The notes under the pieces are model-generated. The model ran no database searches. It had not been told where the DNA came from and saw nothing but the letters and a program-made list of their open reading frames with translations. The translations under genes and the position numbers were made by a program. From Vairimorpha necatrix (Eukaryota), in NCBI GenBank assembly GCA_036630325.1, contig CP142735.1, positions 992,001 through 1,056,000 on the forward strand: a stretch of 64,000 nt of DNA, given 5' to 3'. Below, in pieces: positions 1 to 64,000 of this stretch (positions are counted from its first letter, which is position 1; every line of letters starts with the position of its first letter).

Positions 1-2
1 TT

Positions 3-481
3 CAATACCAAGTTTGGGCCGTTGGTGGAGTTGTACGAGGAGACATCAATTCTTTTTTTTTCGAAATTGTTGAAAATCGATCAAGAACTACTCTTGTCGA
101 TTTAATAAAACGAAAAATCGCACCTGGATCTACAATTATTACTGATTGTTGGCGGGGTTATGAAGGGTTTTCGGAACTATGTCCGGATGATAACTATTTA
201 CATTTAACTGTAAATCATAGACAAAATTTTGTAAATCCAACAACAGGCCACCACACCCAAACAATTGAAGGAATGTGGTCTGTAATTAAAAAGGATTTGC
301 GCAAAGAAGGAACAAGCCATGGTTCTTTAATGAATCTAATTCGAAAACTTTTTTAGCTCGTTTTAAGTTAATTTATAGAGAATCACTACTTGAAAAAATG
401 TTATGCTTTTTTGAAGTTCAAAATATTTGTTTTTTAAATTACGAGTTAGCCCCTGAATTTGATGTTGAAATAATTGAATAA
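3..481 (+). pseudogene. Merlin transposase C-terminal half with one frameshift
   Basis: Open to TAG at 354-356. Adding one T to the T6 run at 349-354 restores ...KLFLARFKLIYRESLLEKM...EIIE* ending at 481. Confidence 0.75.
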
Positions 482-502
482 ATTTTAGTTTTGTCTTTTT
501 TT

Positions 503-604
503 AATTTTTTCCCCTTTTTTTAATTTTTTCCCCTTTTTTTTATTTTTTCCCCTTTTTTTTATTTTTTCCCCTTTTTTTATTTTTTTAGGGGTGGGGGGGG
601 GGGG
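503..604. repeat. Subterminal 19-bp tandem repeat (4 units) plus G-run inside the Merlin end
   Basis: CCCC cores at 511, 530, 549 and 568 (period 19, unit approx. ATTTTTTCCCCTTTTTTTT), then GGGGT and G12 at 588-604. Confidence 0.85.
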
Positions 605-1650
605 TAACATCGCAATTTAACCAATAATTTCTTCAATAAAATCAAAAACTTTTACTTGGAATGTTCATTTAGTTTAATTATAATTATTTAAATTAGATGC
701 TTACAATTTGACGAATTCGATTACATGCAAATCAAATTTAAAAGAAGTGAAGTAATTCATGTATAATGCTTTAAAGTATAAATATTCATAAAAAAATGAA
801 ACTTGATAGTTATTGTGATTAGACACGAGGTCTGATCTAAAATAAAGACGAAGTATCAATTACAGATTTATTTGGATTGTTAGTTATACATACGGTGAAG
901 GGTAAGGGCTGGAAAATAAATAAATAGGAAATATTTGGAATAGACCATTTCGAAAGTCTATTCCGAAAAGAGTAAATTGCTAAATAAAAGTAACTTTCTA
1001 AATGCTCGTATTCAATTTTAATTATTCACCTGTCACTTTTATCATCCTTCACATTTGTATTAAATAAGAATCAATCACATTTGGGGATTCTTATTGTCAG
1101 CTTAGGTTCGTCGCCTGACGGTTATTATTGTTACATCACAAAATCGTGTAGTATCTAACGCGTATGGATTAATTTAAGCTTAAAGTGATGTATTCGCGAA
1201 ATGAGCCAATTATATGTCTACTTAAAAATATAATAATTCAAAAAAAAAATGATTATTTTATTAATAATGAACAAAAAAGGAAAATACCATGCTAAGTATT
1301 TTATAATTATTTTCCATGCCCTCTTTTGGAAATGTTTTTACAAAGTTTAAGTAGCCAATCAAATACTTACATTTGTCGAAAGATTATTGGTCGGTTTTTG
1401 ATCGACTACGACATAATAAAATAATATTATGTATATGAACTCATATGATATCATAATTTTACATTTTCGGATTATTTCGAATTATGATTTTGAACTAATC
1501 ATATAAAAAGATCTAGAGTTACGTATAAAACAGAAATACGTCAGAACGAGAGATTGGGATTTCCCAACTGAAAAATACATTATTAGATGAAACTTACCAA
1601 TAACTCTTCTTTTTTGTTTATTTTAAAAAATAGTTTTTCAACCTCCTTAT

Positions 1651-2364
1651 ATGATTGTAAACATAAAGAAGATTACTTTTGTAGTTGTGTTACTAATTTT
1701 TGGGCTGATTACTTGGTATTCTATAAATCCAGCTAAATCTTCAGCAAAATCATCTCTACAATCAAAAAAAAACAGTTCATTAGATATTGAAGATATGTTT
1801 ACTGTCTACAAGAAAGTGAATAAAAACAACCCGGAAGAACATCTTAGTCGTTTGCTTTTTTCTAATTTTATAAAAGCTTTGTATTATGTTAGTAAATTAG
1901 ACATAAAGTCACACATTATATTGTTTTGTTTGGTTGACAATGCGAATCTATACGATAAAAACAAAAAAGTAAGCGTTAAATTATATATCACATCCGATGT
2001 AGAAAAAGCTTTGAAGAAGAACGAGGAATTCGTTGAAGAGTTTTTCTCTCAACATGATAATGCTATTAATTACCTAGCAGATGAGCATTTTCTTCCAAAA
2101 ATGGATCAAAGGAATGGCAAACTGGTAATTACATTTAGTCAAGACGTGTTTGATTTCTATAAAAATCATTGTATTGAAATGATTAGCGATCTATTACATG
2201 ATTCTAAATATTCCGATAAGTTTATTACTAAAGATTTAAAAGAAGAAATAAGTAAGAAAAAGTGGGATTTAAACAACAAAAAATATTCATTAATTGATGT
2301 TGCATTATCTCATTGGTATTGCTACATCAAATCTACAAAAAACTTAAAGGTATTTAATAAGTAG
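1651..2364 (+). CDS. Hypothetical protein with N-terminal signal anchor/TM segment, 237 aa
   Basis: Long ORF in very AT-rich DNA; hydrophobic ITFVVVLLIFGLITWYSI near the N-terminus; CCTCC a few bases upstream of the ATG; no recognisable domain. Confidence 0.8.
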   Translation: MIVNIKKITFVVVLLIFGLITWYSINPAKSSAKSSLQSKKNSSLDIEDMFTVYKKVNKNNPEEHLSRLLFSNFIKALYYVSKLDIKSHIILFCLVDNANLYDKNKKVSVKLYITSDVEKALKKNEEFVEEFFSQHDNAINYLADEHFLPKMDQRNGKLVITFSQDVFDFYKNHCIEMISDLLHDSKYSDKFITKDLKEEISKKKWDLNNKKYSLIDVALSHWYCYIKSTKNLKVFNK

Positions 2365-5300
2365 AGTTTAAGTGGAAAAAACAATCTTTGAAACATAATA
2401 AATGAAAATTATTTTTGCTTATCAAACTTAAATTATAAATATTTAGACAGGATGCTTCAAAATTCTTTTTGCAACAACAAGGGTTACACATATAAATGAG
2501 GTTTAGAATTTATTTTATTTAACTAAAAAATTGTAAATTAATTTTTCTTAACTTCTTATAACGTAGAACGTAGATGCTTTGTCTATGGGAAAATCAAAAA
2601 ATTTAAAATTATAAGTAAATATTATATCAATAAAGTTGTGTTAAAAATGAGAGTCTAGAACAAATTTAAGAGTGTTTTTGGTATATACGTGTCACACATG
2701 ACACATTCCCATTAGATACATGTTTGTTTAATCGCCATCGTAACATTAAAATTTCTTCTGCGAACTTGTTTGATTCATTACGAGGAGTAATTGCAACTTA
2801 CGTTACATTAAATAATCTTGTTGATTTATGTTTAATTTCATTTTAAATTTAATTACTATAGTATACGCCTTCCTATGTATCCCTCAATATTTTTTACATC
2901 TCATATTGTGTTTTCAACAACTTTTCTTTATTAGTATCCAGCCCGCTCTATTGACAAACTTAAAATTTCTAATTCTTTTTATTGACTTTGATTTATGTCT
3001 CGATTTTTAGTTTTCTTTAGACGTTCTTTACTTTATTAGATTTTGTAATTTGGTAATCTTAAAATGTCATGTTTTATATTAATTATGTGCTTTAAAAAGG
3101 GATTAGTTGGGTGTTTATAACATGTAAATATTTTTTTATACCCCTGTTTCAAAAAGTCAAAATGGCAAAAAGAGAAAAAACTAAATTTAATAATATTTGT
3201 AAACAAATCACCTTTTAAGTTCTATCTTTGCATAAATCATATAAATAAATTAAAAAATAAGATTATTCTTTTGTACCTCGAAAATCACGTTTTTATTACT
3301 TTATAATTCTCTTAAAAATGTTAAAATTATAGCTATTGTAATTAATTACTAATTCTAATATTTGATTTACAGTTTTTTGTTCAACAAAATAGTCTTTTAA
3401 TTTAATGAAAGATTTAATTCTGCCATTGTGTAATATTAATTCAGAATGCATTTATTATTGATTAATTTATTTGGCTAGTTCGGCTTTCAATTGCCAAATA
3501 TATTCGTTTTTATGTTTCTTGGGCGATTCTTTTAGACATTTCAACCCTTCAGGCAACATTGATAAGTTTCCTTTGTGCTATATAATTAACCTAATTCGCT
3601 TTTATCTATTTCTAATATTTAGCATGGTCCATCTATTTTACCAGTAGAATTGTTAACTTTGTTTCAATTGTATATATTTTTTTTATAATTTGTCTAATGC
3701 ATCTCTGACCAATATCAAGAAATCCACATAAGGCGGTATGTTTAATAATGCTATAGCTCAATGTTTTTATGAACTAAATGTTTAAAACACCTGATTTTTT
3801 CTATAATAAAATGTAGGGACTTTTAATTTGGCACACTTCTTATACATATAAGAATACAATTTTTTTAGTTGCTATACTCCAAGACCGCATTTTATACACT
3901 TGACTATCTTATTCCAATTGTTGTTGTGAGATGTTCATGAGCTCTTATCTTTAGACTCTACATTTTGATGGTAAAAAATAACAAATTTGTAAAGTACCAT
4001 TTTCTGATTACAGTCTACAAGCTCCCAATTATAAAATATATATTTTATTTTTTTTGTATAGCTCATACTTTATGATCATTTTAAACGATATTTTAATATT
4101 AAAACCTATAAACAGGCATAAATTTTACGATGGTGTATCGACTTGACGACCATATCCATAATCTTTAAGCGAAGCCTCATATGTTATATTTCAATGTAAA
4201 TTAATATGCAAAAAAAAATATGATCAACAACCTAGTTTTTTCACATTGTTTGTACAATATGGTCACTAAAATGAATTTTATTTCAGTCTTGGTCAGTAAA
4301 TAATTTTACTTTCACATGCCATTTATTTACTTATGCCACTTATTTTTTGAATTAATAATTTTATCTAAATTTTCTTGCTTATAAATAATACTTCTAATAA
4401 ATTATAAAAGACTTCGTTCCCCGAATGTACTAATTTTTACAAGGCATCAAGTATTCTATCTATAACCACTTAAAATTTTATAGAAAACCAATTGCCGGTC
4501 GATTTTTGAAATTCGACCAACTTACTGGATGAGAATTGATCATAATGATCAAACTATTTTGTTTCAAGGTTTTTGTTGTTTTTTCAATAATAAATAGATA
4601 AATGCACAACATCACATTTTATACTATATATATTACATATGATAATGTTTTTAAAATATAATTAAAAACAGACAATTTCAATCTACATTTAACTCGACAA
4701 TTATGTTGGAAATAATTGCAAAATTATTTTTTTTTCCATTATAATTCTAAATTACCTCTTATTTTAAAAGTTTTTAAAATTTTGTATTTTTTTCATTCTA
4801 TCATTTTTTAGTTTATTATACGGATTTTAAATAAAAATTTTGCATTTTAAAAATGAAATTTTACTGTTTTTAGATTTAGAATATTTTATTTGTTTAAAAT
4901 TTAGGAAAAAAAATTATGCATAATTTGTAATTACTAACACATAAAAACAAAGTTTTGTGATAATAGTTTCTGACTTCAACTATTTTTTGCGTATCAATCC
5001 ATTAATTACATTTTATTATAACTTTCAAAATTATCATATAAGTAATTATAAAAATCCAAAGAATTATTGTGATTTATATGGTATTTTATAAGTTATTTAA
5101 AATAAATGCACTCGTTTATCTTATTGAAATGCCTTTGATTCGAGTTTACACTACAAAAGTAAATCCATTGTAATGCTTAGAATTTGAAGATTAATACATT
5201 ATGGAATATAAATATAATCTAAGATAGAAATTTCTAAAATAAAATGTAAAGGAATTTATAAAAATTAAATGTAATTATTACGTTTTTAGTGCGTTTTATA

Positions 5301-5900
5301 TTTTTCAGAAGAACATTGTGCATGTTCAAGACAAATACAGTCATCATTAATTTGATTATAAAAGATATTCCATTAGATTTGAAAAATATCTAGGCATTTT
5401 TACGTTAATATGCAGCTTACTCTAATAATGTATGGTATCAAACGGGTAGGCGGCAAAGGCAGTAAAATATTTGGATTTTATCAGTGAAAAGTATAACAAG
5501 TATAAATATTGTTTTATAATTTAAAATCAATACTTTTTTATATAATATTCATGATTAGTATATAAAACTAATAGAAAAAATAGAAATTTTAACAACCCGC
5601 CAACAAAATTATATCCTATTATTTATTTAAAAAATGAAAATCGTCATATCATTTCAAATACGCTTTCAAAGTACAATTAAAATCTTACGCCAGATAACTA
5701 TTGTCTACCGTAATATAGCAGAGGACATAATTATAGTGATAGTTTTATATATAGTAATATTTTTTTACAAATAAATACCATAAATGTTAGAAAAAAATTT
5801 ATATTGTCATAAACAACAAAAACTATAGTTAGCAATGTCAAATTATTATAATAAACTGGTGTAAAATAAAATTATATTATTATAAATTCTTATAAATCTT

Positions 5901-7385
5901 TTAATTTTTAATGTTCTCTTTGAGTAACGAAAAGGCGACTAGAATATCTTCCCATGTATTTTCATAAGCACTCATTACAATGTCAATGTATTGAAAAATC
6001 TCTACAAAAACCTTTATTATATCAAATTTGGCATCCTTGTCACCCACCTCATTTTTTTGGTTTATAATGTCTGCGATATTTGTTAATATCCTGCATAATT
6101 TCGTTTTATTTTCGTTATTTTCCCCGATAATTTTTTCTAATTCCATAATTAGGCATATTTTTATCATGTAGCTGGTATTATTATGTTCATTATTTAAATA
6201 TTTAATAAAAGCTGTTCCATCTTCCGTAAATTTCTTTTTTTGTCCTGTAACTATCATTATATAATTTTCAAAAGCATTAGTACTTTTAGTTAGAACCTTT
6301 AGTCCCATTTTACTTATTAATTCAGACGATTTCAATATTTCTTCGAATAAAAAATGTACTGCAGAGGTTTTGTTTAGATAAATACTTTTAAGAATTCTTA
6401 TAGTCAAATCATTATTCTCAATTAGTTTATATATCAAATTAATCTCAGAATTTTTCACTTGCTTTGTATTCATTAACATTACTATCCGCTTCATTTTTGC
6501 GAACTTTGGTCTACTTATAAATATTTCTTGATTATTTTTTTCATTTTTATAGAGATTTTTTCGATAACAAAATATCTTAGCATTCTCTCTATGTTTGCAT
6601 ATTATAGAACCATATGAATTATTAATTTCAAAAAACGTATAATTTTCATCTTCTTCGTCTATTAATCTTTCCACCTCACTTGTCACTTTGTAATTTTGGA
6701 ATTTTGTTATATCATAAACTTCACTTAATGTAACGAAATCAAATAATTTAAGCATTTGTAAAAGTATCACTTTCTGATATTTATCTCCTGTACAATATCT
6801 CTCTACGTGTACTTCAAATAATTTTTGTAAATCGATTTCAGTTATATCAATTTCATAAAAATAATATATTTCATCGATAGAATCAATGAAAGTATACAAA
6901 AATGGAATGTAGTCGTTTTTTATGCAACTTATCTCATCATTGAATTTATTAGAAAAAATATAATTATATATCCCGCTGTTTTCTTCAATGACCATATCAT
7001 AGTACCATTTGTCGTCTTTTGTATTATAATTTTTTATTCTAATGATAATATTATTATAGTCTGTCGAATTATTTGCATTTTTCGCATAAACTAATATTTT
7101 CGGAGACTTAATAGAGGTCTCATTATTCAATAATATTTTTTTACACTCTTCAAAAGCTTTTACAAAATCATAAGATTTTATTTTATAATTGCTTTTGTTG
7201 TTTTTAAAAATCAATATTTTATCATTATCATATTTTAAGTAATCTATTTCATATTTTTTTCCTAGATCATATTTCATAAATTGTTTTTTAGTTGTTTTTG
7301 TTTTTATGTAGTTATTTAGTTCATGACATTGCTGTTCGGCACTTTTTATTATTAGAATCACTAAAAAAGTATTCGCAATTCGCAT
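5901..7385 (-). CDS. Putative secreted protein, lineage-specific family A member 1
   Basis: Start moved to the ATG at 7385 (GCCCCAATG); signal-like MRIANTFLVILIIKS. Shares ILVY..IIxRIK..YDxII, IYYFYEI..EID and MIKICLIMELE blocks with 38268..40235. Confidence 0.85.
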   Translation of the reverse strand: MRIANTFLVILIIKSAEQQCHELNNYIKTKTTKKQFMKYDLGKKYEIDYLKYDNDKILIFKNNKSNYKIKSYDFVKAFEECKKILLNNETSIKSPKILVYAKNANNSTDYNNIIIRIKNYNTKDDKWYYDMVIEENSGIYNYIFSNKFNDEISCIKNDYIPFLYTFIDSIDEIYYFYEIDITEIDLQKLFEVHVERYCTGDKYQKVILLQMLKLFDFVTLSEVYDITKFQNYKVTSEVERLIDEEDENYTFFEINNSYGSIICKHRENAKIFCYRKNLYKNEKNNQEIFISRPKFAKMKRIVMLMNTKQVKNSEINLIYKLIENNDLTIRILKSIYLNKTSAVHFLFEEILKSSELISKMGLKVLTKSTNAFENYIMIVTGQKKKFTEDGTAFIKYLNNEHNNTSYMIKICLIMELEKIIGENNENKTKLCRILTNIADIINQKNEVGDKDAKFDIIKVFVEIFQYIDIVMSAYENTWEDILVAFSLLKENIKN

Positions 7386-8399
7386 TGGGGCACTTTCTTG
7401 AAAAAAATAAAAATTTCTCTCGAAAGGGATGTCAAGCATAATTAAATTAATTTATATTTAATTTATTTGTACTTCTTTGTTATTGTGGTATTATAATTAC
7501 ATAAACAAACCATTTTGTACTTTATCAATTTTCTCTTTTTGGAAAATAGACCATTTGACCGATCTATTCAAAAAATTTATTTTTTTTTCGATTAAACTCA
7601 AACAAAATTCGAAGGATGAGACGATTCAATGATGACAAGGAAAGTCTTCTTGGAAACATTTAAATAACTACCACCCTGCTAGCTTAAAACCAAAAAAGAG
7701 GGAATACTCTAAAGACGACCAAATATTCTTACTCAAGTCCAATATTTCAAGAAACAAACATCAAATATGCAATTTATTGAATTGTATTTGCTTAGAGATA
7801 GCTTCTCTGGAGTTTTGTAGTTACAATCAGGAAAATAACTTACATCACATAAAATATTAGCTTGTATTGTTGAAGAGTAGATGAGTCTGCACGAAATTGC
7901 ATATTATTGGAGAAACTTTTTTTTTTATATTTGTTTGCAAGGGTTTGTGATAATCATGTCTGCTTTTATTAGCTGATGACTAGTTTATATCTGACAAAGA
8001 GCAATGTTTGGTAACTAGAGTTACAACACGTAATATTCCCTAACATAAAATTAATATTTTGTATTGAATGAGTAAATTTAATTCGGCAATATCTGAATGC
8101 AACATCAAGTATTCAGTATATTTCAAGTACATAAAAACATTTTTTTTTAGACATCAGTACATTTTATGTTATCTGCGAATTAAAAAATTTCGAAAAATTC
8201 CATTTTGCTGTTGATACATTTTAAGATGTATCTAGACCGTATCTTACTATTTAAAAAACGCTCAAAAGACTTCGTATCAAACAAAATTATTTTTTTAAGA
8301 AGATAAAAAAGCAATATAGCAATACTTGTTAAAGACATTTGTTTTTAATTTTTTATCACCTCTAACATACTTCAAAAAATGGTTTTTTTCTTTTATATA

Positions 8400-9560
8400 G
8401 CAAAAGGTAGGAAAACTTTACATAGGAACATTGTGTGTGTTATTGTCCGGCTAGTTACAAATTTTCTAAGAACTTAAACTCTCTATATATAACTTGCCAA
8501 CACAGAAACTCCGCTTTATCCATAGGGCTTTGACTCTTGAAAACATTTTCTATCAATATACCAAATCGTCTCCAGTTTGATATCGCAGAGGATATTCTTA
8601 AAGGGCAATTTCTAGGGCCCTAGAAGAGATATCCTCGTATTATCTCATGGATACCTACAAATATTGGAACGCGTAAATGATCATATAACCGTTACATAAT
8701 CAGCCCTCATTTTTATTGAGCTGCGTTTTACGCTAGTCTCCAAATAGAATTAGCCAGCCTGTTACAAAATCAAATGTATAGGTTTTACAAAAACTTTTAT
8801 TGCTCTACTTGCCAATTCTTAATTAAATCTGAGATTACGCTCTGAGATGTTTCAGCCATGTGCTTTAATTAGCATATACACTCTAGAACTTTCTGTATCA
8901 TTGGGTATATACGATGGAGACTGTTTTGTCGACCATAAATTTCGTCTCTATGCAATATGCTAGTTATATATTTCTACAAGTACACATATTTATTATATCA
9001 ACTGCATGATAATACTAGACATTTTATCACCTGAGTTTTACCAACTGCATCATATAAAGTGGAACAATTTTAGGAAAGAAATTAGAACTTTGCCGTTCTC
9101 AGATAAAAGCTCTGTCATAAACTACTAGGCTAAACTTCTGATATTTTGTAATAGTGTCTTGAAGTTCATAATTCATTAATAAAATTTTCTTGCTAAGATA
9201 AGATAACACATAGTAATGATCTACGTTTAAATAACCCATTAAAATCGATCAACTTGTATAATATCATATTAAAGATTGTTATTAGCAACTATAAAAATCA
9301 TATCGTCTTTAAATATTATTGTTGTTTACAGTCCCACAATCTGCAAGAATCCCTATTCGTCAAAATTTGTATTACTTTACTGCTGTATTTTGTTTTAACC
9401 ATGTAATCTAGATACAGGTAATTTAGATAATTTCATTTTTATAGTTGGCTGCTACCTTTGGCATTAGGTAAAAAATTAAATGTAAAACAAAGCCCGAAAG
9501 GTCAAAGTTTGAGCATTATTTTAAAAAGCTGTGTAAACTGATCTATTGTATAGCATCATA
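8400..9560 (-). mobile_element. Heavily degraded Ty3/Gypsy pol remnant (boundaries approximate)
   Basis: Minus strand gives YTAF (approx. 9535), PFGLC (9501-9487), YLDYM (approx. 9415; decayed YLDD, 86 nt after PFGL, the same spacing as in the intact element here) and YDRAFI (approx. 9120, RNase H linker-like). Many stops and indels. Confidence 0.55.
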
Positions 9561-10488
9561 CAAAGAAATAATTTTAGGAATCTAACAGTATGGTCATTTC
9601 ACAGATATTTTGTACCATACATATTTTCGTAAGCAGAGACGTATTTTGTTTTATCATCAGGTAGTTACAATAAAAGAGATTCTCAAAAATTTTGCAGGTT
9701 TTCCAACTGTTCACTAATATTCCACAAGTTGCCAAATAAATTGATACTTTCATTGCTAGCATATTGGGGACTATTTAGCTCATATGAGGCATCAGCATTA
9801 TTGGCCATTAGTTTAATATAAATTTCTTGTGTTTTACTTGCACGGCAAGCAATCAATAGTTTTTCGGCCGAAAAATGTTTTAATTGCTATTTTTTAATTA
9901 TAAAAAATTAAAATGGATTATGTTATAATATTTTCGTCTTGACACGTCTTATTTACATCTAAAGGTCATAAAAACTTCAAATTTTTTTTAATAATAGTAA
10001 CTTGATTCTCTTAGTTTGATATTTTTTTATAATAAGGTAAATCTGCCTGTCAAATTGCCATTATAAAAGACGAAGCAGATTATATATTTTGCAATCATTG
10101 ACAGATTATGAGAAAAAAAAAGAAATCGAGTTCACACGTATGAATGTAACATCAAATATTACAATCTAATTTCAAATATATCTTCGCGGCATAAATTTGC
10201 TCTTAATGCAACTATAAATTCTGGGAACATTTTTGTGACCTTCATAATAGCTCGATTTACATGTTACAATCATATAAAATCAAACAAAAACTATAAAAAC
10301 ACAGCTAAAAACTAGCATTTACGTCAAATGAGATAAATTTTTTTTGTAAACTACAAAAAAATATAAAACAATTTATTTATAACCACAGATAATTTATTAA
10401 AACACAATTCATTAAAAAATTTTAGTATATTTTATCTTAGGATCACTTTGTTATAATATTTATGAAATAAAAATTTTTAAGCCCCAAA

Positions 10489-12004
10489 ATGAGAGTAATA
10501 TTTCATTTTCTTTAAATACTACCATTGTTAATTATAAAAATAAAACAAGTAATATTTTACAACTCTTATAAAAGAAATGCTTCGATATAAAAATTTAGAT
10601 GTGATACATTGATAAGTTTTAATGCACTTGATGAGGTTTATTAGATGATATTATAAATTATGCTGTTTTGGTCTTGAAAACGATAACAAAAAACCCACTG
10701 TTACTGGCTGTGTTACACACGCCAAAAAACAGACTGAAACTTAATGCCGAAACAAAAGATAATGATCTGAAACTAAAACTATTCAAGAAATCTAAATTAG
10801 AATAAAAATGCAAAATAAATAGGCTCTCATTCTAATAAAAAGCCTCCTATAATGACCAGATCTCCTTTTGTCAACACCTACTATTTACTAATATCTAAGA
10901 ACAAACAATTTAATGGAAAGTTTTTTTAAAGGAAGAAACTATTGTAAAAAGGAGTACTTAGCAATTAATTTAGGAAAATTTGGTGCAAAAGATCATAATT
11001 ATAAATTTTAGGAGCCTCGAAATTTTAAGGAATTAAATTTTATTTTTTTTTATGGCAAGCATAGCAGAACATAGTTAAGTTTCATCTTGGCTATGCCCTA
11101 AAGACAAGTTTTATAGTAAAGTTGCCTTATGGAAACTACGAAAGACATCACTAACGGAGAGATATATTTTTTAGATAAAGACATTGATCACTATCCAGAA
11201 ACCATAGTAAGTTGTGTAGTGGCTATTTATCTTTTTATGTTCATGTTTCAATATAGAATTTTACCAAAAAAATGAGATTTTGTAAAAAAACAAAAAAACT
11301 GATAGGTGAAACTAAGTGTATTGTTAAAGAAAATGATCTTGATAAAATAATTCTAACAATAAAACCAATTTTAATGGTCTTGTTAGTGCTTGTAATGTTA
11401 CCTTTGTTGAAAAAAAGAATTAAATACTTTTCAGATAATATCATGATCATGAATCTAAAGAAACTCGTATAAAATTTTATCTATGTGGTTTACGATTATT
11501 TGAATCTAATTAAGATATGATCTATTCTATTGACGGATCTTAAGATTTCAGACAATACGAAATATGACAAGACATTTGGTAATATTGAAACTGAAGAATA
11601 TATAAATATTGAAAGATTTTTTGATATAACTAAAAAACAAATTTTACTAAAAATATGAGTAATATAGATTCAAATTCGGCTTTTAATGTTATTTCTGTTG
11701 CATATAATGAGAAGAGCATTAATTAAGAATCACCTGAGCATGATACGACAGTTGTTGATAAATCTACTCAAACCCTACCGTTACATACGAAAATATTGCT
11801 CAAAATGATACCCATAGCAAAAAATTATAAACAATTTATTTAAAAAAGCCAATTCTAATGATGTGTCTTTCTTTAAGCACTACTAGAATTTGTTGTTATT
11901 TGCTTTATTGTATTGTTAAAACTTACTGTAGTATGTTTTTTGGTATTGTTTTTTTAAAACTATATCCTCAGAAAATAACTCGACTGAACAAAAAAGTATA
12001 CTGA
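10489..12004 (+). pseudogene. Decayed gene for a signal-peptide protein with a C-terminal TM segment
   Basis: GCCCCAAAATG start context; MRVIFHFL*ILPLLII signal-like start with a premature stop; purine-rich coding-like body broken by stops; hydrophobic LEFVVICFIVLLKLTVVCFLVLFF at approx. 11883-11954. Confidence 0.55.
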
Positions 12005-15000
12005 ATATCATATTATAAAATAAAATAAGATTCAATTTATAGTATTTTTGTTGTAAATAAAATATAAACAAATATTTATAATAACTTATATCTTCTTTGC
12101 TAAGTAATATTTATAGACAACTGAAACCATTTTACTTATTTATATATTGTTTGTGCTTTTTAGAGACGATTTTACTCAATGGATAACATTCATTGGATTC
12201 TACGTATATCTAAGACGATAATTTTAATGTGTTTATAATGATATACAATAAATATCAAGTGAGAATACAAACGGAAAAGGGAAAAAAATGTCTTTTTTAC
12301 AATTTAAATATATTTGCAATACCAAAAATATAATTTATCTAATAATTTGTTCGACAAAAACTATTATATTTATGAACGTGAAAAATAAACGAATTAATAG
12401 TATTTGCATCTATATTGGGTTTTGTATTTTTATATTTTTTCTTTAAAATTAGATAGCAGCAATATAAAGTTTGTGTATCTAAAATCTGTAGTTAAAAAAT
12501 ATTTCAATTATAACATTATTATAAAAAATTTTGTTGTTATAATCTGTTTTAATTTTGACTAAATTTTTAATTCAACAAATTATATCTACAATCGCGCTTA
12601 GATTCGAAACAATAAATCATTAAACATTTACTCATTAGATATTCATTTAGAAAAAGTCTATGGCGCACTTTTAACCCGCATTTTGGCTTATAAGCCCCGT
12701 GCGATGCGTAATTGATTTTCAAAACATAAATCAGTTATTATTTTACTTTTCTCAATTTTATCAACGTATTTTAGCTCAAAAATTCAAAACACTTTTATTT
12801 TACATTATTTTCTTCTGTATAATAGATATAGATTTTGTATCCAAAAAAACAATTTTATATAATAACATATCTAATTTATAAAAAACACATTTAAAAGATC
12901 TAAAGCTGTAATTTTAAGCGTGTAATATCGTATAAATCATACATATTGGTTTTATAAAAGATTTTTTAAAAAGCATGAGGAAACTATAAGACAAATTTTA
13001 TTTCAAAATATCAATCTAATATTAAAATGGAATTCATAAAATAGTTGTCTTGCATTTATACCATTTAAAACTTTACTGAAAATAACGAATTCATTTTTTT
13101 TTTAAATCTCTGTTAATTCATTTTCGATTACATTTTGAATTATAAATTAAGCCAATCCCTTTTCCTAAAATTTAATCAAAGGATAATAATATATGTTTGA
13201 TATTCTTTACAAAGATCCATAAACCAAGGTGAAATACTTAATGACATATTGCACTAACCCAAATTATAAATAAGTAGCTAAATTTTGATATTATGATTAT
13301 ACTTTCATGATATTAAATGTTTCAATTCTCTCATATTCATTAAATGCTCTAAATATTATAGTTTAATGTCCAAAGGTATAATAAACTGGGTAATGTTTAA
13401 TAATATTATTGTAGGTAATTTTTATTGTTTATATAATCGATATAATTTTGCTCTTAGATATTGGTGTATCTTTGTAATAAAAATCGTTATATGACTTGAT
13501 ATTGTTAATAAGAACACAAGAATAATTACAATAATTGTTTTTTTCAAATGCGAATATATTTATTAAAAAAAATTGTTTTTCTAACATAATAATAAAATCT
13601 AAAAGTATTATTGTGTTTAGATAGTAAAATTACATATAAAAATAATTTAAAAGCTAAAAACCGAATTATTCGCACAATAAAATATATTCATATATTTTTC
13701 CGGAATTTTGACATTTTTAGTCATTGAATTATAAAAAATACCTTTAACACTCAAACATACATTATTTATGTTATTTCTATATTTTTAAATTTCAAAGGAT
13801 CATTTTATGTATACGCTATGTATATTAATTGGTTTTTTTCGGCTATTTTTCAAAAACAAGGCTGGAATAATTTACTGCATAATATATTGATAAAGGGAGG
13901 CAGAAAATATGCTCAAAATCCATAAATTCAATTTTGTTCATCGTGTATATGAGAGCAAATAAAGTGTAAATTTTATATTATAATTTTATAATATGTATTC
14001 TCCAACGCTACAACTCTCTACAGATTTGTATAATTTTCCTATTGTTGATATTTATCATGTAAAAAATTTAATCAATAAGTTACTAAAGTTATTCAAAACT
14101 TTTTTTTTAGTTGCTTATAAACAAATTTATGATTATAAGCTTTAGTAATGTTTTTAAGAGCATTTAATTATTTTTAATTTTTGATTTGCAATAATCACTT
14201 AATATCATTCATTTATTATGATCTTTTTTATATGGAATTTTGCAAGCATGTTATTTACAGTTAATTAATAAAATATGTAATGTACAACAATAACATAATA
14301 AAATAGAATACTATGATTAACAAATTTTTTTAGTCTTAAATTTTACGCTATAACAATATGTTTCTAGAAGTGTTGAATTAACCATTAACACAAGAACAAA
14401 TCATATAAAAAATGTAATATATTACAACAATTTAGATAAATTTCTTCTAGTGTCATTTATATAATAAGTTCAAATAAAATTCCATCCTTAATTTTTCGAT
14501 CAAGTCATTCCTGCAATTATATTTCATAAAGATAAAAAAACCGCTTTTCCAAATCGTATATTATGTTTTAGATCTATTACTATTATTTTAACTGAAAAAT
14601 TATGCAAGACACATTTCTTATTATTGAATTTATTGTGCTTTTACAAAGTATTAATATTTAAAGTAAAAATTTTTTAAAAACATGAGTTTAGATTAAAATT
14701 CCTGTTATTAAACTATATAACACTCAATATTATATATATACTCTTATCTTGTGACGTGAAAATTCAAAATGCAAAAACAATTATACATAAACAAATATAT
14801 CAACTATATAGCTTTGATCGCAGTATGGTTCATAGATCATTTTTACGTACAAACAAATTTCTAATATAGCTTTTTTATGTAATATACTCGTATATATATA
14901 TGCAACGATTAACAATTCTATAATTTTTAAAGGCTAAGATCGTTCTTTTTTGTAAAGATTTCTTTTATTAAAAAAAATTTATTTTTTGTCATATTTATAT

Positions 15001-16335
15001 ATGTTTCTGATGTTTAAAATATTAGATAAATTATACAATTGGCAGTATAGTTTATTTTAGAATTTTGGCCGAAACTTTACATTTATTCTAATGATAGTTG
15101 GATATTAATATGGTCTTTACTAAATAATCTTAATATATTACTTAGTTGTTCAAACTGCAACGACTAATAGATTCATTTTTACTATTATTTTGTACTAAGA
15201 TATATTATTAATCTTACTTGTTTTTTAAATTCTAAATGAATAAATCTAGACCAATTTTTTAAGCATCTTGTATAATTATATATTGTTCTATTTAGTTGGT
15301 AACATGTTTTTAAAGATAACTTTGGGCATAAAAATCTTGCTTTTAAAGGTGTTTAGAAATTGTCTACATATTTTTGTAAAACTCAATTATTATTAATATT
15401 TATCTATATAAAAAGTTAAAATATGAAAGTTTTTTATTTAATATTTATACTGTAGAAGCACATTTTCACATGAAACCTAAATGAGTAGTGCATAATTAAT
15501 TATTTAATTAACAGGATGTCATATATTAAGGGAAGTAATTAACATTAGAAGCTCGAAAGATAATATTACCTATATAGCTAAAAACTAGTTAAAATAAATA
15601 ACACCCGAAAACAAAAAGTCATTTATTTATCAATTGTTTTCTTTTGTATCTTCTATTTTAATGATAATTCATCAACTTGTTTGTACACGGAACAAAACAA
15701 GTCGAATATTTTCGATAACAATATATATACAGAAAAATCGAATGAAGACCTAAGAAATATGTACACGAACATTCAAACAATATATTTTCGCTTGATTTAA
15801 AACTTCTTATTTCAAAAACAAGAATTATAACAAAACATCCCCCTAATAATTATAAATAGATACTCAAAGAATTTTAATGAAGTGTAAAATGCAACAATTA
15901 AAACATAAACTACGTGAATTTATCTGATTTTTTTTCCGAGACGAATTTATAACTAAAATGTTCTAAATTGTACGTGCTTGTTGATTTCACGTTAACAAGA
16001 AATTGGTATAAATTTAGAATTGTTGTTAGTGATCATATCACAAAATAACACTAAAATTACGGAAGAGTAAAAAAATCTGTGAAAATACGGAACAGGAAAA
16101 AGTATTTTGTTTGTTTGTGCGAGAATACAAACGAATTCAAGTTTATGGATTGATTTTTGTTAAAAAACTTTTTTTTTGTATTCTTACTTATTTTGATTGC
16201 AATGGTAACAAATTTTAGACGAATTATGGTAAATTTACAAAAACAATCGGTTTACTAGTTATAGATTTTTATGTCTAATTATTTTAATGTTTTATTAATT
16301 TTTTTGTCTTGTAATTTTTATAGTAAATAATTATT

Positions 16336-16941
16336 TTATTTTTTGGTATTATCTGATATTTGATAATTGAGTTTAAAAACGTCTGATTCACTTTTAAGTT
16401 TTAAATTATCAATAAATACATATAAATCCGAAGCTTTTATGCTCAAACTTTTCTCACAATATAAATCTAGTTTACTATAAACAATGTTTTTCTTAAACTG
16501 AAATAATTTAGTAGACGCCCAAGAAATAGTACTTTTTTTTTCGTTATAAAAAATAATTTCAAAGAAAAAATTTCTATATTCAATCAAACTAAAGCTACAC
16601 TTATAAAAAAATTCACTCTTCAAAAAATTAATTCGAATTTCATCATCAGTAATTAAGTGTGAGATACTTTTTATTCTTTCATGTTCATTTTTATCAACCT
16701 GCTTTAAAGATAATCCATCATTTAAAACCGAATCAATAATATTTTTAAGATCATTTTGAGCGTAAATTTTATTATACAGCAGACCAGCACCTTTAGATAG
16801 AAAAATTTTACAGTTATATGGAAAATTAGAGTCATCATAAACACCAATGTAGGCGTCACAATAATAATTTTGCTTGATATTTATAAACAATGTCAATTCG
16901 CAATAGGCACAGAAAAAGTTCAAAACTATTCTTCTTAACAT
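16336..16941 (-). CDS. Hypothetical, probably secreted protein, 201 aa
   Basis: Start moved to the ATG at 16941 (GACCCCAATG); N-terminus MLRRIVLNFFCAYC; no recognisable domain. Confidence 0.78.
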   Translation of the reverse strand: MLRRIVLNFFCAYCELTLFINIKQNYYCDAYIGVYDDSNFPYNCKIFLSKGAGLLYNKIYAQNDLKNIIDSVLNDGLSLKQVDKNEHERIKSISHLITDDEIRINFLKSEFFYKCSFSLIEYRNFFFEIIFYNEKKSTISWASTKLFQFKKNIVYSKLDLYCEKSLSIKASDLYVFIDNLKLKSESDVFKLNYQISDNTKK

Positions 16942-19900
16942 TGGGGTCAAAAAATAATAAATTATAAAATGATGCGTAATTAAAAACAAGTTTTGATATA
17001 AAAATATAAAACGATCAAAAATTAATATTTCTTATAATAAAAATTAATACTTAAAAGCTCAATTTTTCTTTTTATAATTAATGTTTTTGTCAATTTAAGT
17101 AAAAAAATTAAAATTCCATTGACATAAACACATCCACAAAACTATTTTACAAAATATAAATCTCAGCAGCTATTTAAACAACATAGGTCTCGTTTTATAA
17201 AAATAATTTATTATAACATATTAAGTAATTTATTATTATTCGTGAATTATGGATTTTCAAAAATTAATTCGAATATAATATCTCAAACAAACTTCCAAAT
17301 GTTAATATCATAAATACACAATTAAAATTATGTATCTCTTAAAACATTAGGTTTTTTATTTTTAAAATAATTTCTTGATATATTCATTCAATCTATATAA
17401 TATTTTATGGATGGTTTTATTGAGTATAATCTCTATGAAAATATTCTCATACTTATAAAAATGTATTTTTGATGTTTTCTGTCTGAAATGATATAATTGC
17501 ACAAAAAAATCCAATTTATATGTAAACAAACACTTTTGATTATATTAACATAAAAAAAATAAGAAATTTACAAAATTATATGTCGAATATTAAAGAATAA
17601 ACCTGCAAATGTTTGAGCTATTTTAAAATAAAAATACTTAAAACAAATAATTCAAATTCAAAAATAGTATTAATTTGAGGTTTAAGATTAAAAATTTATA
17701 TATATTTTATAAATAAAACTAAAATCAGGTCGAAAAATAGACTTTTATGTTTTTAGATAAGAGTTTAAATGTTTATTATCGTATATGAACATATTTCTGC
17801 ATATAAAATTATTACAAATACAAAATTTTTGTGGATTACCTTGAAAAAACTATAAAAATACTAATTTGTGATTGTAATTAAAAATTATATGATATAAATA
17901 ATATATTACATTCAGGGGTTTTCATAATCGAATATATATATTCGTTCTGTTTTATTTTAAAAGTGATTTAATATCGAAATTTTATCAAAAACAATTTATG
18001 AAAATAACATTCTATAAATTTTATAGATATGTACATTTTAATACTATTTTTAAAGTTAAATTTAAATCAATAACATATTTTCATGATAAGCTTCACATTA
18101 CATTAAATTAAAAAAGATTTTGGTTTGATTAATCATAAAAAACTAATTATTCGAAGTTTTAGCAAAGTGCATTTATGCATAAATCAAACAAAAAAATTTA
18201 AATGCGTCTAAGTTCAAAAAAAGAACACATATAGATGTGGGTTCTACAATTTTTAATTTTTTTAAAACTTAACATTTTCCTTATGTGCATGTTTTACAAA
18301 TTTAAATTTCATGTAATCTAAAATATTTGTTTAAATTTAAAGTATAATCTTATTGAAATCTAAGTTTTTACATTACATTAGTTAAGTGTTTTTATTAATA
18401 TTTAGTTTTTAAAAGTTACTTTTACTACGATATATTTGTTTAGATTCGTAATTTATAACTGCACTATATTATTTTCTTTACTACATCATAAGTAATGAAA
18501 TCAAAAAATAGCATAATTAGTCATAAAATAAAGTTTCACTGTCTTTATCATTTGTTATATTTATGATTTCTATACATAAAATATTTGCAAACGTCTAAGA
18601 AGTTTATAAAAACATCCCAACATTATCTTCAGGAAAAGATTATAACAGCAGAATACAATATATAATAGTCACAAGAAGAAGTATTTTAGTAAGAATGTAA
18701 TTTTTCGCAAAAATTTTTTTTTCAGAAGGTTGAAACAAAACTTTAGTTTTATTTGCATAAAAACTATGCAGCACAAGTAAAGGTTCATATCATTGTACAC
18801 ATAATCCTAATTTGAAATTATAATAAAAGCAATATTACAAAATTTTAAATAACATTGTACAGAAACATGCACCTATGAAAAACTTAGGCAATTAAATAAG
18901 CATATAAGCAAAAATGTACAGTACACTTTGACATGAAAAAAAAACTATCACAATAAAAAAACCAATACAAATAAAGACTTTGAATCGTTACACTTGTATG
19001 ACATATGTTTACTGTTTAGTTGAGATAGTATCGTACAATCCCGTTATTTATCTCACCTTTTATAAAAAATTTAGTCATTATAAAATAATATACTTTGGTC
19101 ACATATATAATTTTTTTATGAGCATGAAGAGTATATACATTATAATTCCTTTAAAAATGCCATTTTTTTATGAAATATCATTTATTTTTATAACTGATCA
19201 AAATGCAAACGTCATACAAACATGATCAAACATTAAGACAAATGAGAGGTTACAGATACAATAGATATCAAGATGTATAACCAAAATTTAATTATGTTAT
19301 AAAAATTTTAAACATTTTCAACTGTTATTTTTTCAAAATGACATGTTTTAAGTTATTGTATTTTGTTTTATGCAATTCTAATTAAAAATATGGTAAGTTG
19401 TATTTAAATATATATAGAACCTTATTATAAAGTGCATATAAAGTTGGGCAATTTAAAAATACGTTTTATATCCTCAATTAATTACTTTATATTAATTTGT
19501 TATGTATATCATAATACACTAAGCCAAGGGGTTATAATTTATCATTGAACTCTTGCCATACAAGTGAATTTTTTTATTATTTATTGCGTCAATACTTTTT
19601 TTTTGTGTTTTATAGTTTAAAATGATCAATTTTTTTAAAATTAATAACACATTAAAAAAGCAAATTTCTTTTTTTTCAAATTCATAAAATTATCATGATT
19701 TTCATTAAATACAAAACATGAGAATATTAACGTTTAATTATTTTTTATATAAACACATATTTTTTTTGTTATAACTCAAACACTCGTGTTATATTATAAT
19801 ATTGTTTAATACAGGTTTGATAGATGTTAAAATTTTAAAGAATTTTAATATTTTGTTTTAAGATGAGATTTATTAAGCTGTAAAAATCTATTGTATAATA

Positions 19901-20258
19901 ACACCTTGTATAAAAATATTGAAATTGTATTAATATATGTATGACAATTTTCTATACTTTTTATGTTTTATTATTAAGATTCAATTTTGCCAGGACCTGT
20001 TTTCATTAATTCATCATATAAATCATATTTATGTATTTTCAATTTTCAGATTACACGAAAAGATTTTGTTTTCAATTTAATTTTTTCAAGGAATAACACC
20101 ACGTAAGCATTTGAATGTATACTTATGACGTATATGTTTTCAAGAAATATTGTTATAAAGCAAATTGTCATTTAATTATATAACAAATTTTTAAAATGTA
20201 AAAAGTTAAATAATAATAAAACTTTTTAACATAATTTTTTGTTTTATTTAGGCCCTAA

Positions 20259-20993
20259 ATGTTGTTTGTTATTATGATATTTTCAGTAAATACTTCAAGA
20301 ATGGATTTTCATCAGTTATATAAAAGATCTCTAGAGGCGACGAACATGCCATTTAACAATAGTGAATTGATGTATATCAAGGATAATTTTGATCAAAATT
20401 ATATGACAACACCCTTTAATGCTACTTACAATTCTGAGACTATTAATTATTTTAAATCATTTTATAATAATGCATTTGAACGAGAGATCAGAAACTGTCC
20501 AGAACACTTCGAGTTTAAACCAAAAAAAATTCTTTATAATGAAATTAATTGGGAAAAAATAACGAAAGCTTCAGATGTGGTATTTGATGCTTTGATGTCT
20601 CATGAAGATGTGATAAACATTATATCTATAATTGAAGACACAAATGAACGTATTAATGACTTGAGATATTATTTTAAAGTATTTACAACTAAATTCTTGC
20701 TTAAACAACCGACGAAAAGAAGATTAAGAGAAATTGGTCATCTTTTCGAAATATTAGCGTATCATAGTTATGATTTGATATTTGACTTGAGTTTTTTTAC
20801 TTCATTTAAAAACCCAAAAGAAATTGAAAAACTTAAAAATCTTGTTTACGAGTATATTGATATCAGAATAAATTCATCATGCGATTGGTATATCACACAG
20901 TTGTATTCTGAACAAATGTATTCTAACGATAAAAAAAACAAAACTACCGAATATCAGAATGAGGATGAACAATATTTATATAAAGTATATTAA
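20259..20993 (+). CDS. Hypothetical secreted protein, 244 aa
   Basis: GGCCCTAAATG start context; short signal-like MLFVIMIFSVNTS; intact ORF. Confidence 0.82.
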   Translation: MLFVIMIFSVNTSRMDFHQLYKRSLEATNMPFNNSELMYIKDNFDQNYMTTPFNATYNSETINYFKSFYNNAFEREIRNCPEHFEFKPKKILYNEINWEKITKASDVVFDALMSHEDVINIISIIEDTNERINDLRYYFKVFTTKFLLKQPTKRRLREIGHLFEILAYHSYDLIFDLSFFTSFKNPKEIEKLKNLVYEYIDIRINSSCDWYITQLYSEQMYSNDKKNKTTEYQNEDEQYLYKVY

Positions 20994-22936
20994 CTGATAA
21001 TTTTTTTTTGTTTGCTTAGCATTTTATAAAATTTAATGCCATTTATATAATTTGACGCATTAACATTACAAAATGCTTTTGCTAATTGTAATAATAACAT
21101 TTTGTATATAGATTTCTTTCTTGTAGGTAAATAAGAAATATAATTTTCATTATTTATCTTGAATTTACAAAATACAAGATGTAAAATTAGTCCTATAGTC
21201 TTTACTTAGCTTTCTGGACTTATTCGTACATGCAAATTTAATCGATGTAAAAATTACCAAGAGTTTTAATACTTTTATATTCCACTAATTTAGCATGATT
21301 ATATTTGATTAATAAGCTTAAACTATAATTTTATTGATAACGAAAGTAAACGAATTATACCTATATATAATTTTTAAGTAGGTATAGTTTTTTTTTGTGA
21401 TAATTTGAATTTATGAAAAAACATACACAAGAGCATATTTTATTATTAACGGTAATGTTTTTTTTGTTTCAAAATTTAATAAATTAGAATTTTCTACATT
21501 TTACCCTTAAGAATGTCAGCGACACGCAATCAATTATTATTTATGACGTCAAATTAATAGTTATATAGTCAAAAAAAAATTTATAAGTTTATCCATTTTA
21601 AATAAAACTTAAATTATTTTTAACCTTTGAAAAAAAATTATGAAATATACGTTTTTTTGTAGTATTAAGTATGGCGTAACAGTTAATTAATAGGAAAATA
21701 TATGCTGTTCAGTAAAGTAGAACTTCCATAAATGCAAAAACAATATTTTTCAACATATATTGATTTATTGAAGAAGAGTTTTATTTGTATCAATAAATCT
21801 TTCATATGTCATTTTAGCTTGTAAGTTATACCAAAGCCATTGGTAATAAAAATATTGTGTCAATATTTATAATATATCTCAAACTGTAACATTTCCGTAA
21901 AAATTTTCTTTAAAGTTCTTTTTTAACGGCATCATTATAAATAATTTAAAATTATATTGAATTTTAGATGTTCCCGCACATTGATAAGCCTTAAAATTTT
22001 AAATTTTTTTTTAGGGTTCGATCGCCGACTTTAACACATAAATAAAATTTAAAGATTTTACAAAGATGTATAAATATATCATATGAGATGAACATATATA
22101 AAATTTTATATTTGTGCTGTGATGAAATTTGTATTAAGTACATGTACTAACATGAAATCTACATGTAAAGATCTAGTGTTGAAAATAATGTTTGGATTTG
22201 TGTGTAGAAATACCCAATTGTATATAATAGATGCAACTAGCTTAATATAATGAAATTTACGGAAGGTTCATATTTAAGTTTGAAGTACAGTTATAGCTGT
22301 AAATTTATTCATAAAAATTCATATACATGAGAATCGAATAAAAACAATTTTGAGGTAAAATAGTACAGAAAAATATACGTCGATTGTTTACACAAACATG
22401 AATTAAGCATCTGTTTCTAATACCGTTCTGATTGTGATTTCTAACCCAGGATTGACATTTATAGTATTTACAATTCTTTTAATCTTAAATATGATAATAT
22501 CCTGATGAAAACTGTAATTATGCTTTATGTTCAATTCTATAATAATTTTTTGAGTATTGCTAAATTTTGTTTAACTAAGTAGTTTGTCATTAATCTTGAG
22601 TTTGCACATTTTATAAAATCTCATTCATTAATTTAAAAGATATCCTTTATATTAAGTAATCTTTAGATATTTGTATAGATTTTTACTCGAAAATATTTTA
22701 AGTTTTAACCTGAACCATATTTAAGAAATATTTTACAACTTTAGTTGCGAAATATTTTTTTTTGCATACACTATAATATTGCAATACCAAAGATCTATAC
22801 AAATTCTCTATAGGAAGTTAATACATAAAAATTAAGATACCCGATATAATATCCATGTTTCATTAACACAAAAAAACATTGTGCAAAATGAAATTCCACG
22901 TCTTTATATATTTATGTTAGTATTAAGTTTATAAAA

Positions 22937-25900
22937 ATGAGGGTAAAGATAGAGCGGGAGAAAAACCAACAAAAATACAAAACAACCCTCTGAAAAAATG
23001 GGGACAAAACAGAGACAGGAGACAAAGAACGGGGTCAGAACACACTAGTGTGTCGACTCAATCCACTTCTGGGATCTTGCAGCAGTACTTGTGAGTACCG
23101 AAGCGAGTGAAGAAGAATGGCCTCGAAGAGTATTTCTAGCATCATAAATAGATTTGGTAGAATGCCAAGAGGAAGAGAAATAAAGCTACGAGTTCTTCTG
23201 TGAAAAAATTTGGGTCTGACTTAATTTCACTAGAATTCAAGGGCAAAGCAAGAAAACGCTCACTATTAATAATGGTAGACAAATGACGGCTCGGGAATTC
23301 TATGTGAATTCTACTGAAAGAAGAAAAGCCGAAACTGGCTTCGAAACCAAGCTTTTCCTAAAAGCACAAAAATTATTCCTGGAGAAACTTAGTTATATCT
23401 AGAACACATGTGTGGACCAGATAAAAAGAACGAAGAGATTTCCCCCTCAAGGTCGATCTGTTAAAACTTGATGCAACAGTAAGGCGGTAGATAACCACGT
23501 TAAATTCCATCCCCCATACATGACAGAGATTGCAAGGATACTGAAATCTGCACAGATCTACTATCATGAAATGGCGAGTATGAAGCCAAACACTCGTCTT
23601 GGAAAGAAAGTATCATGAAAAAAAATTACTGAGACTGAAGACAAGGTAGTGCTTACCAAAAAGGCCAGGGCTTTTGATAAACTCTCAAATGAGAAAAAGC
23701 TTGACGAAAAAAGATAATGCGTTAACTCAAGATGCTTGCATGTTTACACCGAGGTACTTCTGAAGCATTGTTATGCTCAACGAGAGGAAAGCCATATACT
23801 TAAGGAGCTAGATGTCGCAGATCGACGCTTAGAGCATAGGCGTTAAAATCACCATTTTGAGCTATATAGAAACAAATCCTAAAGAAACTCAAGTGTGCCA
23901 ATGAAACTACTCAGAATGTAAGCGAAGAAGATATTACTTCATTCTGGTCTACCAGTGCAATACGAAAAAGCAATCCGAAGAAGCCAATAGTTTCTTTGAT
24001 ATCTTCTTTAAATATCTCTGATAGCCAAGATCAGATCACTTCGCAAATTGCAAGAAGTTGTGGATATTATAAAATATTTACCAAATTGGAAGGCTGCATG
24101 CTGTGTTGGAATCTTCAATTTCTTTATTAAGAAGTGTGAAGCTTTACACCCATACCTTTACAAGATTTTTAAGGAAGTATTCCTGGATGATAAAGAGCCC
24201 GAAGCTTAGTTCTACAAGGAAATTTTTTATTTAATGCCCATAGATACCCCACTAGCGTAACGACTTCAGGCCTATTACCTGTGTGTCGACCCTCTACAAG
24301 CTTACAACGAAATGCACTACGAAAGTAATGCAGCTAATTGTAGAAAGTATAGTATAACTAGCAGAGAACCAACTTCCGACAGTTAGACAAGTCCAAGGAG
24401 CAAAAGAACAAGCTATGATTAATATAGCAGTCAATAAGGAGCATGTAAACAAGCTGAAGACCATTTTGATAGATGTAAAGAAAGCCTACGACTCCTTAGA
24501 CCATTCTTATCTATTAACGTGCATTAGCAAGTTAAATCCTTCGCAATAGATAAGTAAATTCTTAGAAGTCACTGTTAAAAGGTGGCACATTGAGATAAAA
24601 TCAGGATCGGAAACGATACTGAATAAGAAGATTGAAAGGGGCATACTACAGGGTGATTCCTTGTCGCCGCTTTTGTTTGTACTATGTACGGACCCGTTGA
24701 GAAGGAAACTGAATTCAACTTACCTAAAAGTAGGAATACAGACTCACGAAAGTGTTTATGTAACAAACCATCTTCTATTTATTGATGATTTTAAGCTCCT
24801 CGCTGAGACGATGTCGTTTTAAAACTGATGAATGAGGAAACTAAAAAGTTTTTCTCTGCTGTAGGTTCAGAAATGAACAGAAGTAAGTCTGCAACTAACT
24901 GTAATGATTGTAGTGAAGATGCAGTAGTACTAGAAAAGCAACAAGGATACAAATACCTTGGAATAACAGAGGATGCCTCTAGTGCTGTAAAAGAGAGATT
25001 TTGAAAAAGTAAGAAATGATGTCCTGCAGAGAGTTGAAAAACTGTGCAAGACTCAGTTCAATGTTAAGAATATGATTCAAGTTAGAAAAAAGCATGCAAT
25101 ATCAGCAATAATATATCATGTAGTATTAAAATTAGGCCCAATGGATTTTAAAAGTCTCGATTTGAGTATCCGACAGGTACTTATCAAGTACCAGGTCCAT
25201 CTACAGCCAGCCTGCAAGGAAAGACTATACTTACCTAGTTCCAAAATTAATAGAGGCTATAAAGTATCGAAGATGAAACGAAAGTATGCTTTTGAATATT
25301 TATAAAACATTAGATGGGTCTGGAAATAGCTCACAAAGACGGGCAGCGATACTTAAAGTATAGGTAGAGAGCAAATACACTTGTTTAATATTAACGAGTA
25401 TCTAAGGTTTAGCTGGCTTTTTAGGAGAGATAATTCAGAATATGCTAATAGAATCCCCAAAAGAAGCGCTTTATCACAAAATTGACATAATGACAAACCA
25501 TGGAAAGTTGTTTAAAGATAGGGACAATGATTTAGTAAGCATTGGGAACTCTTATACCTGAATGGTTAGAGGAAACAATCAGACTAGACCCAAAGCAATT
25601 TACTGCTTCCTACAGGATAGAAATATCTTCTGTGGACAAGAGGGACAATGTCCCCATTGTGGATCTCATAGGAAGACCGTGGATCATTTAGCTACCAAGT
25701 GTGATCGAATGTTGGGTTTTGATTATATGAAAAGACACAACGAAGTAGTTAGATGCATTAATCTCATACTATGTTTAAATATGGGTTTAAGAAGACAAAA
25801 AAAATACGTGGAAACTCAGTACAAGAGATCATGGAAAATGATCTTGAAAAAATTAGAGTGAATACGAGAATATCCACTAGTATTAAGGAATTCATAATAA

Positions 25901-26436
25901 GCCTGATATTCTTTTGTTTGGCGAAAAAAAGTTTGAAATTTCAATGGTTGAAGTTAGTAGAGCCACTCAAGATACACTTATTATAGTTCATAACGAAAAA
26001 CTAAGAAAATATGGCCTTCTTGCAAATTAATGGGACTATACATTTATCCAAAACAAGAATAGTTCCTATTGAATGACATGAGATGTATAAGTGTTTAAAT
26101 ATCGCAAAATGTACATCAAGGAGCTGGAAAACCAATCCTACCTTGAAGATATATCTAGTTGTTGTAAAGAAGACTTTAGAGTTTGTCTCTTTGGAACGAC
26201 GACGAGGATACGATCAGGAGGATGCAGGAGAAGAAGAAGTGGCTAGAGCTTAAGCGCACTAGCGAATATGGTGATCGTTAAAGAGGTGGTGTCGGAAAAG
26301 AGAAATGAAGCTGAAAAAGTGAAGTTGGAAAACATTTCTAATTCCACAGAAACAAAAGTCTGTGAAGAGGTAATCCCATGAGCGATACCGGTGAAAGCCG
26401 GTCTATGAATATCTAATCTTAATGATAAATTAACTC
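22937..26436 (+). mobile_element. RLE-type non-LTR retrotransposon (R4/Dong-like), near full length, degenerate; 5' boundary approximate
   Basis: Broken frames give PNWKAA (approx. 24081), DFRPITC, DVKKAYDS, GILQGDSLSPLLFVL, HLLFIDDFKL (RT), then CPHC..TVDHLATKC..RHNEVV zinc finger, KPDI and KLRKY (restriction-like endonuclease). The 3' end ...AAATTAACTC is shared with the copy at 50974. Confidence 0.9.
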
Positions 26437-26790
26437 TTTAAATTTAATTCACAAAATTAACGTACCATCTTCAAACAATTTTGTTCTTAAATCATTTAAA
26501 ACATAATATAGATCTAATATAGGTATTACCCCATTTCAAAGAATATTACGTGAAGTATTAAACATATATTTTAAATAAACCCGCCATATTGACCTTAATT
26601 TTACAAGGTATTATTTTCAAAAAAATCTCAATTTAGAGAATTCAGATTTTCTAAATATATAAAAAATTTGCTTTCTGATGTTTCATTCTATATTTTTATT
26701 CCTTTTTAAAAAAAAGTAAAAACATGAAATGTCACAGTTAGTGGTGGAACCAGTTAGTAGGGGGAACCCTAAAAAAATTTTAAAAAAAGA

Positions 26791-26825
26791 CCGTCATGGG
26801 AATCGAACTTGGGACTTCTCGAAGG
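26791..26825 (-). promoter_or_regulatory. tRNA 3'-half / Pol III B-box-like motif in the left TIR
   Basis: Minus strand reads CCTTCGAGAAGTCCCAAGTTCGATTCCCATGACGG, then TC and a T7 run. Confidence 0.55.
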
Positions 26826-26965
26826 AATATAATCACAATGAACGACTTTTTTGAGACGGTTCAAAATTCGTCCTAATTATATTATGGGGTATATTTCGAG
26901 TAATTTTATATAAATTTGGAGGGAAAAGAAATAAAAAAATAAAATAAACAACTTTTTTAAAAAAT

Positions 26966-28344
26966 TTATTCGTTATCAAGCAATCTTAGATCTCTAGTGT
27001 AAATTTCTTTAGTAATAAGCAATGGATCAGCTTCATTAGATAATTTTACTTTATTAAAATGAAGTATATTCATTACAATATATACATCGACATCCAAATG
27101 TTCGTATAGAGGAAGCCTTCTAGTACTTTGATTATTGTCTAAATATGGTCTTATAAGAACCCTATCTCCCAATTTACATTCATAGAAGTCATTTTTCCAC
27201 ATACTTCTTTCAATCATTCTATTAGCAGCATTTTCAGTATTAAACCGTGCAGATTCGTGGTAAATTTCATTTAAAAAAAAATTTGCATTGTTTAAAGAAT
27301 ATTGTTCTTCGTAATTTACGACGTTATTTTCTTCAAAAACAAATTCTTCTCCTCGTTCTTCTTCCTCGTTTTCAACTTCGTTATTATTTGCAACCGAATC
27401 TATTATATCAGTGATTCTAGATCCTTGCATTATGTCTTTAATGGGCTTACCAAACATCAAACTAAATGTAGTTTGTTTAGTTGTTGAATGCCTTAAGTTG
27501 TTATATGCCCAGTTAACTTCTTGGCGTACTATGGTCCATTGCCCTAAGATATTCTTCGACCTCAGAGTAGATGCAATCATCCATTTAATTGTTTGATTGC
27601 ATCGTTCTAACTGTCCTTGTATCCAAGGACATCTAGCTCTTCCTCTTACATGTCTTATTTCATACTTTACACATAAATTCACGATATATTGATTAACAAA
27701 TTCTATACCGTTGTCGGTATGAAGTATAAAACAAGATCCAAACGTATTGAATAGTGTTTCAAAGGCATCCCGCACACTAATGCCAGTTTTGTCACGCAAT
27801 GGAATCGTCCAACAGAACTTGGTAAATGAATTCACTACTTTAAGTAACCATTTATATCCATCATTGAGTTCGTGATACAATCGAAGATCAATCAAATCAG
27901 CAATATACCTTTCTCTAGGATATTTTGAAATGATTGGTCTAATAACTGGTCTAGTTATTAGATTTCTTCTTGCTTGACAAATATCACAACTTTTCAAAAC
28001 TCTCAGTACTTCGTTTTGAGTAACGTCGTATACTTTTGATTGTAACAATGGATACAATCTGTAACGCTTTGATGTCCATTGGAAACATGAATCAGTTTGA
28101 TGAAATCCGATTTCAAACACTGCTCATTGGGTGTAAAGAATCTCAATGATCTATATTGATCTACTTTAAACCTCACAGTTAGTTCAAAATTTCCATTGTT
28201 GTTTTCTTCAAACAACATGAAACGTTCAGCTTTTCTTTTAAAATTTTTACGATCAACTTTGTCCAACAACGTTGGTGGCAGCTGATCATATAATAAAAAA
28301 TTGTAAACTTCTTGTCTTTTATCATTGTTCATTTTTATTCTCAT
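26966..28344 (-). CDS. Integrase-like transposase (HHCC zinc finger + rve DDE core), one frameshift near 28070
   Basis: ORFs 28003..28359 and 26966..28120 join as HVSNGH/RYRLY...CDIC, then ADLID, HTDNGIEF and QGQLERCN (D, D, E). ATG at 28344 follows GGGG; ATG at 28332 is an alternative. Confidence 0.82.
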
Positions 28345-28443
28345 AACCCCACAAAACAAAAAATTATTTACTATAAATTGAAGGATAATTTTACTGTAAT
28401 TTCTTAATAATATTTTTTTTCCTTTCTAAGTAAATTTTGTTCA

Positions 28444-28486
28444 CCTTCGAGAGGTCCTGGGTTCGATCCCCCCAGAGCTCGTTTTT
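28444..28486 (+). promoter_or_regulatory. tRNA 3'-half / Pol III B-box motif in the right TIR
   Basis: CCTTCGAGAGGTCCTGGGTTCGATCCCCCCAGAGCTCGTTTTT: variable loop AGGTC, T-arm with B-box GGTTCGATCCC, then T5. No A-box or 5' half visible. Confidence 0.7.
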
Positions 28487-30385
28487 AAGGTTCCCTCTAC
28501 TAACTGCGACATGAAATAATAAATTTTAGCCGGTATCATAATTTTCAGCTCTAATTTTCAACTTCTAATTGTTAAGAGTCTAAAAAAAGATTTTGATTTA
28601 TATTGCAACAAGAACAAAGCTATAATATATTTTTTTTGTTATTTCAGGGTTATATATATTACACAAAAAGCTATAAACTACATTAAAAAATTATTTAAAA
28701 TAAATGTATTAATTCACATGACATAATTTATAGTATCTAACACTATATAAAACATTTCATCTCTCAATTACACATTAGTAATATGATAATCGACGTTTTG
28801 ATAAAAAATTATAAAAGATTCTATATCACAATCTAAGTGGATTTTTTATTTAAAATAAAATTTTGTTGCGATGATTTATTTTTATTCAATTAGCATAATC
28901 AATATTAAAATTCATCTAAAATTACTTTAATTTTGATTTTATAGTACAATTTGTAATCTTAATTAAACCCGTACAGCCCAATAATATTAATATAAGGCTA
29001 AATTTGTTGATAGACACATATAAGTTTAATAGTATTCTTATTGGACATACCAATAAGCGAGTATCTAAATGTTTGAGTTGATCCGATAAATAGTATAGTC
29101 ATAAACTTCCAAAATATTATAATTAATTCTTTATACATTAACTCAATTGGCGGACATTTATTCAATTTGCTAAAAATAGTTTGAGTTTTATGTTTTTCGT
29201 ATATGTGATTAGTGTTTGTAAATACTAACATCAAATTTATTGTTGGAATTTCTTATTTTTAATATCATTTATACAAATAAAAAGTATTTCCTTTATTCTC
29301 TGTCCATTCTCTCACGGGGGTATAAATTTAAACAGCACGCTTTTTAATTTAACTTATTGTTTTATTATATCATTCACAGTTTTAAATGCTATATTAGAAT
29401 TTTAAAGTCATGTTTATTTTTTTTTTGTATAACCGATCCAAAATGTAATCTAAATTGTGATAAATTTTTTAGACCTATCCTAACAAAATTTTATGTACTA
29501 ACAACCATCTTAAATGCAAAAAATAGATTGTTTTTATTTAACTTTTAAACCTTTTGTTTATCTCTAAAAAAAACTTTCCATCTTGAAATTTTTATATAGA
29601 TTCAAGTTTTGCACCAATTTTAACTTCTACTGCTTTTGCATTTTTAGCTTCAAAAATCAAAATTTAAAAGTAGAATCACTTAGGACAGTGCATATAAAAA
29701 TTATGCTATAATAATAGATTATTTCTATAGTAATTAATACAAAATTCTAACCATTTTCATGAAAAAAAAATGCATTTACAACAATAACATAAAATGTTCT
29801 AAATTTTCTACATTAGTCTATAACACCGCAGGATAACATATAATATATACAAAAAATATGAAACAAACATATAGATAAAGAAACATCGGCATTAAATTTG
29901 GTTTTCATGAATTAATTTAATACTTTAGTCAATTTATGAAGGAGTAAATATGATATTGCAAACCAAATTATACATCTGGATAAAAGGGATTTAATACATT
30001 TAGCTTTTCATACTTGGTTCGAAATGTTTTAGATATCTACGTCTTTTACTTTATTTTTATTAGAACGTACAAAGTACAGTCAAAATTTTTGAGATTATAA
30101 CGCCAGTAGAAATAATATTTTATTACAGTATCTTATAAAATTACATCATCTTCAACGTTATGTTGGATATTGACTATATTTTATCATAGCTTTAGGGTTG
30201 AAGAAGCATTTAATTTACTACGTATACAAAATTAAGACTACAACCAAAAAACAAATTTATTTAGCAATTCACATGATTAAGTATATAAATATCTTCTTTC
30301 AATTCATATTAGAATAATTATTTTAAAATTTATTTTAAGAAAAAATATAGTAATTAAATATACAACAAATAATGATTCCTTCTTT

Positions 30386-31530
30386 CTAATACAAAAATGG
30401 ATTAGATCCCAACTGATGAGTCGCAAATAATGAAGTAAGACCTACAAAAAACAATGTTCCTGGATTATAATTAAACGTTCGCCCTACGTTACTGACTTTG
30501 TCATATATTTTCGATATATTATCCTGACTTCTGATATTATCATATTCTTGATTTTCTATGCTCATGTTTTCTTTTTTTACTGCATCCCCCTTTTTTAATG
30601 TTGTAATTTGCTTTTCTTGATTGTATATAGATTTATTTACTTTTCTATTAGTATATTCATATTCTTGCATATTTTTTACATTGTCATTGATGTTTATAAG
30701 CTCTTTAATCTTAATTTCTGCAATATTATTTTCGTGGACGTCGCTTTTAAAATCTTGGTTTTTCGAACTCGTTTTCTTTTGAATTTTATTTTTATTGTTT
30801 TCTTCATTAATTTTTTTGCCTCCTTCGGTAGAAATATTCTTCTCTTTTATTTTAACCTGCTTATTATCTTGATTATGTTCTCTTGATAATTCTATTGTAT
30901 TGTAATTGGATGTTTCCCCCACTATACTAAAATTAGTTGCGTTAAGATCACTAATTTCGTATAAATCATCAATAAATGGTTGTAGTTTATCTTTTTTAAA
31001 AACTTGAGAAATAAAAATATACGTTGAATCTACTTTTACTTCAATATATCTATTAATAATATTTCTAAATTTAAAAAGATCTAATTTTTCATATTGGAAT
31101 TTATACATAGTAGAGTTTGAAATAATAATCTCGTTTGTATGGCAATTTCTTTAATAAAATAATATACTGATAAATCTTTGCCCCCTTGAGGTTTTGTTGG
31201 TTTAATATCCCAGTTCTCAGAACTTAAAAATTCATAATATAAATAATATACAAAGTCTTTTTTTTGAATTTCATATTCAGCCCCATTGAGCGCTCTTGGC
31301 CAAGCAAGTTGCCTCTTCATAGGAAATTTCATATTATTCAAAATCGATTCGAAGATTAATCTTGAGTATTCTAAGCACAAGATGTTGTTTATAATTATAT
31401 TGTTTATGGGATTATATGGTTCCCGGAATATATCTTTACATTCATCAAAGTCTCTCTTTATTTCTTTAGATGTATTAATGGCTATTAATAATTGAATATT
31501 TCCCATAATTGTTAACAGAATAAAATACAT
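30386..31530 (-). CDS. Putative surface/secreted protein with C-terminal hydrophobic tail, split by one frameshift (approx. 31110-31150)
   Basis: ACCCACATATG start at 31530; signal-like MYFILLTIMGNIQLLIA; overlapping ORFs 31081..31584 and 30386..31108; K/N/E-rich low-complexity region, then GTLFFVGLTSLFAT. Confidence 0.7.
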
Positions 31531-34500
31531 ATGTGGGTATAGCGAAACTTTTATAAAAATATCAAAAATTTTACTAATGTTCAAAAAAACATATTCATAT
31601 CGGTTTTTATATTCAAATAATAAGAATTTACTTAAGTGATTTAATAATTATAGGTATGTTACTCATTAATTTTTTATATTGATCATATGGAAATAAACAT
31701 TTGATCGAAGATTACAAATTAATTTCAATAACACTTTTTTTTCATAGGATTGTTCACATTTCTCTAATGGTATTTATGGCAAATTAAATATAATTTTTAG
31801 ATAATTTAAAATATATTGTAGAACAATATTTTTTACATGTTTTCTGCATATATTGCATTCTGTTTAAGCAAATATTTTTGATTTAATTTAAAATAGTAAC
31901 TAGATGTGATTTACTAGATTTCAGCCATCAAAATAGAAATATAGTAATTCCTCACAAAAAAAGCAGTATGAATATTTATGAACAAATATGTAGTAGTATT
32001 AACAGAGATAACAGTGATCATAAAGTTACATAGAATATATATTTGTGATTTTTAATGCCTGAAGAATACACCGATTTTGTATGCATTGACTAACAAAATT
32101 ATATTATGTATCATTATGTCCGAGAGTATATTGTTTAATATTATTTTTTCTTATTTTAAATAGACACAAAAATTTAGTTTTTAGCAATTTTTTCTCAAAC
32201 TCATTTCATATTGTTTTTATAAGTAAAAAAATTGAATTAAGTTTTTCTTAATTTACAAAGATGTAGCTTGAATTTATTTTTTATATGTAAAGGATTAATC
32301 CATCCAAAATCTGGGTATTGTTATATTGCGTTTCACATAACATTTTTTTCAAATCAAGTGATAGAATGTAATCCAAAGACATATTTTATCTAGAAAGTAT
32401 CTCAAGTTGAACTAGATATATTCTTTAATTGCGTTAAGTTTGCAGTGCTGATTAAAAATAGCTTATGTGATTTTTTGAATAGTGTATTTTAATATTTACG
32501 TATAAAACATAAGACATTAGTTAAGTATGTTATATTATATAGTATTCTAATCAGACAATCTGGAAAGAATATGCCTTGCTTAATAGTAGAAACAAAGACA
32601 TTAAGATAATAAAACTTGCATTTTAAAATAATTTAATCAACCATAAAAGTTGGTATTTATTATATAGTTTATTATATGTAAATATACAAAATTAAATATC
32701 TAAAACCAAGTTAAATTATATATTACTATGTACAACTTATAGATTTGAATAAGAACAACATATTAGAGGCTTTAATTTCGTTTAAAACGTTGTTATATTT
32801 TGATATATATTAGAGTATTATTAATTTATTTAATATAAAAAAAATTTAAAAACTGTATTTGTGCAAATTCTATAAAAACAAAGAAATAGAAGATTAAATG
32901 ATTATTTTAGGTATTTTTGTATTTAATAAAAACAATAATAATAATCTAATATTTTTGCATCAACTAAAAAAAATTTAGTTTGGTCAATACACGACAAAAA
33001 AGAATTTAAAAATTTATTTAGTGCTTTACTTATAAAAACTTTGGATGTAAACAAAACAAGATAAACAAAGGGTTATAAACATTCTAACTTAAATCTTGAC
33101 TGTTTAAGCCTAACTCAGTTTTAAATGTGTTTTTCATGAATATTTTGGTTTTTACATAACTGTTAGTATTTAATGGTTGTTATAAAATTAGATATAGGAC
33201 ATTACAATAAGTTTTTAGAAGAAGCAATACATTACGGATACAATTTTTTATACTATGGTTAAATTACTGTATTTAGATTTTTTGTAAGGTTTCCTAAATA
33301 TTTTTTAATTAAAATATGGTTTTAAAAAACATGTTAAACGTGCTAATAAGCATAAAGTTAGTTTTAACCATTTTAGTTAGATTGTAACGACTATATTTAG
33401 GTTGGCTCATATATGGTTCTTTAGATATTTAAATTATTAGCTTGAGTGTGGTCTTACATGTAATACAAAACAGAGCCGAGCACAGGTATACTGCTTAAAT
33501 CGTTTCAATACTATTTTTAAATTATTTTAGCGAGTATTTTAGAACGACGTACTTTACAACAAAGGGGTTATAAAGACCAGAGTTTTAGGTTTATTATTTT
33601 TATCGCAAGAGTAATAAATTTGAGATAAAAAAAGTAAAACACAACTATCTATTTGCATTTTACATAAGAACACACCAAATAAATACCTCGAAGTGTTTGG
33701 ATAAAGATTTTTCTAATATAGAATATCAATTATAGCTGTAAAAATAAGAAATATATATATATGAGAATTGCAATAAAACAAACTCTTATATGATCAAATT
33801 AATAAAAAATTATTCTGACTGCGTATTTATTTGATGTTGTTTCATACTAGTGAAAACAACTTTTATTACTTCTTATATATTTACTTTACAAAGAATTGTC
33901 AAATACAAATATTCATAAAGTCTAAGTATAAAAAAATATCTTTGAATTTATATTATTTTAAAACGTCTAAATTTATGTTAAATACAATCGAAATATAATA
34001 TCTTAAAAATTACATAATCTCCTACATACGAAAATGTTTTAGCGTATCTAAAAACCTTAAGTGTTATCAAGAAATTGGCTTTCCATTATTATATTTCTAT
34101 GTATATGTGCTTACAGGAATTTTAATATTTTTCATAATGTCTCAATTCTTCTACTAAACTAAGTTTATGAGTTAATGTATCTGTGCTATAACATGCATGA
34201 ACTTATTTCTCATGTCCTCTTGCAGTTATTAAATACATTTTTAAAATAAACCTACTTAATAAATTTTTATAAAGAGCGATAAAATTAGCGAGGTCATGTT
34301 AGATTATAACCCATAAATACCGCATTCGTTAGGCATTAATATTATGAGTAAAGCATAAATATCCTACCATCCTGCCAAAAATTTAATTTGAAAAGAATAT
34401 TTTCAAAATAAAAAAAATATATTCATTCAATGAGATATATATGTATGTTTAAATATAAAAGTAAAAATTTTTTAGTGCTTATGGAAAATTATTTAGTAAC

Positions 34501-37500
34501 GAAGAGAATTTTTATTGACTTACATTGTTTTTTATGTGTTAGGTTTCATTGGCGCAACATTTTGAGCCCTAACTTGTCTCTCTCTAGGAAAAACCTTAGA
34601 GAGAAACGAAAAAACAAAAACAGTTATCTTTATAGAACTTCAAAAACTCATTAAAACCATTTTGTAATTCTTGATAGTTAAAAATTGCATCTTCTTTCCT
34701 TTTAAATTCTTTTAATATTACAGAATCGCACTTTCTTTTATTTTATTCCTCATTATTACCGTCGAAATTTGAGATATAATCATATTTCTTCTAATAAATT
34801 TGTAGTCTATCCTATTCGTTTTGTTTCTATATTAATATTGCAACTTGTTCGTCGTTGATAGATTCACTTGCTTTTGATTAGGATTTATGCCCCTCATTAT
34901 ATAAATCGTTACGTTATTAATAAATTTTGTTAAATATGCCCTCCTACGTACAACAAGTTACTGAACTATTTTGATTCTCAATTCGAATATTTACTTGTAA
35001 TTTGTCCTCACCAACCATTTCAGTTTTTACTGTGTTTAATTTTTTTCACTATTTGACTTATTTTTTTTCTATATCCGTTTTGTCGGCCTGTGTCACATCT
35101 TTGTCTTACCTTTTGTTAATGTTATTATTTATTTTTTCAGTGCTTCATAAATTATTTTTATAGCCTTGAAGACACTGGAAGCGACAAACGGAAATTTTTG
35201 TTTAGTTATGTGTAGACTGGTTTTCAGAAAATGTACAGGAAATAACTATTGTTTTATATTGGTTTGAGAGAGTAAAAAATATAGTTTTATCAAAAATTTC
35301 GATTAAGTTTTCATCCCGTCTTACCTACAATAATTGGGCAGTCTATATTAAATATCGGGAGTTACTAACATCATCCTAGAACAATTCGTCAAATCTATAG
35401 TTGTTTTGTATAAATTTTTATCGACTGACCAGCATATTGCCCCAAATGAGAGTTGCATATTTTTAAACTAATATTTAGCAGCTCAAGACATACATTAGAA
35501 TTATAATATTGCAAAAATCATTTTTAGTTAAGGTATATAAAGACTTAAGAAAAGACATTTTAATGAAATTTCAACAAAAGAATTAAATTTCAAGTTTTGT
35601 GGACATGATTCGTACAAAACATTCCACTACTGTACAGCCTGAGCTCGGATTCGGTAGTAAAAAATAATAAAGTTTTGACTCAGATCGTTACCTCATTTTA
35701 TTTCATTTTTTATTTCTAGATTAGAATAGCTCTATCAAAAAAATATTTTAAAAGTATTTTAGTGTGTAAATTACATCTGATGTTGTTAAGTATTTTCAAC
35801 TCTCGCGATATTACAGCCTCAATAGGTTTTAAATACTATTGTTCATTGGGGTTGCGGAATTGATGATCAATCCAAGCGTATAATTTGTACAAGAAAATTT
35901 TGCAAAGTAATATTTTATTCTCATATATAAAATTATGGATCACACAATAGCATCTAACCCGATAACTATTCCTGACTAAAAAATCATGAAGTTCAAAGTC
36001 CCCTCACTTTTAATTCTTGTATTAAATTAATTCTTCTCAGCAATCTAGATTACGAATTGTCCAAACTTTTTTTAAATTAATTACTTTATTATTTTTAAAG
36101 TGATCTCAAAATCAAATAAACAGATAACATATATGTATATGTGTAAAATAGCATTATTAATAAAATTGAAAGCAATAGTATCATTATATGTTATAGATGT
36201 TTCTAACCACAACTTCAATGTGAATTAAGCAAGGTATATTATCAGACCTTTATGTATCATCTATTATATAATTTTTGCCTAAAAAACAAAATTAAAAAAA
36301 GTTTGTTAATTATATATATTTGAAAACTCTTAATGCATTTAAAAAAAAATGAAACTATTTTGCATGCACAACTTTGTCTATAACTTAGCAAAAAAATACC
36401 AAACTTCATGATTGTTTTTTCATTGTATGTCTTTTTAGATGCTTTTGTTTAAATTTTTTTTTCATAACAAGAAAAATGTTAATAGAAATACATAAAAGAT
36501 TATGACCATTAGAAATTTTTTTTAAAATTGTCTATGTGGCAAAAATAAAAATTAGATAAATTTTATACTAATAATTTTATAAGACAAGAAATTTGTAATA
36601 TTAACCTATATTAAAATCAAATTTTACTCGTATACATTTCTATTTTTTATTATATAAACAAAATCGGAATTACTATCTACTCATAGCTCTTCCATAATCA
36701 ATCTGGTTTTTATTGCAACCAAAAACAAGCAATTAAAATAAATGTTAGTTTGCACTTTCGGCAGGAACAAAAAAAATTAGTACGATCTAAAATAACTTAA
36801 ATATCTAACTAAGTAACATAAGAAATATGATTAAAAGTTTTTTTGTTTGTGCTCTTGTATAATTATGAATTTAGACTAACATAAATTCTAAAACATTGTC
36901 AAAAATTAATACCATTTAAGACATTCACATATGCAATTTATAAATTATATGTGTATTATAAACTAAAGAATACCTCTGACCTTTGTTTTAATATTAAAAC
37001 CCAAATCAATTATTCTTACCTCTAAAACTAAATATATAATCCTTAAGATAAAATTCGACACTAGATTTATACAAAAAAGTTTTAGTTAGATTTAGCAAAA
37101 GAAATTTTATCAATTATATATTGTAAAAGAGTAAGCTATGTGCCAATCATAAAGGAAAATATTGGAACAATGGATTAAAATTGTTGAGAATAAATTAAAG
37201 CACTAAAGTTTGAGTGTCACAATTTTTTTCTCATCGGCTTTAAAAAATTATAAAACAGGAAAAGGAAAATACAAATGATTCCGGTGTACAAAATTACTTG
37301 ATGTGATTACTCTTAATTTCGCATCTAAAAAGTTTTGCTAATTTTTTGATAGAGAGGTATTATTGTTAATTATCTTATACATCTTATTATATCATCCTGA
37401 CAATTATTTATTTTAAAGAAAAAGTCATAAATAAAATGTTACAAGATAAATACACCTTATAAAATTTAAATAGAAAATAAGAGTAAACTTCATGATTGGT

Positions 37501-38267
37501 TCTTTGATGGTTTTCTGTTGTTCTTATGAGGGTTTAAATTGAATCAGATTTATTTCGATATCTATACATATCAAAAGTATTTAAACATAATTTATAATCT
37601 AAAAGTTATATAAGGATAAAACAATTAAGAAAATGCAATCTTTGTAATCTATTAAAAAATATATTTAATGATTATTAATATTATTTGTCACAAATAAACA
37701 TTAATTACTAAATAATTTACTAAAAGGAACATTTAAAACAAGGTTTTTATCATCATTATTTTCACATAAATCTTAATATAAAAATAGGCTGGCTTTTAAA
37801 ACTACGATAGTCATTAGTTAATTGTTTGTGCTTATTATATCTTCATTATGTAAGTTGCTAAAACATTTTAGCAATTATCGCCTAAAATACTCAATTGCAG
37901 GTGAATATAAAGGGAGCAAAAGACATGAACAAGTGTAAAACACTATTTACCTCAATATTGTTTGTATTTCGAAAAGTCAATAATCGTCTTGAGTGTTGAA
38001 AACAAATATCTGATTTCTTAAAAGCAGTGAATACCGACGGTCAGGTATGTTGACCTCATACGTTAACATTTTTAGTTAATTCGGATTGCAAAGAACATTT
38101 ACTTAACGTAAACTATAAATTTTATACTAAAATTAAAATAAAATCTATGATTACTCTCTTAAAAAAAAAACCATGAAAACTATTCTATAAAATTTTTAGA
38201 AAATCTTTGACAGGTTTCCAAATTAGTTTTTTACGTGAAATTAAAATTTTTTCAATTTTTACCCCAC

Positions 38268-40235
38268 ATGAAAATTATTCAAGTTCTTTCTTCAATAGTA
38301 TTAGTCTACTCTTATAATTATGAGTACCTATATAATAATGTGAAGAATACTATAATAAGAAAAATAAAAGAACAAGATTTTTATATGATTTATCATAGTA
38401 AACGCTATTTGAGAGTTATGATCAATTTTGATGCAGATAACAATATTTTAAGAGGAAATATAACAGAGGATGTGTCTCAATCAGAAAATCAATTTTCACA
38501 AGATTTCTTTATTGCACGTGCCGTTTTCCTCGATCCTTCAAATATAGCTGTTGAAATCGAAAATCAACTAAAGAGAACTGGCAAAATTCTAGAAACTGAT
38601 TTTATTGTTTTAGTATATAACCATCATGATTATAATAAATATAATGTAATGAAGGATTTAATTGAGGAAATTAAGAATTTAAATATAAAAAAAAACAGAA
38701 CTTTTACAAAACTACATTACGAATACATTATTAAACAAAATTGTGATTTTGAGAAAATTTTATCAAAAGCAAAATTCGAAAAAACCTGTAATAATGTAGA
38801 ATTAGGAAATTTCGATGTGCCCATTCATCATGTTCGTAAAAACTATAGAAATTATGTTAACTTTAGCATTGACACTGCGAAAATTTGTTATTTTTTTGAA
38901 ATAAGTTACAATGAAATCGACGGAAATTACTTATATAAAAAGTTTATAGCCACAAAGTTGACCCGTAATAACTATTACAAAGATATACAGAGAGGGTTAT
39001 ATTTATTACATAATTTTATAAATAAAAAAGAAAGAGATTTACATCCACAATCAAGTGCATTAAAGTGCACGTATTATAGCATTAAATTTGATAATAAAAA
39101 TTTTATAGAATTACATAAAGAAAATGGAAAAATAATTTTTAACCAAAGAGGTGTTAATTATAGTTATGCTCTACAAAAAAATGAAATGAAAGAAATTGAA
39201 TCAACTTTTAAAAAAATCTCAGACATACAAAATGGTCTAGATTTTATTAAGGTTGAATTATTTTTTGACTTACTAGTGAATAAAAATGAAATAAAAACAA
39301 TTCTTCATAATATCCTCAACAAGCCCGAATCCGCTATAAATTTAATATTTATTCATTTATTACTTTTTGATGGTGTAATAACCGAAAGTGAATTAAAACA
39401 ACTGAGAAAAAATTTTAGGATACATGAAAAAAGAAGAACGTTCTTTAATGTTTTGAAAAACAAACCATTAAATCATATAGAGATGATTTCTCAATCGGCA
39501 AGTGATATGTTAAAACTCTGCATTTTCATAGAAGCAGAAAATTATATGAATGAAAACGATCTGGATTTTGATTCATTATTCTATAAAATTAGAAAGATTG
39601 GTAAACAGATCATCAAACATGAATTTAAAGAAGTAGGATCCTATAAAATTAATCATTCATTAAAAACAAAGATTGATTTAATGAAAATTTATGATGAAGT
39701 TTATTATCATTTGGATGACATTATAAACGTAAATGATGAGTTTGCAAAGATAGTATCCGAGATAATGTGTTTATTTAAGGGCAATGATAATTATTATATA
39801 AATGAAGTTAATTACAAAGGAAATCTAAATGAAATTATGAAGCCATTTAAATATAAAGAAGATTTTATCGAAAGAACTAATAAAGAAATATTAAATAAGT
39901 TGGAGATATATTCCAACGACAAAAAAATAAAAAAAATAATTGGAATAATACAGAAATCACCATTGAGAGAAACACTTGATGAAATAATAACAGAATCTAA
40001 AAATAAAAAAGATATAAATATATTTGATGAAAAAGAAATTGAAAATATAATGTCAGAGTATATTAGAAAAGGAAACAAAGAAATTGAAAAAATATTTAAT
40101 GGTAAAAAAATTAAAAAATTCATAACTATCAAAAATGAAGCATTAATTAAAAAGTATAAAAATAAATTATATGAAGATTTTAAAGATAAAATAACACTTA
40201 TCATGCGTGAAAACATAAGAAAAACTTTTACTTGA
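38268..40235 (+). CDS. Putative secreted protein, family A member 2, with charged helical C-terminal extension
   Basis: ACCCCACATG start at 38268; signal-like MKIIQVLSSIVLVYS; motifs IVLVY, IEEIKNLN, YEYIIKQN, ICYFFEISYNEID, SAINLIF and MLKLCIFIEAE align with 5901..7385. Confidence 0.88.
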   Translation: MKIIQVLSSIVLVYSYNYEYLYNNVKNTIIRKIKEQDFYMIYHSKRYLRVMINFDADNNILRGNITEDVSQSENQFSQDFFIARAVFLDPSNIAVEIENQLKRTGKILETDFIVLVYNHHDYNKYNVMKDLIEEIKNLNIKKNRTFTKLHYEYIIKQNCDFEKILSKAKFEKTCNNVELGNFDVPIHHVRKNYRNYVNFSIDTAKICYFFEISYNEIDGNYLYKKFIATKLTRNNYYKDIQRGLYLLHNFINKKERDLHPQSSALKCTYYSIKFDNKNFIELHKENGKIIFNQRGVNYSYALQKNEMKEIESTFKKISDIQNGLDFIKVELFFDLLVNKNEIKTILHNILNKPESAINLIFIHLLLFDGVITESELKQLRKNFRIHEKRRTFFNVLKNKPLNHIEMISQSASDMLKLCIFIEAENYMNENDLDFDSLFYKIRKIGKQIIKHEFKEVGSYKINHSLKTKIDLMKIYDEVYYHLDDIINVNDEFAKIVSEIMCLFKGNDNYYINEVNYKGNLNEIMKPFKYKEDFIERTNKEILNKLEIYSNDKKIKKIIGIIQKSPLRETLDEIITESKNKKDINIFDEKEIENIMSEYIRKGNKEIEKIFNGKKIKKFITIKNEALIKKYKNKLYEDFKDKITLIMRENIRKTFT

Positions 40236-41703
40236 TATAGAAAAATAAATTTTTTTTATAATTATAAAATTAAGGACCACGTTAAATTAATTAAGTACTT
40301 TCGAAAGTTTTTGTGCTAACTTTTAATTGTCAACAAACAATCTAAAATATAAGACTAGATGAGTTTACAATATAAAAAAAAATATTTCTATTCCATTTAA
40401 ATCTCAGTTTTGTCATTTTTCTCAACAAAGCCTTTTACACAAATAGTATCTAAATAGTTCTTATTTTAGTTCTTTTATTGATGTATTTGTTTTCTGTGAA
40501 TTTCATACCTTTCAAACACAAACTTTTTTTCTATGTTGTTTTTGAATTTCTGGTTTGTTATCAACACTAAACTACAGACATTGTCGTAATTACGAATGTA
40601 GTAACAAGTGCACAACTTCAGTTTGTTTCTTTGGGTGACTCATCGTGACAGTCTACTTGAGATCCTAAACATGTTTTTAAGACATATATGACAGATATTG
40701 TCTAAAATATTTCCCTATGTGAAGCAGTAATGTTGATCAAAGTTTGATAGATCACATTTGGTTTTTTTATTAACAATGGGTTCTTTTTTAGTTCATCGAA
40801 GACGTGTTGTTAATGTAAGGATGGTTTTACGACCAAAACACTTATTAAAAGTTCGTAAAACTAAAACAAACTTTAAAGCATAGAAGTTTACATACTTATA
40901 AATAATCTAGATTTCATTGTTATATTAAAAAAAATATAATCATTCTCCTTTTAAGTGTTTATTCATTATGATCATGTAGTGTTACAATTTAAAATTCAAT
41001 ATGTTTATTTTAATATTCTTTTCAACATAAACACACCAAGAAGACAATCTGATGTTTGTTTTAAACAAAATAAATACTATTTTATACATATGTTCATGAT
41101 AAATCAACTTTACGTACTAAGTATAAAACATTAGAACGTTAGTTTAGAGTACAGATTATAATTGTATGCAATCTAATGTTTTTTTTCTAATTTATTCTTT
41201 TTTATCATGTTAATTTAAATTTGTCGTCAAAGGTAATTGGTTTTTATTTCATAGTTTTTGAACTTGAAAAATTTTTATATAAGCATCATATTTCTTATTT
41301 TTAACGTCATGCCCCTATTTAGTTTTTTTTACTATACGTAAAATACCGGATTTTTTTTTATATTATCAAATCGTTAGAGTAGTTTTATTTTGTGCTAATT
41401 GATAAGTATTATACATTGATTCTGTTGAATTGTTTTAATAGAGTTTTTTTTAACAGAATAAAATATGTTTTCAATATAGTATATATACATTATTAGTTTT
41501 TTATACCATGTGTAGTTTTAACATTAAAATTGTTATGAAATCTTTAAGCTTTTTAGCATAAAAAAAGACACATACATTTACAAATACTTTATCGATTTTC
41601 ATAGAACAACTTGCATTGATACCTTAACTTATAACAATGAAGTTAAATGTTTATGATAGATTTATGATATATCATAAAAAAATATAAAAAAGATCGGTTA
41701 AAG

Positions 41704-42665
41704 GGCAGTCTGGTGGCCAAAAATCCCTTAAAAGGAATTTTTAAAAAAATCACCCCAAAAATGAAAAGTCAAGAGGAAAAAAATAAAAACTTAAAAATCA
41801 TTTTAATAATTTTATCAAACAAATTCTCTTCAAAATTTCTTCTAAGCATAAATCTTAACAAAGAACTCTTTATTAATTTTTTTGTTCTATGCCTTATGGA
41901 AGTTTCACTTTTAACAGCGCTCCAATTACCTTCGATAGTATTAGTATGGCATGAATTATTTTTATTAACAAATTCTTTTGAATGATTAACCGTCTTATGT
42001 TGTTGAAAAATTGAACACAACCTAGAATATGAAGAGAAGCAATCACTATGTATGATAGATTCTAGGTTAACATATTTTTTTTAAAAGTTCTTCTAGTGTA
42101 GTTGCTCTTCTATTATCAACAGGAACAAACACAATTTTTCTTTGAGGTGTTCTTTCTACCATTCCGAAAATCCAAACTCCTTCTACCCATGGCCTCTATG
42201 GTATTTTAATTTACCAAACTTACTTTCATCTATTTCCACAACAATCCCAGGTCCTCCTATTATACCTGTTTCGACGTAAACAGAATTTTCGATGGAATTT
42301 ACTGTTAAAGAAATGATTTTTCTTACACTTTTAATGCCAATTCCAAGAAATTCCGCAATAGTTTTATACTTTACATTAACAGACCATGATTTAATAATTA
42401 ATAACATAGTATTAATTCCAAGCTTGTTATTGTAGAATGGAGTGTTTTTTAATAAAGACCATTTACTTCTACATTTAGACCAAGTACATCGAAAAATAAA
42501 ATTTTCATTATATTTTTTACTTATAGAACCACATTTTATACATGATTTGCTTGTTTTTTCAATATATTTTAAAAAAATTTCAAAAAGTTTTTCCTCTTGA
42601 CTTTTCATTTTTGGGGTGATTTTTTTAAAAATTCCTTTTAAGGGATTTTTGGCCACCAGACTGCC
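41704..42665 (-). mobile_element. Merlin/IS1595-type DNA transposon, 962 bp, with perfect 78-bp TIRs
   Basis: 41704-41781 (GGCAGTCTGGTGGCCAAAAATCCC...GAGGAAAAA) is the exact reverse complement of 42588-42665; ISXO2-like transposase inside; no TSD visible. Confidence 0.93.
41769..42608 (-). pseudogene. Merlin transposase (Zn-ribbon, HTH, DDE) with two compensating frameshifts
   Basis: ATG at 42608 after CACCCCAAAA; CIKC..CTWSKC, VEIDESK, VWIFGMVER, HSDCFSSY, TVNHS, HTNTIEGNW. One base missing at approx. 42187 and one extra in the A8 run at approx. 42075-42082. Confidence 0.85.
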
Positions 42666-43341
42666 ATAGCTCCAAAAAGATCCACATAATAAATGATTCT
42701 ATAAATTTAGTTTTTTATTAAAAAGTTTAAATTTAAAACTAGACAAAAATCATGATTTAAAGTATGAAAAATCGTCAACAATCAATATAGTAGACCACAA
42801 GTTATTTCTTTACGTATATTTTTCAAGAAAAAAAAAATGTATATTGTCTTGAAATTATTATAATTTTTGTATAAACTTTTAATATAATAAGTTTTTCGCT
42901 ATTTAACTGTTTAGAATAATTTTGCTCAAATGAAAATTAAAAAAGAATTTTCTGATTTTTTACAAGCTAAAAAACTTTTTTTACAACGAGACTAAACATA
43001 TTATAATCTAAAAACAGAATATCTAGAATCAATATTATTTGTTGTAACAGGACATGTCAATAAATTTCTTAGCAATTTTTTACATATGATTATAATATAC
43101 AAATATCTCTTTAAAAATTTTATCATCCGGCCGATGTATAAAATCATGAAAAATTACATTTCCCATTTTAATAATAATAATTCATTAATAGACTTATTGC
43201 CAAGAGTTTCAAAAAAATAAATTTATTAATAAATATTAAGTTATATTAATTTGTATACGGTCTGTAAGTTGGTTGTGCTATTATAAAAGAAGATTAAAAA
43301 AAAAAGTGTGATAGAGAATAAATCAGAAAGATGCAAAATTT

Positions 43342-44870
43342 ATGATAAAAACGTTTTTGATTATCATTTTAATTCAATTTTGAATTATTTGAGTCTTGAA
43401 ACTAAAACATACAGATTGACTTTTTGTCGAATATCTATAAATCAGAAATGCTTTACTTGTAAAAGATTATGAGACAATCTACCACATTAAGATTCGCTTT
43501 AAATAAAGTATTTGTTGTATATTAGATTAAAATTTTAACGAACTATATAATGATTGCCTATAACATTTCAGATATAACAAAAAAATGACGAAAACCCATC
43601 GTCAAAACTTGTGACATTATACAAACTCAAACGGAATTATTTTAAAAATATTGTATTTAAACCAAATTTTCTAAATTTATAACTTATATGATTAAGCCAT
43701 CAATAATAAATTTCAAAATTAGCAATAAATTCTTAAAAAATAACATTTAAGAAAAATTTGAAGGAATATTTTTAATATATAAAAACGACCAAAATAAATT
43801 TAAAAGTCTGAATTCGATAAAGAGCATTCTCTGAATTTTTAATTTAATGTTATGAAATTTAACGATTAGAAACTTGACCGATATGAAAAGACTCGAAAAT
43901 TTTCATTATATTATTAGAACTAAAAAACAATTTAAACAAACGGCATCGGCTATATTCCCTTATAGCAAATTATACGTTATGTGAAAAAAATATAATAATT
44001 CTAGCTAAAAAACTTAACAATACATAAATCAGACAGAGAAACAAAATATATATATATTATCGACAATTTTTTTTGTGTAAAAAGAATTTATACATGTATA
44101 TTCGTGTAAAATTGTTTTATAATTAATAATATTCAAAGAAAAATATAATTATAGTAATGACATATTATATAAATGCGTTTAAAATATAAAATATTAAATA
44201 ATTAAAGATGCCGATAGAATATACTATTTTTCCTAGAACAGCATTCACAAGTAATAGTAAGCATCAACATTGATGACATTTTGCAAATATTTCGACGAAC
44301 TGATTACATATAACTTATAAATATAAAGTTTCTGCAAAATTAATTTACAAACAATATTCTAAGTAAACAAGAACATTCTAAAAAGATGAAATCATCAAAC
44401 TGTAAGGTCTAGCAAATTTATATTAAGACAGAATTCGAGCAATACTGAACGATGTTATTTGTAAATGACAAAAATATATCTTATGTCGAAGATTTAAAGA
44501 TTTAGGATGAATAAAAGATTTAAAATTAAGTGGCAAAAATATTATTAGACGAAACTTACAAGTAAAGTGTTGTTGATTATTTTTATCTGGACATTAAAAA
44601 TAATTATATTAAAATATTATTCTATAATTAAATGATGGTTCAAAATCGATATATGTAAGATTATCGAAACATGTATTGCATCGTAATAACAGAGGGCTTG
44701 TTTTAGACCAGAAATTATATATACAGCAAGATAAAATAGATGTTCGTAAGGATATTACACTAGCACTTTCATAATATAATGCATATTCAATTTTTTTTAG
44801 TGAATTATTTACAAATTTAAAGACGATTAAAAAATAATAAAACATGAAAAGGTAATAAAAAAAATAATAA
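43342..44870 (+). pseudogene. Decayed probable family A secreted-protein gene (3' end approximate)
   Basis: MIKTFLIIILIQF*IILS signal-like start with a stop; fragments FHYII (approx. 43901), YIPL (approx. 43951) and KDADRIYYF (approx. 44204) echo family A motifs; many stops. Confidence 0.5.
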
Positions 44871-47800
44871 TAAAACCTTATTATATATGTTAGAATTTGA
44901 CTATTATGCCTTAATAATTACAAATTAAATTGAACTAGACATCTTAAAAATAAAGAAAAAATTATGTTTACGGGAGTGTTTATTAGACATGCAATATTTA
45001 AAACTGTATTTTAAGGTCTTTTGTTTTTACTGTTTTTCATAAACAACAATCATGTAAGTTTGCAAAGATTATTCTATACGTATTAAAAAAATAAGGTATT
45101 ATAAGTTTTATTTTGTTTTTTAAATGGTCATTTTATACACAATATCACATGTTATAATATAAAAATGATATGATCCAGATTGTGATATTTAATCGATCGC
45201 AAAATATGCTTTGATGTGAAGTAAAATATTTATAATAGACTGAGATCTGATATCTGATTCTCGCATATAAAAAATAATAAATATAAACCGATTTTTTAAA
45301 ACACAATATTCTTAAAAATCATCATTTTCAACTTGTTCTTTTTACCTATAATAGTAGAATTGAACTTTATTTAAATGCAAGATTAATAAAGGATATAAGC
45401 TAGATCAAACTGTAACTGTATATTTTTAATTTACTAATAATGTTTTATTGGTTATTTTGTGAGCTCTTTAGATTCATATGTCTCAAAATTGCATGAATAT
45501 TCTAACATACACCACCTCTCGTAAAGTAACGTTATCGATAGATACATTTTGTATGCACGAGTTAAATTTTGTAAAAAAAACATGTTGTTCTGCAAAGTTA
45601 TATATACATGTAAAATGAAATCCTCTTAATTCGTAACCATTCAACCTAATAATTTTTTATTTGATATCTTATCTTTTAAAAGTTTCGACCAGCATGTTAC
45701 GGAATTGTGTTTATAGAGTTTAAAGTACAACATGATTATTTAAATTAGTTTTCTGGGGGATTTGTAATTTAACTCTTCAGGTTAACCAAAAGATTTACAA
45801 AACATTGTAAGATTCCATAAAATATGATAACATTGCTAATGCATAATTTTCTAATCTTAAGACGTAAATCAAATGGCTTCAAGCTCTCATCTCTGATCGT
45901 ATGAAGTTTTATGGATAATTTTAATGATTTTTTAGTTACATTTTATGATCGAGAGACCAAGATATATTTAAACAATGTGTATATAATGCGCGCCTTTGTC
46001 GAACTCTGTTTCTATTTTTGCAGGGGGATTTCGATCAAAAGCTTTATGCAACTTAAGGTCTTTGGTTTTTATTTTCATTTAACTTTCACCCCATATATCT
46101 CCCATTTCCTCAATATTATTTTGCACAGGTCGTTCTATCTTTGTAAACTTTATAGTAGACTAGTAAGTTTTAGAGCATAAAATTGGGAAAATCAATTTCT
46201 ATGATTGACAAAAAAATATCCCAGAAAAGACGATAAAATATTGCCAATGGTGGTATATTTCAATAAAGATTTATCTACTATTTTCATTAATTTCTTACTA
46301 AAAATTTTTAGTAAGCTAAATTTAGGAATATTATATTTTAGTGCATCTTATAATTTGGTTCAACAAAATAATAAAAAAATATATAGATATTTTCGCAAAA
46401 AAAAACATTACTTTAGGAATTTTTATATTTGATTAAAATAAATGATTAAAACACATAGCAAAATTTAAAACTGGTTTGTCAATAAGCGATTTGCGAATAT
46501 AGATATAGAGTTAAGAGTAGATAGTGGAATACAAACGAATAAATTGATTTAATACAACGAGCTATTTATTTTATTTATAGACAAAATAATAAGTTTTGTA
46601 AACTTTATTTTTTGAATCTCATGATTAAAAAATATATATACGATAGAGACTAAGAATAAACAATTTACTACTTGATTGATTATCACAGTGTAAGCTTGTG
46701 CAAATGTAAGTCTCGAATAAATCGTATGCAATTTTTGAGGCGTTATCATAACAAGTTCCCCTAATTTATATGCAATAGATCTTTTGTTAAAAGTACACAC
46801 TTGCATATATACAGTCGAAATCTCTACTGTGACTTTGGAATCCGAAATTGATCACCGCCGAAAAATGGAAGCTATTTTGTGACTGAAAACAAAATAAGGA
46901 ACGGAAGATAAAAGAACTTTCAGCTCTTAATAATTATGTTTGTTGTATATTCTGATAATAATCTAAAGAAATGAATTCATTCCACATTTAAATTATGTTA
47001 TATTCGATAAAACTTATTAGTTTTTAACAAAAAGGAATTTTAAAGTGGAATATAGCTTTAGAAAATGTAATTTACATAAACTTCACTGCAAAGGGCTAAA
47101 ATCACACATAGCATTACTTATTTGGTTATATCGAAATAATAATTTAATAATTAAATTATGGTTTATCTCGATTAGGAAAATAGTATTGAACATAAAATGT
47201 TTTATTTTGACGTTTTCGGTTAAAGAATTAAATATCCATAATTCTGATACTTTATAAAATACCGATCGTTTTTTTTTGATACTTAGCTGCAATTAGTTTA
47301 ATATATTTTAATCAGGGTAAATATTTAGTACTAATCAAAAATAAATTTTTACTTGTGTATGGCAACCCAAGTAACAATAAATATGCAAAAAGAAATAAAT
47401 CTAATAAAAAACGAGTCATAATTTCCCATCATAAAAAAAATGAAAATAAAAAAAAAATTACATGTGTAACTAGTTTTATTGTGTTACCGTTGATAAAAAG
47501 AATTTAAAAGGCTGCTTTTACATCAGTAATTCTATTCTGAATTTTTTTTTAATTTTGTGAGCTTTCTCTTTTGTATTTTTTACAAAACAATTGGTTTAGA
47601 ACATACTTAATACCTTAGAAATTATGTTTTTTTAAAAGTGTTTATCCTTCTGTATAGTATTTCTTCAATAAATTGTTTTTATTTTGCTTGGCATAATAGA
47701 ACGAGCCAAATTTGATTAGGTGAATTGCACTTTTTACAAAAATAATACCTAAATTTAAATTAGAAAGTTTTTGTAAGTAGAAAGAAATGATTTAGAAAAT

Positions 47801-48491
47801 TTTATATTGACATAATTACAATGTAAATGATATACATCTCTTTTCAACCAATTAGTTTAAAACAAGCAAAGACAAAATTCCAAAGAAGTTTTGTTTACCA
47901 TTAACAGGGCAAAAATTTTTCTGTAAAGTTTGCTTTCTAAAATTATAAGAGTCCCATTCGCTCTTCAAGGTGGTATATTAAGGTATAAAATTAAGTCTTG
48001 GGAACACTTAAATTCAAATTAAAAATGAAGGTTTTCATAGACTACACATATGTTAAACAATAATTTTTAAATCTTATATTATGAGGATTCAAAAATATTT
48101 ATTTGGTCCAAATAGTTTAACTGAGAGTTTCATAGTGAAATGAGCAAATCCAACATTATACTATTAAGTTTATTTATTTCCTCATTTTTACTTTTTAGTG
48201 TTATGTATAAATCTTTGCTTCAACTAAGTGTATGTAAAATAATATTGATACAATTTAATTCTCTGATACAATATCCTGCCATATTTTTTTCTCCGTAGGT
48301 AAGAAATCCTTGCATATTCACAAAATTGCCTAAAAAATTTGTATTCAGGCATATGACCATTAATTTATGAATTGGATTCTTTCAATTGACAAGATACATA
48401 AAGAGAAAAATTACGTTAGCACTATGTTGCTTACAATATATTCTTGGATTAGAAAAACAAAGCATTACATATGTCTTCTGTTCTAATATCA

Positions 48492-48607
48492 ATTACGGCC
48501 ATATCTATTGTAAAGCACCGGAACTCGTCAGCTCTCCGAAGTTAAGCCAGTAAGAGCCTTGTGAGTACTGAGATGGGAGACTGCTCGGAAAAGCAGGGTG
48601 CTGTAAT
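48492..48607 (+). rRNA. 5S ribosomal RNA (dispersed copy)
   Basis: ATTACGGC...GCTGTAAT terminal helix I; conserved GGCCATA, GCACCGGAACTCGTC, TCCGAAGTTAAGC, AGTACT..ATGGGAGAC and GGTGCTG; ends in a T4 Pol III terminator. Confidence 0.93.
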
Positions 48608-48892
48608 TTTATTGAAATTTAAGATTTATAATTATGATATTATTTTCATTGCTCTTATTCTGTGAAAAGAAAATTACATTATTTAATTTTTTCTTTGCTA
48701 ATGTTTCTTATGATATATAGGGGTCCTAGAAAAAGTTGTTGGTATTTGCTATTTTTTAACTTTATTTAAAACCTATTCAGCACAATGCTATGGTAATTTT
48801 TTTTATTATTCTTCTACATATGCATCTAGTTTAAGTCAAAAATATTGTTGTTTCTATATTTAACTACGTCGTTCTCTATCAGTGTATTGTTA

Positions 48893-49410
48893 TCATATAT
48901 ATAAAAGAATTTTATTTAATTTTTTACCCCTATTTTTTGTGGTTTTGAAATTTCTAAACGATACAATTTGAGCCTTTTACGTTAATATAATATCAAATTT
49001 AATTTTAACGTTTTAATTTGATAATTGTGAGTGCGTATATTATATATTTATGCATTTAATTCATATTATTATTTTTGTAAAACTCAGTTCTAAAATATCG
49101 TCAGAATCGTTTTTTAGAATTTATTTAACCCTTCTAGAAAAATTTTAAAAATAATTGCCAAATAAAGATTTTGAATATAAGTGTCAAAAATTGAGCTTAG
49201 AAGTATTCAAAATTATCTAATTATGATTTTTAAGTGTTTTACAACAACATTACTCCTTATATGTCACTAAAAAGTATTTTTAAAAATCATGTCTAAACTC
49301 TGTCAAATTTAATCGGCCAAAAATGGAAAATTTACAAAATTTACCGAGACGGGACATATTATAAAACAAACACATTTTTCCCGTTTTCAAAACGGGAAAG
49401 CATACGCTAG
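48893..49410 (+). mobile_element. Non-autonomous Helitron, copy 1 (518 bp)
   Basis: Preceded by A, begins TCATATATATAAAAG; subterminal palindrome TTTCCCGTTTT-C-AAAACGGGAAA (49377-49399); ends CTAG; no TSD. Confidence 0.8.
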
Positions 49411-49932
49411 TCATATATATAAAAGAATTTTATTTAATTTTTTACCCCTCTTTTTTGTGGTTTTAAAATTTCTAAACTATGTATTTTGATCTTATTAAGT
49501 TATAAAAATAGTTTTTTTAGATTTAATGTTTCAATTTGATAATTGTAGATGCGTATACTATATGTTAATACTTTTTTGTTTTTTATAAATTTTTTGTAAA
49601 ACTCAGTTCCAAAATATCGTCAGAATCGTTTTTTAGAATTTATTTAACCCTTCTACAGAAAATTGCAAAATATCTGACAAATAAAGATTTTGAATGTAAG
49701 TATCAAAAATTGAGCTTTAAGAATTCTCAAAATTATCGTAATGAGATTCATATGTGTTTTTAACTTACTTTTACGCTTTAGATGTTACTTAAAAGTGTAT
49801 TTTAAAAAGTCAAAAATATACTTTTCAAATTCCTTCTTCGCGAAATGGAAATTCAAAAAAAAGATAAAGGAGGTACTTATTTTAAAGCAAAATTTAAATA
49901 TCCCGTTTTCAAAACGGGAAAGCATACGCTAG
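49411..49932 (+). mobile_element. Non-autonomous Helitron, copy 2 (522 bp), directly abutting copy 1
   Basis: Same 5' start, homologous but diverged body, same 3' TCCCGTTTTCAAAACGGGAAAGCATACGCTAG, followed by T. Confidence 0.8.
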
Positions 49933-50973
49933 TCTCATAAGAAAAGAAACATATATGTTTAATATACCTGTTGGGAATATATTTAACCCCAAATTGACAA
50001 TTATCTATAACAAAGTAAAGAATAAAAAATTATCTAACCCAAATAAAAATCAAAAGAAGAGATTGTAAACACGTCAACTCATGAGACGTGAGAAAAATGA
50101 TTTAAGTCAAAATAAAGATGGTTGGTTTTCGACAAAGAGAAGGTGTTAACTTGTATCAGCCGAATCACGGTTAGGTGACGACGTAGAGGAGCTGTGCATG
50201 GCAAGAAAGAAAATACTCGACTTCAATAATATATGGCATAGGATATGTCCGATTTGGAGGAAGTGGTATATTCCACTATTCACATTTAAGGATATGATAG
50301 CAAGATAGCCGAACCCCCAGTGTTCAAAAATACAGAGAAATTTAAAAAGATAAAAAAATCAAAGGGTACTGTATTGCAGTTGAAGAATAAGAGAACGGAT
50401 ACAAGTTGGTTTTATTATTTGAAGACATGGGTAAATAAAAATCCCATGCCATATTCTTTATTTATTCTAAAAGCGAGAGAAAATACCGTAAAGATTAATA
50501 CAAGGAGGTTTAGAGGAAAGCGGAAGAGTAAAACGCAGCCCATTGTCACTTAACATAAAAATTAACTTTTATTTTAAAAGCCAAGTAGCATTCGTAGGAA
50601 GTAGTAAAGATAATTTTATCACTCAGTTCTAAATTTAGTGCGGGATTTTTGAATATATATTTAATAAATTTAACCCTTATAACTTACTATTATCTTTAAC
50701 AAATGCAATGAATAGAATTGTTAGTAGAAAAAATAATTAACTCTCAATTAGACAACCAATACTGTATAAAAAATACAACTCTATTGTATAAAATACAAAT
50801 TATAGTAACTTTAAAAATTTTAATTTTGATCATTTTACATTAAACAGATTATATATATGTATTGAGAATAAACATAATCCTAAATGCATTAATATCAGTG
50901 AAATGCCATAATTGCATACTATTGATTTTTAAATTCACAATAATACCAATTAAAAATAAATAAAAGATTTATT

Positions 50974-52884
50974 GAGTTAATTTGTCATTAAGATTAAATA
51001 TTCACAGCACAGCTCTCCAAGTATCGCTCATGGGATTCAGCTCTTCACAGACTTTGGTTTCTGTGGAATTCTTTATGTTTTTCAACTATGAATTTTCAGC
51101 TTCATTCATCTTTGGCGACACCGCTTCTTTAACAGTCACCATATTCGCTAGTGCGCTTACAGCTCTAGCCACTTCTTCTTCTCCTGCATCCTCCTGATCG
51201 TATCCTCGTGGTCGTTCCAAAGAGATGGACTCTAAAGTCTTCATTGTCAAAAAGACTGGATTTTTGCTTCAGATAGTGTTGGGTTTTCAGCTTCCTGATG
51301 TACTTTCTGTGATAGTTGGTAATCACTCCATCCCATGTCATTACATAAGAAACTATTCTTGTCCGGGATTTATGTATTAGTCCCAGTTCATTTGCAAGAA
51401 GGTCATATTTTCTTAGTTTTTCATTCTCAACTATAGTAAGTCGACCTGTTTGGTTATACCTACTTCAACTATTAAAGTTTCTTCTTCTTCTTGTTAAACA
51501 CAAGAATATCAGGCTTATTATGGGTCACCTTTATATTAGTGAATATTCTCGTATCTACTCTTATTTCCGCACGATCATTTTCCATGATCTCTTGTACCGA
51601 GTGTCCACGTATTTTTTTTTCTTCTTAACCCCATATTTAATACATAGTGAGAGATGAATGCATCTAACTACCTAGTTGTGTCTTTTCATATAATCAAAAC
51701 CAAGCATTCGATCACACTTAGTAGCTAAATGACCCACGGTCTTCCCATGAGATCCACAATGGGGACATTGTCCCTCTTGTCCACAGAAAAAATATCTATC
51801 CTGTAGGAAGCAGTAAATTGCTTTGGGTCTAGTCGGATTGTTTCCTCTAACCAGCCAGGTAAAAGAGTCCCTAATGCACACTAAATCATCGTCGTCCCTA
51901 CCTTTAAACAATTTTTCGTGGTTTGTAATTATGTCAATTTTGTTGTAAAGCGCTTCTTTTTAGTCTTCTATTAGCATCTTTTGGGTTATCTCTCCTAAAA
52001 AGCCAGCTAAACCTTAGATGCTCGTTAATAATAAACAAGTGGGATTTGCTCTCTACCTATACTTTAAGTATCGCTGCCCGTCTTAGTGAGCTCTTTCTAG
52101 ACCCATCTAATGTTTTATAAATATTCAAAAGCATACTTTCGCTACTATCTTCGATACTTTTTAGACTCTATTAATTTCGAATCTAGGTAAGTATAGTCTT
52201 TCTTTTGAGGCCGGCTGTAGATGGAACTGGTACTTGATAAGTACCTGTCGGATATCAAAATCGAGACTTTTGAAATCTATTAATTCTAATTTTAATAATC
52301 CTACATGATAGTTTATTCTTGATTGGGTGCTCGTTTATAGCTCGAATCATATTCTTACCATTTAATTGAGTCTTGCGCATGTTTTTAACCCTCTATAGGA
52401 TCTCATTTCTTTTTTTTTCAAAAGTCTCTCTTTTGACAGCACTAGAGGCATCCTCTGTTATTCCAAGGTATTGTATCCTTGATGCCCTTCTAGTACTACT
52501 GCATCTTCACTACAATCACTACAGTTAGTTGCAGACTTACTTCTGTTCATTTCTAAACCTACAGATGAGAAAACCTTTTTAGTTTCCTCATTCATCAGTT
52601 TTAAAACGACGTCGTTCTCTTCGAGGAGCTTAAAATCATCAATAAATAGAAGATGGTTTGTTACATAAACACTTTCGTGAGTCTGTATTCCTACTTTTGG
52701 GTAAGTTGAATTCAGTTTCCTTCTCAACGGGTCCATACATAGTACAAACAAAAGCGGCGACAAGGAATCACCTTGTAGTATGCCCTTTTCAATCTTCTTA
52801 TTCAGTATCGTTTCTGATCCTGATTTTATCTCAATGTGCCACCTTTTAACAGTGACTTCTAAGAATTTACTTATCCATTGAGGG
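50974..52884 (-). mobile_element. 5'-truncated copy of the RLE-type non-LTR retrotransposon, with 9-bp TSD
   Basis: Homologous to approx. 24535-26436; GILQGDSLSPLLFVLCMDPL, FIDD, CPHC..HLATKC..RHN, NKPDI, KLRKYDLLANELG; AGATTTATT duplicated at 50965-50973 and 52885-52893. Confidence 0.92.
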
Positions 52885-53127
52885 AGATTTATTAAGTTAT
52901 CTAAATGTATTATCTTAAAATAATACACAAGATACTTACAAATAAATGTTATAATAGCGGATAATATATTAAGACGTTAATGAAGCACCAGATAAAAATA
53001 AGTCGAAAAAAGATGAACTATAATGAAATACATAATGTTTATTAGAAATAAATGCTAAAAGGCATTAAAAAAATTTATCGAAAATAAAATGCGCGGTTTT
53101 TATTGGAAGTCAAAATCCTATTAAACA

Positions 53128-53830
53128 TTATTCTTTCCTGTATAATAAACTTAAAATTTCTTCTTTTACATTATTTTCAATATTCGAATTATCAATTAAA
53201 AATTTTTCAATATCAACCAAAATAGAAAAATAAAAATCCCTGTTTTTTTCTAAATCACTCATTAATTTTTGTATTTCTTCATTTTTAATTTGACTCTTTT
53301 GACTTTTTAAAGTTGCCAACTCCAACTCTTGATTTCTAATAACATTTATAAGTCTCATATTTTCTTCTAAAACTAAATTATATTTATCTTCTAATTTCAC
53401 ATTATGATCTTCATTATGTTTTTTTATATTTTCTAAAATTTCTTGTCTATTTTTTTCCCGAACACTTTCTTCATTATTTAATATTGTAGACTCTTCGTTA
53501 TTTTTCTTGATTTGTTTATAATTCTTTATAAAATATTTATATAACCATTGTGCAAATTCAATATTGTCTTGTAATTTACATTGGACTAGTTTTTTCAATG
53601 AGAAATCTGACGTCTATCTTGTTTTCTGCAAAAAAGCTTTGTGCAACTTTGAGATTTTTGAGATATTCGTAGTTTGATGAGGGATTTTTAACATAATTTA
53701 AAGGCACATTAAGATGAATAAGATTTAATAATTTGCATATTGCTGTGCCTTGACCTATTTCTTCTATTTTATTTATATTTATTCCTAAATCTCTAAGCCA
53801 TTCAACAAGTTCACGCCTACTTGTTTTCAT
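53128..53830 (-). CDS. BIM1: EB1/BIM1-family microtubule plus-end binding protein, one frameshift at 53590-53595
   Basis: CH domain SRRELVEWL..KIEEIGQG..EYLKNLKVAQ..IEK/LVQCKLQDNIEFAQWL, coiled coil, EBH motif LEKNRDFYFSILVDIE; GCCCCAATG start; removing one A from the A6 run joins the two ORFs. Confidence 0.92.
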
Positions 53831-56800
53831 TGGGGCAAAATAATAAAAGAAAACATTGTCTATGTGACAGTATTAGATTTGCGCTTTTTTTGTAGAAGAA
53901 ATCCTCTTTTTTTAAATTAAAAGACCATTGATAATTTTATTACCAAAAATTTTTATGACTAAGTTTGTGTAGGATAACAAGCTGATATAAGAATAGCAAT
54001 AAATAATATTCATAAACACATGAATAATTTAATGATTAGTGAAATGTCTTAATAGGTTGTTTCATTAAAAGTTTTAGGCTTTGAATACATACTATGTCAA
54101 GCTCATTCGTGTCAACATTAGAAAATCTCCAATATTATTTTTTTATATTTTTAATTTAAACTCTAATACATAATAGATAAAAGGCATAATTATTACAAAG
54201 CTGTTTGATTTAAGAAGTAAACACTATTTTACTTGTAATATTAAGTAGAGAAACAATAAGCGTGTTTCATTTGAATATAAATATACATTTTCAGAGCACG
54301 AGAATAAAAGTGTAAAGATGTAAATGTAATTCTTATACATTCATATGATAAAATAGTACAGGACAAATTTTAGGTTAAAATTTATGCCTATATCATATAT
54401 TGCAAGACTTATATTTTATGGACAGTTATAATTCAATAGAATATTGACAAAGATGCGCCGCTCTTAAAAATTAAATAACACTATTATTCGTTTATTAGTT
54501 TATGGTCGAATTGGAAATAATAAAATTGTGTTGTTGCCATTTAAATTGACATATTATTTCTAAAATTTAGTGTAAAAATGAAATGGAATTGTTTTAAGTA
54601 TGTCGATAATGTTATTACTTTTTTTAATTAAACATTTCCTTATTAAAATATCGCAAAATAGTATTATTTCACACGAATTTTTTCAAGATGAACAAATTAA
54701 ATATAAACTTTGAAATTTTTAATTGTATTATAAAGAAACAACAAAGACGTATTGTTTATACAACAAATAATTCATTTTTTAGTCTATTATTCCGAAAAAG
54801 CTGTAAGTTTTTCTAGAATTGGTTAAACTATGTAACCGTTTAGCACGATTACATGTAAAGCTTAAATATTTGTATATTATATTTAATGTATCAAAACTAA
54901 ATAAGAACGAAAATTTTTTTTATACATAATGTTTCTTTTACGCCTGAAAGTACACAGAGACAAATCAATCTGCGATTTCTATAAATTTCTGCTTCGAAAC
55001 CATCTTTGTACAGTTAATAGCATTAATAAAAAGTTTTTTTTGCCAACTTTATTTTCTCAATTGTATAAATTCTCATGTGCTTAAGATAAGCATGTCTTAT
55101 TTGCAGATTGTGGTATTTTGTCAGTTTGGATAACGAATCTTACGAAAGAATAATCTATATCTCGGTTTTGTATTAGTCATTCATCATCGCTAAAATATCT
55201 TTTCCTATTAATTAAATTTTTTGTGGATTGTCTTGGTAAAATAATTTAACCTTAATTATTGCTATCATTACATTTTTCAAATAAACAAATCTCCAGGCCT
55301 ATTCAATGTATATATACAACTTATTAATTCTGTTTGTCTTATGTATTATTTTATTGTCAAAAAATTAAATTTCACATTTTGAATACATTTTTTTTAGAAT
55401 ACGCGACTAAAGATTAAGGCTGTAGTTGAATGTTGAAATCTAAAAGATTCTTTGTTCTTCTAACTTATGATATTTTGTTACATAATGTGACAATCCAATG
55501 CAATATTTTTGATTTAAGTATAACTTTAATATTTTATACTCATTTTAAACATATAAATAATGTTTTGAAAGCAAAACAAATTTGCCAATGTGCTTTTGTA
55601 TTGGAATCAATTCGTCATTTAAAACTTTTTATTTTTAATTACATAAAAATGTATATTTTGACAAATCAAATGGTCTTTAAAAATTTTATGTGTGGTATAT
55701 AAAGCCAACAACCCGTATGCGAAATGCCTGATATATTTAATAACGCTAAGAAATTGACAAACTTAGTATAGTTATCACAGTATGTCAATAACAAATCTAT
55801 TTATCTATTCCATAAAGGTTCGAGATCTAGTAAATGCTCTAAACTAATGTTAAACCCGATATTGACTTAGGAAATTTTAAAAAAGTGTGAATTTGATTAT
55901 ATCATAAATAAATTAATGATTGAATTTTAATATATAAAGATATATTGTAGCATTTCATAATATTCAGTTCTACACTTCTAATAGTCGTATCATAAAATAT
56001 TGAGCTATTTTATCATCATTTTTAAAACCAGTGAATAGAAAAACATTAAAGTGTTCGAAAACAATATTATAAATCTCAACAACATCTAGAACGCCCGCAA
56101 TATACTATTTTACAATTCAAATATTACTAAATTGTGGGTACATAAGGAACGTATATTTAGTATATTCATTAAATCATAACACCTTAATTATGGTAATTAA
56201 GAAATACATAAACAAAATAGAACTTTCGCTCTAGTTCTAAACCAGATTCTACATATATAAATAGTTTACAAGAAGAAACGCTTTTTTAGAAAATTTTCAT
56301 ACATTCATTATGGTGCAATTTAAATAAATTATTACATCCACATTAACGAATATATAGCACCATTAAAATTAAACATGCCGATTACTTGTTAAATCGGAAA
56401 ATTTCATATGCAACTTGTCATAGTTAAACGTAGCCATTAATCTAGACAATGGAATCATCATGTCACGAAAATTAATGAAGAAACAATCATTGCAATAACT
56501 AAGATTTTTTTATTTGGAATTAAGCGATTTTGACGAATTTTCAAATGTAACTAACGAAAAAAGATCTATAAAATTATTTTTTAAATTTATATTAGCGTGA
56601 TAATTTTGGTTAATAGACCCTTGTTAAAATAAATGTTTTTAGTTGTTTTTTATAGATTTAGTGACGTTTATGAAAAGCCAAATGTTACTTCCATAATTTC
56701 GTATTTCTTCCAAAATGCTGCTGATTGCTAATACTTAAGAATTCATTCCTTAAAAAGGACTGCTCATAACTTTTTTACGTTTTAAGTGATGTCAAATTAC

Positions 56801-57095
56801 TCAATGTCCAAATTTCGACGTTTGGTATGTTAATGATAAAAAATGAGAACTGTCTTGTGAAATAAAAGTTTGCAAAGATTCTGAAAAAAATTCAATTTGA
56901 TGGATAATTAAAATTGATTATTTGACGCATAACAATAATAATAATTAGATGCTTCCAATAACATGATGTTTACAAGATAAAAAATATAATATGTTTAATC
57001 AATGGCCTCCGAGAACTTTTGAAGAACATGAAAAACAAAACATTATATTGATTAAATCAATTTTGCATATATGACATTTTTTATTTTTGCCCCAA

Positions 57096-57737
57096 ATGAA
57101 GATAATAATAAACTTTGCTATGATCGTTAGATTATGTTCAGTCAAAACAAAGCCAAACGAATTGATATCCATAATAAAAAACAAAGTAGACAATAAAGAT
57201 TACATTGTTTATGATACTAGTAAACCACACGAAATAATTTATATGGAATATGAAAATAATTTTATTGTATTAAATGTTTACGATAAAGATTCAAAAACGT
57301 GGGTAAGATACAATGAATTTCCGTGTCAATATCATCCATTGTATAAGGTGTCATATATAGAATTCTATTTAGCACTTGTTAATTCGATTATTGAGTCTGT
57401 TTTTTCATTTAAATGTTCATCAGAAATCGCTACAGTTTTAGTTTACAAAGAACAAGATATGATGCTGAATAAAGATTTTGTAAGTATTATTGAAAGGATT
57501 AAATCGGAAAATTTATCTAGACAGATGAGGAATACAGAAAATAACATATTTGTATATGATCTTATTATTGAGAAATATTGTCTTTTACATAGACTTATTG
57601 CTAAAATTAATTACATTGAGGGATATGATATAAATAAGAACAATGATGATTTTGTATACTATAGAAAAAATAATAGTATATGTGGACGGCGGATAGTCCG
57701 GACCAATCAGATTGTCTTCTTGACATCTGAAACATGA
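57096..57737 (+). pseudogene. Family A member 3, truncated at 57680 by the Gypsy LTR (frame runs on into the LTR)
   Basis: GCCCCAAATG start at 57096; signal-like MKIIINFAMIVRLCS; motifs VLVY, IIERIK and YDLIIE; residues from CGRR onward are LTR-encoded. Confidence 0.8.
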
Positions 57738-57848
57738 TAATTCTGAAACAACGTTTCAGAATTAAATATAAATACATCCTCGAATTTATGAGGATGGGCA
57801 ATAATAAAAAGAATACTCTAAAACCTCATATTTCGGCTAACGTCAACA
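57681..57848 (+). repeat. 5' LTR (168 bp)
   Basis: TGTGGACG...CGTCAACA; 12-bp stem hairpin at 57738-57764, TATAAATA at 57767-57774, 7-bp stem hairpin at 57775-57796, AATAAA at approx. 57803. Confidence 0.95.
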
Positions 57849-60800
57849 CTGGCGACAACGCAAACCAATCTGTTGAGAAGGACAGATTAAGTACTTTACT
57901 AGAAGCAGTGGGCTTCAGGAAGGATGGCATAAGACCATTCAGTGGTAAAGGAGGCATGGAAGTTGAGCTATGGCTGGAACAATTCTCGTATTTAGAAGGG
58001 GAATGGAAAGGCGAAAAACTTCTATCCTATATGAAACCCTATGTCGTGGGAAGAGCGAAAAAATGGATGATAGCGATGGAAGACATCGAATATACTGACT
58101 TCATCAGTTTTAAACAAGCTCTTATAACTAAATTTGGTGTAAATAAACAAACGACAAGAAATGAAATCAAAGAGTTATACAGAATATTAATATCTGGTCC
58201 TAACGAAAGTGGCCTGGAAGATTTCATAATGGAGGTTATAACCCAGAATAGGAAAGCCAAATTAGAGTTTAATACAGTCAAAATGGAACTGATCGAGTTT
58301 TTCCCAACTGTTCTTCACGACAAAGTAAAAGAGTCGATGGACTGGAAGAGCATCATCAAAATCTTAAATGATAACGAAGATTTTATTAAAAGATTAGGTA
58401 AATATAATAAAATTACACCAGAAATAAAGTCTAAAAACTCATCTTTAATAACAAAACAGAGAAAAGATACTAAAGCAGAAATTTCATGTTTTAACTGCGG
58501 AGGGCAACATTATGCGAGTAGATGTCCGAGCAAAAACCAAAATCTGAAGAAAGAAAAAGCGGCTTATTCAAGTTCTAGAAGGGCTCAAATTATTTCTAAA
58601 GACACTAAAAAACTCAACGAAGTCAATGAAAATAAAACTGATTTAGTTTATTTAAAAGTCAAAATTTATAATAAAACTGTTAATGCCTTACTAGATACAG
58701 GAGCATCGCATTCGTTTATAGATAAAAGTCTCATACAAGAATGTAAGTTAGAAAACATGAGAAGAGAACGCATAACAACTGCCACTGGTATAGTTTCTAG
58801 TTATGGTAGCATTAATGGAGTCCTAGAGATTGAAGGAAAGAGGTACAAAATCCCCCTCCAGGTGATGTGTCCATTAAGCGAAGATGTAATATTAGGAAGA
58901 GATTTCTTGGAAATAAACAAAGGAGCGATTGATTTCCATAACAAAAGAATTACTCTTGGGAAAAATATATTAAAAACCGGAAATATAAAAAAAAATATGG
59001 ATTGTCTGGAGTTAAGACATATATCTAAAGAGACATCACGACAGCCAAGTGTTCACAGCACATGTAACACAACGTTGGAATTAGTCAAAGACTACTTTGA
59101 AAGGCTGAAAGGACGTGAAGAAGGTCTCAGCAATACGTTGGGAATAGCCCATAAAATTGATTTACGCCCCAACGTGACAATAGCTAATATGAGAAGTTAT
59201 ACTATGGACGGTAAAAAGAAGGAGTTCATAATTAACGAATGCCTAGAGTTGGCTAAAAATGGAATCATAACAGAAAGCGTGAGTAGGTGGAATGCACCTA
59301 TAGTAGTGGTTAAAAAACGCACGGGAGGACACAGGATGTGTATAGATTATCGAGAATTAAATAATCGAACGGTAAAAGAAGTTTGCCAGCCTCCAACTAT
59401 TGAGGAGTGCCTTAATTCATTGAGTGGAGCCAGATATTTCACACAATTAGATCTAGAAAAGGGGTATCATCAAGTGCCCATGGATCCAGAGTCACAAGAG
59501 TTGACAGCCTTTATGTCACCAGTAGGTAAGTTTCAATATAGAATGATGCCTTTCGGCTTAACTAATGCCCCGGCAACATTCCAGAGACTAATGTATGGAG
59601 TTTTCAGAAATTTAATAAATTCCAAAGTCGTAGTTTATATGGACGACATTACCATATATAGTAAAACGCATGAAGAACACCACAGAGATGTAAGAGAGGT
59701 CCTTCAAGTCTTGTTAGCAAACGGACTTAAAATAAGTACTGAGAAAAGCGTTTTCTGCACGAAGAGGGTGGATTTATTAGGTCATTCAGTAATGGATGGA
59801 AAGGTATTCCCAGATGAAAAGAGACTAGGTCCTTTTAAAGATAAGCTAAAGATAGAAACTATTAAACAGTTACACTCATTTGTTGGCGGAATAGGCTACT
59901 TCAGAAACTATTTTAAGAATTTTTCTAGTAAAACATTTATATTAAACGAAATAATCAATAGGAAAAGAGAATTTTCAAAAATTGAAGTTGAGAAAACTGT
60001 AAATGACTTACGACTAGAATTAATAAATTCGGCGTTTTTAGAACTCTCAAATATGGAAGAGATGTTCATAATAGAAGCAGATGCATCAGATTATTGTATA
60101 GGCGGTGTTCTCAAACAGAAAAAGAATCAGAAGGATGTGGTCATCAGATTCTGTAGCAGAAATCTAATGCCTGCTGAGAGGAACTATCCTACACTTGAAA
60201 AGGAAACTCTTGCAATAATTTATGCGGTGAAGACTTTTAAAAACTATTTACATAAAAAATTTGTCATAAGAACAGATCACAAATCTCTTGTATGGCTTTA
60301 TAAAGTCAAGAATCCACAAGGAAGGATTGCTAGATGGTTGATGTTCCTGGCAGACATGGAATTTGTGATTGAATATAAGAAAGGGAAAGATAATGTAGTA
60401 GCAGACTGCCTTTCAAGAGTCCAATTAAAATCAATAACCAAGGAAGATGGCGATGGGGCGTCTACGAAATTAATCTTAGAAGCTCATTCCTTAACTGGAC
60501 ATAGTTGTGCCAATAACACGTACAATTTTTTGAAGATACATCATGCGGGATCAGGAATATCTCGAGATAGAGTGAAAGATATATTGAGAACATGTGGAAC
60601 ATGTTTAAAATTTAAAAGGAATAGACCGTTCAAACAATATCCAACAAATGTAGAAGGAACATTCATGGAAATTGGGATCGACTGCATCGGTCCACTGCCA
60701 AAGTCGAAATCAGGACACAAATTCATTGTTCTCGCAACCGACTACTTTACTAAATGGGTTGAGGGTAAAGTTCTAAAAAAGAAATCGGCAGAAGAGATAG

Positions 60801-61584
60801 CAAGATTTCTAGTGGAAGACGTATTCTCAAGACATGGGACGGTCAAAACGATCAGGAGTGATCAGGGATTAGAGTTCACAAATAAACTAGTGAACTCAGT
60901 GCATCGTTATGGGGAAGTAGATTTAAACATTCATCTCCATACCACCCACAAGCTAATGGTCTTGCAGAGAGAACAAACAAGACCATGATAGAAAAAATAT
61001 CAAAAGCCATGGTAGATCATGAACAGAACTGGGATAGAGTATTCCCGTATGTGTTAATGCAATATAGGATTGGTATAGTGGAACGCTTTAATGCGTCACC
61101 CTTTATGTTACTATACGGCAGAGAGCCTTTAGTTCCAAGCAATTTAATTGAGATACCATCAGACTTTGATTTATATTTTGTTGATCCAATTGAATATGTA
61201 AGACAGAAAAGAGAGAAAATAAATATTATTAAAGAAAGAATAATGGAAGTAGAAGATAAGAAAAAGGCTAAGTCTAACGAACGAAACTTATATAAAGCAG
61301 ACCCCAATGACTTAGACATAGGAGATACAGTTCTTTTAAAGAAACACGCACTATTGAAGAGAAAATTCGAATCACCATACGAAGATGAAGAGTTCGAAAT
61401 TATCACTAAGAAAGGCAAAGGTGCTTATCAAATAAGAAGTTGTAATGGAGGGAAAACATTTGATATTAATCGAAAAGATTTAGTTGCTGTAACCGAAACT
61501 GAAAAGACGATATCTTATTTGATGAAGGGGAGAGTGTGGACGGCGGATAGTCCGGACCAATCAGATTGTCTTCTTGACATCTGA
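57788..61584 (+). CDS. Gag-Pol polyprotein, one frameshift at approx. 60900; start codon uncertain (57734/57788/57794)
   Basis: CFNCGGQHYASRC knuckle, LLDTGASHSF protease, MPFGL/YMDD RT, ADASD..TDHKSL RNase H, H..H..CGTC, GIDCIG and RSDQG integrase; the shifted frame continues SPYHPQANGLAERTN into ORF 60985..61584. Confidence 0.93.
57850..57860 (+). promoter_or_regulatory. Primer-binding site, probably tRNA-Ser
   Basis: TGGCGACAACG one base after the LTR, complementary to a ...GUUGUCGCCA 3' end as in fungal tRNA-Ser (identity from recall, unverified). Confidence 0.7.
61524..61534 (+). promoter_or_regulatory. Polypurine tract
   Basis: GAAGGGGAGAG immediately before the 3' LTR. Confidence 0.85.
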
Positions 61585-61702
61585 AACATGATAATTCTGA
61601 AACAACGTTTCAGAATTAAATATAAATACATCCTCGAATTTATGAGGATGGGCAATAATAAAAAGAATACTCTAAAACCTCATATTTCGGCTAACGTCAA
61701 CA
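61535..61702 (+). repeat. 3' LTR (168 bp)
   Basis: No difference from 57681..57848 found by eye. Confidence 0.95.
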
Positions 61703-64000
61703 ATTTAGAAAAAACATGTTGGCCATGTAAAAGAAGGTGTGTAGTAATTTGGTAGTCCGTAATGAATTTTGCTTTTTTTTAATGATAAAGATAATTAAAA
61801 CAACGGATTATATTACAATAAATACTAAATGAAGGATAAATCATCAGATCAAGCCTTGTAGAATTCTAATATTTTTTTATCGATGCTAGGTTCCTATTAA
61901 TCTTGTCAATTATATTTAATGAAACTAATTTTTTTGTAATATTTAATTTATATATTTTGGGATCTAAAATTATCTTCATTTAAGGAAAAAATTTTAAATA
62001 TATTATAATTAAACAAAAATGATATATAAAAAAGTAAATAAGAAAGTTGTTAGAGTATAATAAAAAAGATACATATATATTAAAATTAAAATATAATATT
62101 ATATTAATATTGTTGTGTTATATAAAATAAAAAATAGGTTTAACTATCAAATGCTCAAGAAAGTAGAAGCGTAATCAAGATGATTAACAGAGAAGACAAA
62201 CGAAATTATTCCAATAGACTACCGAAGAAGAATGAAGGTTCCGATTTGAAAAAAATTAAGAGCTGAGAAGCTGCACACAAACAGGAGACTCTAACGCGGA
62301 ACCTATACAAAAAATACTAGAAATATTAAACATTGTTAGCATATCCTGACATAATTCATTTTTTATAATAAAAAAAAAGTAATTTTTTTGGATTTATTTG
62401 TAAAGAATGTATATATAATTATAACAATGAAATTTATTATGTTATTTTCTGAAACAAACTATATTGTTTCCAAATTTAGATATGAATTAAATAAATAAAA
62501 AAGAAATAAATATATGACAATTTAATATTTTTTTTTCTTTATGGAGTATCTACACATCTTATGATCCGGCATGTAGCCTGAACCGAAGTAGGAGAGGGTG
62601 AGTCTAAACTAACATATTGTTTTATATGTTTTTCTACTCATCGGAATTGTGGGTCAGCGGTAAATTTCGTTTAAATAGTCAATTAGATTTACTGTCAAAC
62701 TCTATGAGATGTAAACAAACAAAAAAGAAACTAAACTTTACTAAATACGTAGTACTTCGTGTGACATGCCTTTTTCTTACTTTTAGTTTGTGAATGTCAA
62801 ACATGTCTAATGTTTGTTTACAATACTTGGTGATGTTTGACAGTACCAATAATCATTGTTTAATTATAAGCAAGTATCGTCAGTGCAGGTCTGCAGCCTC
62901 ACACATCTGAATAAATAATAATGTTGTTATTTCAAAAAATTATTTCTTGCACAATTTAGTACATTTTTTTAGAGGTACCAACGTATGTATCTGTATAAAT
63001 AATATTTTAAGAAATTTAGATTTATTTGTCTTTTCGTGTGAGTACGTAAGTATATAATTTGCTGTATATAAAATAATTATGAAACGCATTATGTGCAGAA
63101 TCGACATAAAAATAAAAAATTGAAGTAAAGTTAAACATATTAATTCGGCTTTGGACAAATACGTTAATTAAACATTATATTTATTCCTTTTTGAAAGATA
63201 AAAACATATTTTATAAACAAGTAAATTAGATTCTTTCAAAAAAAAAATAAAAAACAATCATTGAGTGATTTAATTACAAGAAATGTCTGATACTATATAT
63301 CAACTATTTAAGACACATAATTTAGCATAACAATATATTTGTTGAAAAAATTAGGATATATTATATACAAGAAATAAGATTATAAATCTATCTAAAATAA
63401 TTTAGGCAGAGGCATTAGAGTATTTTAATAAATGTTAAAAAACCAAAACTTGTATACTAAATACAAAGGTTTCATGGAAGTGTGTATTAACGATTACATC
63501 ATAAGGACAGTTGTCAAAGTTTACATCAAATATTCACCAACCACGTTCCAACACATTAATAATACAACAAAAAATAAAAAATTAACAATATGTTTATCCA
63601 TGCAAAAAAATTAACCTTTAACTTACGTGGCTAAAAAATTATTACAATAAAAGAAAAAATTTAAAGAAAGAGTTTGTATATGAAGGGCAAGGAATATCTA
63701 TGAAGCAAGTACACAATCATAAAGTTACTAATGGCAAAAATTTTTTAGCCTTCTATTTAGAAGTAGCAAAGTTTTATTTATGAAGAACAGGGAAATAAAT
63801 AAAAAATAAGAAGGAGCATATTGGTTATAAGAAAAAATATTTTTAAAACGAACTCTACAATCTATCTAAATTTACAACGTAGGTAATAACAAGATAATTT
63901 AAATTTGATTTTTTCTTTTTTCATTTGGTATAAGTACGAAAGAAAAAAAATGGAATTAATTTTACGATCAAAAATATGACTGTTTTTAAAGTTGATACAA

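Follow-up and report, generated by a model that had tools for sequence, protein, structure and literature searches.

The stretch of Vairimorpha necatrix DNA analysed here (64,000 nucleotides, 75 % A+T, referred to as the window) carries at positions 26730–28511 a DNA transposon of 1,782 bp, which can be read directly from the sequence. Its left end, TGTCACAG..., opens with TGTCA at 26730, and its right end, ...CTGCGACA, reads TGTCG on the minus strand from 28511 inwards. The pentanucleotide TGAAA adjoins both ends as a 5-bp target-site duplication (TSD) in an AT-rich target, as checked on one copy of the element. The terminal inverted repeats (TIRs) measure about 96 bp on the left and about 68 bp on the right. 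They contain a terminal pair of 25-nt arms (26751–26775 and 28482–28506) that is 92 % complementary and an inner pair of 43-nt arms (26783–26825 and 28444–28486) that is 72 % complementary. Two tandem copies of CAGTTAGTRG..GGAACC are found in the left terminal TIR, one copy at the right end. The features of the element are compiled in Table 1.

Table 1. Features of the transposon and its target site, in positions of the window.
Feature	Positions	Strand	Basis
Target-site duplication TGAAA, left copy	26725–26729		read directly; the right end is followed by the same 5 bases
Left terminal TIR part, begins TGTCA	26730–26768	+	TIR pair (92 %), end alignment
A/T spacer; its minus strand opens with the T7 run (26782–26788)	26769–26788		sequence
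Left tRNA-like piece CCTTCGAGAAGTCCCAAGTTCGATTCCCATGACGGTC	26789–26825	-	TIR pair, motif search, ungapped alignment
Putative remnant of a tRNA 5′ half, not significant; left end only	26826–26862	-	ARAGORN at -ps75, fold test
Transposase gene, putative Ginger2/TDD-type integrase, HHCC + DD35E	26966–28344	-	match to rve (PF00665)
Right tRNA-like piece CCTTCGAGAGGTCCTGGGTTCGATCCCCCCAGAGCTCG	28444–28481	+	B-box, phage BLAST, tRNA alignment
T5 run that starts right behind the position-73 equivalent and resembles a Pol III terminator	28482–28486	+	sequence
Right terminal TIR part, inward on the minus strand TGTCGCAGTTAGTAGAGGGAACCTT	28487–28511	-	TIR pair I5, alignment
Target-site duplication TGAAA, right copy	28512–28516		read directly

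The transposase gene is split over two reading frames (28003–28344 and 26966–28123) by a single frameshift near 28070, and its product matches both rve (PF00665, E 2.8e-10) and the PFV integrase (E 4.1e-13). The H..H and C..C pairs flank the frameshift, while D79, D137 and E173 lie within conserved blocks. Over its full length the product aligns with intact relatives measuring 458 and 463 aa, which are encoded on contigs of 1,817 and 1,930 nt, about the element's own size; the relative P0002 carries PF17921. Neither a reverse transcriptase (RT) nor an RNase H is found in the element, and no other ORF has a family match. Inspection by eye of the C-terminal GDRVLIRPY... stretch of the transposase showed no GPY/F, a motif that together with YPYY belongs to Ginger1. 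The best relatives come from microsporidia (Vairimorpha, Dictyocoela, Nosema) or are SCAND3/KRBA2-like proteins, whose integrase core is placed inside GINGER2 in PMC3575427. Owing to these relatives, the element fits the Ginger2/TDD type, an assignment made from its structure and the names of its relatives rather than from a phylogeny. The initial annotation had described a Ginger-like transposon. This finds support, and the type can be specified further as Ginger2/TDD by the TGTNR termini (a terminal pattern given for Ginger elements in PMC2836005), the 5-bp TSD, the TIRs of 68–96 bp and the lone HHCC + DDE integrase. Such an integrase, with HHCC and DD35E motifs, would be expected to cleave at the TGT...ACA ends and to generate the 5-bp target duplication.

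Copies of the element at about 95–96 % identity are present in contigs of two public sequencing runs, X1 and X2, of which 64 and 32 contigs, respectively, align to the stretch at 80–99 % identity; runs X3 and X4 yielded only short AT-rich pieces of less than 90 % identity. The X2 copies have a left flank different from that of the window, and one X1 contig shows an internal deletion. As the run contigs carry copies of about 95–96 % identity with another flank, the family is multicopy, and the left element boundary is fixed by the X2 contigs, since they part from the window exactly upstream of TGTCACAGTTAGT. An empty site was not seen among the run contigs, none of which joins across the element. 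One X2 contig holds an extra base behind 28070, the site of the frameshift. The copy in the window is disabled by a single frameshift, with near-identical frameshift-free copies in related samples. Beyond these runs, a metagenome profile scan with the transposase alignment gave five distant loci (24–36 % identity), none of which (0/5) carried GTTCGAWYCC or a tRNA; these loci may be retroelements and hence say little. Viral contigs contained no relative by either transposase protein or TIR pattern, and a search of the translated right TIR against a protein collection gave no candidate.

In its inner half, each TIR resembles a tRNA in canonical register over about positions 39–73, the right piece covering about positions 36–73, and a T run follows directly. 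On the plus strand, 28448–28486 reads CGAGAGGTCCTGGGTTCGATCCCCCCAGAGCTCG followed by T5, and the minus-strand sequence running from 26821 to 26782 is CGAGAAGTCCCAAGTTCGATTCCCATGACGGTC with T7 behind it, so that both strings quoted in the initial annotation are indeed present, and inside a genuine TIR pair. The B-box, GGTTCGANNCC or in its microsporidian form GWTCRANNC as given in PMC5499648, is found as GGTTCGATCCC in the right arm (28460–28470) and as the B-box-like AGTTCGATTCC in the left arm (26799–26809), where the T-stem no longer pairs. Sequence and spacing are those of a tRNA 3′ half, which the initial annotation had likened to that of a tRNA-Pro: the likeness spans three consecutive tRNA features, namely the 3′ strand of the anticodon stem, an AGGTC-type variable loop and the T-arm, and continues with a 7-nt acceptor plus discriminator before the T run. 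The two arms count as one event, because they are copies of one ancestral sequence.

Such a likeness might arise by chance or convergence, in which case the inner TIR would be nothing more than a subterminal binding sequence for the transposase, with a fortuitous GGTTCGA-type motif beside a T run, and T runs are common at 75 % A+T. Rfam and default ARAGORN, as described below, call no tRNA here, which fits this explanation. Both arms can, however, be aligned without gaps to an archaeal tRNA over 35 nt, ending at the equivalent of position 73, which is where the T run starts in both arms, so that the distance to the T run is exactly canonical twice. The 21-nt block shared within this alignment has a single exact match in 596 Gb of prokaryote contigs, and this lies within an ARAGORN-called tRNA in homologous register. 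By our own estimate about four random matches of the 21-nt pattern would be expected in a collection of this size, so one match is not significant in itself, and beyond the block the archaeal tRNA is matched at only 5/14 positions. When the right arm was compared with phages by BLAST, 35 records matched in all and 20 of the 25 matches listed lay in annotated tRNA genes, with every E-value at or above 0.3, so that the weight of this result lies only in the enrichment of tRNA annotations; the left arm gave one phage match, which was not a tRNA. Considering that tRNA genes make up a tiny fraction of the databases matched, this enrichment and the sole exact contig match, in the right register, argue against chance.

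Motif counts in the window bear on the same question. For the strict B-box GGTTCGAWYCC a single occurrence stands against an expectation of 0.04, and 4/100 shuffles contain it at least once, meaning that a chance occurrence per 64 kb has a likelihood of about 4 %. GTTCGATYCCC with at most one mismatch occurs three times against 0.29 expected, two of the three being the TIR arms, and the shared 24-nt block matches the two arms only and none of 100 shuffles. The loose microsporidian consensus GWTCRANNC stands at chance level (16 against 15.25 expected). In N. ceranae, for which the B-box table consists of 11-mers only, GGTTCGATCCC is the B-box of three of the 36 tRNA rows (Ala, Ile and Pro), and B-boxes beginning with AGTTCGA are found in 7/36 rows. 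The description of the TIRs as carrying a tRNA 3′ half plus oligo-T tract is accordingly borne out as a likeness by the phage BLAST enrichment, the B-box table, the exact tRNA match and the ungapped register, and we regard an origin by chance or convergence as unlikely.

What stands beside the acceptor part bears on the source of the piece. A tRNA 3′ portion pointing outward beside a TG...CA terminal repeat is also the geometry of a PBS region, of which the piece could be a relic if the transposon descended from an LTR retrotransposon. The integrases of Ginger and Gypsy elements are related, and an origin of TIRs from inverted LTRs is discussed in PMC2836005. A Gypsy element resident in the window displays the canonical layout, its LTR ...CAACA being followed by C and TGGCGACAACGC; this PBS is, however, unrelated to the TIR piece, and the Gypsy integrase is only 23 % identical to the transposase, for which reasons an origin from the resident element was rejected. 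In the TIRs the complement of CCA, TGG, is missing and a T run takes its place, which points to genomic tDNA rather than mature tRNA as the probable source. The likeness moreover extends over about 35 nt into the anticodon stem, far past a usual PBS, and the terminal segment is only about 25–40 bp long. A PBS relic therefore appears very improbable to us. Two other classes of element were considered and rejected: an LTR retrotransposon or solo integrase remnant, as the repeats are inverted, the integrase is the only domain and no TGG lies beside the acceptor complement, and a tRNA-derived SINE, as only the 3′ half is present, as an inverted duplicate in the TIRs of an element with TSD and transposase.

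Searches for a working tRNA or Pol III signal were negative. ARAGORN with default settings predicted 0 tRNA genes in the 64-kb window, and with lowered thresholds nothing appeared in the element down to -ps80. Rfam searches with the element and with each arm, including a 38-nt search allowing truncation, gave no match to RF00005, the only related match being a 13-nt tmRNA T-arm (E 5.7). At the gathering threshold the whole window contains only a 5S rRNA, whose gene, at a distance of about 20 kb, is the Pol III gene nearest to the element. Folds of the two tRNA-like arms were no better than those of shuffles, the acceptor parts have diverged between the arms without compensation, and an A-box (TRGYNNANNNG), which in a tRNA-type promoter lies 30–60 bp upstream of the B-box, was not seen by eye inward of either arm. 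The initial annotation had stated that neither an A-box nor a tRNA 5′ half is visible, which holds for the right arm. In the left arm, by comparison, a 6-bp acceptor-like complement lies at tRNA distance on the minus strand (26787–26862), where GAACCGTC could pair with the acceptor-like GACGGTC that lies 74 nt downstream. This putative 5′-half vestige is not significant, because the ARAGORN threshold at which it is reported (-ps75) gives 98 matches in the window and thus noise, and the 76-nt fold (z = -2.05) is equalled or beaten by 5/200 shuffles and is not a cloverleaf.

These results also bear on the idea that short Pol III transcripts, or small RNAs resembling tRNA halves, run outward from the element ends and stop at the T runs. 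The order of B-box and T5–T7 at canonical distance in both arms would suit such transcripts, but neither an A-box nor a TATA-like upstream promoter was recognised by eye in either arm, the left T-stem is destroyed and the folds do not exceed those of shuffles. We consider this idea scarcely probable, and in our own view the tRNA-like piece does not drive Pol III transcription.

In yeasts, lone B-boxes bind TFIIIC, and the B-boxes of the TIRs might likewise be working TFIIIC sites that, from both ends, screen the element against neighbouring chromatin or silencing, or that anchor it at Pol III loci. The microsporidian B-box consensus is still matched in both arms, the right-arm motif being identical to N. 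ceranae tRNA B-boxes. Differences between copies are informative here. Spacer variants were found at 26779, 26781 and 26782 and variants of the acceptor part at 26793–26797 and 28472, and the right T run is T6 in the X2 copies, with a T inserted behind 28481, compared with T5 in the window. By contrast, among the 40 of 192 copy differences listed, none falls into 26798–26829 or 28444–28471, i.e. the T-loop/B-box and the CCTTCGAGA-GTCC block, while the adjoining acceptor and spacer vary. The variant-free blocks would fit a constraint, which could be B-box function. The CCTTCGAGA-GTCC block, however, is equally conserved without having a B-box role, and between the arms the B-box differs at 2/11 positions compared with 28 % overall, which is no significant excess of conservation. 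The initial annotation saw the B-box core preserved in TIRs that have otherwise diverged, which is only partly right: CCTTCGAGA-GTCC and the terminal 25 bp are preserved to at least the same degree.

Further points weigh against TFIIIC sites, namely the chance-level frequency of the loose consensus, the distance to the 5S gene, the broken left T-stem and non-compensatory divergence, and the missing A-box and tRNA-model match. PMC5499648 furthermore raises the possibility that microsporidian Pol III recruitment outside tRNA genes is independent of A- and B-boxes. A putative TFIIIC or Pol III role of the TIR B-boxes is, as such, likewise unlikely. Ty1 and Ty3 integrases, which belong to the same superfamily as the transposase, use the Pol III machinery. 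A lone B-box in each TIR could thus be imagined as a putative landing pad for Pol III factors borne by the transposon, serving as chromatin shield or integrase tether; we hold this to be decidedly unlikely. If true, it would be the opposite of what is usual, namely that an element searches out the tRNA genes of its host.

We favour the reading that the locus holds a very compact cut-and-paste transposon of the Ginger2/TDD kind with a decaying, captured 3′ half of a tRNA gene in both TIRs, and assign it a probability of roughly 60 %. The inner half of each TIR would be the fossil of about positions 36–73 of a tRNA gene together with its trailing T run. Most likely, a single capture at one end was followed by copying of the fragment to the opposite end during extension or homogenisation of the TIRs. 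It would now be carried as subterminal TIR DNA that decays under the AT pressure of the genome; decay is suggested by the lost left T-stem and the acceptor parts that diverged without compensation. The surviving B-box and CCTTCGAGA-GTCC block may have been kept by chance or through contact with the transposase.

The locus provides a fully delimited and near-intact element, putatively of Ginger2/TDD type, in a Nosema/Vairimorpha-like microsporidian, and at 1.78 kb it is unusually small. A tRNA-gene fragment in both TIRs goes unmentioned in the Ginger papers searched. The initial annotation had mentioned tRNA-like sequence in some Ginger TIRs; this found no counterpart, as the word tRNA is absent from the searched texts, including those of PMC2836005 and PMC3575427. 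Should the tRNA piece be only a fossil, it documents the growth of TIRs by capture and copying of host DNA, and should the B-boxes bind TFIIIC, they would represent a novel route by which a DNA transposon makes use of the Pol III machinery.

Compared with known systems, the element shares with Ginger2/TDD transposons the TGTNR...CA termini, TIRs of tens to about 180 bp, an AT-rich insertion site and a single HHCC + DDE integrase-like transposase unaccompanied by RT or RNase H. Its TSD of 5 bp is that of TDD-4/5, whereas metazoan Ginger2 elements have 4 bp. In contrast to Ginger2 (2.4–3.8 kb) and Ginger1 (2.6–7 kb), the present element spans only 1.78 kb, and it differs from described Ginger elements in its microsporidian host and the tRNA-gene-like inner half of its TIRs.

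Several MITEs of Nosema (PMC4405373, He et al. 2015) resemble the element in host group, terminal TGT and TSD length, which is 5–6 bp in the MITEs. Copies of NbN4 begin with TGTCGCAG in the supplement of that study, the same 8 bases as at the right terminus of our element, and none of the supplement's sequences has the CAGTTAGTAG terminus motif beside a B-box. These MITEs lack coding sequence and were classed only as a "new unknown superfamily". It is plausible that the present element is a candidate type of autonomous partner for Nosema MITEs with TGT... termini and 5–6-bp TSDs.

With regard to the tRNA-like piece, a consensus B-box without an A-box is also what characterises extra-TFIIIC (ETC) sites of yeast. 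Unlike ETC sites and tDNA boundaries, the motif here is located inside the TIRs of a mobile element and within a longer, decayed tRNA 3′ half. Sequence derived from tRNA genes is likewise carried by tRNA-derived SINEs and by the N. bombycis MITE NbT19 (PMC4405373, supplement), the latter showing that such sequence recurs in Nosema transposons. In SINEs and NbT19 the 5′ half is retained and includes an A-box-like TAGCTTAGTGG, read by eye from the printed sequence in the case of NbT19, whereas the present TIRs share only the 3′ half as an inverted duplicate and the element moves as DNA. As in the PBS of the resident Gypsy element (57681–61702), the 3′ part of a tRNA is turned towards a TG...CA terminal repeat, but the TIR piece has a T run instead of a CCA complement, a likeness of about 35 nt and a place at both ends of an element devoid of RT.

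Both terminal inverted repeats (TIRs) of the transposon hold a genuine but decayed 3' half of a tRNA gene, which confirms the overall observation of the initial annotation, and the tRNA-like strings quoted there are present in both the left arm and the right arm, as we call the inner, tRNA-like parts of the TIRs read on the minus and plus strand, respectively. With the G preceding TTCGA set as tRNA position 53, the right arm resolves into the segments listed in the Table, and the left arm has the equal length of 35 nt followed by T7. In the window, whose G+C is 20-35%, the strict B-box GGTTCGAWYCC is found once, against 0.04 expected occurrences. For a 21-nt block common to both arms, 596 Gb of prokaryote contigs yielded one exact match; it falls within an archaeal tRNA called by ARAGORN, in the same register from the 3' strand of the anticodon stem to the T-loop, and the alignment of either arm to this tRNA needs no gap. 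In a BLAST search of the right arm (47 nt) against 2.3 Gb of phage records, 35 records were matched, and 20 of the 25 matches listed coincide with annotated tRNA genes (Arg, Pro, Gly, Thr, Asn, Asp, Ile), each with an individual E-value of 0.3 or worse. The left arm gave a single phage match, which is not in a tRNA. According to the PMC5499648 supplement, GGTTCGATCCC is the B-box of Nosema ceranae tRNA-Ala, Ile and Pro (3 of 36 rows), and B-boxes starting with AGTTCGA occur in 7 of the 36 rows, so that the A at position 52 of the left arm is a natural variant. As a T run stands in place of CCA, genomic tDNA is the indicated source, and neither a mature tRNA nor a primer-binding site. At 22007-22030 (plus), a T run that precedes AGGGTTCGATCGCC forms a third near-match to the T-loop motif and has TTTTTTTAGGGTTC in common with the left TIR spacer; no partner repeat turned up, and the near-match is probably a chance occurrence.

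Features of the element, of its right arm (tRNA numbering) and of ORFs without a Pfam family
Feature	Position	Strand	Details
Element ends	26730-28511		left TGTCACAGTTAGT..., right ...ACTAACTGCGACA
Target duplication	26725-26729 and 28512-28516		TGAAA, identical five bases outside each end
Terminal inverted pair	26751-26775 / 28482-28506		25 nt, 92% complementarity
Inner inverted pair	26783-26825 / 28444-28486		43 nt, 72% complementarity
Upstream gene piece	28003-28425	minus	140 codons stop to stop; start Met at 28344
Downstream gene piece	26966-28123	minus	385 codons
Right arm	tRNA 39-43	plus	TCGAG
Right arm	tRNA 44-48	plus	AGGTC
Right arm	tRNA 49-53	plus	CTGGG
Right arm	tRNA 54-60	plus	TTCGATC
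Right arm	tRNA 61-65	plus	CCCCC
Right arm	tRNA 66-72	plus	AGAGCTC
Right arm	tRNA 73	plus	G, then T5
Pfam-less ORFs	1651-2364, 5901-7439, 16336-16989, 20259-20993, 30386-31584, 38235-40235, 42183-42656		

A repeat finder detected two inverted pairs at the element ends (Table). In a gapped alignment the inner limit of TIR likeness is exactly CCTTCGAG in both arms, and the TIRs therefore measure ~96 bp on the left and ~68 bp on the right. The same alignment revealed a terminal motif CAGTTAGTRG..GGAACC, of which two tandem copies stand at the left end (26730-26768) and one at the right; the tandem may be a duplicated transposase-binding site.

A single minus-strand gene, split over two overlapping frames, lies between the TIRs. 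The 385-codon piece matches the integrase core domain rve (E 2.8e-10), the family profile matches the PFV integrase structure (E 4.1e-13), and in alignment both pieces combined cover intact relatives of 458 and 463 aa. The frame breaks between the histidine pair and the cysteine pair of the HHCC finger. Sequences from X2, one of two public sequencing runs (X1 and X2) whose contigs were compared to 26400-28900, carry one extra base behind 28070, the very point of the frame change, and the copy in the window has therefore been disabled recently, in a family that includes in-frame copies. Of 953 candidates in a protein search with the 385-aa query, 15 reached E <= 0.001, including one from Vairimorpha necatrix (55% identity), one from Dictyocoela muelleri (69% over half the length), proteins of Nosema granulosis and an octopus protein (40%) recorded as KRAB-A domain-containing protein 2-like, while one Dictyocoela relative bears the name SCAN domain-containing protein 3. 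The two best relatives are intact; their contigs, 1,817 and 1,930 nt long, roughly equal the element in size. PMC3575427 assigns the SCAND3/KRBA2 integrase core to GINGER2, and PMC2836005 describes Ginger hallmarks as TGTNR termini and an H2C2 plus DDE transposase, with TIRs of ~50-180 bp in Ginger2 and 5-bp target duplications in TDD-4/5; every structural hallmark described there is found in the element. Classed by structure and relatives' names, it is a new, very small member of the Ginger2/TDD-type family. Ginger-type candidates are reported from Anncaliia algerae in PMC5751038, so the superfamily as such is not new to microsporidia.

The compared region was matched by 64 contigs from X1 and 32 from X2, with identities from <90% to >99%; long pieces are ~95-96% identical to the element (23 differences/567 nt and 39 differences/864 nt). 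Upstream of TGTCACAGTTAGT the X2 sequence (...GTATTATA) is unlike the window, which confirms the left boundary and reveals another insertion site. In one X1 contig, 386 bases of the transposase gene are missing between 27638 and 28025, which suggests that the family has non-autonomous derivatives with internal deletions. X1 contains the right flank of the window almost unaltered; its source may thus be the window's own organism or a very close one, and X1 does not count as independent of the window.

The initial annotation had described the B-box as kept in otherwise diverged TIRs. This is only partly right: between the arms the 11-mer differs at 2 positions and the 43-nt pair is 72% alike, and conservation is at least as good in the 9-mer CCTTCGAGA and in the terminal 25 bp. 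Variation between copies was read from the 40 of 192 X1/X2 differences listed: those in the TIRs affect the spacer (26779, 26781, 26782), the acceptor part (26793-26797, 28472) and the T-run length (behind 28481), and none of the 40 falls in 26798-26829 or 28444-28471. These small numbers hint at a possible conserved 30-nt block that would be wider than the B-box but include it.

Several results, besides the single non-tRNA phage match of the left arm, speak against a working tRNA or tRNA-like RNA. As had been noted, no A-box was visible on the inner side of the arms. ARAGORN called no tRNA gene in the 64-kb window, Rfam gave no tRNA match for the element, either arm or the 38-nt piece alone, and the only related Rfam match was a 13-nt tmRNA T-arm (E 5.7). 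The left T-stem (CCAAG vs CCCAT) pairs at 1 of 5 positions, the arms diverge most in the acceptor strand, where changes are not compensatory, and neither arm folds better than its shuffles (z -0.28 and +1.07). The loose microsporidian consensus GWTCRANNC occurs in the window at chance frequency (16 vs 15.25). The putative insulator or Pol III function proposed initially is unsupported, and a TFIIIC or Pol III role of the arms is possible as a minority reading. A lone 5S rRNA gene at 48491-48609 (plus; Rfam 89.8 bits) was the sole Pol III-type gene detected in the window.

At the left end, GAACCGTC, inward of the TIR, is complementary to the acceptor-like GACGGTC 74 nt away. ARAGORN calls this unit (26787-26862, minus) only at 75% of threshold, where the window gives 98 hits; its fold reaches z = -2.05, yet forms no cloverleaf, and among the differences listed X2 variants in the 3' strand come without matching changes in the 5' strand. 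The 5'-half-like unit is unexplained. If real, it would mean that the left end captured a whole tRNA gene, of which the right end received a copy of the outer half only. In the simplest history, a captured tRNA-gene tail would have become part of the TIR and would now be decaying; the tRNA-like piece is also a possible subterminal contact of the transposase.

Elsewhere in the window, a Gypsy-type LTR retrotransposon (57681-61702) comprises two 100% identical 168-bp LTRs (TGTGG...CAACA), a PBS-like TGGCGACAACGC one base (C) past the 5' LTR and a 1,084-codon ORF with protease, RT, RNase H and integrase domains. The insertion looks recent, and the 5-base flanks of its LTRs do not form a matching target duplication. 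We rejected the retrotransposon as a source of the TIR piece, to which its PBS is unrelated, and as the origin of the transposon, since its integrase is only 23% identical over 120 aa. At 52458-52928 (minus) and 53128-53598 (minus), a short piece of a reverse transcriptase (RVT_1; E 3.9e-11) adjoins an ORF whose C-terminal motif resembles EB1; the two are probably a further decayed retroelement and the host gene next to it. At E <= 0.001, no Pfam family was assigned to eight ORFs (157-666 codons), which may be typical fast-evolving microsporidian genes or spurious ORFs in AT-rich DNA.

The word 'tRNA' is absent from the main text of the Ginger papers PMC2836005, PMC6839031 and PMC3575427, and in PMC3845634 it appears solely as a SINE criterion. 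Among the literature matches listed for TIRs with a tRNA-derived B box or TFIIIC, or for tRNA-like MITEs and Pol III, nothing was relevant. PMC4405373, whose main text never mentions tRNA, describes unclassified MITEs of Nosema that have TGT termini and target duplications of 5-6 bp. Inspected by eye in its supplement, copies of the MITE NbN4 start with TGTCGCAG, the same 8 bases as the right terminus of the element, and the N. bombycis MITE NbT19 carries a tRNA-like segment near one end, with A-box-like and B-box-like motifs.
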